This document shows positions 1-64,000 of a DNA stretch of 64,000 nucleotides, in pieces. The notes beneath the pieces are model-generated. The model made no database searches. It had not been told where the DNA came from and saw nothing but the letters and a program-made list of their open reading frames with translations. Positions within the stretch are counted from its first letter, which is position 1. Every line of letters starts with the position of its first letter. Source of the DNA: a virus. The stretch is taken from positions 1-64,000 of the IMG/VR virus record IMGVR_UViG_3300009149_000022, one strand, 5' to 3'. The position numbers and the translations under genes are program-made.

Positions 1-200
1 GAATCCAAGGAGCAACAGGTCCACAAGGAATACAGGGAATACAAGGTGCAACAGGATCAACAGGTCCACAAGGAATCCAAGGAGCAACAGGTCTACAAGG
101 AATCCAAGGAGCAACAGGACCACAAGGAATCCAAGGAGCAACAGGACCACAAGGAATCCAAGGAGCTACAGGATTACAAGGTGCTACAGGACCTGGTGCA
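1..200 (+). repeat. Collagen-like G-X-Y tandem repeat (GAT/GPQ/GIQ/GLQ)
   Basis: Repeated ggagcaacaggaccacaaggaatccaa units; a second tract lies at about 561-700. Confidence 0.95.
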
Positions 201-2072
201 GTAGGTACTAGTGAATATTACGAAACTGTATGGGCAGAAGAAAATGGTAACTTGAGTAATAACAGTAGAGAGTGGAGCTTCGGTAACGGTGCAGAGGGAG
301 ATGCTAATATAACTGCAATGTATCCAGCAGAAATAACTAAAGCGTTTATATCATCCGAAACTGCTGGTACTAGTGTAACAATTGATATACTAATAAATAA
401 TGTCTCAGCAGGAACTGCATCGTTTACTGGAGATGGGATATTTATATTTCCTTCTCCAATTACAGTATTAGAAGGTGATGAGATTGGATTTGAAACAAAT
501 ACAGTTGTTGGTATATATGCAGATTGTAGAGTAGGTATTGCGCTAATGCGAGAAGTAGAAGGTGTTAGAGGTGCTACAGGACCACAAGGAATTCAAGGTG
601 CTACAGGACTACAAGGTGCTACAGGACCACAAGGAATTCAAGGTGCTACAGGACTACAAGGTGCTACTGGACCACAAGGAATTCAAGGTGAACCGGGTGA
701 TAGGGTTCTTTTTTATAGAGCAATTTCATCATCTACCCAAAATTTGAATGTAAATGGTGTTCAACTATTCCCTTTTGGTATCGAAGAAATTAATGAAGAT
801 TCTTCTTTTTTTACCACAACAACAAATGGTGTAATTATAGAAAAAGATGCTTCTGCTGTTCTTAGGGTTGTTATTGTTGCCCAAGATATTTCAGGAACAA
901 ATTCAAGATTGCAAGTTTCTTGTAAATTTAGATTAGACGGGGTTGCAATTGGCACACAAGATTTTCAAATGTATTTAAGAGACGCAGGCAATAATTTAAT
1001 AAGTTCTATGAAAAACGATTTATATGTTCCAGCAATATCAGCTGGTTCAGAAATAACAGTAGAAGTAGAAAAAATAGCAGGGGCTTTAGGTGGTAATACT
1101 CAAGCAAGAATTGCAGATACTTTTCTTAGAATAGAACTTTATGATAAGGTAGTAGGAGATGTACCTAATATAATAGTTCCTACTAATGGTGAATTAATAG
1201 AGTTTGAAAATGGTATAAGTGGTAGTTATCAAGCATTTGCAGTAGATAACCCACTAACTTGGCAAATTTCACCTGGTGTTACTGGGGTATCTATAAATTC
1301 TGGTGGTTTGATTGAATATGACGGTACTAGTAACGTAAGTAGTAATACAGTAACATTATCAGCTATAAATGCATTAGGTCAAGATGATATAACTATTAAT
1401 ATTGATATTATATCAAACCCATTCGAATTAACTGGATATTCAGGACATTGGAGAGCACAAGATTTATCACTTTCAGATGGTCAATCTATATCATCTTTAG
1501 ATGATATTTCAGGTAATAGTAATAACCTTAGTAACAATGTTGTAGTTGAGCAACCAATTTATAGTGTTAATAATAACGGTACCAGTTCGATAACTTTTGA
1601 TGGTATTAATGATAATTTGTTCAATGATTCAATATTCATACCAAGTACCACACAATGTATGATTTTAGTTGCAAATACCACAGATAGTAATAATGTAATG
1701 TTTTCATTTGGTGATGGTAATAATAGAGGAACAATGTCAATAGATAATCAAAATGATTACAGAGGTAGTTTTAATGGTACTTTGAATAGTGGAAATGATA
1801 TAGCAGGAACTTTTAATGATGGTAATAATCATTTATTCGTTTTATATCATACCGGAACGACTATCTTTTTAAGAGCAGATGGAACATTAACTAATAATTA
1901 CTTACAGGCAACTTCCGGTATCAATATTACAAATTTCACACTAGGTTCTGCCGCAAATAGTACTGATTTTATGCAAGTAAATATAAAAGAAGCTGTTATA
2001 TATACAACGGTACCCTCATTGACCGAAATACAAACAATAGAAAATTTATTACTAACAAAGTATGGAATATAA
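1..2072 (+). CDS. Collagen-like tail fibre/adhesin with C-terminal LamG/concanavalin-like domain (5' end lies before the window)
   Basis: Frame is open from base 3 (IQGATGPQGIQG...) into the listed ORF 252..2072. Two G-X-Y tracts; C-terminal WRAQDL...FDGINDNL...IKEAVIY...LLTKYGI is typical of LamG-like fibre tips. Confidence 0.75.
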   Translation, partial: IQGATGPQGIQGIQGATGSTGPQGIQGATGLQGIQGATGPQGIQGATGPQGIQGATGLQGATGPGAVGTSEYYETVWAEENGNLSNNSREWSFGNGAEGDANITAMYPAEITKAFISSETAGTSVTIDILINNVSAGTASFTGDGIFIFPSPITVLEGDEIGFETNTVVGIYADCRVGIALMREVEGVRGATGPQGIQGATGLQGATGPQGIQGATGLQGATGPQGIQGEPGDRVLFYRAISSSTQNLNVNGVQLFPFGIEEINEDSSFFTTTTNGVIIEKDASAVLRVVIVAQDISGTNSRLQVSCKFRLDGVAIGTQDFQMYLRDAGNNLISSMKNDLYVPAISAGSEITVEVEKIAGALGGNTQARIADTFLRIELYDKVVGDVPNIIVPTNGELIEFENGISGSYQAFAVDNPLTWQISPGVTGVSINSGGLIEYDGTSNVSSNTVTLSAINALGQDDITINIDIISNPFELTGYSGHWRAQDLSLSDGQSISSLDDISGNSNNLSNNVVVEQPIYSVNNNGTSSITFDGINDNLFNDSIFIPSTTQCMILVANTTDSNNVMFSFGDGNNRGTMSIDNQNDYRGSFNGTLNSGNDIAGTFNDGNNHLFVLYHTGTTIFLRADGTLTNNYLQATSGINITNFTLGSAANSTDFMQVNIKEAVIYTTVPSLTEIQTIENLLLTKYGI

Positions 2073-3024
2073 AAAATATCTAATTTTCGAAAACCTTGAA
2101 AACTGCCAAAATTATTTGTTTAATTTAAACAGCAATCTACACAATTTAGGTGTTATTGATATTAAAGACTCTTGGGATATACCTAGAAAAGTTGGTATAA
2201 ACACAAATACTTTTTCTAAAAGGTATTGGATATATTCACCTAAAGAAGAATATATTACACTAGGTGATAGGTCATTAGTTTCAGAAATGATAGATTCACC
2301 TATTCCTAGTGATTTAACTGAAAATATTTTCAAAATATACAATTTCGTGAATGGGGATGCTGATAATAGAATAGATAATTATTTTCGTGATCCTATTTCA
2401 TTAGAATATAAAAAAGATGTTAATATACGGTTCCCAACAGAAGAAATCTTTGATGTTTATGGTAATCTAATAACTATTAATTACTATGAATCTGTCAATA
2501 TTGACATAAACCCTTTGGGTATTAAAACAACAACATATATCAATAAAATTTTGACGGTTTCTGTAAATTACGTATACGGTGATGACGGTTATTTGAATTA
2601 TAGGGATATAACAAGAGAATGGTATTTACTAGATGATACAATTGGGTGTAGTATTACAAAGAGAAAATTTTATACTAATAATCAAGCCAAGAAAGCGGGT
2701 GAAAGAAGGAGAAAAAACATACAGAATATATTAGAGACAAAAGTAGGTACTGCACTTTTTTTAAAAAAAGGATCACCATTAGTTGGTGGCGATGGTACTT
2801 TTAATACGGTTGCAGAAGCAGATACTTATGGAAAACCTCTATTAAATGCACTATCTATATATTTTAATAAGTATATTACAAACAACGAACACGATTTACT
2901 ATTGAATGAAATATCTAATATTGACGAAACGACATACGACTGGGTATTAGAAATTGACCCATTTACAAATAAAACAATAAAACAATTATCATATGATATA
3001 ATTCAAGATTCTATATTATTGTAA
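2062..3024 (+). CDS. Hypothetical protein (possibly fibre-associated)
   Basis: 320 aa ORF overlapping the fibre stop codon; no recognised motif. Confidence 0.6.
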   Translation: MEYKKYLIFENLENCQNYLFNLNSNLHNLGVIDIKDSWDIPRKVGINTNTFSKRYWIYSPKEEYITLGDRSLVSEMIDSPIPSDLTENIFKIYNFVNGDADNRIDNYFRDPISLEYKKDVNIRFPTEEIFDVYGNLITINYYESVNIDINPLGIKTTTYINKILTVSVNYVYGDDGYLNYRDITREWYLLDDTIGCSITKRKFYTNNQAKKAGERRRKNIQNILETKVGTALFLKKGSPLVGGDGTFNTVAEADTYGKPLLNALSIYFNKYITNNEHDLLLNEISNIDETTYDWVLEIDPFTNKTIKQLSYDIIQDSILL

Positions 3025-3058
3025 ACGATTAAATAACTTATAAAAAAATTAACTCAAC

Positions 3059-3673
3059 ATGAAAAAAATAACCGAAATTATAAACGAGGCTGAAAAGTCT
3101 AAAAAACAAAAAGAATATCAAGATTTTTTTGATAAAAAGTTGAAAAAATATGGTGTTGAATCCCCCGCTCAATTGTCTGACGAAGATAAGAAAAAGTTCT
3201 TTAACGAAGTAGACAAAGAATGGACGGGTGAAAAGGTAGACGAAAAAATAGTAGAAGATGATTTTGATTCCGAGGCAGACGAAGAATCTGAAATCCTGAA
3301 AGATGACGAAGATGACGAAGATGACGAAGATGACGAAGATGACGATGATGAAGAAGATGAAGAAGATGAAGAACATGACGATGATGAAGAAGATGAAGAT
3401 GACGAAGATGACGATGATGAAGAAGATGACGATGATGAAGAAGAAATTGATGAATCATTGAATGAGGCTGCATCTATGGATAATAAATCAGTAGATAATA
3501 TTGTTAGTGAACTTATAAAATTCAAAAACACACCAGGTGCCTTTGGTCAATTAGTAATGGATATTGTAGAAAGAATATACGACAAAAGTGATGACAAAGA
3601 ACTTACAGTGGCAGTAATTAACAACGCCGTTAAAAACTTATCACAAGTCAGTAAAGAACTTAACAAAAGGTAG
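3059..3673 (+). CDS. Highly acidic putative internal head/prohead core protein
   Basis: Preceded by GATTAAATA (3027-3035). N-terminus MKKITEIINE resembles a capsid-targeting peptide; ~48-residue D/E tract. Confidence 0.6.
   Translation: MKKITEIINEAEKSKKQKEYQDFFDKKLKKYGVESPAQLSDEDKKKFFNEVDKEWTGEKVDEKIVEDDFDSEADEESEILKDDEDDEDDEDDEDDDDEEDEEDEEHDDDEEDEDDEDDDDEEDDDDEEEIDESLNEAASMDNKSVDNIVSELIKFKNTPGAFGQLVMDIVERIYDKSDDKELTVAVINNAVKNLSQVSKELNKR
3302..3445 (+). repeat. Low-complexity GAT/GAC/GAA repeat encoding a poly-Asp/Glu tract
   Basis: Seen directly in the sequence. Confidence 0.95.
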
Positions 3674-3696
3674 TTCATATAAATAATGTACAACAC

Positions 3697-3729
3697 AAAA
3701 GGAATCTCAAAAAAAAGATTCCTTTTTTT
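3697..3729 (+). terminator. Rho-independent terminator
   Basis: aaaaggaatct/agattcctttt inverted repeat followed by a T run. Confidence 0.75.
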
Positions 3730-3754
3730 GTTGATTAAATAATAAAACAGGTGA

Positions 3755-4732
3755 ATGATTATGAAACACTTATATGAAGGCGGCAAAGCAGTTTCAAATG
3801 TAATGCCAATAAAAGCAGAAGACACAATACCAACACTAAAAGACATAGATAAAAAAATATTAACTAGATTTTTAAAACTTAAAAATAAAGATTGGGCAGC
3901 ATTGGGTTCTACTGGTAAAAAACTACCGGGACAAACTAGTGGTGATATAGATATTGCTATTGATATTAATACTATTGCAAAAAATTATAAAATACCAATT
4001 GATGAGGTTGGTAAAAAAATATTTGATTTATTAGATGCTGCATATCCTAAATTAGATAAAGTTTTTATGAAGGGTTTAGGTATAATTTCAATAGCGTATC
4101 CAGTTAAAGGTAGTAGTGGAAATGTTCAAGTCGATTTAATGTTACAAGACAATATTGATTTTGCTAGATGGATGTTTCACTCACCGGATTTCACTAAACA
4201 AGAATCGGAATTTAAAGGTATTTATAGAACCGAATTATTAAAATCTATTGGTAATGCCGTAACAATTCCTGATATGACAGAATATTGGGAAGATGAATTC
4301 GAAGGTCAATATAAAGGAGAAATCAAGAAATTGGGTAGAATTATGTTAGACCCAAACAATGGTTACAAAAAACAAATAAAGTCGTTTGTAGGTAAAACAG
4401 GTAAACCGGTTAAGACGGGTAAAAGTGAATGGGAAGAATTTATAAGTAAAGACCCGGTAATGATTACAAAATCATTACTTGGTGTTGATGCATCTATAAA
4501 AGATACTAATTCATTCGAAACTGTTTGGAAAGCAATGCAACACAAAAATTTCCCTTGGAAAAAACATATTCCACAAATAGTTTCTTATTTTGTTGATATT
4601 CTAAGTAGAAAGGGGTTACCAATTCCAAGTCAATTAGGAATAAAAGAACAGAATGTAATATCTAAATCTAGTATGAAAAAATTCAAAGAAATCATAAAAT
4701 CAAAAAAATTCAAATCAAATGACATTAACTAA
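3755..4732 (+). CDS. Pol-beta superfamily nucleotidyltransferase-like protein (start possibly 3761)
   Basis: LGSTGKK...SGDIDIAID (GS...DxD) with a third Asp in VQVDLM. Confidence 0.75.
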   Translation: MIMKHLYEGGKAVSNVMPIKAEDTIPTLKDIDKKILTRFLKLKNKDWAALGSTGKKLPGQTSGDIDIAIDINTIAKNYKIPIDEVGKKIFDLLDAAYPKLDKVFMKGLGIISIAYPVKGSSGNVQVDLMLQDNIDFARWMFHSPDFTKQESEFKGIYRTELLKSIGNAVTIPDMTEYWEDEFEGQYKGEIKKLGRIMLDPNNGYKKQIKSFVGKTGKPVKTGKSEWEEFISKDPVMITKSLLGVDASIKDTNSFETVWKAMQHKNFPWKKHIPQIVSYFVDILSRKGLPIPSQLGIKEQNVISKSSMKKFKEIIKSKKFKSNDIN

Positions 4733-4895
4733 AATAACTCTTATAAGTATATTGTTATTTCTAATAGGTATTGGTATACAAACATTAGAAGTAAATAATG
4801 TTGTAAATAACACATCTTTTTTGTATATTCCTTTATATATTATAAGTATTTTAACAGTTCCTTTGTATTCACTTTATCACAAAATAAAAAAATAA
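4719..4895 (+). CDS. Small 58 aa two-helix membrane protein (not in ORF track)
   Basis: Own translation MTLTKITLISILLFLIGIGIQ...FLYIPLYIISILTVPLYSLYHKIKK; it fills the gap between two genes exactly. Confidence 0.6.
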   Translation: MTLTKITLISILLFLIGIGIQTLEVNNVVNNTSFLYIPLYIISILTVPLYSLYHKIKK

Positions 4896-4896
4896 A

Positions 4897-6099
4897 ATGG
4901 CAGGATTACAACACCTATTTGATATTTACAATAAACAAGGGAAAGAATTCATCACAGATTTATTTAGTAAAGAATTAGTCGTTTCTGAAAAACCCGATGC
5001 GTCAATTTTTTCTGTACAACAAAGGGAAGATGGTACTATCGACTTTTTCAAAAGAGATGATAGACAACCAATTTCTGCATTAGATAGAACGATAATATCA
5101 CTATACGAACCACCTATAGAATATTTCGAAAAGAAAATAGGCAATAAAAAACTACCACATAATCTTAGATTCGGTTTCGAATACTTTCAAAACACAAACC
5201 CCGTGGCCATTTCATATGATCGTTTACCTAAAAATGGACTAGTGTTAACACATATGAAAGAACTAGATAATAAAGGTAAAGTTAAAAAATTTATAGATGA
5301 TCCAAAAACACTAATCAAATGGTCCAAATATTTTGATGTCGAAGAACCTTTTATAATTTTTGATGGAAAACTCAGTGAACTTCAAAAACAACAATTAGAA
5401 GAGTTTTTAAAAACACCATTTGAAGAATTAGTTTCTAAATTTCAAACATCTTCTTTTACGAAATATATTATATCTATATTAAACCCCAAATTAAAGAAAA
5501 CCGCGTTAAACAATACAATAGATAAACCAATAGAAGGTTTAGTATTTAAGTTTAATGATGGTGAATATTTAGCAAAGGTTGTAGACCCCTTGTTTACACA
5601 AATGTCTAGAACCAAAGCAATGGAAAGAAAAGAAAACAATAGTAGTTCAGATGAGTTTGCGTTGGTTTTATACACTTTTATCAATTGGGTAGAAGAACAC
5701 GACATTTTTAAAAACATGATTGCTGATGGTAAAAACGAAGACGAAAAATACGTAGATTTGATGACAAGAACATCAAAAAAATTCATTGATGAAAATAAAA
5801 TCTTTTTAAAGGGATTAAACATAAAAAAACCAGATTTTGCAAAAGCACCAGAATTTGCATTAAATACTAAATTGATAAGGAGTCGAGATGTAATCGACTT
5901 TATTAAAAAAAATAAAGAATACGAAGAAGTTTTTAAAATTTTACTTTCTGGTTTCAAGAAAACTAGAAAGAGAAAAACCAACATGATTGATGATAACTTG
6001 AAAAATCAAATAAATGGTGTTGTTAATCAAATTAAAAACATCACATTAAAAACAAACGAAACATTCCTTTCTTTTAAAGATTGGAAAAAAATGCTATAA
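4897..6099 (+). CDS. ATP-dependent ligase/covalent nucleotidyltransferase-fold protein (RNA ligase-like)
   Basis: Motif I-like SEKPDAS, III-like FGFEYF, IV IEGLVFK, V LAKVVD, in the correct order. Confidence 0.65.
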   Translation: MAGLQHLFDIYNKQGKEFITDLFSKELVVSEKPDASIFSVQQREDGTIDFFKRDDRQPISALDRTIISLYEPPIEYFEKKIGNKKLPHNLRFGFEYFQNTNPVAISYDRLPKNGLVLTHMKELDNKGKVKKFIDDPKTLIKWSKYFDVEEPFIIFDGKLSELQKQQLEEFLKTPFEELVSKFQTSSFTKYIISILNPKLKKTALNNTIDKPIEGLVFKFNDGEYLAKVVDPLFTQMSRTKAMERKENNSSSDEFALVLYTFINWVEEHDIFKNMIADGKNEDEKYVDLMTRTSKKFIDENKIFLKGLNIKKPDFAKAPEFALNTKLIRSRDVIDFIKKNKEYEEVFKILLSGFKKTRKRKTNMIDDNLKNQINGVVNQIKNITLKTNETFLSFKDWKKML

Positions 6100-6120
6100 A
6101 CTAAAAATAATATATATATC

Positions 6121-6369
6121 ATGTCAGAAAATAAAAAAGAAATAAAAGAAAAAGAAGAAATTAAAGTAGTGGATGAAGTAATAATTGAAGAGTCTGTTGT
6201 AGAAAAAAACATAGAAAAGGTTTCTGAATCCAAAGAAAAAAAGTCAAAGAAGTCTAGTAACAAAAAAGAAATAGTTAACTTAACACACGATTTAGTAACA
6301 TATTCAGATGGTAGTACTGAAAAGATAACGACAAGAAAACAACATTCAGATTTAAGAAACAAAAGATAA
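6121..6369 (+). CDS. Hypothetical K/E-rich protein
   Basis: 82 aa ORF followed by a terminator hairpin (6386-6417). Confidence 0.55.
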   Translation: MSENKKEIKEKEEIKVVDEVIIEESVVEKNIEKVSESKEKKSKKSSNKKEIVNLTHDLVTYSDGSTEKITTRKQHSDLRNKR

Positions 6370-6449
6370 ATTAAAACTTTTAAGGAAAAGAGGAATTCAT
6401 AAATGTTCCTCTTTTTTGTTTTTATTAAATAAGAAAACATCTGAACACA

Positions 6450-8315
6450 ATGGCAAATGAAGATTTAACAAGAAAAGATATAATAAGTGAACTTAAAAAC
6501 ATGGAATCAGAAAACGATCAATCTAATTTAGAACCTATTAATGTAATAATAGGCAGATTTACACCATTTACTATTGGACATCTTAGTATGGCCAAAGAAT
6601 TGAAAAAGATCAACGACCTTGATTCGGTGTACATATATATAAGAAGTAAAAGTGGTAAAAACTCTAAATTCAGTGACCGATTAGTCACAAACTATATGAC
6701 AGATGTAGTTCAAAAACAAGATTTAGTAAGAGATGCTTGGTCAATGACAGCATCATTCATACCAATTATAATAAAAGAAACACAACGAAGGGGATATAAC
6801 CCCATTCTCATAGGTGCTGGTGAAGACAGAGCAAAATCATATGAAAATATGGCAAAAAGAATGAAAGATATACAAGTAGATCCAGAATTTAAAATACAAG
6901 AACTTAAAGGTAGGATAACGTCAGCGACCGAAGTTAGACAAGCTATAATGGATGATGACAAGAAAAAGTTTATGAAACTTACACCTAAAGAAATTCATCC
7001 ATACTATAAGCAATTACAAGACGAATTAGAAAAATTGAACACTATGATAGAATCAATAAGCGTCGTTGATATAATGGATGGAATAGACCTTACTGTTGAA
7101 GAAGTTGAAAGTATTTTAGAAAGTAATGATGAAGATTTCTTTTCGCATCCCATTATTGTAGAAAGTATTTTAGAACAAGAAATAGAAAATAAAAAAAATG
7201 AGATGAAATTAAACGAAAAAGAGGAAAGTGTGTTATTAGTAATGCCATCAACCTTGACCGATTTAAAAAACTTCAAAAAATGGTTAGATAATTCTGATTT
7301 CTATGCTGAAGACTACGGTGATTATTTTGTGTTTCAAGAAGAAAATATAGATTCTTTGGAAAAGACTATAGAAAAAGAATTATCTAAAAAGAAAATATCC
7401 GTTAGATATGAAATACAAGAAAGTTTTAAAGAAATTATAGAATCTGTTAAATTATCTAGTGATGCTAAGAAATTCATTAAAGCAATGCAAAAAATTAAAT
7501 TAGATAAAGATTTTGCAAAATCATGGATGCCGGGACACAAATATATTTACACTGATGGTACAAAATATTACTTTATTGATTCTGATGGTGACACTATGGA
7601 ATTGAAAAATACAGAAACTTTAAAACATTTGAAAAAGACTTTTGAAAATGTAAATGAAGATCTTTTCGAAAATCCTGAATTTTTACCTAAAAAGGTACAA
7701 GACCTTATTTATGATATGGGTGATGGTACATATGACTATAGGGATTTGAGAAAGTTACAAAAAAAGTTAGAAAAATTAGGATATACGTTTGATTATGGGT
7801 TAGATGCACAACCATATGATTTAAGAAAAATAGATGAAAACTTAGAAGATATAGATTTAGAAAAAATAGTAGAAATTACTAAATTGTCTATGTCCGTTGC
7901 ACACACAAGTGTTTTTGAAAAGGCTTTACAATTTAGAAAATGTGAAATAACATATGAGGATTTACAAGATAAAACAGAAACAAATGTTGTTTCCTTTTTG
8001 GCTAAATTTAACGAAAGTAAATTATTAGACTTTAAAAACTATATAACTGAAATGACGGTTAGTCCAGAATATGGTGCTAAAATTGATAATGCATTATTAC
8101 TATTAGTGAATAGTAATAAACCTATTGTTTGGGAAGATTTTAAATCTTATATGATTAGAACAGAATTCTTTAAGAAAGAATTTAAACCCTTTTTGATGAT
8201 GCAAGGATTATCTGATTATCAAATTGATAGATTTGTTGAAAACATACTTAGGGTTAAGTATCAACACTATACAAATTATTTCAAGGGTACAATCTCGTTG
8301 GAATATACAAAATAA
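6450..8315 (+). CDS. HIGH-class cytidylyltransferase/NMNAT-like domain plus a long modular C-terminal tail
   Basis: GRFTPFTIGH, GEDR and SATEVR motifs; tail rich in I/L/V-x-E sites. Confidence 0.75.
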   Translation: MANEDLTRKDIISELKNMESENDQSNLEPINVIIGRFTPFTIGHLSMAKELKKINDLDSVYIYIRSKSGKNSKFSDRLVTNYMTDVVQKQDLVRDAWSMTASFIPIIIKETQRRGYNPILIGAGEDRAKSYENMAKRMKDIQVDPEFKIQELKGRITSATEVRQAIMDDDKKKFMKLTPKEIHPYYKQLQDELEKLNTMIESISVVDIMDGIDLTVEEVESILESNDEDFFSHPIIVESILEQEIENKKNEMKLNEKEESVLLVMPSTLTDLKNFKKWLDNSDFYAEDYGDYFVFQEENIDSLEKTIEKELSKKKISVRYEIQESFKEIIESVKLSSDAKKFIKAMQKIKLDKDFAKSWMPGHKYIYTDGTKYYFIDSDGDTMELKNTETLKHLKKTFENVNEDLFENPEFLPKKVQDLIYDMGDGTYDYRDLRKLQKKLEKLGYTFDYGLDAQPYDLRKIDENLEDIDLEKIVEITKLSMSVAHTSVFEKALQFRKCEITYEDLQDKTETNVVSFLAKFNESKLLDFKNYITEMTVSPEYGAKIDNALLLLVNSNKPIVWEDFKSYMIRTEFFKKEFKPFLMMQGLSDYQIDRFVENILRVKYQHYTNYFKGTISLEYTK

Positions 8316-8325
8316 ACAAAAAAAT

Positions 8326-8352
8326 AAAAGGGAATCAAAGGATTCCCTTTTT
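8326..8352. terminator. Bidirectional terminator between convergent genes
   Basis: aaaagggaatc-aaag-gattcccttttt. Confidence 0.75.
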
Positions 8353-9176
8353 TAATACCAAGGTTTACCACCTTTCTTTAATTTTTCTTTTAGTTCATCT
8401 GTAGGTCTACCCCAAGATTCATCATTTAACATTTCCCTAACAATTTCCCTAAATTCATCACCCGCACCATAAGTTACCTTATGTTTTTCTGATGATGTCA
8501 TATCAGCATCTTTAGTTGTTGTTCCTTCTAAATCATTATGGTGTTGAACAATAGATGTTCCTACGAATATGTGTGGTATTTTATTGTGTTGTAATGCAAC
8601 TGAATACCAATTGTCACAAAACCAAAATTTTATACGTTCTTCTAAACCACCTATTTTTTCTATTACGTTTCTGGATTGAAATAGACACCACCCTGCTATG
8701 TGTTGTCGTACACCGTATCCAACTATTATTTGACCTAGACGTTCTTTGTGCCAAGATTCAATTGGGTTTGCTGGTGATGCTGATACATACTCCCATCCTT
8801 TGGGGTCATGTTGTCTTTGTACGTGTATCAATGCCAATATTTCACTTGCCCAATGTTTATTGAAAACTAAATCATTATTACATAAACATGTCCATTTCGC
8901 ATTACCTACATTTAAACCTATGTTTAAGTATGTGTGATAACCAAATTCAACATCGGTACATATAGTTGTGATATTATGACCATTTGTGTCGATATGATTA
9001 TAAGAAGTTTCTTTGTCACTTTCTACAACTACTATGTTAAATTTTATCTTTTCCGAAGATTCACTATTACAAAGTGAATCTAAACATTTCAAAGTTTCTT
9101 TGTGTAGTTTTTCGTTTTTGGCCCAAGATATTATAACTATATCAATTTCAATGGGTTTTAAATAATTTATTGACAT
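8352..9176 (-). CDS. Glycosyltransferase family 2 (start re-assigned to MSINYLKP)
   Basis: IDIVIISW, VVVES, LNIGL, CNNDLVF, WFCDNW motifs. The longer ORF start overlaps the divergent promoter region. Confidence 0.75.
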   Translation of the reverse strand: MSINYLKPIEIDIVIISWAKNEKLHKETLKCLDSLCNSESSEKIKFNIVVVESDKETSYNHIDTNGHNITTICTDVEFGYHTYLNIGLNVGNAKWTCLCNNDLVFNKHWASEILALIHVQRQHDPKGWEYVSASPANPIESWHKERLGQIIVGYGVRQHIAGWCLFQSRNVIEKIGGLEERIKFWFCDNWYSVALQHNKIPHIFVGTSIVQHHNDLEGTTTKDADMTSSEKHKVTYGAGDEFREIVREMLNDESWGRPTDELKEKLKKGGKPWY

Positions 9177-9213
9177 TTTTGATGAGATTAAAATAAAGGA
9201 ATTGTCTTTGTTA

Positions 9214-9227
9214 TTTAATAGGTATAA
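9214..9227 (+). promoter_or_regulatory. Putative early/middle promoter TTTAATWAGTATAA (near-identical copies at 17627, 32806, 55277, 58629)
   Basis: The same 14-mer with at most one mismatch lies 10-24 nt upstream of five replication/metabolism operons. Confidence 0.65.
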
Positions 9228-9242
9228 ATAATCAATTATTTT

Positions 9243-9491
9243 ATGGACATAAGAATAAACAACATTCTTGACTTGCAATTAGTAAATGATGATGTGTCTA
9301 CGTTTGTCAATGTTTTTGGTGTCCTAAAGACAGCAATAGAAAAACAAGGTGAAAAGGTAGGGTTTAAGAAGAATGGAACAATTACTATTGAGTTATCAGA
9401 AGATCAATTAGAATTTGTTATGTCAGTATGTGAAAATATTGGTATAGTATCAGATGTTGATTCTAGTGACACAGAAGTAGATAAATTATGA
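9243..9491 (+). CDS. Hypothetical protein
   Basis: 82 aa ORF translationally coupled to the polymerase gene. Confidence 0.55.
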   Translation: MDIRINNILDLQLVNDDVSTFVNVFGVLKTAIEKQGEKVGFKKNGTITIELSEDQLEFVMSVCENIGIVSDVDSSDTEVDKL

Positions 9492-10996
9492 TAATAGATA
9501 TTGAACAAAATAAGTATTCTAATACAGTAAAGATTTCTTACATAGATGCAGAAAGGAATAGACAAATCATAGATATTCCAAAAAGTGATTTTTGGAAATG
9601 GCAATATAATGAAGGAAATTATGTTGACAACACCTTTAAATCTTGGGATAATAGAAATGTTATTAGGGTATCATATAAAGATGATAGTCACATAGACAAG
9701 AAAAGTATTTGGGAATGGATTAATGTACACCCACAATATAAAGATATCATATATCAATTTAATTTACCCAAGATACTTTTTTGTGATATTGAAACCGATA
9801 TACACGATGGGTTTCCCGATCCAAATGTGGCAAAAGAAAAAATAACCGCAATTACAGTTTGTTGGAAAGATGATAACAACAAAATTCAAGTTCTTGTACT
9901 AGGAGAAAAAGAAGATTTCGATTATAAAAAACAGAAAGAAATGAACAATTTTATTGTTGATTATTTTTCTAAAGTAACAGATATGGATATCATAATGAAA
10001 TATTTACATATCCCGGACGAAAAAAAATTATTAGAATCGTTTGTGAAAATTTGCTCAAAATTTCATGTCTTAACAGGATGGAATTTCATAAATACTTTTC
10101 GAGCGAATTGGGCCAATGATAGTGGTTTTGACTGGCCATTCTTATCAAATAGAATGGACTTATTAAAGGTTGACTATAAACAAATATCACCAACAAATAA
10201 CGTATCTAGGAAAAAAGATATAGGTAAAGTACCTAGTCATTTTGCAATTGTTGATTATATGTATTATTTTGATGCATTTGATAGAAGTATTAAAGTAAAA
10301 GAATCTAAAGGTTTAGATTTTGTTTCTGGACAAGTGTTGGGTGTTAAGAAATTGAAATATGGTAACTATCCTGTTATGAATGGGGATGTACTAAAAGAAA
10401 TGTATCAAAATGATTATGATACATATTGTATATACAACGCTATTGATACTATTTTAGTGCTCTTAATACACGAAAAAAGACAACCATTTACTGCCATTTT
10501 AGCACAAGGAAATGCATCAGGTAATCATATAGACAAAGCAGATTCTGCTGTTAACGTTACTGAAGGTTTTATGTCAAAAGCATATATCCAAGATAATAAA
10601 GTATTGCCCCTTATAGATATATCAAAAAGAGAAAAAGAATCTTATGAAGGTGCATATGTAAAATCTCCAATAGCTGGGTTACACACCCTAACGTGTTGTT
10701 ATGATTTTAGTTCACTTTATCCTTCTATATCTAGATTCTTAGAATTGGGGTTTGAAAATTTTGATAAAAAGATTATAGGAGATTTAAAAAAATATTCAAA
10801 CTACAAAGAACAATCTGTAAAATTAGAAAGAACTAATAATGATGAAATAATAAGTGTTACTGGTTGTGTCTTTAAAAAGGGTCAATCTACTTTGAAAACA
10901 GTATATGATGATTTGTATGCTGACAGAAAGAAAAATCAATACCGATCTAAATTGTGTGCAAAAATATCACACGAAATAAAACAAAAACGTAAATAA
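9488..10996 (+). CDS. gp43: DNA polymerase B, N-terminal part (3'-5' exonuclease, motif A, first fingers helix)
   Basis: DIETD (ExoI), TGWN...FDWP (ExoII), YNAID (ExoIII), YEGAYV, YDFSSLYPSI; ends after ADRKK. Confidence 0.92.
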   Translation: MIIDIEQNKYSNTVKISYIDAERNRQIIDIPKSDFWKWQYNEGNYVDNTFKSWDNRNVIRVSYKDDSHIDKKSIWEWINVHPQYKDIIYQFNLPKILFCDIETDIHDGFPDPNVAKEKITAITVCWKDDNNKIQVLVLGEKEDFDYKKQKEMNNFIVDYFSKVTDMDIIMKYLHIPDEKKLLESFVKICSKFHVLTGWNFINTFRANWANDSGFDWPFLSNRMDLLKVDYKQISPTNNVSRKKDIGKVPSHFAIVDYMYYFDAFDRSIKVKESKGLDFVSGQVLGVKKLKYGNYPVMNGDVLKEMYQNDYDTYCIYNAIDTILVLLIHEKRQPFTAILAQGNASGNHIDKADSAVNVTEGFMSKAYIQDNKVLPLIDISKREKESYEGAYVKSPIAGLHTLTCCYDFSSLYPSISRFLELGFENFDKKIIGDLKKYSNYKEQSVKLERTNNDEIISVTGCVFKKGQSTLKTVYDDLYADRKKNQYRSKLCAKISHEIKQKRK

Positions 10997-11028
10997 ATAC
11001 ATTTAATAATAAACAAAACAGTAATTTA

Positions 11029-11817
11029 ATGAAAAAAGTAGTATTAAAAACAGTAGACCTAGTAAAGTTTAACAACTTTATTGATTCATTGATTCCACTT
11101 AATGAAACCGGAACTATTTATTTTAAAATAGATTCTAAATATATTAGTACAGATTCACATAATGATAGTGGTACTATCATTAAGAGTCTGAAATCTGAAA
11201 TTAGTCAAATATGTGGAGAATCAAACTTAGATAGTATTGATAAACCAATTAAACTTTGTTTCTATGATGGTAAAAAAGTAAAGAAAGCATTTTCCTTTTT
11301 GAGTGGTAATGAAATTACTTGTGAAATATCGTTTTCAGAACTAGAATCAACCGGTGAATATTTTGCAGAAACTGTTAAGATTTCTAGTCCTAAAATATCC
11401 ATCACATTAGATGCAGCAGACCCAGAATTATTCGAATTTGCAAATGTACCAGAAGATAAAATAGAAGAGGTTAAAAATGTTTCAAATGCTGATTGTAATT
11501 TTAGAATGAGTGCAAATGAAATTTTACAAGTTCAAAAATTCTTAGATTTTGATAAAAATGAAGAAGTTGAATTTAGAGTAAATGGACAAGTTACCGTTTG
11601 TTCAGAAGATGCTTATGATATTTCAATTTCAGATGATTTCGAAGGATTGCCTAATGGTGGTATGAATATCTATAAAATAGGTAAAGAACTATTTAAATTA
11701 GTAGATTCTAATTCATATGTTGTATATCCAGTATTAGATGAATGTAAAATAATTTTTAAAGCAGAAGATAATTCTACACAAGTAGTTATCACATTACATG
11801 AAGACATAGATTTATAA
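11029..11817 (+). CDS. gp45: Sliding clamp (gp45/PCNA-like)
   Basis: 262 aa acidic protein with a two-domain alpha/beta pattern; replication context; clamp loader subunits present elsewhere in the window. Confidence 0.65.
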   Translation: MKKVVLKTVDLVKFNNFIDSLIPLNETGTIYFKIDSKYISTDSHNDSGTIIKSLKSEISQICGESNLDSIDKPIKLCFYDGKKVKKAFSFLSGNEITCEISFSELESTGEYFAETVKISSPKISITLDAADPELFEFANVPEDKIEEVKNVSNADCNFRMSANEILQVQKFLDFDKNEEVEFRVNGQVTVCSEDAYDISISDDFEGLPNGGMNIYKIGKELFKLVDSNSYVVYPVLDECKIIFKAEDNSTQVVITLHEDIDL

Positions 11818-11818
11818 T

Positions 11819-12562
11819 ATGTCCATAAGCATTAAAAATATGAGCACAGAAGAACTAGAGAATTTCGATTGGGATTCTCTAGATGATTCTCAATTAGATA
11901 AAGTTCTTGTTCAGTTAGATGATGAAGCCAATATTAAGAAAACACTAGAGCAAAGTAACAAATTAGTTCTTAATTCAATATATGGCGCACTTGCGTCTAA
12001 ATACTTTTATTGGTATGATAAATCATTAGCTGAAACTATTACTATACAAGGTCAAGATGCTATTCGATATGCTGAAAAGGCATTAGATTCTTATTTTCAT
12101 AATGTTTTTCACAAAGATAAATTAGTTTTGACTAAACTAAAAGAATTGTGTCCAGATGTTAATATTGAACCACAACCGTGTGTGAAACCCACTGTGGTAT
12201 ATATTGATACGGATAGTGTCGATAAAGATACTATTGTTAGTACTAATAAAGGCAATATTAGAATAGAAGATTTATATAACGAATCTAACAATAGTGCTGG
12301 TAATACACAAAACGGTCACGAATCAGTAACAACCAATAAAACCGTATTAAATTGGTCAAAAGAAAAAGGACTATATCAAGCACCAGTGAAAAGAGTTATT
12401 AGACACAAAGTAACTAAAGCAAAGTGGAAACTTAAAACTAAATCAGGAAAGGAAGTAATCGTAACTAATGACCACTCTATGATTGTTTTTAGGAATGGTA
12501 TTAAAGTTCAAGTTAAACCATCAGAAATTAAAAAAACTGATAAAATATTATCAGTTTTGTAG
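11819..12562 (+). CDS. gp43: DNA polymerase B middle part (motif B, start of motif C) fused to split intein N-half
   Basis: KLVLNSIYGAL, TIQGQ, YIDTD, then SVDKDT...VIVTNDHS (intein blocks A and B). Confidence 0.92.
   Translation: MSISIKNMSTEELENFDWDSLDDSQLDKVLVQLDDEANIKKTLEQSNKLVLNSIYGALASKYFYWYDKSLAETITIQGQDAIRYAEKALDSYFHNVFHKDKLVLTKLKELCPDVNIEPQPCVKPTVVYIDTDSVDKDTIVSTNKGNIRIEDLYNESNNSAGNTQNGHESVTTNKTVLNWSKEKGLYQAPVKRVIRHKVTKAKWKLKTKSGKEVIVTNDHSMIVFRNGIKVQVKPSEIKKTDKILSVL
12215..12559 (+). mobile_element. Split intein N-fragment (115 aa, Ser1, no Cys)
   Basis: Begins at S immediately after YIDTD; block B TNDH; followed by a stop codon. Confidence 0.9.
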
Positions 12563-12638
12563 TTCATTATGGAAAGAATTAATATGGCATAATGGACAAA
12601 GAAAACAAATTCAATAGAACAAGTAGAAAAAATAGTAA

Positions 12639-12767
12639 ATGAAATACGAAATAGAAGAAATAGAATCAATTGAGTGTATAGGAGATTTCGAAGATGAATA
12701 TGTCTATGATATTGAAGTAGATGACGATACTCACACTTTCATTGCTAATGGTATATTAGTTCATAAT
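12639..12767 (+). mobile_element. Split intein C-fragment (43 aa, ends His-Asn, Ser+1)
   Basis: Blocks F and G recognised directly. Confidence 0.9.
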
Positions 12768-13592
12768 AGTGCTTATGTTACTTTCGAAGAGGTTGCGGAA
12801 AAAATTAATTGGACGGGTTCTCCTACTGATCTTGTATTAACTATTAATGAAATTAGATTATCTGGTTATCTAAAAAAGGTATTTGATAAATACGCCGAAT
12901 CTTACAACACAGATAATTATTTAGATTTCGAATTAGAAACTATTAGTAAATCTGGTATATGGGTTAAGAAAAAGAAATACACACAAGATATTGTGTGGGC
13001 TGATGGTAAATTCTATGATAGTGGAACATATACAAAAACAACCGGTCTTGAAATTATTAGACTAACAACACCACCTTTTTGTAGACCTGAATTATCTAAA
13101 TTGGTTCAATGGATATTTGATAAAGGTAAAAACTTTACACAAAGAGATATAACCATTGAATTACTAAAACTAAAGAAACGATTTGCCATAGCAGGTATAG
13201 AAGACATTTCGATAACAACAGCAATTGGTGACTATGAAAAATATGTTATAGATGACAAAGACTCTTTAAATCTCAATGATGGTTGTGGTACACATATTAG
13301 AGGTGCTGCGATTTATAATATGTACATTAATAACAATTCATCATATGAAAATCAATACGAAAGGTTAAAAACGGGTGACAAGGTAAAATGGTATTATGCA
13401 AAATCACATAAATCAGATTATAACGTTTTTAGTTTTAAACGTGGTTCATTCCCTAAAGAATTTGCACCAGAAGTGGATATTGATTTGATGTTTGAAAAAA
13501 CTATCATAAATCCATTAAACAACATACTACAAGCAATACCAGGTATTAATAAACTATCTGGATCTTTAAAAATTAAAAATCGTTTATTTTAA
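12639..13592 (+). CDS. gp43: Split intein C-half fused to DNA polymerase B C-terminal part (palm/thumb)
   Basis: YVYDIEV...TFIANGILVHN|SAYV, then KKKKY, TGLEIIR, HIRGA, GDKVK. Confidence 0.92.
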   Translation: MKYEIEEIESIECIGDFEDEYVYDIEVDDDTHTFIANGILVHNSAYVTFEEVAEKINWTGSPTDLVLTINEIRLSGYLKKVFDKYAESYNTDNYLDFELETISKSGIWVKKKKYTQDIVWADGKFYDSGTYTKTTGLEIIRLTTPPFCRPELSKLVQWIFDKGKNFTQRDITIELLKLKKRFAIAGIEDISITTAIGDYEKYVIDDKDSLNLNDGCGTHIRGAAIYNMYINNNSSYENQYERLKTGDKVKWYYAKSHKSDYNVFSFKRGSFPKEFAPEVDIDLMFEKTIINPLNNILQAIPGINKLSGSLKIKNRLF

Positions 13593-13609
13593 AAAAATGA
13601 AATAATTAT

Positions 13610-14830
13610 ATGACAAAAGTAAGTAAAAAACACAGTTCTGTCGATGACATATTCAAAGAATTAGGAGAAGTTAACCCCTTTGGAACAAGTTCCTTTGGTA
13701 ATTCAGAAACCTATAAGAATGAAACATGGATAGATTCTGGTAATTGGATTTTAAATGCAGCCCTAAGTGGATCAATAAAAAAAGGGTTTCCAAGTACTAA
13801 ACAAACCAGTTTAGTAGGAGAATCTGGTAGTGGAAAAACATTCTTAACATTGAACGCTGTAAGAAATGCCCAACAAATGGGTTACACACCAATATATTAC
13901 GATACAGAAGGTGCTGTTGATCCACAAGCATGTATAAATTTTGGAATTGATTTAGATAATTTTAGACACGAACCAGTTTCCGAAATCGAAAAACTGAAAA
14001 CCATGTTTGCTATTTTTATCAAGAGTTTAACAGATTTAAAAATAAAAGGTAAAGAAATTCCAAAATTTATTTTGATTCTAGATTCTATTGGTATGGTTGC
14101 ATCATCTAAAGAAATCGAAGATGCGAGAACGGGTAATAGTGCTGCGGATATGACAAGAGCAAAACAAATACGATCTTTTTTTAGAATAATCACATCTGAT
14201 TTAAATTCATTGGGAATACCTATGTTATTCACAAATCACGTAGGTGTTAATATAGGAGGATATGGTGATCCTGTTGTACAAGGTGGTGGTAGTGGTGTGG
14301 TTTATTCACCAAGTATTACATTATTTTTATCTAAAGCTAAATTGAAAGATGATAAAGGTGATGATAAGAAACAAACTGGTGTTATAGTTACAGCAAAAAC
14401 CGGTAAAAATAGATTTGCACAACCAAAAACAATTAAATTCCCCATTTTCTTTGATAGACCGTTTAATAGATATATGGGTGTACAAGATTATTTGACTTGG
14501 GAAAATGTGGGTATTGCAAAGGGTAATATTTTAACAGAAAAAGAATATAGTAAACTCAAAGGTGCTGAATTAGAAAAAGTTAAATCATTCACACCATCTG
14601 GTAGTGAAGAAGTAATGTATTTTATGCCAAAAGAAACAGCTAGGAATTATGTTATTGAACATTTGGGTATTACGGTTGACGCACGAAACTTATTTACTGA
14701 TAAAGTAATGTTACCCTTAGAAGACCGATTCGATAAAGTTATTAGAAAAGATTTTGAGTTTAGTTCCCAAGAATCTGATAGTGAAATAGATGGTTTGATA
14801 GATGAATCTGATGAAGAAATCGAAGATTAA
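13610..14830 (+). CDS. uvsX: RecA-like recombinase UvsX
   Basis: GESGSGKT, YYDTEGA, LDSIG, DMTRAK, FTNH. Confidence 0.92.
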   Translation: MTKVSKKHSSVDDIFKELGEVNPFGTSSFGNSETYKNETWIDSGNWILNAALSGSIKKGFPSTKQTSLVGESGSGKTFLTLNAVRNAQQMGYTPIYYDTEGAVDPQACINFGIDLDNFRHEPVSEIEKLKTMFAIFIKSLTDLKIKGKEIPKFILILDSIGMVASSKEIEDARTGNSAADMTRAKQIRSFFRIITSDLNSLGIPMLFTNHVGVNIGGYGDPVVQGGGSGVVYSPSITLFLSKAKLKDDKGDDKKQTGVIVTAKTGKNRFAQPKTIKFPIFFDRPFNRYMGVQDYLTWENVGIAKGNILTEKEYSKLKGAELEKVKSFTPSGSEEVMYFMPKETARNYVIEHLGITVDARNLFTDKVMLPLEDRFDKVIRKDFEFSSQESDSEIDGLIDESDEEIED

Positions 14831-14916
14831 AATTGTTAATACATAAATACAAAACCGAATTATCTATGATTTTTCGGTTTTTTGTGTTCATTAAATATAT
14901 AAAATATGATAATCAC

Positions 14917-15120
14917 ATGAAAGGTTTATGCGACATACTAAAAGAATCAAAAGAATCCGATAAATTAGCTAATGGAATAAATAAAGCTATTGTGAAAATT
15001 GATGATAATATGAGTTATACTGATTTTGCACTTGCTGTTGCAAAGATTCTAAAAGATGAATATGGTGAACATAATTTCGAACCATTCACTAAAGTTCTAC
15101 ACAAAGAATTAGGAATGTGA
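14917..15120 (+). CDS. Small late protein with a capsid-targeting-like N-terminus
   Basis: MKGLCDILKES; CATTAAATA at 14889; flanked by terminators (14851-14883, 15146-15176). Confidence 0.55.
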   Translation: MKGLCDILKESKESDKLANGINKAIVKIDDNMSYTDFALAVAKILKDEYGEHNFEPFTKVLHKELGM

Positions 15121-15196
15121 TTTCACATTGCTACATAAAATATATAAAAGGACTAAAATTATTTAGTCCTTTTTTTGTTGTAATATACAAATAAGA

Positions 15197-16501
15197 TTGT
15201 ATATGATAAACACAAGTGAATTTGAAAAGATTTTTTTACTTTTCGCATTAGAAAATCCGGTATATTTAGAACCCATAGAAAGATCATTTTTTTCTGTTCC
15301 TGAAATAGATTTACTTGCAATAATTTCTAAAAAATATTATAAGAAATTCAAAAAAGCACCATCAAAAGAAAACTTGTGGATGTTAATATCTACTGGTGAA
15401 TTAGAAGAAAAATGTCCTAAGATTTTTTTCGATGAAATATTTAAGAAAAACATTAGAGAATATGATATTGAATGGGTTGAACAAACGGCACAATCTTGGA
15501 TTAAATGGAAACACTTAGATTCTTCAATTGTAGATACTGTTGAATATATAAACACCGCAAAAGTTACACCAGAAAATGTTGGTGAAATTGTTGATAGTGT
15601 TAAGAATATGATTAATGGTAGAAACAATCTAACATTTGATGATGATCTGGGTACAGACTTTTTTGATGCAAAATCCCATAAAAGAAATGCAGAAGATTTA
15701 CTTAGTTCTAATTACGATTTCATAGATAAAAACTTAGGTGGTCATTCTAAAGGTACACTAAATGTGTATATTGCACCACCTAATACTGGTAAGTCATTAT
15801 TCCTTTGTCAAGATGCTGCTAATTATATTAAATCGGGAAAAAATGTTTTATACATTTCATTAGAAATGCAAGGACAAAAGGTACATAAACGAATAGGTTC
15901 TGATATTTTCAACATAAATATAAGTCAATACGACAAAAAAGCCGAAGATTTAGACTATATGCAACGTAAGATTACTGAATTCAAAGAAATGAATTTAGTA
16001 ACACCGGGTGCATTAACAGTTAGGAATTACGAAACTAGTAATGCAACAGCTGATGATATTGATAATTTTATTGGTAAAATACAAGATATAACTGGTATAA
16101 TATATGATGTTGTTTTGGTTGACTATATCAACATCATGAAAGATAAAAGAAATCCTAATTCTGAATCTACATATTTGAAAATTAAAAATATATCAGAGGA
16201 TTTAAGAGCAGTTGCACAAAGAAGACATGTTGTGATGATAAGTGCCACACAAACAAATAAAATGGGAATAGAATCGTCTAATTTAAATTTAAGCCATATT
16301 GCAGAGTCAGCTGGTCTTGCTGCAACTTGTGATACTATTATGGCTATTATACAAACAGCTGAAATGAATTTAGAAAATTTCTATTGGTTGAAACTCATAA
16401 AAGTTAGAGATGGATCAAAGGGTGCTAAATGTCGTATCAATATAGACTATGATTATATGAGACTTACTGAAACCAATACTGTTATGTTCGATTCGGAATA
16501 A
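15197..16501 (+). CDS. gp41: Replicative DnaB-like helicase (start possibly 15203)
   Basis: APPNTGKS, YISLEM, VDYINIM, ATQTN, IAES. Confidence 0.92.
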   Translation: MYMINTSEFEKIFLLFALENPVYLEPIERSFFSVPEIDLLAIISKKYYKKFKKAPSKENLWMLISTGELEEKCPKIFFDEIFKKNIREYDIEWVEQTAQSWIKWKHLDSSIVDTVEYINTAKVTPENVGEIVDSVKNMINGRNNLTFDDDLGTDFFDAKSHKRNAEDLLSSNYDFIDKNLGGHSKGTLNVYIAPPNTGKSLFLCQDAANYIKSGKNVLYISLEMQGQKVHKRIGSDIFNINISQYDKKAEDLDYMQRKITEFKEMNLVTPGALTVRNYETSNATADDIDNFIGKIQDITGIIYDVVLVDYINIMKDKRNPNSESTYLKIKNISEDLRAVAQRRHVVMISATQTNKMGIESSNLNLSHIAESAGLAATCDTIMAIIQTAEMNLENFYWLKLIKVRDGSKGAKCRINIDYDYMRLTETNTVMFDSE

Positions 16502-16586
16502 ATTACTACTCTACTAAAGATAATGTAGTAATTTATACCAGTTTGACGGCATTGGTAATGTATTAAAGTTTTTGGTTAAATAATAT

Positions 16587-17534
16587 ATGAAGATAACCGA
16601 AAATGATAATATACAATGGGAAAGAATGGGAATTTACATATTACTAAATGAAAACGGAAAGTGTTATATAGGTAGTACTAACAATATAAAAAATAGATAT
16701 TTTAGACATAAACACCTGTTGGTGAATGGTAAACACGGCAAGTATATACAAAGAGCATATAATAAAAAAACAGCTAAGTTTAATTTTGAAATATTGGAAT
16801 ATGTAGACGATGTTAAAGATTTAAGAAAAAGAGAGGCACACTATATAAAAGAATACCAATCTATGTACTATCAAAATGGATATAATATTTTTGATGTGGA
16901 TGATAATGGATATTTTTGCCATTCAGATGAAACTAAAAAGAAAATATCAGAAGCAAATAGAGGTAAAATACCATATATAGATATTTTTGGGGCACATGGT
17001 GTGACAACTAAAGATGATACAAGATGGGAAAGTGGCGAAATATATCACAATACTACAAATAAAGTTTCTTGTATAGATAGTAATGGAAATACTAAAGTGG
17101 TAACTATGGAAGAATTTGAATCATCAAAAGATTTGTTTGGTGTCAATAAAGGTAAAAGTACATACAAGGACAAGTATGGAAATACTACAATGACTACCAT
17201 AGATGACCCTAGAGTATTAAGTGGTGAGTTGGTTGGTATTACTAAAGGAATACCTTCATTGCATGCCAAGGTAATTACTGTTGATGGTATAACATATCGT
17301 TCGTTAGAAGATGCATATACAACACTAGGAATATCAAAACCAACTTTCCGTAAACTATTAAAGGATGTAAATAATATTATATCTACCGTTCCATTTCAAG
17401 TGTCATTGTCAAAATATTTAGACGAAAAAAATAAAAGACAAGTTATTATAGATGGTATTGTATATAAGAATATGACAGTTGCTGTGAAAGAATTAGGAAT
17501 AAGTAGGTATAAATTAAAAAAACATGAAAGCTAG
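16587..17534 (+). mobile_element. Free-standing GIY-YIG homing endonuclease with NUMOD-type DNA-binding modules
   Basis: GIYILL...CYIGST, R..RH, E, GYN; HSDETKKKISEAN (NUMOD3-like); C-terminal HTH-like repeats. Confidence 0.9.
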
Positions 17535-17604
17535 GATAAACATTGATTATGATTATATGAGATTACAAGAAACTAATACGATTATTTTTGATTCTGGTGA
17601 ATAA
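17533..17604 (+). pseudogene. Orphaned duplicate 3' end of the helicase gene
   Basis: Encodes RINIDYDYMRLQETNTIIFDSGE* versus the helicase end RINIDYDYMRLTETNTVMFDSE* (16433-16501). Confidence 0.9.
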
Positions 17605-17650
17605 AATATTTACACAAAAAAACGCATTTAATAAGTATAAATAAGCATTT

Positions 17651-18127
17651 ATGGCAGAAGAGAAAAAAACAAATAAAGAAACGAATTATTATCTACAAGA
17701 AAGGTATTTGAGTGGTGAGATGAATACCGATAAGATTTCCTTTGAACCTGATACGAGTAGTAGGTTATATTTTGATAATTCACAAGAATCTGCGAATAAG
17801 ATGGTAGATTTAGAAGAATTAGAAAAATGTATTGTGTCCAATGAAACTATTAAAAAAATAATAGATGATATCCCACTAGAAAGGACAATTAATTTACCTA
17901 TTGAAAGTGTAAATAAGATATATTCATATTGTATGTTATTGTTAAAATCTAATGAGCGTTTGTCAAAACTTACTAAGATAGAAATGTTTTCCTTAATAAC
18001 AGATTATATAAATTTGAATGAAAAGGAAACAAAATACTTTTACAAAAACCTATCTATAAAATTCAAATCTGATTTATTAGACGAATTAAAAAAAGCAAAA
18101 CTATATAAAGATAATAAACTTTTTTAA
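17651..18127 (+). CDS. Hypothetical protein, possibly gp33-like late transcription co-activator
   Basis: Helical C-terminal half loosely resembles gp33; ends KDNKLF, like the polymerase C-terminus KNRLF (possible clamp-binding tail). Confidence 0.35.
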   Translation: MAEEKKTNKETNYYLQERYLSGEMNTDKISFEPDTSSRLYFDNSQESANKMVDLEELEKCIVSNETIKKIIDDIPLERTINLPIESVNKIYSYCMLLLKSNERLSKLTKIEMFSLITDYINLNEKETKYFYKNLSIKFKSDLLDELKKAKLYKDNKLF

Positions 18128-18129
18128 TT

Positions 18130-19182
18130 ATGAGTAAAGTATTCTGTCTTTCAGATACACATTTAGGTGCCAGATCGAATTCCACTGAATGGATGGATAT
18201 AATGGAACAAGCACATTTCGACTTTATTATTCCTACTATTAAAAATCATTTTAAACCTGGGGACATCATCATAAATTGTGGTGATGTATTTGATAATAGA
18301 ACATCAGTAAATGTTAAATCATTAGATTTAGGTATAAAGATTTATGAACAATTAGGTCAAATATGTCCTGTACACATTATTGCAGGTAACCACGATATTT
18401 ATTATAAATCAAACACGGATGTTACATCACTAGACATTTTAAAATATATACCCAATGTTCATATTCACAAAACGGTTTCTGTTTTAGAACATGACGGACA
18501 CAAGTTTTTAATGATGCCTTGGCGGAAAGATATAAAAGAAGAAGCAGAAACATTACAAGAATATCAAAAAGAATACAACTGCGAATATGCATTTATGCAT
18601 GGTACATTTTCATTAATAAAATACAATAAATATGTTGACATTCATGAAGAAGATGGTGCCAATCCTAAAAGTGCTGATGGATATAAAAGAGTTTATACTG
18701 GTCATATCCATTGGTCACAACAAAAAAGAAATATTAATGTGATAGGAACACCTTATCAAATAACTAGGGGGGATTCTAGTAACCCTAAAGGTATATTTTC
18801 ATTGGATTTAGAAACGGGTGAAGATACTTTTTATGAAAATCACATATCACCCAAGTTTATTCAATTTAAGATTGATAACATAGACAAAGAACAATTGATG
18901 GAAATTCACAAATTGAGTAATAACAACTTTGTTGATATTAACATTAAAGAAAAATTATTATCATCTAATTCCTCTAAATTGACCAAAGTATTTCATAAGA
19001 TAGGTGAACAAGCAAGGGTTTTGAATATTTTTCCAGTTGAACAAGACTATAGTGATGTAGACGAAAGTTTATCATCATTAGACGCAAAAGGCCTTATAAA
19101 CAAAGAAATTGATAAAAGATTTGAGGGTGAAGATAACAAGAAAGCAAGAAAAATATTTGAAGATTTATTTAAAACGATATAA
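18130..19182 (+). CDS. gp47: Recombination endonuclease subunit (Mre11/SbcD-like)
   Basis: SDTHLG, GDVFD, GNHD, HG, GHIH. Confidence 0.92.
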   Translation: MSKVFCLSDTHLGARSNSTEWMDIMEQAHFDFIIPTIKNHFKPGDIIINCGDVFDNRTSVNVKSLDLGIKIYEQLGQICPVHIIAGNHDIYYKSNTDVTSLDILKYIPNVHIHKTVSVLEHDGHKFLMMPWRKDIKEEAETLQEYQKEYNCEYAFMHGTFSLIKYNKYVDIHEEDGANPKSADGYKRVYTGHIHWSQQKRNINVIGTPYQITRGDSSNPKGIFSLDLETGEDTFYENHISPKFIQFKIDNIDKEQLMEIHKLSNNNFVDINIKEKLLSSNSSKLTKVFHKIGEQARVLNIFPVEQDYSDVDESLSSLDAKGLINKEIDKRFEGEDNKKARKIFEDLFKTI

Positions 19183-19257
19183 ATTATGCAAGAAGTAATA
19201 GAGTTAGTTAATAAGTTTTTCTCAGATAGGGATGAAGTTCAAAAACAATAGAAGAGA

Positions 19258-20916
19258 ATGAAGTTAATTAAGTTAGAATATAGAAACTTTAATTCATACG
19301 GTAATAAGGTTACTACAATTGACTTCACTGACAAAGGTAGTATGATTATGCTTATCGGTCAATCTGGACATGGTAAATCTTCTGTAAGAGAAGTTGTGTC
19401 TTATTTGATTTATGGTAAAGTACAAGATAAAAAACTAGGAGATTTACCCAATAGAGTTAATAAATCACTTTGGGGTAAAATAACTTTAAGTGCAAAGGGT
19501 TCAATTATTACAATTGAAAGAGGTATTAGTCCAAAAGTATTAGAAGTTACAATTGATGGTCAAATTCAAGATGTTGCTGGGAATAGTAATATTCAAGGTA
19601 TCATTGAAAATGATTATATGAAAATCCCACAATCCACGTTTGATAATGTTATTTCGATTTCGGTTGATAAGTTCAAATCCTTTTTGACAATGAAACCATC
19701 TGACAAACGAAAGATATTAGATCAAATTTTCGGTATTTTGTTTTTCAATAAGATTCACGATTCTTTAAAAGATCAAGTAAAGGAATTCAGTTCAGATATA
19801 AAAAATTTAGATGGTCAAGTTAGGGTTTTGTTAGAAAACAAAAAGTCAATAGTCGAAAAGATAGAAAAAATAGATAAAGAAAAATCTAAAGACATTACGA
19901 ACAAATTAGAAGAAGTTGTTTCACAAGTTAATTTATTAAACGAACACTTGATTGAATTAAATGAAAAATCAAAAACGGTTTCAGAAAAATCAAACACAGT
20001 ATTTGAAAAAATGAATACCTTAAACAAAACTAAAACTGATTATGGATATAAGATCAAAGATTGTAATCACAAATTAGAAATTTATAATAATGATTCTTGT
20101 CCAACGTGCGGTTCTGATTTAACTGATGATATTCATAAAAAGTTCCAAGAAAAGGTTAAGGAAGATAAAGAAATGTTTGAATCTAAATTACTTGAAACAG
20201 GAACAGCAATTACTAAACTAAAAGAAGTCACCGTAAAAATTGATAATAAAAAAAGAGAACTTAACGATTCTATTTATGACATTAGATTAAATTTAGATAA
20301 ATTAAAATCTACACAAGAATCTTTGTCAAAACCAAAAGAAGAAAAAAGTGAATTCGATTCGGTTTTACAAAATACTATTAATAAGATAGACAGTATTCTT
20401 TTAGACATTGAAAAAAATAAAAAGAACGAATATCTATATACAGAACTCAGTAAAATTTTTGGGGAAGATGGTGTGAAGTTACAAATAATGAAAAACTTCT
20501 TACCCAGTTTTAATAAATCTATAAACGAAATAAGCAAAAAATTACATTTTCCATACAAAATAGAAATAGATGAAAAATTTAACAGTAAATTATTATCTAT
20601 TGGGGAAGAAATAACAGCTAAAACGTTAAGTACTGGAGAAAGAAAAAAAGCAGATTTCGCTGTGTTAATTTCTTTAATTCATATTATGAAAAGAAATTAT
20701 CCTAATATAAATCTTTTGTTTTTGGATGAAATTCTTGCTAGTATTGATTCGTATGGTGTGTATGAGATGTTAAGTCTAATCCGCACGGTTGTTGATGAAT
20801 TAGATTTAACGGTATTTATCGTAAATCATTCGGAATTGCCCAAGGAAATGTTTGATTTTATATATTCTGTTAATAAGGTTGCAGGGTTTAGTGAATTGGA
20901 GATAAATCCTTGTTAA
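19258..20916 (+). CDS. gp46: Recombination ATPase subunit (Rad50/SbcC-like)
   Basis: NFNSYG, GQSGHGKS, CPTC zinc hook, LSTGE, FLDE, NH. Confidence 0.92.
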   Translation: MKLIKLEYRNFNSYGNKVTTIDFTDKGSMIMLIGQSGHGKSSVREVVSYLIYGKVQDKKLGDLPNRVNKSLWGKITLSAKGSIITIERGISPKVLEVTIDGQIQDVAGNSNIQGIIENDYMKIPQSTFDNVISISVDKFKSFLTMKPSDKRKILDQIFGILFFNKIHDSLKDQVKEFSSDIKNLDGQVRVLLENKKSIVEKIEKIDKEKSKDITNKLEEVVSQVNLLNEHLIELNEKSKTVSEKSNTVFEKMNTLNKTKTDYGYKIKDCNHKLEIYNNDSCPTCGSDLTDDIHKKFQEKVKEDKEMFESKLLETGTAITKLKEVTVKIDNKKRELNDSIYDIRLNLDKLKSTQESLSKPKEEKSEFDSVLQNTINKIDSILLDIEKNKKNEYLYTELSKIFGEDGVKLQIMKNFLPSFNKSINEISKKLHFPYKIEIDEKFNSKLLSIGEEITAKTLSTGERKKADFAVLISLIHIMKRNYPNINLLFLDEILASIDSYGVYEMLSLIRTVVDELDLTVFIVNHSELPKEMFDFIYSVNKVAGFSELEINPC

Positions 20917-20927
20917 TTAAATAGGAT

Positions 20928-21728
20928 ATGGAAAAATATAACAATTATCAAAATAAAGATAATGTTTTGTTTAGAAACATCATTGTGGGTACTTTATCAG
21001 CATTGGATGACAGAATATTTTGGGATAACGTAGTTGACAATGAAAAAACTAAGGTAGAAGTACCTGCATATTTTACTATTGCTGGTTCTGAAAGATTTTT
21101 AAGTGATATTTTCCTAAATTCTGATGAACTAAAGAACGAAGGTAAAGCAACAGGTTTGTATAATAAATTTCCAAGGGCTGTGATGAACTTAACGGGAATC
21201 ACCTTACAAGAAGAATATTTAACAAATAAATTCAAAAGGGCTAATTTTATAAAACAAGATTCCGATAATGAGGTTAGAGAATACAATGCTGAATTTATGG
21301 AAGCACCTTTTAAAATGGATTTTGAAATAGTTATACACGTTGATTCTATTGTTGATATATTCAAGTGCATAAATAGTATATTCACTAATCTTTATAAAAA
21401 TGTTTATTATTATGTAGATGTGTTTAGTGTGAAAGTACCTTGTTATTTTGCCATACCACCAGATATAAATAAAGAAAGATTAGTGAATTTTGGGTTATCT
21501 GACAAAAAAGAAATTCAAATAACGTTTCCAATAGAAGTGCAAGCAAGTTATCCAATATTTAAAGAAGATACTGAGATTTTTGCGGGTAATCGAATGAATG
21601 ATGTATTATATAATATGTATATAGTATCTGAAAAAACAGATGAAACCGATTCAATTGGTAGAAACATAACAGTAGAAAAAGATATATGGCCAACAGGTAA
21701 TAATGAATCGAATTTCTACAACGATTAA
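20928..21728 (+). CDS. gp15: Tail sheath stabiliser/tail terminator
   Basis: VPAYF...FPRAVMNLTGI...PFKMDFEI pattern; late motif upstream. Confidence 0.65.
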   Translation: MEKYNNYQNKDNVLFRNIIVGTLSALDDRIFWDNVVDNEKTKVEVPAYFTIAGSERFLSDIFLNSDELKNEGKATGLYNKFPRAVMNLTGITLQEEYLTNKFKRANFIKQDSDNEVREYNAEFMEAPFKMDFEIVIHVDSIVDIFKCINSIFTNLYKNVYYYVDVFSVKVPCYFAIPPDINKERLVNFGLSDKKEIQITFPIEVQASYPIFKEDTEIFAGNRMNDVLYNMYIVSEKTDETDSIGRNITVEKDIWPTGNNESNFYND

Positions 21729-21761
21729 ATATATAAATAAGAAAAAATAAAAGACAATAAA

Positions 21762-23141
21762 ATGAGAATTAATGTTATAGAAAAATTCGGACTATATGAA
21801 AAATTAAGTGATTTATCTAAGGGTCTTAACGAACACGAAGAATCTCAAAATATTTGCAACAAGGCTATTCATGATTTGAAAAGTGAGTTCACTGACAATA
21901 AATTTAATTTATATCTTGAACAATTGAAACAATATGATTGGATTACAGAAATAGAAAACTTTATTGAAGATGTTAAAACATTTTTAAATGAAAATAAATA
22001 TGGTGTGCAACTAGAAAGAGTTATGAACAAATTATCTGGTATAAGTGCATATGCACCAATAGTAGAATCAATCAAAGAAATCGTTGCATTAGATGAGTCT
22101 GAAATAAAGTCAAAGATATCTTCTTTGAGTAAATTCAAATTCGAACCTAATATTAAAAAGTTAGTAGAGGGGTATGAACAATTGGAATTCAATGTTCAAA
22201 AAACACAAAAAGCTGAAATTACAAGCGCACCAATAACACCTGTTATGCAATTAGAAGAAGGATTTGTATTTGCATCTAAAAGTGGTAATTATGTCGTATC
22301 GAATGACATTACTAAAGTTGAAAAATATGATGGTAAATTAACTAATGAATTTACAAAAGCAAAAGCTGCCTTGAACATATTCAAATATAAAGGAGATAAT
22401 ACTTTTGAAGCTAAATTGAACAAAGCCACTATCACTTTGACTACTAGTGATGAGGGAAACAAAATGACAGTGAACGAAAGTGAAATTGAAAATAAAACAC
22501 AATTGACTAAGTTATTGAAAAATGCTGGTTTGGTAAATTATACCGATACTAACACAAGATCACTAATTGAATTTATGTATGAAAAGGCAAATGAATTTGT
22601 AGAAGTTGATTTTGTTAAATCAATAGAAACCATCAACGAAAAACTAGAAGTGTTTAAGATGTCAAACAACGAAGTTTCTGTTGCAAAATATGATAAGAAA
22701 ACAAGAGGGTTTGTTTTAGAATCTTTGGATCTAGAAGACATTGAAGACCTTTCTGAATCTTTGAAAAAAAGTTATGATTTAGATTTCAATAATGTTTTAG
22801 AAGGTTTACATATCAATGTTGAATCTTTAGAATTTAAATCACTAGTAGAAAGTATAGATACATCTAAGGTTATTGATATGACTAAAACAGATGAAATCTA
22901 TTCTAAAATAGAAGAAGCAAATTCTAAATATAACGAATTGAATGTTGAAAACAGAAAAAATGTTGAAAACGAATTCATTAAATTACAAGAAAAAGAAAGT
23001 ATATTAAAAGCTGATGAGGTTTTGTTCTTAATAGAAACTAAAAAGGCTTTGATAGATAAATTAGACGAAAGTGAAGAATTATCTAAATCAATAGAAATGT
23101 TGAATGATGAGTTAGTAACTTTTGTAACTGAAAAAGTTTAA
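21762..23141 (+). CDS. Hypothetical late (probably head-associated) protein
   Basis: GATTAAATA plus TATAAATA upstream; many I/L/V-x-E sites. Confidence 0.5.
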   Translation: MRINVIEKFGLYEKLSDLSKGLNEHEESQNICNKAIHDLKSEFTDNKFNLYLEQLKQYDWITEIENFIEDVKTFLNENKYGVQLERVMNKLSGISAYAPIVESIKEIVALDESEIKSKISSLSKFKFEPNIKKLVEGYEQLEFNVQKTQKAEITSAPITPVMQLEEGFVFASKSGNYVVSNDITKVEKYDGKLTNEFTKAKAALNIFKYKGDNTFEAKLNKATITLTTSDEGNKMTVNESEIENKTQLTKLLKNAGLVNYTDTNTRSLIEFMYEKANEFVEVDFVKSIETINEKLEVFKMSNNEVSVAKYDKKTRGFVLESLDLEDIEDLSESLKKSYDLDFNNVLEGLHINVESLEFKSLVESIDTSKVIDMTKTDEIYSKIEEANSKYNELNVENRKNVENEFIKLQEKESILKADEVLFLIETKKALIDKLDESEELSKSIEMLNDELVTFVTEKV

Positions 23142-23205
23142 CAATTTAAACAATAATAACAAAAGGGAACAATTCAGTTCCCTTTTTTTTAACCCCTTAA
23201 AATTC

Positions 23206-23955
23206 ATGGCAAAATCAAGAAATTACCTTAATAAAAAAGACCTTTTAGAAGAAATTTACAAATCAAGGGCACAAGATAAATTAACAAAAGAGTGTTTAGA
23301 TATGTTGATGTTACTTGCACAAAGGACAATCAAAAAACTTTACTATAAATGTGAAGATGATAAGCAACACGCATTATCCGAAGCATATTATGACATTTCT
23401 AATAATTGGAGAAAATTCAATCCAGATTTTGCTCGTTTCCATGGATATGCAAATTTAGAACCGGGGGATGAAATTAGAGTTTATCCAGAAAAGGGTTCCG
23501 ATAGGACTGCATTTGCTGTTGTTGTTGAAAATTACCCAATAGAGGATTTAATTACAAAAACAGAAAATGAATTGAAATCAATAGGTATGAAATTAGTTAA
23601 TACTGTATATGATGAAAAAGAAAAGGTGTTATTTGTAAATAGAAAACCTACAAAAGAAGAGATTTTGGAAAATGATTTACCAAAGGATTCTATATTAACA
23701 TATTCTATAGATGCTTCTGAATTTAATAGAATTAAATTAGAATATATCATAAAGAAAAACCAAACTGATATTGATATTTTTGATAAAGAAGATATAATCA
23801 TAAAAGACCCAAACCCATTTTCATTTTTTACATCAACTTCTATAAATGGTTTTGCCAAAGGGTGGAAAAAACTTTATCCCAACAAATCAAAGGGTATTTT
23901 ACTCAGCATTGATTCAGGATTTAGTACAGATGGTGATGGTATGCATTCAATATAA
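23206..23955 (+). CDS. gp55: Late-transcription sigma factor with an internal ~125 aa insertion
   Basis: NYLNKKDLLEEI, KFNPD and NPFSFFTS...NGF resemble the conserved blocks of gp55. Confidence 0.75.
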   Translation: MAKSRNYLNKKDLLEEIYKSRAQDKLTKECLDMLMLLAQRTIKKLYYKCEDDKQHALSEAYYDISNNWRKFNPDFARFHGYANLEPGDEIRVYPEKGSDRTAFAVVVENYPIEDLITKTENELKSIGMKLVNTVYDEKEKVLFVNRKPTKEEILENDLPKDSILTYSIDASEFNRIKLEYIIKKNQTDIDIFDKEDIIIKDPNPFSFFTSTSINGFAKGWKKLYPNKSKGILLSIDSGFSTDGDGMHSI

Positions 23956-24016
23956 TTTTCTAATACATAGTAACCCTATCAAATTTTGATAGGGTTTTTT
24001 GCTATTAAATACCTAT

Positions 24017-24496
24017 ATGAGCATAAAGAACTTAAAACCAACAAAAAATGCTAGAACTAAACAGGGGTATTTTTCTATTTCTGAATCTGTTAAATATGTA
24101 GGTGCTGTAAAAAAAGTAATTTATAGATCATCATGGGAATATAGATTTTGTACTTTTTGTGAAAGAAGTCCAACAGTAAAACAATGGGCATCTGAATCTG
24201 TTTGTATAAAATATCATTGTCCTATAGAAAACCGAATTAAAAACTACTATCCGGATTTTTTAGTTAAATTAACCAACGGTCAAACTTGGTTAGTAGAAGT
24301 AAAACCAGAACAAGAATACAAAAACCCACCACATAAACCAAAAAGAAAAACTAAAAAGTCTTTGTCAAATTATGAATATTTGATGAAAAATTATTTAGTA
24401 AATAATTCAAAGTTCAAATCGGCAATTGCATTTTGTAATTCCAAAGGGTGGACTTTTTTCGTTGCTGATGAAAAATGGTTTAGACAAAAAAGATGA
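24017..24496 (+). CDS. gp4: Head completion nuclease (TnsA-like)
   Basis: YRSSWE, WASE, YYPDF, VEVKP. Confidence 0.85.
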   Translation: MSIKNLKPTKNARTKQGYFSISESVKYVGAVKKVIYRSSWEYRFCTFCERSPTVKQWASESVCIKYHCPIENRIKNYYPDFLVKLTNGQTWLVEVKPEQEYKNPPHKPKRKTKKSLSNYEYLMKNYLVNNSKFKSAIAFCNSKGWTFFVADEKWFRQKR

Positions 24497-25101
24497 TTCT
24501 CAAAGAAATTCAAGAAATCAAAAGAAAAAAGGGATTGCAGATAGCAGAAGATGAAGCATATTCTTGGTTTAAAAAGGCAAAAAAGAATCCTATGGACCCA
24601 ACTGTGGTTTTTTGTGAAAATCAACTAATGCAAGTTGGTAAACTAAATCAATTTAGTTATAACCCAAAATTAAAAGATACTTTAGATTACTATGATAAGA
24701 GACCACTAGTTTTAAGTTTAGGTGTTATTCACAGAAAAAAAAGAAGATATGAACTTGGATTAAATTTAAATTTTATCCCCGCACCATATAAATGGTTCAT
24801 ATTGGACAAAATACAATCTACATACAGTGGTTTCTTTTTAAGACAAAGAGATGGTAGATCACCCAATAATGCATTAAAACAACCACAAATAATGTATAGG
24901 TATCAAGTAGTAAAAGCACTATTGGCTCAACATGGATTTGAATTTGCAATTAGAACATATATACCAAGTCGAAAATCTAGAGTTTATTGTATAAACTATA
25001 ACAATTGGGTTGATGCTGCATTTTTATCTATTGAAAAGTTCGAAGGTATAACATATAACGAAATGATACAGGAATTTAGAAAATCTAGACTTTCTAGGTA
25101 A
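24493..25101 (+). CDS. gp2: DNA end protector protein
   Basis: Y.PK.KDTLDYYDKRPLV, GLNLNF, RTYI. Confidence 0.8.
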   Translation: MILKEIQEIKRKKGLQIAEDEAYSWFKKAKKNPMDPTVVFCENQLMQVGKLNQFSYNPKLKDTLDYYDKRPLVLSLGVIHRKKRRYELGLNLNFIPAPYKWFILDKIQSTYSGFFLRQRDGRSPNNALKQPQIMYRYQVVKALLAQHGFEFAIRTYIPSRKSRVYCINYNNWVDAAFLSIEKFEGITYNEMIQEFRKSRLSR

Positions 25102-25195
25102 TTAAATATATTAAACTAATGGGGTCGTTTACATACCATCCACTAAAGATGAATGGGTTTACACTACCTTTTATAAATCAATAAAGAAAACAATT

Positions 25196-26812
25196 ATGGC
25201 ATCTATATTTAATAGAACGGGAGTTAATAGTAACAATTCCGATGTTAATAACAAATCATTTAGAAACACAGCACTTAGAAAATTATCAGGTAGGGGATAT
25301 GATTTCAAAGATTCAGTTATTACAAATTCCGAAGCCATAGGTAGTATCGAAAACAAAATAGGATGGGAAGAAAACAATAATTTATTGAGGTATGGATATG
25401 ATTCTAATAATATGGATCAGTTATATGATTTTTCGTATTCTGATGTATATTCTAAAAAGAATATACCATTCTTTGACCAAAACTACCCATCAAAAATAAA
25501 ACAATTAAGGACATATGCACTACAAGATGAAATAGAAATGATCCTTGACACACTTACGGACGAAATAGTGGTTTATAATACCGATAGATATTTTGCTAAT
25601 ATAGAATGGGAAAGTGACCCGAACATGAAAGAAGAGTTTTCTGCTATTATCAAAGATAGTTTAAATGAAAACTTTAAGAAGATATATAATCTATTTGGTT
25701 TTAAGAACGAAAATTCAGCATGGGATTTTGTCAAAAAATTTTTAGTTGATGGGTATTTATCTTACGAAATTATATGGGACAGCAAAAAAATAAATATAAT
25801 AGGATTTAAAGAATTAGATCCAATATCACTAACTCCAAAAATATATGAAGACGGTACTAGAGGATGGGTACAATATCCATTAGATCAAGTCAAAAAAAGA
25901 GAGTTATCGGATGCACAAGTTATATTTCTAGCTTTTTCCGCAATTAATGGAGAAAATAGAGTTTCTTATACCGAAAGACTAATACGATCTTTTAACATAT
26001 TAAGAATAATGGAACAAACTAGAATTATTTGGGCTGTTGTTAATAGTTCATATAAAACAAAATTTGTTATACCCGTTGGTGGTAAATCAAAAACTATGGC
26101 AAAACAAACCCTTGGTTCTTTGATGCAGTCATACAGAGAAAATGTCAATTTCGATAACGAATCGGGAGAGTTAAAGATAAATGGTAAATCTATGATGCCA
26201 TTTTCAAAAGAATATTGGATACCTGAAGGTGACCAAGGAACACCAACAATAGAAAATATCGGAAACGACGGTCCAGATATGTCAGATACTGAATCTTTAA
26301 AGTATTTTGTTGATAAATTAATACAAGTATCCAAGATTCCAAGAAATAGATTTGTTAAAGAAGAAAGTCCAACTTGGGAATCATCTCCGGAAGGCTATAC
26401 AAGAGAAGAAATATATTTTGGTCGATTTATAGATAGATTAAGGGGTAAAATACAAGAAGTTGTATTGAAACCAACCATTTTACAAACAAAGAGAGACATT
26501 AAAGAATTGGCGGAAGATCCAATGTTTGATTCAAAGGTAAATTTATCTTGGGTCAAATATGATGTATTTGAAAAATTAAAAGAAACTGAATTACTACAAA
26601 GAGAATTAGATTTAATTAGTTCGGCTAAAGATTCTCTAATTGATTATGATGCAGATGGTAGTGAAATTAGATTCTTTAGTTCTGAGTTTTTGGTTAGGAA
26701 ATATCTAACATCACTAACAGAAAGTGATTTAAAACTCAATAGAAAATTGAAAGAACAAGAAGACAAAAATATAGAAAATTCATTAGACACTGATGACGAA
26801 ACTGACTTTTAG
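25196..26812 (+). CDS. gp20: Portal protein
   Basis: LVDG, ELDP, SYTER, LRIME, EYWIP...GT.IENI, IP..R, REEI.F.RFI.RLR. Confidence 0.92.
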   Translation: MASIFNRTGVNSNNSDVNNKSFRNTALRKLSGRGYDFKDSVITNSEAIGSIENKIGWEENNNLLRYGYDSNNMDQLYDFSYSDVYSKKNIPFFDQNYPSKIKQLRTYALQDEIEMILDTLTDEIVVYNTDRYFANIEWESDPNMKEEFSAIIKDSLNENFKKIYNLFGFKNENSAWDFVKKFLVDGYLSYEIIWDSKKINIIGFKELDPISLTPKIYEDGTRGWVQYPLDQVKKRELSDAQVIFLAFSAINGENRVSYTERLIRSFNILRIMEQTRIIWAVVNSSYKTKFVIPVGGKSKTMAKQTLGSLMQSYRENVNFDNESGELKINGKSMMPFSKEYWIPEGDQGTPTIENIGNDGPDMSDTESLKYFVDKLIQVSKIPRNRFVKEESPTWESSPEGYTREEIYFGRFIDRLRGKIQEVVLKPTILQTKRDIKELAEDPMFDSKVNLSWVKYDVFEKLKETELLQRELDLISSAKDSLIDYDADGSEIRFFSSEFLVRKYLTSLTESDLKLNRKLKEQEDKNIENSLDTDDETDF

Positions 26813-26871
26813 ATAAGTGGTGATTATAAAAAGATTAAATAATATAAATTGTAGAAAAATTAATTCGTAAA

Positions 26872-28794
26872 ATGAAAGATTTATTATTAATAGAAAAATC
26901 CAAATTTTCTGTGAAATCAACAAGTGATTCGGATAAATACACCCTAGAAGGTGTATTTACAGAATTTGATTCAGAAAACCGAAATGGTAGGGTATACACA
27001 AAAAAAGAATTTCAACCACACTTTGATGCACTGAAAAGGGTAGTAGAAGATGGTACTTGTGTTGGGGAACTAGATCACCCAAAACAATTCGAAACTACAC
27101 TCAGAAACGTTTCTCACAAAATAGAAGATATTTGGATGGACGAACAAAACAACCGTGTTATGGGTAGAATAAAACTTTTAGATACGGATGCTGGTAAGCA
27201 AGCAAAAGCACTAATAGATGCTGGAATACCTTTACACATTTCATCAAGAGCCGCTGGTACAGTAACAGAAAACAAAAGTGTTAAAATCCACAAACTATTT
27301 ACATATGACTTAGTTGACACACCGGGTTTTGAAAATGCTCGTTTGAAAAGTAGTGTTAATGAATCGTTTGGATTCTTAAATGAAAGCACCGAACTTGATA
27401 GATTTAGTGATTTTGCTATATATGAAGTTCAAAAACAAATTAAGCAAGATATGAACGAATTAAATAATAAAAATAAAGAAATTGAAAAAATGGATTATAT
27501 CAAGGAAAGTGAATTCAACGCATATACCGATTTCACCAAAGAAGCAATCGAAAGTGTTAAAACGGAAATCAAAGAACTACAAGAAGTGCAAGAAAGTATC
27601 ATCGAACAAAATGATAGTATTGTTGATGAATATAGTAATGCTGATTTCAAAGGAAGGTTAGATACTGTTGATGAAAAATTGACTAGTATTGAAAATAAAA
27701 TTAAAACACTAGAAGAAAGTAAAGATTCTGGTAAAGAATTAACTTCTAGTGACGAAACCGTAGAATATCACGTTGGTGATAAATTCGAAGGGAAAGTGAT
27801 TAGAGCGGTTGAAAAAACTGATGATGGTAAAACAACATTATATTTCGAAAGTGATGATGATGCAATGATTCTAGAAAACAAAATAGAAGAATCATCTTTG
27901 GCAAAACCAGACACTTTACAAGTTGGACAACAATATAAAGACAAAGGAACAATCACATCTATTGAAGTTCAAGATGATGGTGGTACTAAAGTATATATAG
28001 ATTCTATGGATGAACCTATTATTTTACCATCACCATCAAAGGTTGATAATATCATAGATGATAAAACTTTACAAGAAAAGTTAGATAACATGGAAACGAA
28101 ATATGCAGATTTAGAAGCAAAATTCGAAGCTATGATTAAATGGTCTAATCACACAACAGATACAGTTAGTGCATTAGAAAAGTGGTCAGATCACGCTACT
28201 GATACTATTTCAGTGGTTGAAAATTGGTCAGATCATGTTACTGAAACCGTAACAGGTATAGAAAATTGGTCAGATCATGTTACTGAAACCGTAACAGGTA
28301 TAGAAAATTGGTCAGATCATGTTACTGAAACCGTAAGTATGTTAGAATCGGTTGACAATAAAAAAGAAAACGATACCACTAAAATCAACGAAAATAAAAT
28401 CAACGATTTTAAAGCGAGTATATATAATAAACTAGAGAGTATTTTAGAAGATAAGGAGCAAAAGTCTGATAACAACGAATCTCTAAATGAGTCTAAACAA
28501 AAATCAGCAGAAAAAAGTGAAGCACCTTTGTGGATGCAAATGATTCCTGCAAAATACAAGGAAACTTGGGAAAGTTTAGACGAAGTTGAACAAATAAGAA
28601 TCACTAATCGAGCGAATCTTTTTGAGTTCAAAACACAATCTGCAATCAAAGAATTTTGGAACAATGAATTGACAAAAGAAAATTTGATTAAAGAGGAAAA
28701 ATCACAACCGGAATTGAGTGTTGAAGAAAAACAAGCACATCTCAACGAAAAAAGAATGAAAGCTGTTAACGGATATAAGAACCTTTTCGGGTAA
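26872..28794 (+). CDS. gp21: Prohead protease fused to a scaffold/core protein
   Basis: LEGVF, NRNGRVY, GELDHP, ISSRAAG, YDLVDTPGF, followed by ~470 aa of acidic coiled-coil; lies directly upstream of the major capsid gene. Confidence 0.85.
   Translation: MKDLLLIEKSKFSVKSTSDSDKYTLEGVFTEFDSENRNGRVYTKKEFQPHFDALKRVVEDGTCVGELDHPKQFETTLRNVSHKIEDIWMDEQNNRVMGRIKLLDTDAGKQAKALIDAGIPLHISSRAAGTVTENKSVKIHKLFTYDLVDTPGFENARLKSSVNESFGFLNESTELDRFSDFAIYEVQKQIKQDMNELNNKNKEIEKMDYIKESEFNAYTDFTKEAIESVKTEIKELQEVQESIIEQNDSIVDEYSNADFKGRLDTVDEKLTSIENKIKTLEESKDSGKELTSSDETVEYHVGDKFEGKVIRAVEKTDDGKTTLYFESDDDAMILENKIEESSLAKPDTLQVGQQYKDKGTITSIEVQDDGGTKVYIDSMDEPIILPSPSKVDNIIDDKTLQEKLDNMETKYADLEAKFEAMIKWSNHTTDTVSALEKWSDHATDTISVVENWSDHVTETVTGIENWSDHVTETVTGIENWSDHVTETVSMLESVDNKKENDTTKINENKINDFKASIYNKLESILEDKEQKSDNNESLNESKQKSAEKSEAPLWMQMIPAKYKETWESLDEVEQIRITNRANLFEFKTQSAIKEFWNNELTKENLIKEEKSQPELSVEEKQAHLNEKRMKAVNGYKNLFG
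28135..28336 (+). repeat. 42-bp (14 aa) tandem repeat ENWSDHVTETVTGI, about 5 copies, two identical at DNA level
   Basis: 28219-28260 is identical to 28261-28302; partial and degenerate copies flank them. Confidence 0.95.
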
Positions 28795-28803
28795 GATTAA
28801 ATA
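28795..28803 (+). promoter_or_regulatory. Putative late promoter GATTAAATA (about 20 copies; this one precedes the major capsid gene)
   Basis: Exact copies at 3027, 3733, 21723, 26833, 35372, 39288, 40390, 40814, 44031, 52061, 56448, and on the minus strand at 47365, 47393, 50629. NATTAAATA variants at 6423, 14889, 20915, 24003, 25100, 30542, 58471. Confidence 0.8.
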
Positions 28804-28823
28804 AAGAAAAATAAGTTGTTAAA

Positions 28824-30488
28824 ATGAACAAAAATCAATTATTAGAAAACTGGTCACCAGTAATCGAACAAACAATTGGCACAAACGTAGACGCTTCTAA
28901 AAAACATTTAGTAGCGACCGTGTGTCAGTTACAAGAAAACTACGAAGCTAGATTGGCTTCTGGTGGTTTAAATGAAAATAACGCATATGCAACATTAGGT
29001 TCTGTGAACGGCATGGGTGGTGTGCAATTACCATCTACAACTGGAAACGGTTGGTCAACTGGTGCTGATGGATCGGGTGATGTACCTTATTCACTATTAC
29101 CATTGGCTATTCAAGTAGCGGCACAAACAATTGGTTTGGAATTAGTTCCAACTATTCCAATGAATGCACCAGTAGGTATGTTGTCTTATATGGATTTCGT
29201 ATACGCGGGTGGTAAAAATGGTTATGCACCACTAAACGATATTTATGCAGCCGGTACTGATGGAAAGTCTCCAAACTCTCCTATTTACATCAAAGCTGAA
29301 TTAGATGCGTATACATTAGCTACTAAAGGAGCAACTGCTTCTATCGGTGGTGAAGCTGTTACTATACTTGGACAATCTAGAATAGATGGTTATTCAATCA
29401 TTAAATTACCTAGAGAACTTTCAGGTTCTAACACGATGGCATCTTTGATTCCATCTACAACTACGGGTGCTGCACCAGTAACTATTACTTTTGCTGGTGG
29501 TACAGCAGGTATCATATCTAAAGCTGAACTAGTAAAAGCATTGGAAGATCACGTTATTGATTTTTCAACAAACCAAGGAGCTGATACATTCAACCAAGTA
29601 GATAAAATGTCAAGACTACAAGGAGAAACTACTCCAGCTAACGTAGGAAACTTGCAATTATTTTCTAAAGCTGTTGAAGCTAAGACTGTTCAAGCTGCGG
29701 CTGCGGTAACAAGAGAACAGTTGATGGACTTGAAACAATTTGGTATAGATGCAGTTGCACAAGCAAACCAATTCTTAGCAAATGAAATGACGCAAGTTAT
29801 CAACAAAGACGTCTTGGGTGAAATATTTGCACTAGGTTTGACTAACCATAAGAATATCGAAGCTGTAAGTGGAAGAAATTATCACTTGATCTTAGATAGT
29901 ACTGCAACTACTTACACAGTAGGTACTACACCAGCAACAACTGGTAACTTCTGGGAATATTTCGGTGCCGGTACTGTTATTAATGGTATTGATGCAGCTA
30001 ACTTAGGTGCTGAAAACTTAGGAACAAGACAAAGACGATTAATGTCTAGAATGCTTATGACCTCAAACATTATCTCAGTAAGAGGTAGAAGAGGACCAGC
30101 CACATTTGCAGTTTGTTCTGCGGGTACGGCTAGTGGATTCCAAGATTGTGCAGGATTCGTTCCTTACCCAATCGCAAACACCATCAATCAAGTACCGGGT
30201 GCTTTATACCCACTAGGAACTTTAGTTGGAATTGCAATCTACGTTGACCCTAACATGTCATTCGAAGATGGTAGAATCGCAGTAGGTAGAAAAGGTGATG
30301 GTAACACACCTGGTCTAGTATTCATGCCTTACGTTATGGCTGATACTGTTGAAACAATTGCAGAAGGTACTATGGCACCTAAACTTCAAATGAAGTCTAG
30401 ATATGCACTAGTTCACGCTGGACACCACCCAGAAACAATGTATCTTACATTGGGTGTTGATAATATTGTTGACCAAGTTTGGGCTTAA
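28824..30488 (+). CDS. gp23: Major capsid protein
   Basis: LLENWSPV, PTIPMNAPVG, VEAKT, EMTQVIN, VYVDP-like IYVDP, FMPY, KSRYAL. Confidence 0.95.
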   Translation: MNKNQLLENWSPVIEQTIGTNVDASKKHLVATVCQLQENYEARLASGGLNENNAYATLGSVNGMGGVQLPSTTGNGWSTGADGSGDVPYSLLPLAIQVAAQTIGLELVPTIPMNAPVGMLSYMDFVYAGGKNGYAPLNDIYAAGTDGKSPNSPIYIKAELDAYTLATKGATASIGGEAVTILGQSRIDGYSIIKLPRELSGSNTMASLIPSTTTGAAPVTITFAGGTAGIISKAELVKALEDHVIDFSTNQGADTFNQVDKMSRLQGETTPANVGNLQLFSKAVEAKTVQAAAAVTREQLMDLKQFGIDAVAQANQFLANEMTQVINKDVLGEIFALGLTNHKNIEAVSGRNYHLILDSTATTYTVGTTPATTGNFWEYFGAGTVINGIDAANLGAENLGTRQRRLMSRMLMTSNIISVRGRRGPATFAVCSAGTASGFQDCAGFVPYPIANTINQVPGALYPLGTLVGIAIYVDPNMSFEDGRIAVGRKGDGNTPGLVFMPYVMADTVETIAEGTMAPKLQMKSRYALVHAGHHPETMYLTLGVDNIVDQVWA

Positions 30489-30570
30489 TTTCAAATTATC
30501 AATAAACAAAAAAGGGAATCATTTATGGTTCCCTTTTTTATTATTAAATATTAAAAAAAACATCTATGTC

Positions 30571-31542
30571 ATGTCCGATGAAAATATACTAAACGAAGAA
30601 GATTTAAGATTTTTAAAAGCTTATTTAGACACCGAAGAAAAAATTAAACAATTTTTAATAACTTATATGTATATATTATCCCCTGGTATGGCCGATGGTA
30701 TCACAGAATCACAAATCATCGAAAGAACAATACTAGAAAGTGATTTAATTAATGAAAATTTAATAGGAGACGTTTTTACATTTATAAAGGGTAAAAATGC
30801 AATAAGTAAATATTATAAGGGATTAGATTCTGCCGCAAAAAACTATATATCAGCAGCTAAACAAATAGATAATTTAGATAGAGATAAAAGAGGTGATAAG
30901 AGAAAATCAGAATTGGATAAATACGAATCTACCGTTAAAAAATTAGAAGATGTAAAGAAAAACATTGATAAATTAAAAAAGGATTCTAAAATACTATCAA
31001 AATATGATTCTTATTCAAATAACAAATATAAAATAAAATTATTTCTAACTGGTAGAAAAGCTGGTGTTTCCTTATCTAAATTAAAAGGATATGAGGATGA
31101 TATAGATGCAATTAAACAAAATCAAACCACACTAAAACAAGATATTGAACAAGCTGAAAAGGAAGCAAAAGAGGCAGAAGAAAATCAAAAACCTAAAGAA
31201 ACGCCCGACACAAATTCACCTGACGATACCGAAAAAACTATAGATACAAAAAAGGAAAATATACAAAAAGAGTTAGATAAACTAAAAGAAAAGAAAAACA
31301 AAATAAAGAAAAACACCATTATTTTAAAAAACAAACTTAAAAATGGTGAATCATTAACAGATGAAGATAGAAGTAAACAAATTGATTATGCAAATAGTAT
31401 TTCAAAAATAGAAGATCAAATTGTAAAATTAGAAAAAAATTTAAAAGAAAATTCAACACTATCGTTGTCTTTTTTCATGGATTTACACACACTTAACGAA
31501 GATATTACATGCTTAGAAAATTCAATAGGAGAAAATCTATAA
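30571..31542 (+). CDS. Hypothetical late coiled-coil protein (start re-assigned to MSDENILNE)
   Basis: Follows a terminator (30508-30539) and TATTAAATA (30542); has ILNE/ILE/INE/LNE sites. Confidence 0.55.
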   Translation: MSDENILNEEDLRFLKAYLDTEEKIKQFLITYMYILSPGMADGITESQIIERTILESDLINENLIGDVFTFIKGKNAISKYYKGLDSAAKNYISAAKQIDNLDRDKRGDKRKSELDKYESTVKKLEDVKKNIDKLKKDSKILSKYDSYSNNKYKIKLFLTGRKAGVSLSKLKGYEDDIDAIKQNQTTLKQDIEQAEKEAKEAEENQKPKETPDTNSPDDTEKTIDTKKENIQKELDKLKEKKNKIKKNTIILKNKLKNGESLTDEDRSKQIDYANSISKIEDQIVKLEKNLKENSTLSLSFFMDLHTLNEDITCLENSIGENL

Positions 31543-32150
31543 GAAAAAATTTTAACACAGATATAATCTATAAGGGTTTACTTTTAGATAAGGCAAATCA
31601 ACAAGAAAAAAAAGTACTTACAACTAGTAAAATTGCACAAAAGTGGTTTGATGATGATTTGTTTTGTAACATACTAATCCAAAAGGATAAGTTTTTTATG
31701 AATAAGTTAACGGGTCACCAAACAAAAAGATTATTTCCTTTTTATCCTAGTTTTATACCACTAATAGATTCGAAAACAATTCTATCTAAAGAAGAATATT
31801 ATTGGACAGCAAATACTATTGAATATCCTTGTATACGATGTAACAATCCAACCATTTCGTTTTTGGGGGATTTTAAATTAAAAAATGTTTTGTGTGGTAA
31901 TTGCATAGAGGACCACTATATTAATAAAATGGGACGTTTCGATAAACACATGCACAATCACGAATATTCTAAATATCAACAAAATTTTTATATTATCAAC
32001 AAAGAACATCAAAGTATGATATTCAATAAACTCATTAAAAGAGAAAGATCACTATATATCAACGATAAGACAATTTTGAAATCTGTAAAAAGAGTATACA
32101 CAAACAAATTGAATCACATAGAAAAAATATTTAATTCTTTACTAGGTTAA
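31509..32150 (+). CDS. Hypothetical protein with a CxxC...CxxC zinc site
   Basis: CIRC and CGNC. Confidence 0.45.
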   Translation: MLRKFNRRKSIRKNFNTDIIYKGLLLDKANQQEKKVLTTSKIAQKWFDDDLFCNILIQKDKFFMNKLTGHQTKRLFPFYPSFIPLIDSKTILSKEEYYWTANTIEYPCIRCNNPTISFLGDFKLKNVLCGNCIEDHYINKMGRFDKHMHNHEYSKYQQNFYIINKEHQSMIFNKLIKRERSLYINDKTILKSVKRVYTNKLNHIEKIFNSLLG

Positions 32151-32799
32151 ATTTTATCAAATAAGGTAAAATTATACCCAACGGATTCAATGCTATGCTC
32201 GTTTTTATTTCTATTACATTATTTTCTTCATCATATACAAAGGGTGTTTCACTATAGAACGAACCGTTATATTTAACCTTTCCATTTTTTGATATTGTAT
32301 AATGTTCGATTATAGAACAATTACACATTTCTATATAAACATGTAACTTTTTTCTTTTATCCAGTATTCGTTTTCTGACAACAGAAATATTATTCTTTAA
32401 AAATGTTATAGTTGATTTTATTTCCAGATATTTCTTTTTCAATTGTAACACACTACGTGTTGCAATTTCATCTATTTCAGCTAGTTCTAGTGAAGTTCCG
32501 GGTAATTCATAAATATAATTAAACAATTTTTCACTTTTCTTATCTTTATTAATAATTTCATAACTAGCAATAAAAGATTCTAAGTCTCTATATCTTTTTT
32601 CCAATGTTTCAAACTCTTGAAACAAAAACCCTTTATCAATGTTTTGCTCAACTCTTTGTAAATATGCCATTAGTTTCCAATGTTTGTGTTCGACATCTAT
32701 AGGTTCTTCTACAAACCACGTGTTAGGGAATTCGTTTGGAACATAGTTCTTATCTTCGATTATAATTTTATCGGTTCCTATAAAATATTCTGTATTCAT
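32131..32799 (-). CDS. Hypothetical protein
   Basis: 222 aa ORF divergent from the clamp loader; normal composition. Confidence 0.6.
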   Translation of the reverse strand: MNTEYFIGTDKIIIEDKNYVPNEFPNTWFVEEPIDVEHKHWKLMAYLQRVEQNIDKGFLFQEFETLEKRYRDLESFIASYEIINKDKKSEKLFNYIYELPGTSLELAEIDEIATRSVLQLKKKYLEIKSTITFLKNNISVVRKRILDKRKKLHVYIEMCNCSIIEHYTISKNGKVKYNGSFYSETPFVYDEENNVIEIKTSIALNPLGIILPYLIKFNLVKN

Positions 32800-32843
32800 A
32801 TTGTCTTTAATTAGTATAAAACATTGTTACTAATTTATTTAAT

Positions 32844-33797
32844 ATGAGTTTAAAAAACAACATTTGGGTCGAAAAATATAGACCACAAACATTAGAAGAA
32901 TTAATTATACCCGAACGTGTTTATAATAAATTCAAAGGTGGTAAATTGAACAACCATGTTTTGTTATATGGTAGTCCCGGATTGGGTAAAACTAGTTTAG
33001 GTAAAATCATAGCAAAAGATATGGTGAGTTTAGAAATAAATTGTTCACTTGATACTAGTGTAGACAATGTAAGGAATAAAATAACAGATTTTTGTTCTAA
33101 TATTTCTATTTTAAATGGTAAGAGAGGTCAAAAAGTAGTTTTGTTAGATGAGTTTGATGGTGTTTCTGAACAATATCTAAAAGCTATGAGGGGTGTGATA
33201 GAAAAATTTGCATCGACAACCAGATTTATAGCAACTTGTAATTATATTCAAAAGATACCTGATAACGTACAATCAAGATTTGATTGTATAAATTTCGATT
33301 TTCCGAAAGAGGAAGAAAGAGATTTAATGAAAAAATACTTGATTAGGTTTAACACAATATGCAAAGCTGAAGGAATTACAATTGAGCCCAAGGTCATGGG
33401 TAAAATTATAAAAAAACACTTTCCAGATCTTAGAAGTACTATAACATTTTTACAAGGAATGTACGAAGAAGGTAAATCTGAAATCAAAGAAGAAGATTTA
33501 TCGACATTCACGGGTGAAAATAAAGAATTGTTTGATAAGTTGTCGAATGCTAACGAAAAGTTTATCGACATTTATGTTTACGCATTTAAAAATCATGTCA
33601 ATAATGAAGACAATGTGTTTAATTCATTGGGTAAAGAATTTATAGATTACCTAATGAAAAAAGAAATAGATTCTAATAAAATAGGTAATGTTATTGTCGA
33701 TGTTGCTGATTATACATATAAATCTAATTTCGTTATAGATAAGTTCGTAACACTTTCTGCTTGTTTACAAAAAATTAAAAAAACACTAAATGAATAA
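32844..33797 (+). CDS. gp44: Clamp loader large subunit (RFC-like AAA+)
   Basis: WVEKYRP, GSPGLGKT, LDEFD, SRF, FPDLR. Confidence 0.93.
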   Translation: MSLKNNIWVEKYRPQTLEELIIPERVYNKFKGGKLNNHVLLYGSPGLGKTSLGKIIAKDMVSLEINCSLDTSVDNVRNKITDFCSNISILNGKRGQKVVLLDEFDGVSEQYLKAMRGVIEKFASTTRFIATCNYIQKIPDNVQSRFDCINFDFPKEEERDLMKKYLIRFNTICKAEGITIEPKVMGKIIKKHFPDLRSTITFLQGMYEEGKSEIKEEDLSTFTGENKELFDKLSNANEKFIDIYVYAFKNHVNNEDNVFNSLGKEFIDYLMKKEIDSNKIGNVIVDVADYTYKSNFVIDKFVTLSACLQKIKKTLNE

Positions 33798-34983
33798 ATT
33801 TACACTAATAGTCGATGGTAACTATTTATTATATTCTACTTTGAGTGTGATTCAGCTATTTTCGCCCAAAAACACTATGTTTTTGAAAGACAATGATGAA
33901 GAAATCATAAGAAAAGATACAAACGTGTTGTTAGAAAAACTCACACAAGTATATTCTAAAGACATTAGAAGTATTAGTCCCATATTAGAAAATGTTGTGA
34001 TTACTGTTGATGATTCCAATTCTTGGCGAAAAGATTTACACTTAACGAAAAATTATAAGGGTATAAAAAAACATTTACACTATAAGGGTAACCGACACAA
34101 GGACGAAAGTTTAAATTGGAATATTATTTTCGAAGTATTCAATTCATTTTTAAAAGGTGTTGCCCTATCATCTAATGTTCACTTTAAATCTATTCCCGGA
34201 TGTGAAGCTGATGATTTAATATTTGGGTATGCAAATTATTTAAGTGCGATGGGTAAAAGTTCTATAATTTATTCTGGTGATGGTGACTTAAAACAATGTG
34301 TGGGATTTAATAAAAGTAAAAATGCGTTTATAGTTCAATATCAAAAACAAATTAAGAAAATGTGGATTGATAGAGAAACCGCTTTATACTTAAAAGAAAA
34401 CCAAAAATCATACTTAGTTGATTGCATTCGTTCCGTCGTTGCTAATACATCATCTAAACTTAGTGTTGTGAACCCATTTGAGGTCGTTCTGGGCAAAGTT
34501 TTAGGTGGTGATGTATCAGACAACATTTTTCCAATTATCGTTGAATCTAGACAATATAAACCAACCGCAAAAAAAGCAGGTGAATGGTTCGAAACTGGTG
34601 TGACTAATACAATTATTAATAATATACAAAAAGAAATTGAATTTTCAAAATATAACGTAGAAGATTTATTTCGCTCGGATTTCAAAAAAAAGTTAGCAAG
34701 TTCTACATTGCGAAATTTCAAAACACAAAATCGCTATTCGGTTGATGATATTGAAAACAACGTAGATGTTAATACAACATTAGTATTATTACATAAAGAT
34801 ACTATACCTAGTTATTTGTATTCTGAAATAATAGATTGGTGCGAAAAGGTTTTTGAAAAAAAGAATTGTGATTTAAAAACCCAATTTGATTATAAGAAAT
34901 TATTACAATCTATATCACTATATGATAAAAAGTTACATGACAATTCATCAAGTGCAAGTATTTTTAAAGAATTAGGTATATGA
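33790..34983 (+). CDS. rnh: RNase H / 5'-3' flap exonuclease
   Basis: IVDGN, SWRK, YKGNR, EADD, SGDGDLKQ, GDVSDNI. Confidence 0.88.
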   Translation: MNKFTLIVDGNYLLYSTLSVIQLFSPKNTMFLKDNDEEIIRKDTNVLLEKLTQVYSKDIRSISPILENVVITVDDSNSWRKDLHLTKNYKGIKKHLHYKGNRHKDESLNWNIIFEVFNSFLKGVALSSNVHFKSIPGCEADDLIFGYANYLSAMGKSSIIYSGDGDLKQCVGFNKSKNAFIVQYQKQIKKMWIDRETALYLKENQKSYLVDCIRSVVANTSSKLSVVNPFEVVLGKVLGGDVSDNIFPIIVESRQYKPTAKKAGEWFETGVTNTIINNIQKEIEFSKYNVEDLFRSDFKKKLASSTLRNFKTQNRYSVDDIENNVDVNTTLVLLHKDTIPSYLYSEIIDWCEKVFEKKNCDLKTQFDYKKLLQSISLYDKKLHDNSSSASIFKELGI

Positions 34984-35420
34984 TAATTAAAACACCATTC
35001 GATATAATGAATCATTTGGGTAAATCATCATATAATGAAATATCCAACATAGATAAAAAAAGACATTCTTTTATTATTAATAGAATGATGTCCAGGACAT
35101 TACCCGATGTTGCTATTGACATGTCTCACATGAAAATGATACCAGAAACAGTTGTTGATTTTTGGCATTGTGCTTTTATGGATATGTCAAGAACACCAAG
35201 GGGTATGAAAATATTATCACACATACGATCTGCTTTTAGAATTAGTATGGCTGGTGCAAAGAAAAAAGTTTCTAAAAAAATAGATTCAGATTTATCAAAA
35301 AAATACATGCAAATTAGTAAAATAGGACAAAAAGAATTTGGTGTTTTGTCACATTATTACGAAAAGGAATTGATTAAATATCTAAAGAAACTATCTTATA
35401 TGATAGAAACTACTAAATAA
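34980..35420 (+). CDS. gp62: Clamp loader small subunit
   Basis: PFDIMNHL...FIINRMMS pattern; near gp44. Confidence 0.65.
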   Translation: MIIKTPFDIMNHLGKSSYNEISNIDKKRHSFIINRMMSRTLPDVAIDMSHMKMIPETVVDFWHCAFMDMSRTPRGMKILSHIRSAFRISMAGAKKKVSKKIDSDLSKKYMQISKIGQKEFGVLSHYYEKELIKYLKKLSYMIETTK

Positions 35421-35422
35421 AT

Positions 35423-36202
35423 ATGAACATTAAAGAAAAATTTTGGGTGGGAACTTTCATATCACTATGGGTTCTCGTAAGTACTGTGAGTACATTTCAC
35501 AGTGTGGAATTCTTTGGATTATCAAATAATTTATTTCTTTCTTGGTGTATAGCAATCGGTTTTGAAATTGGTGCAATGGCATCACTAGGGGGGTTGTTAA
35601 TTGACAAGGGAAATAAAACAATCGTTTGGATGTTGTTCATTATACTAACAGCTTTTCAAATTCATGGTAATATGTATTGGGCATGGTCACATGCTGGTGA
35701 TATATCTGAATGGTCTAAGTTATTCGATTTAGTTGAAGAAGACCCAAATTTTACAAAAAGAGTATTTGCATTTATAAGTGGTGGGATATTACCCCTAATT
35801 TCATTGGGGTTTATTAAATCATTAATGGATTATATGAAACCTAAAGATGAGGTTGTAAAAGACAAAAATGATACACAAGAAGAAAAAACGGTTGAAAATA
35901 CGATAGAAGATATCGAAGAAAATAAAAACGAATTACAAGAAGATGATTCTTTAGTTAACTTAGAAACCGAAATTGATATTCCCGAAAACACCCCAGTTGA
36001 AAATGATAATTTTGAAAAGTGGTCAACAAGTGAATCAGAAGACCTGATGCCCGATGAACTTTTCGAATTAGGTAAACAAGAACCTGAACCTATTGACTAT
36101 AATCCATTACCACGTGTGTTAAATAAGGAGATAGACCCTACTAAGTTAGGTGACATTATTGATAATGCAGAAAATACTGTAAATTCAATAGGTGAAAAAT
36201 AA
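35423..36202 (+). CDS. Multi-pass membrane protein with acidic C-terminal tail
   Basis: About 4 hydrophobic segments; late motif at 35372. Confidence 0.6.
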   Translation: MNIKEKFWVGTFISLWVLVSTVSTFHSVEFFGLSNNLFLSWCIAIGFEIGAMASLGGLLIDKGNKTIVWMLFIILTAFQIHGNMYWAWSHAGDISEWSKLFDLVEEDPNFTKRVFAFISGGILPLISLGFIKSLMDYMKPKDEVVKDKNDTQEEKTVENTIEDIEENKNELQEDDSLVNLETEIDIPENTPVENDNFEKWSTSESEDLMPDELFELGKQEPEPIDYNPLPRVLNKEIDPTKLGDIIDNAENTVNSIGEK

Positions 36203-36212
36203 TTAACTATAA

Positions 36213-37277
36213 ATGTCAAGTACTACTAAATGTGTAATAAGAATAGATGAAAATGGCCCAAGAGTAGAATCTAATGGTAATGTAATCGCAAGTGATTTAA
36301 AATTAACACTAAAGGATTACACACCAGATGTTACAAATTGGACCACTTGGAATGGTACATTAAATATGGGTGATGAAATCAATATCACAACACCTTATAG
36401 TTTTATTGCTGTTCGTGCAAGAAATTTAGGTACTAGTATTGGCAGTACTATAAATACATCAAACGGATCTATTGATTTAACCAGTGCATGTTTACCAGCA
36501 AACAACTCACTAGCTAGTAATTGTGGGTGTAATTCAACAGGTGATTCCACCAGTGATGTCCTACTAGATTTTGAAATGAGTCAATACACAACATACGAAC
36601 TAGATAATAAAACCATATATTCAGATAATGCATATGTTTTTGATTGTTCACATGGTACAACAGCTTCTGGTGTAACAGGGTGGACAGGATGTGTGTGTTC
36701 AGATACTATAGATTGTGGTGCAACAGGTGCAACGGGTGCAACAGGTTCTGTTGGAATAACTGGTGCTATAGGTGGTACTTGTATCATAGGGGCAACGTCT
36801 TCGGCAAAAGGTGTATACGATTATGTTTTTACTGGAATCCTTAAAGATAACAATATAGTAATCAAATCTAGTGATGCCGAATCCGATTATAAGTGTAAGT
36901 TAGATTATTATGCTTATGGTAAAGTAGACAATGAATACATTTTGTTTATTTTTGATGATACACATGGTAAGTGGGTAATAGTCAAATTAGATCAAAAAAT
37001 AAGTGATATAGTAGAAAATAAAATCTCTTTTAATATCATTGAATTAATAGAGTGGTCTGAAAGTAATTACACTTATAAAAATAGTAATATAACAATGCCT
37101 AGTAGTATAGGTTATACTGGCACTAATACTTATGTTGGTTCTATTTCAGAACTAGACAGTAATATGCCAGTTATATTCAAGTTGAATAGTTTATTTATAA
37201 TGGAATCAAAAACCTTTACTGGTAAAATATCCACTAAGGTAAATAACCTAGATGTCAACATAATGTTAGCAGTTTAA
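36213..37277 (+). CDS. Putative virion structural protein, Ser/Thr/Cys-rich with a short GAT collagen-like tract
   Basis: GATGATGATGSVGITGAIG; beta-rich composition. Confidence 0.5.
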   Translation: MSSTTKCVIRIDENGPRVESNGNVIASDLKLTLKDYTPDVTNWTTWNGTLNMGDEINITTPYSFIAVRARNLGTSIGSTINTSNGSIDLTSACLPANNSLASNCGCNSTGDSTSDVLLDFEMSQYTTYELDNKTIYSDNAYVFDCSHGTTASGVTGWTGCVCSDTIDCGATGATGATGSVGITGAIGGTCIIGATSSAKGVYDYVFTGILKDNNIVIKSSDAESDYKCKLDYYAYGKVDNEYILFIFDDTHGKWVIVKLDQKISDIVENKISFNIIELIEWSESNYTYKNSNITMPSSIGYTGTNTYVGSISELDSNMPVIFKLNSLFIMESKTFTGKISTKVNNLDVNIMLAV

Positions 37278-37294
37278 TTTAAATATATATAAAA

Positions 37295-37537
37295 ATGGAA
37301 AACAAACAAAACCAAAAACACAAAGTTACTAATATAAACGAAGCGGTTTCGATATTAAGACAAGCTGCCGAACTTGGTAGACAACGAGGTATATTCGAAT
37401 GGGGAGATTTAGATTTAATCAAACAATCTATGGATCTTTTAGATGAAGCCGCTGAAAATGCACAAAAAAATCAATCTACACCCAAAGTAGATAACGAAAC
37501 AAACGAAGTTGTATTAGAACCCACTAAACAACAATAG
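37295..37537 (+). CDS. Hypothetical protein
   Basis: 80 aa ORF. Confidence 0.55.
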   Translation: MENKQNQKHKVTNINEAVSILRQAAELGRQRGIFEWGDLDLIKQSMDLLDEAAENAQKNQSTPKVDNETNEVVLEPTKQQ

Positions 37538-38746
37538 ATGAATTCTAAAATAGTATTAACTATGATAGTAAAGAATGAGGAGCACGTTATAGAACGCGCC
37601 CTCAATTCTTGTTATAATATGATAGATTCCTATTGTATAGTAGACACAGGTTCTACCGATAACACTAAAGAAGTTATTAAAAATTTCTTTGATTCTAAAG
37701 GGATAAACGGTAAAATTGTTGATTTTGAATTCACTAATTTTGAGGATTGTAGAAACAAAAGTATAGAACACGCAAAGAATTTGGGCGACTATGGGTTTTG
37801 GATAGACGCAGATGAACAATTAGTTTTAGATAAAACTTTTACTAAAGAATCGTTCAAATTATTTACAAAGAAATACAATTTCCCGGATCAACTTGCGGTA
37901 ATGTGTCACTATGGTAATGTAAAATACCATAGATCACAATTTTACAAATTCGATACAAACTGGTATTGGTATGGTCCAGTACACGAGGTTTTAAAATGTG
38001 ACAAAAAAACAACTTCCATAGAGTTTCCTTTTGGACATGTTCAAATATCATCAGATGGTAATTCTTGGAAAACAGATGATTTATCAAAAAAATATCAAGA
38101 CCATGCTGAAATACTATTAAAGTATCAAGAAGATAACGATTGGGAAGACCCAAGATGGACATTTTATTTGGCACAGTCATATAAAGATGCTGCAAATATC
38201 AGACTTTCAAACGACCCATCCGACGAATTGGGCATAACACTAGCAAAAAAAGGAATACAATATTTTACCGAAAGAACAAAAACGAATACTGGGTTTTATC
38301 AAGAAATTTATTATTCACAATTGATGATTGCCAGACTAAATTATCACATATCTAGCGACGAGGTGATTATGAAACATTTGATGAAATGTGAAGAAATGAA
38401 TTTAGATAATAGGGTTGAACACATTTTTAATTTGTGTTCGTTTTTACAAACATCTAATTTACACAAAAATGCTTTGTTTTATTTGAAACAAGGGTTGAAA
38501 TATTTAAAAGATGGGTGTAAAAGTACACTATTTGTAGAATCTTTTGTGTATGAATGGGCACTGTATGACATGTATGCAATTTCCTTGTTTTATACTAATA
38601 AAATAGAAGAATCGTTAAAATATTTCAAATATGCACTTAAAAAAGCCGAAAATGGAAACGCATCAAATATTGACATTGAAAGAGTTAGAAATAATGTTAA
38701 ATCCGCTGAGAATGCGATTAGGCAATACAATAGTAAAACTAAATAA
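37538..38746 (+). CDS. Glycosyltransferase family 2 with TPR-like C-terminus
   Basis: MIVKNE, VDTGSTD, RN, WIDADE, GPVHE, FYLAQSY. Confidence 0.88.
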   Translation: MNSKIVLTMIVKNEEHVIERALNSCYNMIDSYCIVDTGSTDNTKEVIKNFFDSKGINGKIVDFEFTNFEDCRNKSIEHAKNLGDYGFWIDADEQLVLDKTFTKESFKLFTKKYNFPDQLAVMCHYGNVKYHRSQFYKFDTNWYWYGPVHEVLKCDKKTTSIEFPFGHVQISSDGNSWKTDDLSKKYQDHAEILLKYQEDNDWEDPRWTFYLAQSYKDAANIRLSNDPSDELGITLAKKGIQYFTERTKTNTGFYQEIYYSQLMIARLNYHISSDEVIMKHLMKCEEMNLDNRVEHIFNLCSFLQTSNLHKNALFYLKQGLKYLKDGCKSTLFVESFVYEWALYDMYAISLFYTNKIEESLKYFKYALKKAENGNASNIDIERVRNNVKSAENAIRQYNSKTK

Positions 38747-38937
38747 AGAATATGAATCCAATAAGGAAATAATATTTACTTTTGGTGATAACAAACTTCT
38801 TTTATACAAAACACCATATAGTCCTATATATTACAAAAATGGTAATATAGATGATTTGTGTGTAAAAATTAACGATTTCAGAAAGGTGTTAAATAAACTA
38901 ACATTTAGTGAAAATAGTATATATATGACATTTCATA

Positions 38938-39288
38938 ATGGAAACTAAAAAAATCACATATTTCGATACTACAAAAAAATTACTACAAAATTTAGAAAAT
39001 TGTACTAACAAGGATATTGATGTTTCATTTATAAAAGATGCACTAAAAACAATTATAAATATAATGCAAACACAAAACTCATTTATCGAATACTTAGTTG
39101 AATTAGACGATAACATGGAATTAGTTTCTGACGATTCCCAAATAATAAAAGGTATGATTTGTTTTATAAGAGGTCGAAAGAAATTTGGTAAAATAGTAGA
39201 CATAGATGAAGAATCTGGAATATATACACTTAAAGTTTTGGATACTGACGAAAAACTAAGAGTGACTAAAAAACACTTTAATATTTAG
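38938..39288 (+). CDS. Hypothetical protein
   Basis: 116 aa ORF; C-terminus looks like a small beta-barrel. Confidence 0.5.
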   Translation: METKKITYFDTTKKLLQNLENCTNKDIDVSFIKDALKTIINIMQTQNSFIEYLVELDDNMELVSDDSQIIKGMICFIRGRKKFGKIVDIDEESGIYTLKVLDTDEKLRVTKKHFNI

Positions 39289-39316
39289 ATTAAATAAAAC
39301 ACACAAAATTTATAAT

Positions 39317-40339
39317 ATGGATAACAACAACAAAGATTTGTCACCACAAGAAAAAGCATTACGTGGAATAGACAACGAACCCAATACAACATCAGAAGAA
39401 AAAAAAGGTCTTAGTGACTTAGAAAATGCAATCAATACTGACCCCGAAGAAAAGGTAAAATCTTTAGGTAAAGTAGAAAGATACGATTATGCAAAAGACT
39501 CTACCGAACAAACAGAATTAAAACATGGATTCTTTTCTGTTGATGTTTCTGAATTCCCTTCTAAAGGTAGGTTCTACGCAAGAGGAACTAAAGTAAGAAT
39601 AAAAGCAGCAACAGTTAAAGACATTAGAACATTTTCAGCATTGGACGAAGATAATCCTTATGAAGTAGATGATGCATTAGTAGAATTATTAAGTAATTGT
39701 GTAAAAGTATCATTCCCAGATAAAGTAGGTTCTTGGAAAGATATACTAGAAGAAGATAGAGTAAGTCTTATATTGAGCATAAGAGAACTTACCTTTGCTG
39801 AGGGTGAAAATAAAATAGCATTTAAAGTTAAATGTGAATCGTGTGGAACCGAAAACGATATGGAAATTATAAATCAAAATTTTCAAAAAAGAGAACTAAA
39901 CGAAAAAATAGCAAAGTATTATTCAGAAGATGATAAACAATTTAACATCAAAACAAAAACATATGGTACTATAAACATAAAACCACCGACTATTGGTATT
40001 ATGAGAGTAGTAAACAAATACATACGAAGTTTACAAGAAAATAAAGAAAATATAAAGGAATACTTACCATTCTTAAAAACAGTACCATATATGATTGAAG
40101 AATGGAGAGGGTTATCTGTTGAAAATATGAGCAATTACCGAATGGAATTTCTTAGGTGGAATACTGACAAATTCTTAACATATAGTAAACTAGTAGAATT
40201 GGCACAAATATCCGTTAAAGAAAAATTAATGAAACCTTGTACAAAATGTGGAGATCCAATAGAAGCAGATGTTGAACTTCCTACAGGAATAAAAGGATTA
40301 TTCATTGAAGATGGTATATTAGATGATGAGTTGATGTAA
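39317..40339 (+). CDS. gp26: Baseplate hub subunit
   Basis: FPSKG.FY, ATVKD, DR..LILSIR, CESC, CTKC, GIKGLF. Confidence 0.75.
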   Translation: MDNNNKDLSPQEKALRGIDNEPNTTSEEKKGLSDLENAINTDPEEKVKSLGKVERYDYAKDSTEQTELKHGFFSVDVSEFPSKGRFYARGTKVRIKAATVKDIRTFSALDEDNPYEVDDALVELLSNCVKVSFPDKVGSWKDILEEDRVSLILSIRELTFAEGENKIAFKVKCESCGTENDMEIINQNFQKRELNEKIAKYYSEDDKQFNIKTKTYGTINIKPPTIGIMRVVNKYIRSLQENKENIKEYLPFLKTVPYMIEEWRGLSVENMSNYRMEFLRWNTDKFLTYSKLVELAQISVKEKLMKPCTKCGDPIEADVELPTGIKGLFIEDGILDDELM

Positions 40340-40427
40340 CATCTAATAATAACACAAAGGACAACCAAAAACTGGTTGTCCTTTTTTTTGATTAAATAAA
40401 AAAACTAAATAATATATATATATATAT

Positions 40428-40757
40428 ATGAAAGCATTAAACGAATTTTTGAACGAATCACAAAAACCAGAAAAATATTGGGACAATATTTTTAAAAAGG
40501 CAATAAACAAATTTTCTTATTGGGAAAAATCAGACGAAAAGGCTGACATCGTAAATAGCATTAGACAAGCATATAATGAATTAGAACTTGATGTTCTTAA
40601 AGGTGAAAAGGGTTATGTTGAAATGATTGACAACAAAAAATATTGGGACCAACCAAAAGAATATACTAAATTTGCAACAGACATTTGGAATAAACTCAAA
40701 GGTAATATATGGGCAAAACAAAACGCACTTGAAGATTACTTAGATTGGTTAAAATGA
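40428..40757 (+). CDS. Small late protein with a capsid-targeting-like N-terminus
   Basis: MKALNEFLNES; own late motif (40390); terminators on both sides. Confidence 0.6.
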   Translation: MKALNEFLNESQKPEKYWDNIFKKAINKFSYWEKSDEKADIVNSIRQAYNELELDVLKGEKGYVEMIDNKKYWDQPKEYTKFATDIWNKLKGNIWAKQNALEDYLDWLK

Positions 40758-40844
40758 ACTAACATTGCTACTAAATATGAAGACTATCCACAAAGATAGT
40801 CTTTTTTGTTTCAGATTAAATATAATACTAATACTAGTATATAA

Positions 40845-41180
40845 ATGGCAACACCAATAGTAAGACTAAGATTGAAAGATATACTGAAATCCTTTCAAAT
40901 AGATTTAAGAAATTTTTATAAAAATAGGGTATATGTTCAACATCATTTACACATACAACCATCTGAAATAGATACATTGTGTTACTATGAATATCAATGG
41001 ATGGTAAAAGACCTTGTTGATATGTTAAAAGAACAAAATGGCGATAAAACGGGTAGTCAAGATAGTGCAAATGAACAAATGGAAAAAATGAAATCCAACG
41101 CAAGTAAATATACTAAATCATATAGCGGTAATAATTTACCAAAGTTAGGAAACTTTAAAATGCCCAATATGAAGTTTTAA
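40845..41180 (+). CDS. gp51: Baseplate hub assembly chaperone-like protein
   Basis: LRNFYK...SEIDTLCYYEYQWMV pattern; position after gp26. Confidence 0.6.
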   Translation: MATPIVRLRLKDILKSFQIDLRNFYKNRVYVQHHLHIQPSEIDTLCYYEYQWMVKDLVDMLKEQNGDKTGSQDSANEQMEKMKSNASKYTKSYSGNNLPKLGNFKMPNMKF

Positions 41181-41194
41181 AATAGTTAATTTAA

Positions 41195-44002
41195 ATGGGT
41201 GAAAACTTAGTTGCAGGCATACTAAAAAATATAGAAAGATTGGCAAATGTTAATATCCAACAAAACGTTGCTATTCTTACTAGTATAAAGAAAACCAATC
41301 TTATCTTATCAAGAGAAATAGGTAAAGAGCTACAAAAACAGACAAAATTATTACAATCAATTGCATAAGCGCTCACTAAAGGTACTTTTGCAAAAATAAC
41401 ACTTTTTGAAAAGGGTGATAAAAGTATATCTTCACTTTTTCAAAAAGGCGGTGCAAAAAACATATATTCACTTGCATCTTCAATAGATAAATTAACGGGT
41501 TCGCTAACAAAATTTAAGGATACTATTAATGAAATAGACGAAAAGAAATTTAAACTTTTTGCATCTCTTTTAGATATGGGGAAAAAGATTTTAATGTTTG
41601 CCACTATGACAGCATTGGCAGCACCACTTTTGGCTATTGGTTTGATTATAACAATTCCTTTATTATATATGTGGGTCAAATTTTTCAATTGGGTAGGTAA
41701 CACATCAAAAGAAATAAACAAAGGTGCTAAAATGTTATTGTATATGGCACTAGCAACTGGTATTGTAACACTAACTGTTATAATGTCAGCATACGCATTA
41801 GGTGATCCTGCAAAAACCTTTATGGCATTCTTATTAGTTGCTGGTTCAATGTTAATTTTATCTGGTGCATATTATCTAATGTCACTGGTTAGTAAACCAC
41901 TATCGACAGGTATAAAAACAATGCTATTCATGGCACTCACTACCGCAATCTTGGTTGCTATTATTATTGGTGCATCTTATTTGTTAGGTAGTCCGGGAAA
42001 AACTTTTGCGGCATTTTTATTAATGGCGGGTTCTTTGTTAGTTCTATCAGGTGCTTTTTTTATTATTGGAATGTTTAAGGGTAATGTGATTTCAGGTTCA
42101 ATTGCACTATTAATAGGTTCAGTAGCACTAATAGCTATTGGTTTTGCAATCAAAATTTTTATGGACATAAACCCCACTTGGGGAACACTGTTATTAGTAG
42201 ATGCTGCAATAATTGGTTTGGCAGTTGCTATGTCTTTTGCGGGTGGTAGTTTTGCATTAATATCATTAGGTGCTATTGGTATTATTATCTCTTCTGTTAG
42301 TGTTATGATATTGTCTAAGGCACTCGAAACGTGGATGGGCGCAAATGTGACTTGGGAAGGTATTGGTATGTTAGGAGCTGCTATAGTAGGTCTAGGTGTT
42401 GCTATGGCTGGTTGGGGATTGGGTGCAATACTTATTATCCCCGGTGCCGCTGCTATGGTTATAGCAGCCACTGGTATGTTCATTTTTACAAAAAGTTTAG
42501 TTAATTTTAAAGAGGCTAAGTGGAAAGATGGTGACACAGATACTATGTTATATTCAATGGATACTATTTTAAGAGGATTTGTTGATATATTTGATGATTT
42601 GAGTTATTCCGATATTGCAAAAGCTTTGGCTGGCACACTATTATTGGGTGAACTAGGAAATTCTATGTCTCAATTTGCACAAGGTGTTGCTGCTATGGCA
42701 AAACTACAAGCACCTGAATATGCAGTAAAAGATGGTAAGTTAGTCTTAGTGGGTACAAAAGCACTAGATCCAGATTTTGCACAAAAAGTAGGTCAAAATA
42801 TACAAGTAATATTAGATGCTGTCATAGATCCGTTGGCAAAACTGGGTGCCAATGAGGGATTCTTTTTTGCCGGCCCCGTTGGTAATGGTATTAAATTGTT
42901 AGGTAAGTTAGGGAACAGTTTATCTAATTTTGCTAGAGGTGTTGCGGCAATGGCAAAATTACAAGTACCTACATATAAAGTTAATGATAAAGGTGATCTG
43001 GTATTAGAAAGTGTTGAACCACTAAGTCCCGATTTCGCACAAAAAATGGGACAAAACATCAAAATGATGGTTGAACCACTAACTGGTTCCAATGGTATAT
43101 TAGCACAATTAGGAGCACAAGAAGGTGTTATTTTTAATGGTCCCATCGGAAATGGTATAAACCTACTCGCAAAATTAGGAAATAGTTTATCTGGTTTTGC
43201 GGAGGGTGTCCAAGCGTGGGCCAATCTAACTATTCCAATATATGGAACTAATGAAAAGGGTGAGGTTATAGTAAAAGAATTAAAACCCCTAGACAAAGAC
43301 TTTGCAACGAAAGTAGGTACAAACATAGATATGATTGTTGACGCTTTAATAAACCCAATTAAAAAACTTGGAAAACAAGATGGTGGGTGGTTGTTTAGTT
43401 CAGAATTTGAAGATGGTATTGCAATATTAGGTAGAATAGGAGAACCACTTAATAATTTGGCACAAGCTGCAAAAACACTAAGCGATATTAATATAAAACC
43501 ACTCCAATTACAAAAAACAGTTAGTGGTATTATAGGTTCTTTTGTGAGTGCATTATCTAAAGATGCACTAAAAGACCTTAATGAAAAACAAGGTAAAAAA
43601 GTTCTCGATGGTTTTAATTATTTTGCAAATGCTGTTGAAAAAATGAAAGGTGGTGAAACAGAAAAAGTAGGTGCAATGTTCGTTTCGATGAAAGATTCTA
43701 TAAATGACATGGATCTAAAGAAACTAAACAAATTAACAGCACTTGCACAAAATCTTAGCAACTTCGCAAAACATATGAAAGGTTCTTTTGGAGAACTAGA
43801 AGGTGTATTAGAAAGATTAGTAGATGTTGTTAAAGAAATGAACGGTATCCAAATATCGGCGGCAAATACAAACAAACCACAAACAAAAATGGGAGATGTT
43901 AAAGTTGACTTATTACCACTAATACAAGAACTAGATGAAATTAAATCAGTACTATTGTCTGGCATAGAAGTAGAAGTAAAAGAAAACACACTTTCAAGAT
44001 AA
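41195..44002 (+). CDS. Tape-measure-like protein interrupted by one in-frame TAA (41366-41368)
   Basis: Frame runs from ATG 41195 into ORF 41576..44002 with a single stop. Ala/Gly-rich hydrophobic helices and three ~80 aa LGNS.S.FA.GV repeats; follows gp26/gp51. Confidence 0.6.
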
Positions 44003-44060
44003 TTTTAATGACAATAGTTCAATATAATTAGATTAAATATACTAGAACAATTTAATCGTT

Positions 44061-44855
44061 ATGAAAACTAAAAATTTAAGTTCAACTGATATAGATGATT
44101 TATCAGAGTTCATGGAATCTAAACTAAAACCAAAATACATTATGGAAAAAGAAGGGAGTGTTAAACAATTTAAAACTGATATTTCAGTTTCAAAATTTAA
44201 ATGTAAAACTAAAAACCAATCAGAAATAGTAAAATCAATAACAGACAAAAACACAACAATAACAATAGTACATGGAAAACCCGGCACCGGTAAAACGTTT
44301 TCAGCAATACAAGGAGCACTAAAAGAATTTAAAACAGGTTCTTATAATAAACTATATCTATGTAAATCAGTAAAAACCATTGATAATAAATCAGAAGATA
44401 TTGGTTTTTTAAAAGGAACATTAGAAGAAAAAGTAGCACCGTTTTTGTTTTCGTTTGATTTTAATTTTAAACAAATAATATCACCCATTGTATATGATGC
44501 AGCAAGACAAAATGAAATAATAGAATTTCTACCACTTGCATATATAAGAGGAATTGGTTTGAATAATTGTGTTATCATACTAGACGAAGCTCAAAATATA
44601 AATAATGCAATATTAAGAACCGTGCTGTCTAGAATTGGTCAAAACTGTAAGCTAATTATACTAGGCGATACACAACAAAAAGATAGTTCTACTGGTCACT
44701 CATCCGGTCTAGATTTTTTAATCAAACATTTTCAAGATATAAAAGGATTTAGTGTTATTGAAATGACTAAAGAAGATCAAAGTAGAGCAGACATCATAAA
44801 TGAAATAGAAGATAGGTATGATGAACTAGAAAGTAAAGGTACTAAAGTAGCATAA
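44061..44855 (+). CDS. phoH: PhoH-family ATPase
   Basis: GKPGTGKT, IGFLKG, LAYIRG, LDEAQN, SRIG, GDTQQKD. Confidence 0.93.
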   Translation: MKTKNLSSTDIDDLSEFMESKLKPKYIMEKEGSVKQFKTDISVSKFKCKTKNQSEIVKSITDKNTTITIVHGKPGTGKTFSAIQGALKEFKTGSYNKLYLCKSVKTIDNKSEDIGFLKGTLEEKVAPFLFSFDFNFKQIISPIVYDAARQNEIIEFLPLAYIRGIGLNNCVIILDEAQNINNAILRTVLSRIGQNCKLIILGDTQQKDSSTGHSSGLDFLIKHFQDIKGFSVIEMTKEDQSRADIINEIEDRYDELESKGTKVA

Positions 44856-44877
44856 AGACAAAAAAAGGGAACTAATT

Positions 44878-46671
44878 TTAGTTCCCTTTTTTGTTATTCA
44901 ACTCATATATTTCGTTACCACAATCATAGATGCGATAATACCCCCTACTGTGCATAATTTGAACTTCTGTCATTGTATTTGGAAATCCTTGTTCTACTAG
45001 TTTTTGTTTTCTGAATTTGAACCTATTGAATTTAGAATTTCGATATGCCCAATAGTAACCAACAACAGTTTCACCCACAAAATTAAATCCATTTTTTACA
45101 TAAACATTACCATTTGAAATATCCCCATTAGCATAGCTCATTAATTTTTCAAATTCATAGGTTTTTAAAAAATGTGATAATAATTTACTAAACCCACCCA
45201 TCACAACACAATTCAATTTACTACAAAATCTAAGTAATTCTATTTCATTTTTTTTGTTTCTACTTTTACCAAAAGTAACTAAAGTCACTAAACAATTATT
45301 GTGATATAACCCCAATCTAATAGATGAATTACAATATCCCTGAAGGTGATTTTCTATTAGAAAATCTTTACTTTCTTTGTGTGACACTATTCTTATTTCA
45401 CAACACCTTGCACCTATCTTTTTCTTAGTCACCCCTAATTTATTTGATATTAGACTTTTGACTATATCTTGACGTTCTCGCCAATCATCTTCCCATATAT
45501 TTATAAGCAATATGTTATTTTCTTTACAAAGTTTTTTCTTATCTTTATGGTATGTTTTCGATGGTTTATTGAATTCCCCATGCCAATATAGTCCATTAAA
45601 TTCTATACCAATTCGCAAATCTGGTAGATAAATATCTATAGTTTTTCTACTGTTTGGAATTGGTGTGTTTTCTAGAATATTTCCATCATATACTTTTTTT
45701 ACATATTCCGTTAACTCTTTTTCTAGATTCGAAACCCCCGATTTTTCAACAATTTCAAAATATTCAGAATTACAATTTGGACATATACAAACATCACTAT
45801 TAACTAAGTTGTTTGTTGTTGTCCTATACGATGACCAATCACCTAAACAATTTCCACAAGAAAAAGAAACCTTTTCGGACGAATATTTAGTAATTTTAAT
45901 CTTCCATTTGCATAGTTTTTCATTCCAGTTATCTAAAACTATTTTGCGTTTAATTTTTAAATAATTTTTTGGGTTTGGGTATACACTAGTACCATACTTT
46001 TCTGTATTTGTAGATATTCGTTTATTATTTATGTCTTTTTTTTCCTTTTGTGTTTTTTTAGACCACGATTTTTTTATTTTTTCTTTTATTTCTGGTAGTT
46101 GCGTTTTTGATTTTACTCCATACTTTTCTATGTTTGTTTGTGTGTTGCGCATACATACGTCTTTCCATTCTTTAGAGTTGTAGTATATCTTTTTCAATTG
46201 TCTTGCTTCAACAGTATTGGCGGGATTCTCAATCCCATATCTTTCTAATGAAGTATTTTTTCGTTTATCTGATATTTTCTTTAATTCTTCTTCTGATTTT
46301 GATCCCCAAGTGTTTTTAATTTTTTCAACATAGGATGTGTTCTTGTATCTGCTCTTATTATCACAAGATCGTGAACAAAAAGAGTTTACTTTAGAAATTG
46401 TTATTTTACCAGACTTTTTAATTTTATAAGATGCGCTTATTTTCTTCCCACATTCTAAACACTTTGGTTGTTCTAAAATGTCATGTTGCCAATAATAAAA
46501 AATAGTTTTAAAGTTTAGCTCACTTTCTCTTATATCTAATTCGTGTTTACTAGTCCAAATCCATTCTAAAAATGGTTCTAAAAACCCCTTTTTTTCAAAT
46601 GTCTTGTAATCCTTCTTGTTTAATGACGAATCTATTAGTTGGAATTTTTTCTTAAAATCTATATACTTCAT
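44878..46671 (-). mobile_element. Free-standing putative homing endonuclease (Hef-like, PD-(D/E)xK)
   Basis: EKYG/ERYG repeats, zinc fingers, IDIYLP..RIGIEFNGLYWH, IWEDDW, NHLQG, ELLRFC, IYDCG; TATAAATA upstream on the minus strand. Confidence 0.8.
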
Positions 46672-46770
46672 GTGTATATTAAATAGAGTTTTTTGTTATA
46701 TTATTTATATAAACAAAAAAAGAACAGTTGGTTTCAACTGTTCTTTTCTATTCATTAAAAGTTATATCTA

Positions 46771-47325
46771 TTATACTTGTTGCTCAGTGAAATAATCTGA
46801 TCTAAACGTAACTTCCAATTCTAAAGGTTCGCCACTAGAATAATCTAATGCCAATTCAGGAATATCTCCATTTATGAAACAATCGTGAAACGTTCTTTGC
46901 CAGTGAATATCACCAACTCTATTAAACATAGTTACTATAATTTTTGCGTCTGAATAATCTTTTTTAAGTCCCATATCACCAGTTAGTGGATTATATCCTA
47001 TTCTCTTCCAATCTCTTAAAGTTTTGTATACATACATCTCATTATCATCATTTAGATTAAGAGAAAAATTAATCGCTAAATCAACAACAGTATTAGTAGG
47101 AGTTGTACTAAGGTATGATCTTTTAGCTGTTTTGAATTCTTGTTCAACAGCTTCTTGACCAAGTTCAGTGGTTAAACCACCTATTGTTCTAACATGTTCT
47201 AATAGTAACTCACCACCACCAACACCAGGTGGTGGTAATATCGTCACCTCGAACAAATTTCCCGCGACAAATTCCCATTTGTTAACGGATGCCTTTGAAT
47301 TTTTGTAGTGTGGTAAACTGGCCAT
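46771..47325 (-). CDS. gp19: Tail tube protein
   Basis: NLFEVTI, LDYS, VTFRSDY; lies downstream of the sheath gene. Confidence 0.85.
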   Translation of the reverse strand: MASLPHYKNSKASVNKWEFVAGNLFEVTILPPPGVGGGELLLEHVRTIGGLTTELGQEAVEQEFKTAKRSYLSTTPTNTVVDLAINFSLNLNDDNEMYVYKTLRDWKRIGYNPLTGDMGLKKDYSDAKIIVTMFNRVGDIHWQRTFHDCFINGDIPELALDYSSGEPLELEVTFRSDYFTEQQV

Positions 47326-47457
47326 AGTATTTTATATTATTTTTATATTGTTTATTTCTTATCTTATTTAATCAATCAAGATTTCCTTTCTTTATTTAAT
47401 CAATAAAAAAGGCAACCATTAGTGGTTGCCTTTTAAAATTTATATTATAGGTTTTAA

Positions 47458-50400
47458 TTATGCTACTGTAAATTCACCAGCTGCGATTGCACCTGTTCTA
47501 AGAATAGTAACTCTTTGAACGAGTTTCCCAAGTCCTCTCACAGGCTCGACTGCTATATCAATGATACCAAAGTCATTATCAATAACTTCTGGAGTGTTAT
47601 TGACAGTATTCATGACCGTAGTGAAATCTACTAATCCCCCGTCATTCAAGATTTGCGATAAGAAACCATCAACCAATGTTTTAATTTCTAATCTTGTTTG
47701 TACGGTATTAAATTCCCACCTGTAGTTTTTCAATATTTGCTCAACAGTTTCTTGAATATATATCAACAATTCCCTAACATGAATACTAGATAGTGCTGAT
47801 TTTATATTTTGTTGTGCAGTTTGATTAGCATTGATTACGTTTCCGAATCCTCTACTTGGAACAGTCACATTCAATCCAAATGGTTCAACAGCATCTAAAC
47901 TGTTTCTATCATATATGTATTCAACACCCACTATGTTGTTTCCAGATAGAACACCCCGTCTAGGTCCTGCAATTATAGAATATGGTTGATCTGATCTATA
48001 CTTAGCCATAAAGTTATTTGAAACATATGCAGCCGGTGGTACTAGTTTAGTACTTGGACCTTCTCTCAATACTAAGTAAGGGTGATAAAATCCACAATAG
48101 TTAGAACCTTGGTTTAGTGAGGGTAATGAAAACGTATTACTAGGGTTGAAATCTTGATTTCCTCCCGTTGCAACATACCTTGGGTCATAATCACTTCTAC
48201 TATTAAATTTAAATAGTGGATTTGTGGAATCGTCTAGTTGTTTAACCGAAGGTGCGTTCAATATCGCAAATGCAAACTTTCTATCTTTACATAGTGAAGA
48301 CAATACATTTTTACTACTAGGTTCTATTAACCCATCAAACGTATCTACTATATATCTAAAGATAATAGCTTCTTTATCTGCTAATGTGCTATATAAACCA
48401 GTGTTTGTTAACACATTCATTATTTCGTTTTGTCTCAACGCTGTTCCATTAGGTATTTGCGCCTCTCGCATTGTGAATCCATCAAGACCTTGAACATTAT
48501 AATTAGTAACAAAGTTTTGAACTGATTTGTATCTTTCCACTTCATCATTAGACGTGCCAAAAAATACCGGATCAATTGTTTTAACGGTCACAACTTGTGT
48601 ATCTGTATTTTCTTTAACAGATTCTACTCTTGTGAATCGAGATTCCCCTGTTCTAGGATCAAATTTAGTTTTAGTTGCACCATCATCAAAACTTCTAACT
48701 AAGAAATCTGTTGGTTTGATGTCACCTAGACTATAAATACTAGTTGCACCTACACTATAACTGAATTCGTAATCATTAATCTTGTTTACAGTAAATGTTT
48801 GATTGATTGCACCAGCTAGTGATTTGATATTCATAACAATACTATTTGCCGCTGTATCTACGGGTGTTAGTGTGTAATATGTTATTTGATGTGACAGTTT
48901 ATCTGTACTCAATAGTCCATCTAATCCATCCCCAGTAGAACCATCTGCAACTTTAGAAATGATACTAAATTCTTCATAAGAACCACCGGTTACTTGTACA
49001 GTATCCCCACTAGACAACACACCACTCAAATAATCTTCACCAGATTCAGATGTTTGTGTAAATACATACGATCCAGAATCTAATGTTTGAATGGCAATTT
49101 CGTTATATTCATTTACTGTTTTATCAGTACTAGTACTAATACTAGAACCATCAATAAACAATGTTTCTGTTCCCGCATCATTAGTTGGGTATATTTGAAT
49201 ACTAATTTTATCAGTTCCCAAGGACACATCTTTAACTAGAGCCAAAGTTGTGGTTCCCGCAGTTGAACCCGTTGCACCTACAATAGATGAACAAGCAACA
49301 AAACTAGTATTTTCGATAACATTTATCGCCCACACACTCCATGCTGTATTATCAGCAAATAAACTAGTACCGCCAGGGGCATTTGTATCGGTCGATGTTG
49401 GACTATAAACTGTTATAGTATCATATTTTCCAGTACCACCGTATGCGTTTGTGTCTGTTATTGACAGTTGTGCATTTGCAGCACCACTATAAGATGTTGC
49501 ACCATAATTATCAATTGTGTTTGCTGTGAATGATAATTCTTGTGAATCATAATCTTCTGCTGTATATGATAAGTTTTCTTTAATAGTTCCTAAGTAAGAT
49601 AAATAATCAATTTTACTTAACGTAGGCGAACCTTCAATTGTTCCACCTAATAGATCAATTGTAGAACCACTTAAAAATGTATTACCATCAAATAAGTCTT
49701 CGTCTATTGCGCAATATAAACCAGTAAATGCGGTTTCTAAATTAACTAAGTCTTGAATGAATAAATCATTACCATCCGCGTCTTGGAAATTCGGTATTAA
49801 AACACCCGTATATTCTCCTAGTGAGACAACATTGGGGTTTTCTAATAAGGCAACTAACCCATCCCTTGAATTACCATTAGAATCTGTAAAAGTTTTCTTG
49901 ATACCGTTTGTATCAAAGTAATCTCCTAATAGTGGATCTACCGATAGTTTTTCAAAATCAGTATAATCACCTTTAATGATATTAACCCTCACACAATAAT
50001 CATTGATGTAATCTGATCCATCCATAAACTCGGGAACGTCAGCCTCACCATACCAATCATCTGCTGTGATGTTTAATCCCTGTATTCTATCATGTGTTAC
50101 AATAACAGATAGGGTTGTTCTACCAACATTTACAAAATTTAACAAAGATTTTGTAAACCCTTCTTGGTTGTTTATGTTTCTTAGTGTTTTTTCAGTATCT
50201 AAACGCCAAAACTTACTAGTGTTGAAGTTTCCAGAAATTGGTGCGAAACCAGTTCTTTGATTTTTTTCTTTTGCCGATGTTGAAAAACTAATAAATTCAG
50301 TTTTGTCTAAATCATTGTCTAAATTTAACAAATTTAAAGCTATAATTGGAGAGTCTAACAACATTTCTTGCGCACTTAGGTGAAAATAAGAACCTTTCTT

Positions 50401-50607
50401 TTCTAATTGCTTGTCTCTTTTACCATATACGTTTTCAAAAAACGCATAATCTTGACAAAAGACGGGTGTGTTAAATGGTCCAACTTTACTGAAACCTATA
50501 ATCATTCTTATAGTTGCAGTAGAAGTAGTCACAATTTGTGACCTGTCAAATTCGAAGGTATAAATACCACTCGAACGTATATTGGATAAATAAACTGGTA
50601 GTGCCAT
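47458..50607 (-). CDS. gp18: Tail sheath protein (1049 aa, large central insertion)
   Basis: SSGIYTFEFD, GPFN.P, PPAAYV, AGPRRG, IHVRELL, WEFN...TR, NNTPEVID. Confidence 0.92.
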   Translation of the reverse strand: MALPVYLSNIRSSGIYTFEFDRSQIVTTSTATIRMIIGFSKVGPFNTPVFCQDYAFFENVYGKRDKQLEKKGSYFHLSAQEMLLDSPIIALNLLNLDNDLDKTEFISFSTSAKEKNQRTGFAPISGNFNTSKFWRLDTEKTLRNINNQEGFTKSLLNFVNVGRTTLSVIVTHDRIQGLNITADDWYGEADVPEFMDGSDYINDYCVRVNIIKGDYTDFEKLSVDPLLGDYFDTNGIKKTFTDSNGNSRDGLVALLENPNVVSLGEYTGVLIPNFQDADGNDLFIQDLVNLETAFTGLYCAIDEDLFDGNTFLSGSTIDLLGGTIEGSPTLSKIDYLSYLGTIKENLSYTAEDYDSQELSFTANTIDNYGATSYSGAANAQLSITDTNAYGGTGKYDTITVYSPTSTDTNAPGGTSLFADNTAWSVWAINVIENTSFVACSSIVGATGSTAGTTTLALVKDVSLGTDKISIQIYPTNDAGTETLFIDGSSISTSTDKTVNEYNEIAIQTLDSGSYVFTQTSESGEDYLSGVLSSGDTVQVTGGSYEEFSIISKVADGSTGDGLDGLLSTDKLSHQITYYTLTPVDTAANSIVMNIKSLAGAINQTFTVNKINDYEFSYSVGATSIYSLGDIKPTDFLVRSFDDGATKTKFDPRTGESRFTRVESVKENTDTQVVTVKTIDPVFFGTSNDEVERYKSVQNFVTNYNVQGLDGFTMREAQIPNGTALRQNEIMNVLTNTGLYSTLADKEAIIFRYIVDTFDGLIEPSSKNVLSSLCKDRKFAFAILNAPSVKQLDDSTNPLFKFNSRSDYDPRYVATGGNQDFNPSNTFSLPSLNQGSNYCGFYHPYLVLREGPSTKLVPPAAYVSNNFMAKYRSDQPYSIIAGPRRGVLSGNNIVGVEYIYDRNSLDAVEPFGLNVTVPSRGFGNVINANQTAQQNIKSALSSIHVRELLIYIQETVEQILKNYRWEFNTVQTRLEIKTLVDGFLSQILNDGGLVDFTTVMNTVNNTPEVIDNDFGIIDIAVEPVRGLGKLVQRVTILRTGAIAAGEFTVA

Positions 50608-50962
50608 ATTTTTTATATTATTTTACCTTATTTAATCAATCAAACCTAAACTAATTTAGATATTTTTTTAATTAGTATTACTTCTATTGTATAGAGACTT
50701 ACAATCGGTGAGTGTTTTTCTTTTTTTATCACATCCATTACTAAAAAAATAATAAAAGATTTGTTTAATTGATTTTCTTTTTGTATATTAGTATGAGTAT
50801 TATCATAACTTTTAAACACTATAAATATGTAGAAAATATATAAACAAAATAAAATATATTCACGTAAAAATGCATTTAATAAATAACGAAAAACTTGAAA
50901 ATAAATACATTTATAAGGTTGAATATAACAGGGTATTAATCTAATCAAATTAAACACTAAAT

Positions 50963-51559
50963 ATGCAAAAAGTTAACATAAGAGCGCTAGGAATAGAATT
51001 TAAAAAAACAAAATCAGAAAAAACATTTAAAAAATTATTCGAATCTTGTAAACCCGGAACCATAAATTTCTATAAGAAATATAACAATACTATAGATGTA
51101 CTAGAAGATTGCTACAACGAAACACTTATTTCTATTTGGAATGATATTGACAAAATAGATGTTGAAAAGTATAGTATAAGTACTATGATCTATTTGAAAA
51201 TGAAACAAAATCTAATTAGACACTATAAAAGTGTAGGGGGGCAATTCAATCATTACGATATTGATGACCCAGTAGTGAGTAACATGGTGGTTAACGACGA
51301 CAAAACCGAAATGACATATGATTTACAAGAAAATTATATTAAAGATGAAAGTGTTAAAACTCTTTGGGAAGATATAAAAACTGTGTTAAATAATGACACA
51401 TCATATAATATATTATATGATAAATATGCAAATAATATGAAAACTAAAGAAATTGCTGATAAGTATGCCACAAAACAACAAAATGTTTTAAATAGAATTT
51501 TTAACGCAAAGAAAAAAATAGAATCAAATGAAGATATATATTATGAATTTATCAAATAA
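50963..51559 (+). CDS. Sigma-70/ECF-like RNA polymerase sigma factor
   Basis: Region 2-like EDCYNETLISIWNDIDK...STMIY; region 4 HTH KTKEIADKY...VLNRIFNAKKKI. Confidence 0.7.
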   Translation: MQKVNIRALGIEFKKTKSEKTFKKLFESCKPGTINFYKKYNNTIDVLEDCYNETLISIWNDIDKIDVEKYSISTMIYLKMKQNLIRHYKSVGGQFNHYDIDDPVVSNMVVNDDKTEMTYDLQENYIKDESVKTLWEDIKTVLNNDTSYNILYDKYANNMKTKEIADKYATKQQNVLNRIFNAKKKIESNEDIYYEFIK

Positions 51560-52043
51560 GATTTTAAATTTTATTTTTCATCTAGATTTTTGGAAAGACT
51601 ATAAATTGTATAGAAAAAGTAAAAGTGTACTATATACATTCTTCAAAGAAGAAGATAGTGATTTACAAAAAGCTTTTATTGCAAACTTCGATTATCCCGA
51701 TGATATGACATCATCTCCCGTTAGATTTGAAAATAATTCTGGAGATGTTTATTACACTATAAATTTCAAATCAAAAGAACTATTTGAAAATTCCGGTACA
51801 AAAGAAAAGGCATTATCGAACAGTCTTGTTATATTAGATAAGTATCTACCGTTGGGTATTACACAACATATAGAACCACAAGCACCTATTCACATACCAA
51901 ATACCTTTACAATTTTGTGTTCATTGAAATTGATTTCAGAAATCAATATACAAAGTGTAATATTAAATTTTACTATTTGTTTATTAAAAGTTTCTGTGAT
52001 AATTTCGTTTTTTGCTGGTCTTGTAAAATATTTATTGTTTTAG
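51528..52043 (+). CDS. Hypothetical protein with C-terminal membrane segment
   Basis: Hydrophobic C-terminus. Confidence 0.5.
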   Translation: MKIYIMNLSNKILNFIFHLDFWKDYKLYRKSKSVLYTFFKEEDSDLQKAFIANFDYPDDMTSSPVRFENNSGDVYYTINFKSKELFENSGTKEKALSNSLVILDKYLPLGITQHIEPQAPIHIPNTFTILCSLKLISEINIQSVILNFTICLLKVSVIISFFAGLVKYLLF

Positions 52044-52075
52044 TTCACTTTAACATTAAAGATTAAATAAAAATT

Positions 52076-52357
52076 ATGAATAACTACGAAAATAACTACG
52101 AATACAAAAGAATATGTGAAAAATATCCTATGTTGTCTAGGGTTATAAGAAACTCACTTATGAGTCAAGTGACTAATTCTAGTCACAAAGTATCAGACAA
52201 AAAGGAAGTATTGAGAGCCCTGAAAAAGTTCAAGAAAAAGAAAAGATTGAAAGTAATGGAATCGTTCTTTCTGATAGAATCAGAAACAAAAGAATTCACC
52301 GACATTATACCAAACATTATTAAATTTTTCGAAACAATCAAAAACGTAAAAAAATAA
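52076..52357 (+). CDS. Hypothetical protein
   Basis: GATTAAATA directly upstream. Confidence 0.5.
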   Translation: MNNYENNYEYKRICEKYPMLSRVIRNSLMSQVTNSSHKVSDKKEVLRALKKFKKKKRLKVMESFFLIESETKEFTDIIPNIIKFFETIKNVKK

Positions 52358-52866
52358 TGACAAAAGAAATACACATAAATCCTATTAACGAAGAAGATTT
52401 AGACGACAAAAGAAATGTAATATGCGAAAATTGTTTTATTGAAGTAGACATAGCTTTAAAAAGTTATGGGGTTTCTTTTGGGGAAGATTCTACTTACGAT
52501 GATATTTCACTATTACATTCAACAATTGCGTATGCATTAAGTAATCACAAAATCAAACACAACCTATCAAACGTTAACATTGAAAAGTTTGAAATACCAA
52601 ATTCACCATTTAAAACAAAGAAAGGTGAACCAACAGATAAGTTGTATCAAATGCAGGAATCTGACATTTTACACTTTATTACTAATATGATAATAAATTC
52701 TAAAGCTGGGTTTGTCGAACTCAGTAAAAGTGGATATTTTGAAGGGTTGAATGAAGATATAATGATTGAAAAAACAGGACTGTTATTTCAACTAGGTAGT
52801 ATGTTCGATAGGTGTATACTTTCCATGAATAATAAATATAGTAAATTAATTTTAAATATAAAATAG
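52357..52866 (+). CDS. Hypothetical protein
   Basis: Translationally coupled ORF. Confidence 0.55.
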   Translation: MTKEIHINPINEEDLDDKRNVICENCFIEVDIALKSYGVSFGEDSTYDDISLLHSTIAYALSNHKIKHNLSNVNIEKFEIPNSPFKTKKGEPTDKLYQMQESDILHFITNMIINSKAGFVELSKSGYFEGLNEDIMIEKTGLLFQLGSMFDRCILSMNNKYSKLILNIK

Positions 52867-52873
52867 AAAACCG

Positions 52874-53386
52874 ATGACAAAAGTTAAAGAATTAAAACCA
52901 ACGAAAAAAGTACAAAGAGTATTGGGTGCTGATATTGAAACAGCAACTTACGAGCAATTAAGTGAAACTTTCGATAAAGTCAGGAGCGAATTTGAATCTA
53001 AGAAATACGAATTATCACTATCACAAGAATCTATTAGTCTACTATTGATGGACATCTTACCAAATGTAGAATGGGTAGGTCAACAAGCATGGGACATTGC
53101 AGAAGCACAAAAAACAGTTACAGATCTAAAACCCGACAAAGTATTACCGGTTACAAAGGAATCTGTTAGAGCGTTATTTCAATTTGTCGCAACAAATAAA
53201 TATAAAGGTACAGATAATGTTTATCAAGTATCTAAATTATTAACGACATTGGCCGAAATTATCCAAAATCAAATAGGTGTGGATGAACAAGTGTTTAGAG
53301 ATGCTGGATTTGAATTACAGGCTGCTGAAATGGGTATTACACCAGAAAGGGCTATGGAAGATGCTATTGCCGCACAAGAAAAATAA
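52874..53386 (+). CDS. Hypothetical protein
   Basis: 170 aa helical ORF. Confidence 0.6.
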   Translation: MTKVKELKPTKKVQRVLGADIETATYEQLSETFDKVRSEFESKKYELSLSQESISLLLMDILPNVEWVGQQAWDIAEAQKTVTDLKPDKVLPVTKESVRALFQFVATNKYKGTDNVYQVSKLLTTLAEIIQNQIGVDEQVFRDAGFELQAAEMGITPERAMEDAIAAQEK

Positions 53387-53396
53387 AATGTAAATT

Positions 53397-53735
53397 ATGA
53401 AAAAATTACAAGATAAGTTACCCTTGATATCATTAGTTGTTTTGTGTTGCACGTTTTTGTATACGTGCAACACAAATAGAAATGTTAATAAACAAATCAA
53501 GAAAAATATAAATTTAGTAAGTACTATAGATTCTTTAAAGACTGAAATACAATCACTATCAGATAGTACAATGTCAACAACTGAATTTCAAACAAGACTA
53601 GAACTAGAAGGTTATAAAATATCAGCAAGGAATCTATATTATAACAATGCAATTGTTAGAACTAAAGAACGACCAGATGATATTATGCACAAATATAATC
53701 AAGAAATAGATAAATTAACAAAAAAATTAAAATAA
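53397..53735 (+). CDS. Membrane-anchored coiled-coil protein (possible spanin/lysis accessory)
   Basis: N-terminal hydrophobic segment with Cys; adjacent to the amidase. Confidence 0.4.
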   Translation: MKKLQDKLPLISLVVLCCTFLYTCNTNRNVNKQIKKNINLVSTIDSLKTEIQSLSDSTMSTTEFQTRLELEGYKISARNLYYNNAIVRTKERPDDIMHKYNQEIDKLTKKLK

Positions 53736-53736
53736 T

Positions 53737-54405
53737 ATGTCAAAATTAACATTTCTTCTCGATCCCGGACACGGTGGTTTAGTTGACGGTAAATACACAA
53801 CTGCACCTAATTTCGATAAGAATAATAAATCTACTTGGAAAAAAAGCTGGTATCACCCAGAAGAAGATTTGGTTTTTTTTGAAGGGGTCTTTAATAGACA
53901 GGTTATTAACCTTATTAAAAACATAATGTCTTCTAGGGGTATGGAATATTATGACGTGACTACTGGCACAGATGAAGTTAGTGAATATGATATCCCACTT
54001 CCTGACAGGGTAAACAACGCTAATAGTTTCTATGCCGATAATAAAGATTGTGTGTATTTTTCTATGCATAGTAACGCAAGTGGTGTTGGTAAAGCACACG
54101 GTATAGAAATATTCACATCCGTAGGACAAACCACTAGTGACAAATATGCCACAATAGTATTTGATTCTATTGTAGATTTTTTCCCAAATGAAAAATATAG
54201 AATGGATAAGTGGTCAGATGGTGATGTTGATAAAGAAGCTAACTATTATGTTTTGAAAAATACAAAAATGCCAGCCATGTTATTAGAAATGTGGTTTTTC
54301 GATAATCTAATAGATTGTAAAAAAATGATTGATGTTGTACTTCAACATCAAGTAGCCAAAGCTATTGTTAATGGTTTCGAAAACATTCAAAAAATTGCTA
54401 AATAA
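53737..54405 (+). CDS. N-acetylmuramoyl-L-alanine amidase (Amidase_3), probable endolysin
   Basis: LDPGHGG, E..FN, RVNNAN, SMHSNA, YVLKNT.MPAMLLE..F.DN. Confidence 0.9.
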   Translation: MSKLTFLLDPGHGGLVDGKYTTAPNFDKNNKSTWKKSWYHPEEDLVFFEGVFNRQVINLIKNIMSSRGMEYYDVTTGTDEVSEYDIPLPDRVNNANSFYADNKDCVYFSMHSNASGVGKAHGIEIFTSVGQTTSDKYATIVFDSIVDFFPNEKYRMDKWSDGDVDKEANYYVLKNTKMPAMLLEMWFFDNLIDCKKMIDVVLQHQVAKAIVNGFENIQKIAK

Positions 54406-54622
54406 ACGTAAAAATCATTTTCGGTATACAAAAGAAAAGGAAACTTTTAAAATAGTTAGTAGAGTTCGTGACATGGGAGATAATCCTTATATTATTAAAT
54501 TTAGATATACTAATAATACAGAATTTTTCCTAATGTATTCTGATTTTAAAGAGCAAATAAACATTGGTAAGATAGTGTTTGCTGAATATTAAATATTAAT
54601 ATGATAGTGTTATACAACAAAA

Positions 54623-54946
54623 GTGACGAATATGAGATTAGATGAAGTCTTATTTAGAATAGAAAAAGAAGCAGAGGATTCAATAACAAAAAACAAAGTA
54701 AGAATCAATAGGTTTGTTAGTAAATATAAAACCGCTAGACAATGTTTTTATACCGATGACGAAAACGATGAACTATACGATTTCCTTTTTGATATATCGA
54801 ATGAATATGACATACCAGAAGAAGATGTATATTTTATGTTTGTGATGTCTAAATACACACAAGAAGGTGATATATCGAAAACATTCGAAAATGATTTTGC
54901 CTTACAAATAACCCTAAGTGAAACAACTAAAAAGAAAGAACAATGA
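54623..54946 (+). CDS. Hypothetical protein
   Basis: 107 aa ORF. Confidence 0.5.
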   Translation: MTNMRLDEVLFRIEKEAEDSITKNKVRINRFVSKYKTARQCFYTDDENDELYDFLFDISNEYDIPEEDVYFMFVMSKYTQEGDISKTFENDFALQITLSETTKKKEQ

Positions 54947-55206
54947 TTAATACTTGGAATGTAGTAGAAAGAAACAATTCAAAAATTGTCTGGAAAGACA
55001 TAAACGAAACAAAGTTCGATGAAATTAAGTATATCGAAAAAACAACAGGTACTGAACCATTTTATTGTACCAACACAAAATCCGTTGTGTTTGTTACATC
55101 CTCACCAGATGTTAATATTATCAAAGGAAATGATTATTCTGAATTAGAAATGATTTCTAGGTATTTAACAACAGAAAATAAACTATATGATTTATTAAAA
55201 TCATAA
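54943..55206 (+). CDS. Hypothetical protein
   Basis: Coupled ORF followed by a terminator (55212-55241). Confidence 0.5.
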   Translation: MINTWNVVERNNSKIVWKDINETKFDEIKYIEKTTGTEPFYCTNTKSVVFVTSSPDVNIIKGNDYSELEMISRYLTTENKLYDLLKS

Positions 55207-55306
55207 TTACTAAGAGCAACTATTAAAGTTGCTCTTTTTTTGTCCCGAATTTAAAATAAATTTGTGACAAAATCACTTCAATAAGTATAAGAACAAACAC
55301 AATATT

Positions 55307-56113
55307 ATGAAATCAGAAGTAAGAAACATATTAGTAGAATTACACAAAATCACTAATGCACCATTGACCTTTTTCGATATAGAATCCACAGGTATAGATA
55401 AAATAACCGATGATATTATACAACTATATGTTTGTAAATATGATGGTATAGAATTTATAGAAAGTAGTTCATATTATAACAGTAATGTACCCGTCAGAGA
55501 AGAAGCACTCGAAAAGCATGGTATAACAAACGAATCTCTAATTGGATACCCATACTTTAGTGAAATAGCAAAGGAAATATACGACAAATATTTTTCTAAG
55601 GGCACCATATTGTGTGGATATTGTTCAAATCAATTTGATATTCCTTTCATAATAGAAAAGTTTTTACAAGCAAAAATTCCAAATGCTATTAACATCTTAC
55701 AAAATAGAAGGATAGATGTGTATGAAATTTATAAACAACTGTATCCAAATACACTAGAAGGTGTGTATTCAAGAATAGTAGGTGGTCCCATGGGAGATGC
55801 ACACGATGCCAAAAATGATGTTGTTGCAACCGTTGAAATATTACACAAATTAATACAGTCTAAGGGAGAATATGAATTAATAACAACGTCTGACACCATT
55901 GATACGGATAAGTTTTTTAAACGAGTAGATAATCAATTGTTATTTGCCAAAGGAAAACACAAAGACGAAAACATATTACAAATGGATACTAAAGAATCAT
56001 TAGGTTTCTTAAAGTGGATGACTAGAACACATTCTATTTCTATTCATAGTAGAACAGTTGCAAATAAATTGATTGAAAAGATAGAATCCTCTATTTTGAC
56101 CAACGCGGATTAA
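55307..56113 (+). CDS. DEDDh 3'-5' exonuclease (DnaQ/epsilon-like)
   Basis: FDIESTG, HGIT, FDIPF, AHDAKNDV. Confidence 0.88.
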   Translation: MKSEVRNILVELHKITNAPLTFFDIESTGIDKITDDIIQLYVCKYDGIEFIESSSYYNSNVPVREEALEKHGITNESLIGYPYFSEIAKEIYDKYFSKGTILCGYCSNQFDIPFIIEKFLQAKIPNAINILQNRRIDVYEIYKQLYPNTLEGVYSRIVGGPMGDAHDAKNDVVATVEILHKLIQSKGEYELITTSDTIDTDKFFKRVDNQLLFAKGKHKDENILQMDTKESLGFLKWMTRTHSISIHSRTVANKLIEKIESSILTNAD

Positions 56114-56114
56114 T

Positions 56115-56453
56115 ATGATATATTTGTATTATTTCATTTTTATGATAACTACTAGTATAGTTATATGGTTTCAAACCGTTGCCCCTATAAAATTTTCACA
56201 CTTTTTACATAAATATTCATTTGTCGTATATTTAATTGGATTTTTAGGTAGTATACTTTACGTAGAAGCCTCTAAAATAGGTGCAACGGTTTTTCCCAAT
56301 GCTTGGTCCCTTCGGTTCGTTGCATTTAGTATAAACACCATTTTCTTTGCAATACTAACACATTTTTTCATAGGTGCTGACTTTACTCCTAAAACTTTAA
56401 TATGTTTTGGACTAAGTGTTGCAATAATATTAATTCAATGTTTTTGGGATTAA
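56115..56453 (+). CDS. Small four-helix membrane protein (DMT/SMR-like topology)
   Basis: Four hydrophobic segments in 112 aa. Confidence 0.55.
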   Translation: MIYLYYFIFMITTSIVIWFQTVAPIKFSHFLHKYSFVVYLIGFLGSILYVEASKIGATVFPNAWSLRFVAFSINTIFFAILTHFFIGADFTPKTLICFGLSVAIILIQCFWD

Positions 56454-56475
56454 ATATCAAAACTAACAATTATTT

Positions 56476-58350
56476 ATGAAAGGATTAAACGAATTCAAAA
56501 AGGTTGAATTAACAACCGATCAACAGGAACTAAATGAAAAACTTATTACCTTTGGTGGTAAAGCATATCCTAAATTTGGAAATGTTGTTTTATTAGCGGG
56601 CGGTGCCGGCTGTCATATAAAAGGAACAGAAGTTTTAATGTATGATGGTTCACACAAAAAAGTAGAAGATATTGTAGTAGGTGATTTACTTATGGGAACA
56701 GATAGTACAAAAAGAACTGTTAACGAATTACATTATGGTATTGATAAAATGGTTTCTGTAGAATCTAAAGTTGGAAATTATATTTCTAACTTTAGTCACA
56801 TACACACTTTTGTAGCTAGTTTTGATAAATGTGGTTATAAAAAAGACCAAGTTTATGATATGACATTAGAAGAATATACTAAACTAAATGATTCGACCAA
56901 AAAGTCATTAAAAATTTTTAGAAATGAAGAAATAGAATTCGAAAAAGATTCATATTCTTTGAACATTGACCCTTGGATAGTAGGATTTTGGTTAGGTGAT
57001 GGTACTAGAAAAACCCCTAGTTTTACAATAGAAAATAATTCTCAAATTATAAATTATATAAAGGATAATTATGAAGGTAAAGGGTATATATTTAACACAG
57101 AACATAAACAAGTTAAACCCAACTGCAAAACATATTCTTTAATAACCGAATCTAAAAACAATCCTTTTAGAGATTATGTAATAGAAAAGTGTGAAATTAA
57201 TTCAGAAAAAAGAATTCCAAAAGAACTTTTATTATCATCAATAGTTAATAGAAAAAAAGTTTTAGCGGGATTGATAGATTCGGATGGTTATTATGGTGGT
57301 GGTGTATATGAAATTTGTACTAAATGGGAATCATTAAAAAATGATATAGAATTTTTATGTGGGTCATTGGGTTATAAAACAAATACAACAATAAAGAAAG
57401 TTAATTATAATGGAGAAATTAAAGAATATCAAAGAATAACTATTTCTGGAAATTTTAAAAATTTACCAATAGTTTTAGATTATAAAAAATCACATCAAAA
57501 TAAAAACAAAAATCCAAATAGAGGATCATTCAAAATATGTATTTTAGATGAAATGGAATATTATGGTTTTTCAATTAAAGAAAACGATAAACATTTTATT
57601 TTGAAAAACTGGATTGTTCAACATAATTCAGGGAAAGGTTTTATTAAAGATAACTTACTAGGTATCGAAGGTCAAGTTTACGATGTTGATGAAGTTAAGC
57701 AACTTGCACTTAAATCTGATAAGATTAAGAAAATGGCACAAGAAGCAACAGGTAAAGATATATCTACTTTTGATTTAAAGAATCCAGATGATGTTGGTAC
57801 GCTTCATACTATTCTTGATGAAACACTTAATGTTATTGATAAAAGAAAATTATCAAGATATGCTGGTATTTTAATGGCACCGGCAGATAGAAAACCAAAT
57901 CTTATTTTTGATGTTACACTAAAGAACTTGAATAAGTTAAGAAGCATTTCAGCAGATATTAAAGAATTAGGATATGAAGGTGTTAATACTCACTTAGTTT
58001 GGGTTATTAATTCATATAATGTTGCGATGGCACAAAACAAAGAAAGAAGTAGACAAGTACCAGAAGAAATTTTAATGGACACACATAGAGGAGCAGCACA
58101 AACAGCTAAAGATATTCTTGATATGGGTAAAGACATTAAAAAATACTTAGATGGTGATATTTGGTATGCATTCAACAAAAGGGGTGTAGATTCTATAATT
58201 GCTAAATCTAACAAAGGGGGTTCTTACATTAAAGATGCTAATTACATTAAAGTAAAAGAAGCCGGAAAACCTATTAATAACAAAAAAGTTACCGATGAAG
58301 TAGTTAAAAAAATTGCTGGTTATGTACCACCAAGTAACTATTGGGGATAA
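56476..58350 (+). CDS. P-loop kinase (zeta-toxin/AAA_33-like) containing an intein
   Basis: Spliced Walker A reads LAGGAG|SGKGF; YDVD, NLIFDVT, QNKERSRQVPE. Confidence 0.8.
   Translation: MKGLNEFKKVELTTDQQELNEKLITFGGKAYPKFGNVVLLAGGAGCHIKGTEVLMYDGSHKKVEDIVVGDLLMGTDSTKRTVNELHYGIDKMVSVESKVGNYISNFSHIHTFVASFDKCGYKKDQVYDMTLEEYTKLNDSTKKSLKIFRNEEIEFEKDSYSLNIDPWIVGFWLGDGTRKTPSFTIENNSQIINYIKDNYEGKGYIFNTEHKQVKPNCKTYSLITESKNNPFRDYVIEKCEINSEKRIPKELLLSSIVNRKKVLAGLIDSDGYYGGGVYEICTKWESLKNDIEFLCGSLGYKTNTTIKKVNYNGEIKEYQRITISGNFKNLPIVLDYKKSHQNKNKNPNRGSFKICILDEMEYYGFSIKENDKHFILKNWIVQHNSGKGFIKDNLLGIEGQVYDVDEVKQLALKSDKIKKMAQEATGKDISTFDLKNPDDVGTLHTILDETLNVIDKRKLSRYAGILMAPADRKPNLIFDVTLKNLNKLRSISADIKELGYEGVNTHLVWVINSYNVAMAQNKERSRQVPEEILMDTHRGAAQTAKDILDMGKDIKKYLDGDIWYAFNKRGVDSIIAKSNKGGSYIKDANYIKVKEAGKPINNKKVTDEVVKKIAGYVPPSNYWG
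56611..57627 (+). mobile_element. Cis intein (339 aa) with LAGLIDADG endonuclease
   Basis: CHIKGTEVLMYDG start, VGFWLGDG and LAGLIDSDG motifs, ends IVQHN before Ser. Confidence 0.93.
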
Positions 58351-58495
58351 TCATAATAATAAGAATTACAAAGGGAACTAATATTTTAGTTCCCTTTTTT
58401 TGTATAAACAAAAGGTTATGTATATAGTAAAAAGTATAAATAAAATATTATGCATAATTTCGACATTTCATATTAAATAAATAAAACTATATAAT

Positions 58496-58606
58496 ATGAA
58501 TTATTGTAATAATTGTGGGAGTGTTGAAATAAGAAATACTTATGATAATTTAGAAAAAGAATGTGTTGATTGTGCAAACACATGGAAAAAAGGAAAAGAG
58601 AACTAA
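58496..58606 (+). CDS. 36 aa zinc-ribbon microprotein (not in ORF track)
   Basis: MNYCNNCGS...ECVDCANTW; TATTAAATA at 58471; terminator at the 3' end. Confidence 0.55.
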   Translation: MNYCNNCGSVEIRNTYDNLEKECVDCANTWKKGKEN

Positions 58607-58658
58607 AATATTGGTTCTCTTTTTTTGTTTTAATAAGTATAAGATTTAAAATTTTATT

Positions 58659-59225
58659 ATGGCAAAAGATGGATTACCATTACCCTTAGACAGGGTTATT
58701 TTATTCAACAAACAAGTTGACCAAAAAACAATTGGTGAAGTAACACAAAGAATATTAGATATTAATTCTGATGATGAATACTTAAAAGATTTGTATAAAT
58801 TACACGGGTTAAAGTATAAACCACAACCTATCGAAATATTTATAGATTCTTATGGTGGATATGTTTACCAAATAATGGGATTAGTTTCAATTGTTCAAAA
58901 CTCAAAAACACCTGTTCATACGATTTGTACTGGTGCTGCTATGAGTTGTGGATTTGTTTTATTAATCGTTGGTCATAAAAGATTTGGATATGAATTAGCA
59001 ACACCAATGTATCACCAAGTTAGTGCTGGTATGTGGGGAACAATTAAATCAATGGAAGAAGATGTTTCTGAAACAAAAAGACTTCAAAAGGTTCTTGAAA
59101 AGTTGACTTTAGAAAATACTAAGATAACTAAAAAGAAATTGAAGAAAATTTATAAAACTAAAAAAGATTGGTTCATGACAACAGATGATGCATTAGAATT
59201 TGGTGTTATTGATGAAAAAATATAG
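58659..59225 (+). CDS. clpP: ClpP-like serine protease subunit
   Basis: IDSYGG, GAAMSCG (Ser), MYHQ (His), DWF...ALEFGVID. Confidence 0.88.
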   Translation: MAKDGLPLPLDRVILFNKQVDQKTIGEVTQRILDINSDDEYLKDLYKLHGLKYKPQPIEIFIDSYGGYVYQIMGLVSIVQNSKTPVHTICTGAAMSCGFVLLIVGHKRFGYELATPMYHQVSAGMWGTIKSMEEDVSETKRLQKVLEKLTLENTKITKKKLKKIYKTKKDWFMTTDDALEFGVIDEKI

Positions 59226-59227
59226 AT

Positions 59228-60877
59228 ATGATTAAAGCAGATAAATATTATATTCAAAATCTAAAGGAAATACTTTTTCAAAATAACATAGATGAAAACC
59301 CAAGACCATCATACAAAGATGGAACTAAAGCACATACTAAGTTTATTACACAAGTTTTTGAAAAGTATGATATATCAAAAGGTGAATTTCCAATAACAAC
59401 ATTAAGAAATACTGCAATTAAAACAGGTATTAAAGAAATGCTGGTTATCTACCAAGAACAATCAAATAAGTTGGTTGATTTTGAAACTGCTAAATGTGGT
59501 TGGTGGTCGGAATGGATGAACGAAGATGGTGATCTAGGTAGAGCATATTCACATAATATGGAATCACACCGACCTAATGAGATGCAAAAAACTATTGTTA
59601 AGGTTAAACCCAGAATAGTTGATGAAAAATATTCAGAGATGCTGAATATAATGGATATTAACGATACTTCTCTGGTTGCAAATCCGATAAAAATATTTGA
59701 AAATTATCAATTAATTCGTGAAGATAAGAAATCTAGGAAATATGTGTTGCAAAATATATCAACAGGGGAAATACAAGTAATAACGCATAAAACATATAAA
59801 AAGTTGTTAGATGGTGACCCTTCTTTTCTAATAAGAAAAAGTCCATTCTTGTATTGTAGGAATAATGAAGGTGTTGGTTATTTAGGAAATTATAAAACAA
59901 TTAATGGTTATAGTGATGCAACATTAAAATTACTCAGGGATAAATGGGTAAACATGTTAAGAAGATGTTATTCTGATAAATATGAATCACATAACGATGT
60001 TTTTGTACACCAAGACTGGCATAGTTTTGAAAACTTTCTGAGAGATGTTAGAATGCTACCACAATATCATTTAGCAAAAGAAAATAATTTCGATGGGTGG
60101 GATTTAGATAAAGATTACTATGGTAGTAATTGTTATAGTAAAGATACTTGTGTTTTTCTTTGCCATAAGGATAATGTTTTATATGCTAGTTGTTATCCAA
60201 TTAAGGTAACTAAACCTAATGGTAATATTGAACATACAATAAATATTAGAGGTTTTTGTGCTGAACATAATTTATCTAAAACTTGTTTATTGAAGGTTAT
60301 TAATGGTAAACAATCGCACCACAAAGGTTATAAATTTGAAAAGATTATAGATACTGAAAATCTGTATAGATATGAACTTTCTAATAACCAATTAACCTCA
60401 TTATTAGATGGTTTAGAAAATAATCCATTTGGACGTAGACACATTATGTCATTTTGGAATTGGTCTAATATTGATAAGAAGGAACTTGTTGAGTGTGCGT
60501 TTGAAAGTTTATGGACACCTCGAAAAGTTGATGGTGTGATGTATTTAGATATGACATTAACACAGAGAAGTCAAGATGCTATTATGGCAACATATATCAA
60601 TAAAACCCAATATGTTGCATTGCAAATGATGGTTTGTAAACATTTAGGTTTTGAGGTTGGTGTGTTTTCACACATGATTCAAAACTATCATATTTATGAT
60701 AGACATGTAAATGCTTGTAATGAATTACTTGCAAGAAAACCTTTGAATTTTCAACCTTCGATGAAATTAAATGTTCCAAACAAAACAAACTTCTATGAAA
60801 TAAAGATACAAGATTTTGAAATTATCACATCTAAAAACATCAAGAAAATAGAATCAGAATTAGAGATTGCTATTTAG
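59228..60877 (+). CDS. thyA: Thymidylate synthase with an in-frame ~275 aa endonuclease-like insertion
   Basis: FPITTLR, WSEW, RRHIMSFWN, EC, QRSQD, N..QY, HIYDRH; insert at about 59561-60385. Confidence 0.9.
   Translation: MIKADKYYIQNLKEILFQNNIDENPRPSYKDGTKAHTKFITQVFEKYDISKGEFPITTLRNTAIKTGIKEMLVIYQEQSNKLVDFETAKCGWWSEWMNEDGDLGRAYSHNMESHRPNEMQKTIVKVKPRIVDEKYSEMLNIMDINDTSLVANPIKIFENYQLIREDKKSRKYVLQNISTGEIQVITHKTYKKLLDGDPSFLIRKSPFLYCRNNEGVGYLGNYKTINGYSDATLKLLRDKWVNMLRRCYSDKYESHNDVFVHQDWHSFENFLRDVRMLPQYHLAKENNFDGWDLDKDYYGSNCYSKDTCVFLCHKDNVLYASCYPIKVTKPNGNIEHTINIRGFCAEHNLSKTCLLKVINGKQSHHKGYKFEKIIDTENLYRYELSNNQLTSLLDGLENNPFGRRHIMSFWNWSNIDKKELVECAFESLWTPRKVDGVMYLDMTLTQRSQDAIMATYINKTQYVALQMMVCKHLGFEVGVFSHMIQNYHIYDRHVNACNELLARKPLNFQPSMKLNVPNKTNFYEIKIQDFEIITSKNIKKIESELEIAI
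59561..60385 (+). mobile_element. HNH-like endonuclease domain embedded in ThyA (boundaries approximate)
   Basis: GVGYLG, W.NMLRRCY, WHSFENF, WDLDKD, YSKDTCVF...N, plus C-terminal FCAEHNL...HHKGY DNA-binding module. Confidence 0.75.
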
Positions 60878-60910
60878 TTGATTACATATACTAAAAGGTA
60901 ATCCTAAATT

Positions 60911-61048
60911 ATGGTCGGTATTTATAGAATAAGAAATATAATTTCAAAAAAGTCATATTATGGTTCTTCTAAGGATATAGAAAAACGATTCAAAAGACAT
61001 AGGATTATTAGTAAAAATAAAAAATATGAAAATTACAAATACGAATGA
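60911..61048 (+). pseudogene. Internally deleted GIY-YIG endonuclease remnant (45 aa)
   Basis: MVGIYRIRNIISKKSYYGSSKDIEKRFKRH...KNKKYENYKYE*. Confidence 0.8.
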
Positions 61049-61292
61049 AATGATTGCTCAGCAAACTAATATGGTTGCTGGAGAATTAATCGGAAACTTA
61101 GGAGATACGCACTTGTACTCAAATCATATCGAGTATGTAGAAAAACAATTAACAAGAACTTCAGTTGAAACTTGTAAGCCTAAGTTAGTTCTAAATAAAG
61201 CTAAAGATATTTTTAGCTATAAGTTTGAAGACTTTAAAATAGAAGGTTACACTGCTCACCCAAATTGGAAAGGAGTATCAATTGGAATATAA
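61047..61292 (+). pseudogene. Orphaned C-terminal fragment of a second, different thymidylate synthase
   Basis: MIAQQ...GDTHLYSNH...QLTR...DIFSYKFEDFKIEGY.AHP matches the E. coli-type ThyA C-terminus. Confidence 0.88.
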
Positions 61293-61686
61293 CCCTTATT
61301 ATATTGAACCGCTAGATAAAGAAAAGCTGGCAAGCTTAGATATAAATCTAAATGAAAAACTAGAATTCAAAGAACGCGTATTAAATGTCATAGAACAAAT
61401 AGAGAATAAGCACTTTATTATAATCGAAACACATGCTAAACCAACAGGTGAATATGGTTTTTTGCATTCTTGTCACATTTTATTAAATTACAATTTTTAT
61501 GGTATGTTAGTTTTCTCAAATGAGGGTTATGAAAGAGATGACTCAAAATTAGAATGTGTTATACCCGCAGATTATCATTATAGTAGAAGTCAACAACTTG
61601 TTAGAGGTATACACAAAGCAATTGAAATAATACCCGAAATAAATGAAAAACTTAACATTATAAATGAAAAACTTAACAAATCATAG
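61282..61686 (+). CDS. Hypothetical protein
   Basis: 134 aa ORF. Confidence 0.5.
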   Translation: MEYNPYYIEPLDKEKLASLDINLNEKLEFKERVLNVIEQIENKHFIIIETHAKPTGEYGFLHSCHILLNYNFYGMLVFSNEGYERDDSKLECVIPADYHYSRSQQLVRGIHKAIEIIPEINEKLNIINEKLNKS

Positions 61687-61987
61687 AAAAGAAAAAAGAT
61701 TTCAAGAATGTAATTGGATAGAAAAGTTATGGAGGTACCGTTGGTACCTTGCACTTCCTTTTATGTATATTTGGAATAAATTCTATATGGGACCGATTCC
61801 TGGACACAAATGGGATGAAGAAAAACAAGAACACGTAGAAGTTCCACCATTATACCCAGATGGTAAATTAGTTTGGAAAATAACTTTGGGTCTAGTTCAA
61901 ACAAAAATGCATTGGTACTATACATCAGAAGAAGTGTTTGAGCGATTACACGACAAGTTAAATAAGAAAACTAAATTAATTAAATGA
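61664..61987 (+). CDS. Hypothetical Trp-rich protein
   Basis: 107 aa ORF. Confidence 0.5.
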   Translation: MKNLTNHRKEKRFQECNWIEKLWRYRWYLALPFMYIWNKFYMGPIPGHKWDEEKQEHVEVPPLYPDGKLVWKITLGLVQTKMHWYYTSEEVFERLHDKLNKKTKLIK

Positions 61988-62961
61988 AAGATTACAGACA
62001 TTTCTTATTCGAAGCAAAAGATTACAAGGTAACTTGGTTGAAAAAAGAACCTGTTAAATCATCAGTAGAAAGTAAAAAACTGAAAGAATTGATTGAAACA
62101 GGAACTAATGAACTGTATAACATTATACACATTACAGATAAAAAAATTCCTACTATTGATAAGGATGCACCTATATTAGTTTATTTTGGTACAGACAAAG
62201 ATGGTATTAAACTTTTAGAAGACCAAGGAATAAGTCAAGATGATGTTTATAATCGTACAGAAGAGGCAGCGAAAAGTATGAAAAAAGATGATTGGCATAA
62301 CATTTTAGGTGATGCTGATTGGATACCGAAAACCGTAATAGATTCTAAAAAAATTGATGAATTAGAATTTCCTATCATTGCAAAACCAAGTGAAGGACAT
62401 TCAGGAATAGGAATAATGAAATTTGACACTATCGAAGATTGTCAAAAAGAACTTGACAAAGAAGATTGTGACCTTGATACATTTAGTGAAGTGATTAAAG
62501 ACATTGATACTGAATTTAGATTTGTATTCGTTAAAGACAAATTGTTTTTAGTACACGAAAGAATTCCAATAGAAGAAATTAACAAAACTATTGACACAAA
62601 GAAACCTGATGAATCATTAGGATTCTTATATGTTGAGCAAGACCTTGAAAAAGAAGAATATGACATTTCTGAAATAGTAAAAGAATTTAGAGATAAAATA
62701 AATCTTGATTTCTATGCATTAGATGTAATGAGAGATAATAAAGGTAAGTATTGGGTAATCGAATCCAACAGTGCTATTGGTATGGGTGGTAATACTATGG
62801 CGAGAGCATATGAAGCAATATACAAAGATTATTATGGAACATCTGTACCTAGTGAAAAAACGGAAATAGTGGAAAAAATATGTTCCGAATATTACAAAGA
62901 GATAAATAAAATGTACCCCAAAGAGGTTTCAAAATCTAAAAATCCTAAAATTTACAATTAA
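61984..62961 (+). CDS. ATP-grasp (RimK-like) ligase
   Basis: IPKT, FPIIAKP..GHSGIGI, EFRF, ALDVM, VIESNS..G. Confidence 0.82.
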   Translation: MKDYRHFLFEAKDYKVTWLKKEPVKSSVESKKLKELIETGTNELYNIIHITDKKIPTIDKDAPILVYFGTDKDGIKLLEDQGISQDDVYNRTEEAAKSMKKDDWHNILGDADWIPKTVIDSKKIDELEFPIIAKPSEGHSGIGIMKFDTIEDCQKELDKEDCDLDTFSEVIKDIDTEFRFVFVKDKLFLVHERIPIEEINKTIDTKKPDESLGFLYVEQDLEKEEYDISEIVKEFRDKINLDFYALDVMRDNKGKYWVIESNSAIGMGGNTMARAYEAIYKDYYGTSVPSEKTEIVEKICSEYYKEINKMYPKEVSKSKNPKIYN

Positions 62962-63017
62962 TTTAAAATAAAACTTGTATTATTGTCCTTTAATTATTAA
63001 ATTGGTGAAATATTATT

Positions 63018-63287
63018 ATGAAATACACAGTAGACACTAAACTGAAAAAGATTGAATTAGAAATAGAAAATCCCGTGGATTCTAAAACTCTGATACAAAA
63101 TTTAGAAAAAATAGAAGAACTTTTTCCTGAATATGAAATTATTTCGGTTAATCAAAATACTCGCGAAAATGGTATACCATGGGTAAACCCATTAAATATT
63201 GGTGAACCGAAATGGCCCATTTTCCCTTACGATGGATCTTCTGGAAACCCATATACAATTACTTGTAACAACACAAATCAAACTTAA
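63018..63287 (+). CDS. Hypothetical protein
   Basis: 89 aa ORF. Confidence 0.5.
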   Translation: MKYTVDTKLKKIELEIENPVDSKTLIQNLEKIEELFPEYEIISVNQNTRENGIPWVNPLNIGEPKWPIFPYDGSSGNPYTITCNNTNQT

Positions 63288-63294
63288 TAATAAT

Positions 63295-63486
63295 ATGTTA
63301 GAAAGAGAAATAGTAGATAATTTGAACGAAAAATATAAAGGAAAATTTATATTTGAAATAACAGATGTCGAACAAGAAATTGTGGGGTTTGTTGATGATA
63401 AGACGTTTAAAAATATAATTGCTGTCATAGAACCCACAGAAAGTGAGATGAATAGACTTATCCAACACATCGAAAAATACACTTAG
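63295..63486 (+). CDS. Hypothetical small protein
   Basis: MLEREIVDNL start follows the previous stop codon. Confidence 0.45.
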   Translation: MLEREIVDNLNEKYKGKFIFEITDVEQEIVGFVDDKTFKNIIAVIEPTESEMNRLIQHIEKYT

Positions 63487-63521
63487 TATATATTATTATT
63501 GTTTCACTTAATAACAATTAA

Positions 63522-64000
63522 ATGAATAGATTAATAGAATTGATGTTAATAGTATATTCGTGTACTTTTGCTAATAACATTGAATTAAATGAAAAAAATC
63601 CTGTTAATTTCACTACACCAAAAAATATCAACGTAGATACTTTGATATGTGAAAAATCTAATTTTCATGAAAAAAAATCATTTAACGAATTTTTAGAAAA
63701 ATTGGCATTTAGAGAATCCAGTGGTAATTGGAAAGCCATTAATAGATTTGGTTATATGGGAAAATATCAAATGGGTAAATTAGCATTGCGGGATATTGGT
63801 ATGGATTCCATAACACCCATCAAATTTAGAAAAGATTCTTCTATATTTTCAGAAAAACTACAGGATGTTGCAATTAAAAAATACATTAGAAAAAATAGAA
63901 AATATCTAAAAGATTGTATTGAACGTTATAGAAACACTACGATTAATGGAATATTTATAACAGAAAGTAGTATTTTAGGTGCAGCACATCTAGTAGGACA
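63522..64000 (+). CDS. Lysozyme-like/lytic transglycosylase-fold protein (runs off the window)
   Basis: Own translation: LAFRESSGNWKAINRFGYMGKYQMG...QD...ITESSILGAAHLVG. Confidence 0.75.
   Translation, partial: MNRLIELMLIVYSCTFANNIELNEKNPVNFTTPKNINVDTLICEKSNFHEKKSFNEFLEKLAFRESSGNWKAINRFGYMGKYQMGKLALRDIGMDSITPIKFRKDSSIFSEKLQDVAIKKYIRKNRKYLKDCIERYRNTTINGIFITESSILGAAHLVG

Follow-up and report, generated by a model that had tools for sequence, protein, structure and literature searches.

A split gene set for PolX-like nucleotidyltransferase, RNA-ligase-fold and NMNAT-like proteins in a large T4-like phage: a candidate kit for the repair of broken RNA

The window, a stretch of 64,000 nucleotides, comes from an uncultured large T4-like phage. 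Three neighbouring genes on the plus strand encode proteins with predicted nucleotidyl-transfer folds: ORF1 (3755..4732; 325 aa, probably beginning with MKHLYE at 3761), a PolX-like nucleotidyltransferase of the Pol-beta superfamily; ORF2 (4897..6099), an enzyme of the RNA-ligase fold with a nucleotidyltransferase domain (residues 1-236), a helical C-terminal domain (247-400) and the C-terminal motif ETFLSFKDW; and ORF3 (6450..8315), with an NMNAT-like HIGH adenylyltransferase domain (residues ~28-200), a variable middle part and a conserved C-terminal region of ~150 aa (470-621). An earlier note on this DNA had claimed a Pol-beta nucleotidyltransferase, a ligase-like protein and a HIGH nucleotidyltransferase here, and all three assignments were borne out: the first by signature residues and an AF2 model that agree, the second by the motif I lysine and a model matching RNA ligases, and the third by a PF01467 match in the N-terminal region of ORF3.

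The unit upstream of ORF1 is closed by an intrinsic-terminator-like hairpin (3697..3726, plus strand; an 11-pair stem, then a T run), followed by the promoter-like motif GATTAAATAATAAAACA (3733..3749, plus strand), which holds an exact GATTAAATA. Copies of GATTAAATA number 15, against 3.8 +/- 1.9 expected; the motif is located 20-46 nt upstream of ORF1 and of the genes for prohead protease, major head protein, tail sheath and large terminase. A second terminator-like hairpin (6384..6417, plus strand; a 13-pair stem, then a T run) closes the ORF1-ORF2 unit, and TATTAAATAAGAAAACA (6423..6439, plus strand), with the one-base variant TATTAAATAAG of the upstream motif, precedes ORF3. A two-way terminator read from the sequence (8326..8351) separates ORF3 from the convergent gene for a GT2 glycosyltransferase. 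The terminator and motif upstream of ORF1 are kept in the loci of the window's clade (L002-L008). No statistical enrichment was found for AATAAGTATAA as an early/middle motif. The late (structural) promoter motifs reported earlier stand as an enriched motif common to structural genes, and motifs of the GATTAAATA type may mark late transcription.

Two small ORFs lie between the three genes. A hydrophobic ORF of 58 aa with two apparent membrane helices (4719..4895, plus strand) corresponds to the small membrane protein that the earlier note had counted in the cluster. The ORF exists, but it has no counterpart in 80 related loci, jackhmmer returned only the window, and in relatives ORF1 abuts the ligase gene without an intervening membrane ORF; being missing from all relatives, it was rejected as a member of the module. 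A Lys/Glu-rich ORF of 82 aa (6121..6369, plus strand) takes the position that an acidic linker, recognized from the composition of fused proteins, has in fused relatives; its homologues (69-126 aa) were found in L002-L008 only.

In ORF1, the hG[GS] signature (G51-S52) and three catalytic aspartates (D64, D66 and D127) are invariant in 59 sequences. In the AF2 model (pLDDT 91), the closest folds are the palm and thumb domains in DNA polymerases of family X, namely Tth PolX (Z 10.1, 163 residues aligned), Pol beta (Z 9.9, 176-192 residues), Pol lambda (Z 9.7) and ASFV PolX (Z 9.4, 163 of 176 residues, which is nearly the whole chain); alignments over the family-X matches span 163-193 residues. 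With other Pol-beta nucleotidyltransferases only ~100 residues of the model align, and CD-NTases and alarmone synthetases, which have the Pol-beta fold too, gave lower Z values of 6-7. The 8-kDa lyase and fingers domains with HhH motifs were not found in ORF1: alignments with Pol beta begin at its residue 142 or later, and the segment before the palm comprises only ~45 residues. ASFV PolX likewise has neither of these domains. No relevant Pfam or NCBIfam match was obtained for ORF1 and its 58 homologues; particularly, PF10127 (RlaP) was matched by none of the 59 family members, and single-sequence and profile searches of the PDB with ORF1 gave no match. The family comprises 1755 representative clusters. 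That the closest folds are those of DNA polymerases is a point against a role in RNA repair.

In motif I (KxDG) of ORF2, E31 is invariant and K32 is present in 62 of 63 homologues, while the column of D34 contains D in 44 and N in 17 sequences of the ligase-family alignment; position 35 is A in the window and G (42) or A (21) in the family. The column of E213 contains E (36) or D (27), K227 is invariant, and D230 and P231 are conserved; from their positions we take E213 to be the acidic residue of motif IV (EGxV) and K227 to be the lysine of motif V. The predicted model (pLDDT 89) is closest to T4 Rnl2 (Z 11.6, rmsd 3.5, 190 residues aligned), NgrRnl (Z 11.5), REL1 (Z 10.4) and Trl1 (Z 10.2), with DNA ligases at Z 7.7 or less. 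The fold has no OB domain, and no structural match was found for the C-terminal domain. Searches of Pfam, including PF09414, with ORF2 of the window gave no match at E 0.1 or better, while 22 of the 63 homologues matched PF09414 at E 0.01 or better, two of them (L081, 34.2 bits, and L035, 30.5 bits) above its 27-bit cut-off. DUF6267 was not matched by members of the ligase alignment, and the PDB yielded nothing in single-sequence and profile searches with ORF2. The want of a Pfam match for both ORF1 and ORF2 of the window also weighs against RNA repair. Accounting for fold and motifs, ORF2 is a putative ATP-type RNA ligase, with lysine 32 as the probable nucleophile.

Five large related genomes, four of them CheckV-complete, were checked for other ligases and repair genes. 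All five contain a separate canonical DNA ligase (PF01068 or PF01653), so ORF2 was ruled out as the replicative DNA ligase. RlaP was not found in four of the five. The same genomes bear on an unlikely alternative, in which the three proteins form a DNA gap-filling and nick-sealing kit of the base-excision-repair kind for the phage genome, with ORF1 as a minimal PolX, ORF2 as the nick sealer and the NMNAT-like domain as cofactor supplier. Such a kit would suit the alignment of ORF1 with ASFV PolX and, over palm and thumb, with Pol beta, Pol lambda and TdT, as well as the weak PF01068 matches in 4 of the 63 ligase homologues, and in PgVPolX a PolX core is joined to an NAD+-dependent ligase for base-excision repair (PMC5537341). 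However, by its fold the ligase falls among RNA ligases, it has no OB domain, the canonical DNA ligase is already encoded elsewhere in every genome checked, and the lyase and fingers domains are missing from ORF1.

ORF3 matches PF01467 at residues 33-113 (E 1.3e-6) and also phrog_395. Its motifs GRFTPFTIGH and TSATEVR, which read GRFQPFHNGH and TSGTEVR in most relatives, contain the (H/T)xGH and SxTxxR nucleotide-binding motifs of NMNATs, although HxGH is lost in some lineages of the HIGH-domain family. The best PDB matches of the HIGH-domain profile are archaeal/NadM NMNATs (1f9a, 1ej2 and 2qjt), with an E of 2e-7 that depends mainly on motif 1. Against equivalog-level NMNAT HMMs the domain scores 18-33 bits, far below the curated cut-offs of 127-181. 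The likeness of GRFTPFTIGH to NadM-type NMNAT that had been pointed out earlier was therefore retained for the motifs and not for the equivalog-level HMMs; the NMNAT likeness of the domain is real but weak, and it is a likeness of motifs only. Residues 200-621 of ORF3 had no match in the Atlas. Genes linked to NAD were found unevenly in the five large genomes: a NadV-like enzyme is encoded in all five, the ligase-fused HIGH domain is the sole PF01467 match in two, and the NAD-dependent RNA 2'-phosphotransferase KptA is present in one. Because KptA occurs in only this one genome, a link of NAD to RNA repair through KptA/Tpt1 was rejected, and RNA repair is only weakly tied to NAD.

Across hundreds of related phages (378 relatives in IMG/VR, 80 related loci examined), the three enzymes are encoded side by side or as fusions. 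In 71 of the 80 viral loci a homologue of ORF1 immediately precedes the ligase, and a ligase-HIGH fusion occurs in ~70 of the 80, as it does in LR756500; because of these fusions the window is read as the split form. Other relatives carry the ORF1 domain at the end of giant polyproteins. P0236 and P0237 contain the HIGH domain, a PolyA_pol/CCA head with an RNA-binding region, an AAA_33 kinase, an HD domain and the terminal ORF1 domain, and P0233 contains the HIGH domain, Nudix and an ORF1-type domain; in L080 a polyprotein is followed, 2 nt downstream, by a stand-alone ligase. The domain sets vary, and some include tandem ORF1 copies. The ORF1-ligase and ligase-HIGH pairings persist across 35-40% identity and three different architectures. 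The kept adjacency and the repeated gene fusions strongly support the earlier suggestion of one functional module, for which a check of neighbourhood conservation had been proposed. No kinase or phosphatase gene adjoins the trio in the window.

In most relatives the module lies within the replication gene cluster, without a promoter of its own, and its conserved synteny is with genes for a RuvC-like protein, gp32, primase, helicase and PolB; in distant relatives it stands among genes for SSB, primase, helicase and PolB. This synteny is a further point for the gap-filling and nick-sealing kit, and the replication-gene neighbourhood of the distant relatives also fits DNA repair. The fusion partners of the ORF1 domain, in contrast, are tRNA and RNA enzymes (CCA-adding enzyme, PNK-like kinase and HD), which argues against such a kit. 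Genes for tRNA or tmRNA within 8 kb of the module are absent from 48 of 49 loci and from the window, an observation that counts against RNA repair.

We propose, at about even odds, that the trio is a heal-and-seal kit, here in its split form and widespread among phages, which mends broken RNA; the likeliest target is tRNA cleaved by nucleases of host defence. The earlier note had offered several roles. Of these, RNA/tRNA end repair agrees best with the fusion of ORF1-type domains to a CCA-adding enzyme, a PNK-like kinase and an HD phosphoesterase and with the ligase that follows them; no support was found for host-protein nucleotidylation. The proposal builds on the folds, catalytic motifs, adjacency and fusions described above, and the substrates, order of steps, timing and packaging that it assigns would be as follows. 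ORF1 would add one or a few nucleotides back onto the 3'-OH of the damaged RNA, and ORF2 would seal the break via lysine 32. The NMNAT-like domain of ORF3 may supply or recycle the adenylyl cofactor, either by converting NMN and ATP to NAD+, which would sustain NAD-dependent steps during NAD depletion, or in the reverse direction by producing ATP for the ligase from NAD+ and PPi. In the window's clade, late synthesis of the enzymes may be followed by their loading into the head and their entry into the host together with the DNA. A precedent by analogy for the role of ORF1 is RlaP, a Pol-beta nucleotidyltransferase located beside RNA ligases, which adds 1-2 nt to the 3'-OH of damaged RNA ahead of its sealing (PMC7824862; bioRxiv 10.64898/2025.12.29.696909).

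Instead of repairing nucleic acid, the module could serve the synthesis or breakdown of a nucleotide compound that acts as cofactor or signal, for instance NAD-capped RNA, AppN or an immune second messenger. NMNAT chemistry, the transfer of AMP to a 5'-phosphoryl nucleotide, is that of ligase step 2, Nudix occurs in some polyproteins, and the Pol-beta fold is common to the CD-NTases and alarmone synthetases that matched ORF1 at lower Z. We regard this alternative as very improbable: the best matches of ORF1 include the PolX thumb, which cyclases do not have, the ligase retains all nick-sealing motifs, and neither a signalling effector nor a sensor was seen in the neighbourhoods.

The head-protein-like peptides named in the earlier note are present in the trio, and their counterparts are conserved family-wide at the N-terminus of ORF1 and where the ligase domain ends, so they represent more than chance. 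Leaders of the ORF1 family comprise 10 aa in 74 of 181 cases and end in [LIVMF]xE in 172 of 181, with the consensus MLRFKEFIKE (M[LK][RK]FKEFIKE) and the [LI]xE end just before the fold. The T4 capsid targeting sequence (CTS) is MKTYQEFIAE (PMC8442874), and a gene for a T4-type prohead protease is present in the window (26872-28794). Late synthesis and head loading are possible because of the structural-gene motif and the short ORF1 leader resembling the T4 CTS. The claim that the trio is packaged and injected is plausible and has indirect support from these sequence features, but the location of the module in the replication cluster of most relatives does not agree with it. Two further observations count against the proposal and its packaging step: the leader of ORF1 in the window is only MKHLYE (6-8 residues, compared with ~10 aa in the family), and TerL carries a similar N-terminal peptide.

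Neighbouring ORFs begin with CTS-like peptides about five times as often as expected (144 vs 27.8 +/- 5.2), which would suit independent counter-defence activities that are only co-delivered, with NAD+ resynthesis, RNA end addition and ligation each countering a different host system and no common pathway. The concept of polyvalent packaged phage proteins is drawn from PMC5512222, the domain sets of the polyproteins, with Nudix and tandem ORF1 copies, are variable, and the distribution of the NadV-like enzyme and the ligase-fused HIGH domain in the five genomes also accords with co-delivery. The fusions themselves could mean co-delivery of unrelated activities. Nevertheless, the specific pairings are kept across deep divergence and all three architectures, which exceeds what co-delivery needs, and we consider this alternative distinctly unlikely. 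Equally speculative, and doubtful in our view, is a stronger form of the heal-and-seal proposal, in which the trio is a repair kit loaded into the capsid, trimmed by the protease and injected along with the DNA, and its NMNAT-like domain couples the NAD+/ATP pools directly to the RNA ligase. Sealing could then draw on NAD+ while ATP is under attack, or NAD+ could be rebuilt when it is itself the target, and the new PolX-like family would restore lost RNA nucleotides, pre-empting tRNA-cutting and NAD-depleting defences.

Phage RNA repair is a known counter to host anticodon nucleases. Two pieces of the module are uncharacterised: a very large PolX-like nucleotidyltransferase family without a Pfam model, which could serve as a minimal polymerase or tailing enzyme, and the physical joining, seen repeatedly, of an RNA-ligase fold to an NMNAT-like adenylyltransferase. 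Were this link functional, it would join RNA repair to NAD/ATP supply, conflict fronts hitherto treated separately. If the enzymes are packaged in the head, the T4 internal-protein paradigm would reach repair enzymes of abundant environmental huge phages.

Known systems resemble the module in part. Like the T4 internal proteins and Alt, the ORF1 family has a CTS-like N-terminal peptide and the window encodes a prohead protease; unlike them, the window has only the leader MKHLYE, and peptides of this kind are present at the C-terminus of the ligase and within ORF3 as well, positions at which the T4 CTS is not known to act. The HIGH-domain family shares the GRFQPFHxGH and SGTEVR motifs with archaeal/NadM NMNAT, but only the motif regions align, some lineages have lost HxGH, and the domain occurs in a ligase fusion or, in the window, ahead of a 420-aa extension. 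ASFV PolX with its ligase and PgVPolX of Phaeocystis globosa virus, like the module, combine a minimal PolX core with a ligase, paired or fused, in a large virus, and PgVPolX has an NAD link through its NAD+-dependent ligase (PMC5537341). They differ in serving DNA base-excision repair with DNA-ligase folds, while the ligase here is of the RNA type and the fusion partners are tRNA enzymes.

RlaP (PF10127; T4 NrdC.11) is likewise a Pol-beta-superfamily nucleotidyltransferase tied genomically to a phage RNA ligase, and ORF1 shows the same adjoining RNA ligase in the 71 of 80 loci. ORF1 and its 58 homologues, however, are without a PF10127 match, and RlaP consists of a nucleotidyltransferase and a helical domain, whereas the fold of ORF1 is a palm and thumb of the PolX kind whose sheet is three-stranded; we know of no NMNAT-like partner in RlaP systems. 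In comparison with T4 Pnkp and Rnl1, the trio of the window has no adjoining kinase/phosphatase, the C-terminal domain of ORF2 is unmatched, and a PolX-like nucleotidyltransferase and an NMNAT-like domain are added. The nucleotidyltransferase domain of ORF2 nevertheless resembles T4 Rnl2, relatives of the module have, besides nucleotidyltransferase and ligase, also a PNK-like kinase and an HD phosphoesterase, and the proposed kit would share the heal-and-seal logic of tRNA repair with T4 Pnkp and Rnl1 (and Rnl2) and with Pnkp-Hen1 of C. thermocellum.

The genes of the Pol-beta-superfamily nucleotidyltransferase (ORF1), the RNA-ligase-fold enzyme (ORF2) and the HIGH-domain protein (ORF3; HIGH, HxGH-type nucleotidyltransferase domain) are spread over two transcription-unit-like blocks, bordered by hairpin terminators at 3697-3726, 6384-6417 and 8326-8351. 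The first block contains ORF1 (3755-4732), an ORF for a 58-aa hydrophobic protein (4719-4895), ORF2 (4897-6099) and an ORF for an 82-aa Lys/Glu-rich protein (6121-6369); the second contains ORF3 (6450-8315). The source, an IMG/VR viral contig, the first 64 kb of which form the window, is 73.7 kb long and 27% complete according to CheckV. The window has a G+C content of about 28% and contains T4-like genes of replication and recombination, namely, split family-B polymerase, UvsX-like recombinase, DnaB-like helicase and SbcCD-like nucleases, as well as structural genes for portal, prohead protease, major head protein, sheath and large terminase (TerL). A gene for a large 597-aa homing/HNH endonuclease (44878-46671, minus strand) lies near the tail-sheath gene, and GIY-YIG and intein elements are likewise present in the genome. 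The 549-aa ORF at 59228-60877 (plus strand) has thymidylate-synthase matches at residues 381-545 only and HNH-endonuclease matches at residues 226-379; this thymidylate-synthase gene appears to have been invaded by, or fused with, a homing endonuclease.

The motif GATTAAATA is present in the window in 15 exact copies versus 3.8 expected and points toward genes, 20-46 nt 5' of them. It precedes the ORF at 3059, ORF1 and the genes of prohead protease, major head protein, sheath and TerL, among others; sites at 26833, 28795, 50629 (minus strand) and 56448 are just 5' of structural genes. It is probably the late-promoter core of this phage, differing from TATAAATA, the late-promoter core of T4. 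The placement of the trio under a structural-type motif, proposed earlier, holds for the window, with an exact copy before ORF1 and a one-base variant before ORF3, and the terminator and motif before ORF1 are kept in the closely related loci L002-L008; no dedicated promoter or terminator accompanies the module in distant relatives.

No matches to ORF1 were found in Pfam, PHROG or NCBIfam, and its family, with 1755 representative clusters at 50% identity (1401 at E 1e-10 or better), lacks Pfam coverage. Residues G51, S52, D64, D66 and D127, invariant in the alignment of 59 homologues, are the Pol-beta nucleotidyltransferase signature. The confident AlphaFold model (pLDDT 91) is closest to the palm and thumb of family-X polymerases, with 163-193 residues aligned (Z scores: Tth PolX 10.1, Pol beta 9.9, Pol lambda 9.7, TdT 9.7, ASFV PolX 9.4); for other enzymes of the Pol-beta superfamily (TUTases, poly(A) polymerases, CD-NTases and MenT), the palm alone was aligned (about 100 residues, Z at most 8.3). 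A PolX-like fold would suit DNA gap repair, for which ASFV PolX with its ligase and the PgV PolX-ligase fusion are known analogues (PMC5537341).

The ORF2 sequence of the window has no family matches, while PF09414 (RNA_ligase) is matched by 22 of 63 homologues; E31 and K227 are invariant, and K32 is present in 62 of the 63. The model (pLDDT 89) aligns with T4 Rnl2 (Z 11.6), Naegleria Rnl (11.5), REL1 (10.4) and Trl1 (10.2), whereas DNA ligases reach a Z of 7.7 at most and capping enzymes lie below that. For the helical C-terminal domain (residues 247-400), no clear structural match was found. An RNA-ligase type of fold without an OB domain argues against DNA gap repair, as does a separate canonical DNA ligase encoded in all five large related genomes checked, four of them complete according to CheckV. 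In locus L007 (7157-9143), the ligase gene is interrupted after residue 36, just beyond motif I: two ORFs lie about 360 nt apart, and the later one (P0012) has a Pfam intein match; this resembles an intein, split or degenerate, at the active site. PF14890 was found in P0015 and P0019 too.

Among the loci of the best 80 of 378 ORF2 relatives in IMG/VR, an ORF1 homologue lies immediately 5' of the ligase in 71, and in about 70 the ligase and HIGH domain form a single protein of 630-690 aa with an acidic linker between them; the fusion is also present in the 462-kb huge phage LR756500. The split arrangement, within these 80, occurs only in the close clade of the window (L002-L008), where separate genes encode the ligase, a small charged protein and an unfused HIGH protein, the last with a long variable tail. 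This conservation strongly supports the idea of the earlier note that the trio is one functional module, but the linkage is not universal: stand-alone ligases are found in LR756501 and LR756504, and a stand-alone ORF1 homologue in Lak megaphages. The small membrane protein included in that module is not a conserved part of it, since the 58-aa ORF was found in the window alone, without a counterpart in the loci of relatives. In distant relatives, the module is located 3' of RuvC-like, gp32, primase and helicase genes and 5' of split PolB, a setting that would suit DNA gap repair as well.

The N-terminal HIGH-type nucleotidyltransferase domain of ORF3 (residues 33-113, matching PF01467 and phrog_395) carries the motifs GRFTPFTIGH and TSATEVR. 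Among PDB entries, a profile of 32 HIGH domains matches archaeal and NadM NMN adenylyltransferases best (1f9a, E 2e-7; 1ej2; 2qjt), mainly through the motifs, and NCBIfam scores are far under equivalog cut-offs. Residues 200-621, for which no relatives of known function were detected, consist of the variable middle of the protein and, at the C-terminus, a conserved block of about 150 aa. In the fusions of L063, L074, L076 and L081, the HxGH histidines and SGTEVR motif are lost and the domain itself is kept; their adenylyltransferase may be inactive or repurposed. A NadV-like phosphoribosyltransferase is encoded in all five large genomes; two of these have no PF01467 match other than the HIGH domain fused to the ligase, a domain that could thus be their NMNAT. 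The HIGH domain may serve the ligase by supplying NAD+, by regenerating ATP from NAD+ and PPi or by transferring AMP to an RNA 5'-phosphate; an NAD link to RNA repair is weak, since KptA, an NAD-using RNA 2'-phosphotransferase, is encoded in just one of the five genomes.

Head-protein-like peptides, pointed out earlier in the trio, proved to have family-wide counterparts at the ORF1 N-terminus and the end of the ligase domain. The ORF1-family leader, most often of 10 residues (consensus M[LK][RK]FKEFIKE), ends with [LIVMF]xE directly before the invariant GG at the start of the fold in 172 of 181 proteins; that of the window is short (MKHLYE). The T4 capsid targeting sequence (CTS) is MKTYQEFIAE (PMC8442874). 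The ligase domain ends with a conserved ES...[ST]FxE[FYW] motif. CTS-like N-termini are about 5 times commoner in neighbouring ORFs than in shuffled sequences of matching composition (144 versus 27.8 +/- 5.2), a few families supplying most of them. These features would be consistent with loading into the head and trimming by the protease, with the caveats that the leader in the window is so short and that TerL, too, begins with a peptide resembling the leader.

Directly 5' of ORF1, the product of the ORF at 3059-3673 (plus strand) has 204 aa, among them a long run of Asp/Glu, and begins with MKKITEIINE, a 10-residue CTS-like leader with IxE at its end. A copy of GATTAAATA precedes the ORF by 30 nt, PHROG matches to head-protease/scaffold families are weak, and the product is a candidate for an internal protein of the head or a scaffold protein. 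The 109-aa ORF at 40428-40757 (plus strand), with the 10-aa CTS-like leader MKALNEFLNE and a terminator and GATTAAATA upstream, encodes a candidate packaged internal protein. In L009-L081, a gene that always lies between the helicase and ORF1, immediately before the latter (e.g., L037:6520-7065), encodes a conserved 181-aa protein without a family match, about half of the members beginning with a CTS-like peptide (MxIKSFNEF...).

A search of ORF1 relatives for length revealed giant polyproteins. P0236 (1636 aa) consists, in order, of HIGH nucleotidyltransferase, PolyA_pol (CCA-adding) head, RNA-binding region, DUF5661, AAA_33 P-loop kinase, HD domain and ORF1-type domain, and P0237 is similar. 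P0233 contains three tandem ORF1 domains, a HIGH domain and Nudix; P0240 and P0248 contain two ORF1 domains and Nudix each, with no HIGH match recorded. Two or three tandem ORF1-type domains per polypeptide, also found in P0234 and P0238, may reflect a division of labour, e.g., differing nucleotide specificities; each of these internal domains retains LxEGG at its start. In L080, a stand-alone ligase gene begins 2 nt after that of a polyprotein with an RNA-binding region, HD domain and C-terminal ORF1 domain. The HIGH domain accompanies the system in three differing architectures. The substrate of CCA-adding enzyme is tRNA, and kinase plus phosphoesterase form the classic pair for the healing of ends; with a ligase added, these enzymes make up an RNA repair toolbox. 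The probability that the module works in RNA repair is put at about 0.5, and DNA gap repair is considered unlikely, given the separate DNA ligases, the RNA-type ligase fold and the RNA enzymes fused to ORF1 domains.

A precedent is RlaP, a Pol-beta nucleotidyltransferase that in jumbo phages is associated with RNA ligases (PMC7824862) and was recently demonstrated to extend damaged RNA 3' ends by one or two nucleotides (bioRxiv 10.64898/2025.12.29.696909). RlaP is absent from four of the five large genomes carrying the module. In the literature search, no description of a ligase/NMNAT-like/PolX combination was found. Like RlaP, ORF1 is a Pol-beta nucleotidyltransferase tied to an RNA ligase, but it differs in both sequence and architecture, which rules out its identity with RlaP; the trio would be a variant within phage RNA-repair systems, all functional steps of the trio being inferred.

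Follow-up and report, generated by a model that had tools for sequence, protein, structure and literature searches.

A family-B DNA polymerase encoded in three genes, with a predicted sliding-clamp gene nested between the first and the second, lies at 9488-13592 of the window, by which we mean the whole stretch of 64,000 nucleotides analyzed here. Very probably, these genes yield a working replicative enzyme that would be put together by one split-intein join and one non-covalent join, with the homing endonuclease of the intein deleted. The three-gene layout is real and looks functional. Indeed, the open reading frames of the original prediction were all found, as four co-oriented genes for the gp43A-type N-terminal half of PolB, a protein with a clamp fold, gp43B1 and gp43B2. 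The features to which we refer below are as follows.

9488..10996, plus strand: gp43A-type PolB N-terminal subunit, 502 aa (PF00136, phrog_2062)
11029..11817, plus strand: predicted sliding-clamp gene, 262 aa, two-domain PCNA/gp45 fold (AlphaFold2, Foldseek, VIA-align)
11819-12562, plus strand: whole gp43B1 (part 2), 247 aa, N-extein and N-intein
11819..12220, plus strand: N-extein of gp43B1, 134 aa (phrog_1918 profile positions 5-108)
12221..12562, plus strand: N-intein, 113 aa and stop (Pfam PF14890)
12563..12638, no strand: spacer between the intein halves, 76 nt, without an endonuclease gene (homologous spacers in contigs L003 and L009)
12639-13592, plus strand: whole gp43B2 (part 3), 317 aa, C-intein and C-extein
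12639..12764, plus strand: C-intein, 42 aa (PF14890 profile positions 121-155)
12765..13592, plus strand: C-extein of gp43B2, 275 aa (phrog_1918 positions 104-367; phrog_262 positions 581-837)
32844..33797, plus strand: gp44-like clamp-loader large subunit (phrog_168, E 5.7e-70, full length)

The host virus is a marine T4-like myovirus whose closest relatives are phages of Bacteroidota, and its genome is rich in selfish elements. The source record is a 73.7-kb fragment with an estimated completeness of 27%; therefore, another polymerase or a second clamp may exist elsewhere in the genome. The stop after the N-intein and the restart were also present in L003 and L009, two contigs from other metagenomes (75 to 87% amino acid identity), which excludes an assembly error as the origin of the layout. 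The catalytic motifs are intact across the chains: Exo I to III (DIETD, an FD motif and YNAID), A (DFSSLYPS), B (KLVLNSIYG) and C (YIDTD/S, with the slash marking the intein site). All six segments are under purifying selection, with dN/dS values of 0.04 to 0.18 (gp43A, 0.08 to 0.10; clamp gene, 0.11 to 0.17; N-intein, 0.16 to 0.18; C-intein, 0.04 to 0.05) that are approximate since dS is close to saturation (0.7 to 1.6). Neither a plus-strand terminator-like site nor an Rfam RNA match was detected in 9488-13592, and the three polymerase genes and the clamp gene appear to form one transcription unit. If selfish elements had instead broken up a polymerase gene that is redundant or in decay, or if the locus were an artifact of assembly, replication would have to be carried out by another polymerase encoded in the unsequenced 70% of the genome. 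The low completeness of the record, the abundance of selfish elements and the additional minimal PolIII-like enzyme reported for related jumbo phages (PMC7824862) would fit such a scenario, but the intact Exo and polymerase motifs, the low dN/dS values, a layout common to three independent assemblies, the same three-gene design in Aes509 and PTm1, which are viable phages in culture, and the gp43A-clamp-gp43B order retained in the close sister contigs examined make it highly improbable.

gp43A comprises the N-terminal domain, the 3'-5' exonuclease, the palm with motif A, the first finger helix and a basic tail. It matched the N-subunit family phrog_2062 end to end (protein residues 7-499, profile positions 8-494 of 502), and residues 101-430 of RB69 gp43 align to it. 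gp43B1 starts with an acidic helix, followed by the second finger helix with motif B and by the palm up to the YIDTD of motif C; it matched the C-subunit family phrog_1918 from the start of the profile. PolB is broken between the two finger helices, so that part 1 has motif A and part 2 has motif B. A part 1 that ends in the fingers with a basic tail and a part 2 with an acidic head before motif B had been predicted, and in fact, the last 35 residues of gp43A have a net charge of +7 and the first 40 of gp43B1 one of -8. The end of gp43A is within a few alignment columns of the ends of Aes509 gp43A, PTm1 ORF-236 and MA9V2_192. Residues 40-96 of gp43B1 align to RB69 residues 552-608, and thus, K48 corresponds to K560. 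As a point against a working enzyme, the counterpart of RB69 K486, the conserved lysine of the finger helix, appears to be Gln in gp43A, as in MA9V-2 and PA5oct. The N-extein of gp43B1 is collinear with the intein-free 406-aa gp43B of contig L004. The C-extein of gp43B2 begins with the Ser+1 that completes motif C (SAYVTFEE...), contains the remaining palm and the thumb and ends with ...SGSLKIKNRLF. It is 83 to 87% identical to its relatives, and the tail ...SLKIK(N/K)RLF is kept in all members of the clade.

The second break is inside motif C, where split intein halves had been proposed and were indeed found. The N-intein starts directly after the N-extein with Ser1, which is Ser135 of part 2 (SVDKDT...), and has the NX motif RH (VIRHKV), the block B motif TNDH (VTNDH), no cysteine and a net charge of +11. 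The NX histidine of Ser1 inteins is preceded by R or K (PMC10189870). PF14890 (Intein_splicing) matched the N-intein with 37.3 bits (cut-off, 35.8), phrog_27191 matched it along most of its length, and the window intein matched the Aes123 PolB1 intein (PDB 9HTH) with an E value of 3.5e-11. The C-intein has blocks F and G and ends with ...THTFIANGILVHN, so that His-Asn is followed by Ser+1 (...GILVHN/SAYV); its single Cys is non-catalytic, its net charge is -13, and it is 57 to 90% identical to the C-inteins of Aes509, PTm1 and IMG/VR loci. The two halves are in separate genes, with a stop at 12560-12562, a spacer that has stops in the frame of the C-intein and a new ATG at 12639. Since the intein-free allele VVYMDTD/SAYVTFEE of contigs L004 to L008 fixes the borders of the window intein, the spliced peptide is predicted to be YIDTDSAYV. 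Judged by its sequence, the element would be a class 1 split intein with Ser1 and Ser+1, of the Aes123 PolB1 type. The Aes123 PolB1 intein, from T4-like Aeromonas phages, is split by nature and has no cysteine; trans-splicing with an efficiency of about 30% was reported for it (PMC11923092).

The halves might no longer splice but serve as a non-covalent dimerization module in a three-chain enzyme with a discontinuous motif C. The homing endonuclease has been lost, and therefore, the element is no longer mobile; moreover, the split NrdA of phage Aeh1 is assembled without a covalent join (PMC2988022), and the relative from Aes123 is only about 30% efficient in vitro (PMC11923092). However, all splicing residues (Ser1, RH, TNDH, HN and Ser+1) are kept, purifying selection is strong on both halves, with the approximate value of 0.04 to 0.05 given above for the C-intein, and an unspliced intein between the catalytic DTD and Ser would lie in the center of the active site. 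A loss of splicing is thus quite unlikely, and we favor an intein that still joins gp43B1 to gp43B2.

In fractured genes, a split intein is reportedly accompanied by a homing endonuclease gene that stands free between its halves (Dassa et al. 2009). The window lacks such a gene and has only the 76 nt at this place. The homologous spacers are 77 nt long in L003 and 210 nt in L009, and the latter encodes about 43 residues similar to the N terminus of the endonuclease of contig L027 (E 0.003); the window spacer gave only a weak match (E 0.11). Outside the window's clade, all 21 split-intein loci tabulated have an ORF of 347 to 567 aa in the gap, and 20 of these ORFs belong to one family. The 76-nt spacer is probably the remnant left by deletion of a free-standing VSR/Hef-like homing endonuclease. 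Within the clade, we found intein-free alleles (L004 to L008), a contiguous cis mini-intein (L010) and the split intein (window, L003 and L009); as a selfish element, the intein is present in some relatives and absent from others. In about 20 IMG/VR contigs, gp43B1 extends from the fingertip to an N-intein at its end. The gp43A-clamp-gp43B order is kept in the close sister contigs examined.

The protein encoded between parts 1 and 2 had been put down as a probable sliding clamp. Its sequence gave no match in Pfam, PHROG or the PDB, and none to the Pfam gp45 families PF02916 and PF09116. Its AlphaFold2 model, however, is a two-domain clamp (pLDDT 88.1, pTM 0.84), and all 50 PDB matches listed by Foldseek are clamps. 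In VIA-align, the model gave a Z of 20.2 with PCNA and 19.5 with T4 gp45 (1czd; rmsd 2.5 over 211 residues); the clamp matches cover model residues 2-260 with two repeated clamp domains. The top viral structural match was PTm1 ORF-237 (TM 0.82). On the strength of the model, ORF 11029 is a structural clamp homologue from a separate sequence family. Each of its 31 homologues is unnamed or labeled hypothetical; among the named Atlas clusters, those closest to it are gp45 sliding clamps.

If ORF 11029 had the PCNA fold but were a paralogue used in late transcription or repair only, the true gp45 would be encoded elsewhere. The missing sequence match to the Pfam gp45 families and the incomplete genome would allow for this, and a common fold is no proof of function. 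On the other hand, the gene lies between polymerase genes, its stop codon precedes the start of gp43B1 by 1 nt, and a homologue adjoins gp43B in LR756500, L027, L028, L031, MA9V-2 and PTm1. Moreover, a clamp loader is present in the PTm1, MA9V-2 and LR756500 records, none of which matched the Pfam gp45 N-domain (PF02916), MA9V-2 and LR756500 each have a single copy of the clamp family, and the Atlas neighbors point to gp45 as well. We therefore regard such a paralogue as unlikely and a replicative clamp as the better reading. That the phage uses a sliding clamp follows from its gp44-like loader. The PTm1 homologue was missed by a profile of the clamp family (A1) in a whole-genome search; the link to PTm1 rests on pairwise BLASTP (2e-8) and the fold match. 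PTm1 and the sister contigs keep the order of polymerase N-half, clamp and polymerase C-half; clamp nesting is a trait of the clade and not a peculiarity of the window locus. It appears to have gone unrecognized in deposited annotations, and a paper that describes a related phage is silent on a sliding clamp.

From homology and conservation of sequence, we infer splicing, complex formation and ring formation in the window system. The N-intein (+11) and the C-intein (-13) would pair and splice in trans by oxyester chemistry that involves Ser1, the histidines of RH and TNDH, the terminal HN and Ser+1. By analogy with homologous inteins, this would join gp43B1 to gp43B2 and restore motif C (YIDTDSAYV) in a 409-aa gp43B. 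gp43B would then bind gp43A non-covalently, with the two finger helices, which run antiparallel and are separated at the variable fingertip, packing against each other, assisted by the basic gp43A tail and the acidic gp43B head. The gp44-like loader would load the clamp as a trimeric ring, and the clamp might tether the polymerase, probably via the conserved ...KIKNRLF tail, which is only suggestive. The homing endonuclease, present between the halves in more distant relatives, would have been deleted in the window locus.

Fingertip splits have precedents. In T4-like phages 44RR, 25, 31, 65 and 133, PolB is likewise cut in the variable fingertip between the finger helices, and the gp43A and gp43B genes of such phages are 2 bp to 3 kb apart. 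For the DNA between the two genes, Petrov et al. (2006, 2010), as cited in PMC3061061 and PMC2988022, reported spacers, genes for homing endonucleases and a group I intron but neither a clamp gene nor an intein. An active complex was shown only for phage 25, in which gp43A co-purifies with gp43B and polymerase activity is present (PMC2988022), and a Pfu polymerase split at the fingertip behaved like the wild type (PMC3061061).

Aeromonas and Tenacibaculum phages with the same three-gene design are known already. Aes509 (GenBank JN377902) is annotated with gp43A, gp43B1 with the N-intein, a VSR endonuclease and gp43B2 with the C-intein; the PolB1 split intein of its sister phage Aes123 (GenBank JN377899) has been solved (PDB 9HTH). 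As in the window, three genes make up their T4-like PolB, the fingertip splits coincide to within a few alignment columns, and a homologous Ser1/Ser+1 split intein occupies the same site inside motif C (DTD/S), with a C-intein 57% identical. However, the exteins are only 23 to 31% identical, the gp43A-gp43B1 gap of Aes509 is 28 nt without a clamp gene, and a 353-aa VSR-type endonuclease gene separates its intein halves, in place of 76 nt. The order polymerase N-half, clamp homologue and polymerase C-half is found in Tenacibaculum phage PTm1 (AP019524, ORF-236 to ORF-241) and in Chryseobacterium phage MA9V-2 (MA9V2_192 to MA9V2_196), with 21 to 40% identity to the window proteins; the clamp homologue is labeled hypothetical in both records. 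PTm1 shares the split intein, annotated as "intein-containing split DNA polymerase precursor", in the order polymerase, clamp homologue, split precursor, VSR endonuclease and polymerase; it differs in an extra 351-aa ORF after the clamp and in the VSR endonuclease that separates the intein halves. In MA9V-2, an intein is absent and a TnpB gene is present. The Pseudomonas jumbo phages MIJ3 and PA5oct also have a PolB split intein in this essential replication gene, and blocks A, B, F and G of MIJ3 (SVDGSTILNTSL, NKVIVTEDHSIMV, VYDIGM... and GNNILVHNS) are close to those of the window, but both phages lack the fingertip split (804-aa N-part) and retain, between the halves, a Hef-like endonuclease with about 560 aa.

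The clamp shares with T4 gp45 and PCNA the full-length two-domain fold, and a gp44-like loader is present in the window genome, but sequence similarity is undetectable, with only 9 to 15% identity in the structural alignments, and the protein has 262 aa compared with 228 aa in gp45. On the T4 map, gene 45 lies with genes 44 and 62, not inside gene 43. The original prediction had called the locus unusual for combining both splits with a nested clamp gene. Clamp nesting stood, being real and conserved in relatives; the combination of both splits did not, as it occurs in Aes509, PTm1 and about 20 IMG/VR loci. Since the clamp was apparently unrecognized in deposited annotations, its nesting is the only new element among those called unusual. 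Compared with the known systems, the recognition of the nested gene as a clamp, of a family without a Pfam or PHROG match, is new, and so are its location next to gp43B in several relatives, the deletion of the homing endonuclease gene from between the intein halves and the occurrence of intein-free, cis-intein and split-intein alleles within one clade.

The DNA is AT-rich, with a GC content of 26 to 36% in 2-kb windows, and comes from an IMG/VR virus record of 73.7 kb that was judged to be ~27% complete. Since the window carries T4-type replication, head and tail genes (UvsX, a gp41-like helicase, gp46/47, gp2, gp4, gp20, gp21, gp23, tail sheath and tube, and a gp44-like clamp loader), we identify the phage, going by gene content, as a T4-like myovirus. 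A peculiarity of the polymerase locus is that gp43A, the clamp gene, gp43B1 and gp43B2 are packed into a single tight block.

Genes of the polymerase block
9488-10996, + strand, polymerase part 1 (gp43A type), 502 aa
11029-11817, + strand, nested ORF with a clamp fold, 262 aa
11819-12562, + strand, polymerase part 2 (gp43B1), 247 aa
12639-13592, + strand, polymerase part 3 (gp43B2), 317 aa

The stop of the nested gene and the start of part 2 are 1 nt apart. No terminator-like hairpins were found on the + strand among the four genes of 9488-13592, and an Rfam search of 9000-17700 for a group I intron or another RNA element gave no match. The frequency of sigma-70-like promoters did not exceed that in shuffled sequence, so that they were uninformative. 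Upstream of gp43A, overlapping its start by 4 nt, lies an 82-aa ORF (9243-9491) without a family match that is present at this place in all close relatives with 55 to 59% identity; it may encode a small replication or regulatory protein that is cotranslated with gp43A.

Part 1 matches PolB and, end to end, PHROG 2062, which, judging by its length and this match, would be a family of free-standing N-terminal subunits. Residues 101-430 of RB69 gp43 align with part 1, which includes motif A; motif B is in part 2, residues 40-96 of which align with RB69 552-608. The part 2 extein runs up to ...VVYIDTD, and part 3 restarts at SAYVTFEE..., followed by the remaining palm and the thumb. In a MAFFT alignment, part 1, gp43A of the Aeromonas phage Aes509, ORF-236 of the Tenacibaculum phage PTm1 and MA9V2_192 of the Chryseobacterium phage MA9V-2 end within a few columns of each other, all of them right after the first finger helix; the unsplit relatives MaF61 and PA5oct (a Pseudomonas jumbo phage) go on past the split point with long, variable fingertip insertions. 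Moreover, part 1 closes with 35 residues of net charge +7, and part 2 opens with 40 residues of net charge -8. The alignment of the ends, the placement of the motifs and the charges bear out the original prediction of a polymerase split in the fingers, with a basic tail on part 1 and an acidic helix leading to motif B at the head of part 2. Fingertip splits are known from the phages 44RR, 25, 31, 65 and 133, the paired genes being 2 bp to 3 kb apart, and the two subunits of the phage 25 polymerase copurify and are active (PMC3061061, PMC2988022).

The ORF between parts 1 and 2 (11029-11817), predicted to be a sliding clamp gene, had no match in Pfam, PHROGs, the PDB sequences or, by tblastn, 50,697 phage records, and its 31 metagenome homologues are without a name or labelled hypothetical. 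With nothing named coming from the sequence searches, its identity came from the fold search alone. An AlphaFold2 model was built on an alignment of 26 homologues (pLDDT 88, pTM 0.84). Foldseek against the PDB gave clamps throughout, among the matches listed, and VIA-align over nearly the whole chain gave Z scores of 20.2 to PCNA and 19.5 to T4 gp45. In the ESM Atlas, the nearest named clusters were gp45 sliding clamps. The best viral fold match was the uncharacterised ORF-237 of PTm1 (TM 0.82), which also gave a weak BLASTP match (2e-8). Thus, model, Foldseek and VIA-align agree that the nested gene has the fold that had been predicted for it.

The genomic context was examined as well. A clamp loader is present in the window (32844-33797, + strand) and in the records of PTm1, MA9V-2 and LR756500, a 462-kb uncultured phage; the gp45 N-domain (Pfam PF02916) had no match in these three records, nor had PF09116 in the window's own. 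A whole-genome search with profile A1, made from the window's clamp family, found one copy in MA9V-2 and one in LR756500; it missed the PTm1 homologue, which pairwise BLASTP and the fold match detect. For a second clamp near the loader, profile A1 was compared by hhalign with ORFs 31509-32150, 32131-32799 (- strand) and 35423-36202; the probabilities were ≤1.2%, so that this test bears on the clamp family of A1, and Pfam was blank for the same ORFs. As far as fold and context go, the reading as a clamp has good support, from the fold matches, the clamp loader, the absence of PF02916 matches and the single copies in relatives. When the gene order was surveyed in relatives, the split layout was found to be shared by two contigs of the window's clade (L003 and L009), in PTm1 and MA9V-2 the two polymerase halves were found to enclose a clamp homologue, and in LR756500 and three further loci (L027, L028 and L031) the homologue was found directly upstream of gp43B or gp43B1. 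The clamp appears to be unrecognised in the deposited annotations, and a sliding clamp goes unmentioned in the MA9V-1 paper.

The borders of the intein are settled, since intein-free sister contigs (L004-L008; clamp 67 to 68% identical) read through the site: they have gp43A, the clamp and a single 406-aa gp43B reading ...VVYMDTDSAYVTFEE.... In another relative, L010, gp43B is 563 aa long and contains a contiguous mini-intein (~157 aa) at the same point, and in the window, L003 and L009 the intein is spread over two genes. The N-intein of the window has 113 aa, no Cys and a net charge of +11; the C-intein has 42 aa, one Cys and a net charge of -13. The full catalytic set is present (Ser1, TNDH in block B, HN and Ser+1), as is the R/K-H "NX" motif, which has been described for Ser1 inteins (PMC10189870). 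The N-intein matched PDB 9HTH with an E value of 3.5e-11. This is the Aes123 PolB1 intein, naturally split and cysteine-less, from the PolB genes of T4-like Aeromonas phages; trans-splicing has been reported for this intein, and it has been engineered further (PMC11923092). The predicted product of splicing is a 409-aa gp43B containing YIDTDSAYV. Against L003 and L009, dN/dS was 0.04 to 0.18 in all six segments, both intein halves included, the values being rough owing to high dS. In the same comparison (window 12221-12764), dS of the N-intein was 0.68 to 0.74, roughly half of the 1.25 to 1.63 measured in the exteins on either side; the intein may have a more recent ancestor than the host gene and thus have been transferred laterally within the clade, the sample being small and dS near saturation.

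The intein halves of the window are only 76 nt apart, and this spacer has homologous counterparts in L003 and L009. That of L009, which is longer, still encodes ~43 residues resembling the N terminus of the L027 endonuclease (E value of 0.003 in a small database), and the window spacer matched the L027 endonuclease weakly (3' end; E value of 0.11). Since the better-preserved L009 spacer matches this endonuclease, the likeliest history would be deletion of an endonuclease gene from the gap. The L009 spacer holds a 66-aa ORF (L009:7758-7958) that contains ...EFDSCIVTGESIIY... and resembles, in its first part, the N terminus of the L027 homing endonuclease; this ORF is probably what is left of an endonuclease gene after decay.

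Other genes are interrupted as well. In L003 (5487-7679), L009 (8895-10717) and L010 (8557-8880), a break near the P-loop, after residue ~74, divides uvsX into a 102- to 107-aa N-terminal piece and a ~495-aa piece opening with ~160 foreign residues. The arrangement resembles that of an atypically split intein whose N-half is short. Such inteins have been reported for metagenomic UvsX genes. The window's uvsX (13610-14830) is an intact, uninterrupted allele. In the gp41-like helicase of L009 (11083-12432), matching stops at residue 381, and the closing residues, ...GDKLVKASDLVIGDKLTSK, resemble those that open an N-intein. The helicase of the window (15197-16501) is in one piece, and after it comes a GIY-YIG endonuclease gene (16587-17534) with Pfam GIY-YIG, NUMOD3 and I-TevI DNA-binding domains. 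A 624-aa ORF at 56476-58350 with Hom_end_hint (46-99), a LAGLIDADG-type Hom_end (247-325) and a terminase-large-subunit PHROG probably represents an intein that bears an endonuclease domain and lies in the terminase gene or an ATPase gene. The 549-aa thymidylate synthase ORF (59228-60877) has an HNH/I-HmuI-like segment (~226-379) between two ThyA-matching stretches, which may have come about by insertion of an endonuclease or an intein, or by fusion. In LR756500.1 (208154-210872; loci L019 and L020), the gp44-like loader matches in two pieces ~1.7 kb apart, covering profile positions 7-116 and 110-309; it is a further replication gene interrupted by an insertion.

Taken together, the mechanism originally proposed for the three-gene polymerase is very probably right and is the best-supported one, with trans-splicing and assembly inferred by homology to characterised systems. 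The locus shows that the gene of an essential replicase can be fragmented in two different ways simultaneously and still be under strong purifying selection. A wider reading, which we hold to be evenly balanced, is that the replicative clamp of a T4-like/jumbo lineage, whose cultured members infect Bacteroidota, is an undescribed sequence family, its gene kept beside gp43B and, in several genomes, flanked by the two halves of the polymerase. On this reading, the split in the fingertip would be ancient and a stable feature of the subunit architecture, not the outcome of an insertion of recent date, and the window's clade would offer a natural allele series (intein-free, cis mini-intein, split with and split without endonuclease) and a marine-phage split intein that is nearly free of cysteine. 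A missing annotation is supplied here for the sliding clamp of phages like PTm1 and MA9V and of related marine phages, which is hypothetical in databases. For split-intein evolution, a single clade has alleles that lack the intein, alleles with a cis intein and split alleles, some with a homing endonuclease and some lacking it, and the locus is material for finding more Ser1/Ser+1, nearly cysteine-free split inteins, which are wanted for ligating proteins under oxidising conditions (PMC11923092, PMC12707363). The known workings of such polymerases are unchanged by these findings.

Scanned with part 2 as the query, IMG/VR gave 32 loci, five of which have the cis form of the intein. In ~20 loci outside the window's clade, gp43B1 extends from the fingertip to the N-intein and is followed by a gap of 1.1 to 2.1 kb and a gp43B2 opening with the C-intein; since no gp43A was found within 5 kb in these more distant split loci, the three genes are dispersed there. 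Every tabulated inter-intein gap has an ORF of 347 to 567 aa, and 20 of 21 such ORFs fall into a single family, that of the VSR endonucleases of Aes509 and PTm1 and the Hef-like endonuclease of PA5oct. The combination of both splits in one locus, considered unusual beforehand, therefore cannot be called rare, given Aes509, PTm1 and the ~20 IMG/VR loci; what weakly remains of the claim is the nested gene, which has apparently never been named. For the three-gene arrangement of Aes509, no paper was found beyond the GenBank annotation and intein-engineering papers. That annotation (JN377902) lists gp43A, gp43B1 ("includes putative N-intein"), a putative VSR endonuclease and gp43B2 ("includes putative C-intein"). 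In PTm1, the order is pol, the clamp homologue, a 351-aa ORF, an "intein-containing split DNA polymerase precursor", a VSR endonuclease and pol. The Pseudomonas jumbo phage MIJ3 has a published PolB split intein with an endonuclease (PMC6892783), and its intein blocks are closely like those of the window.
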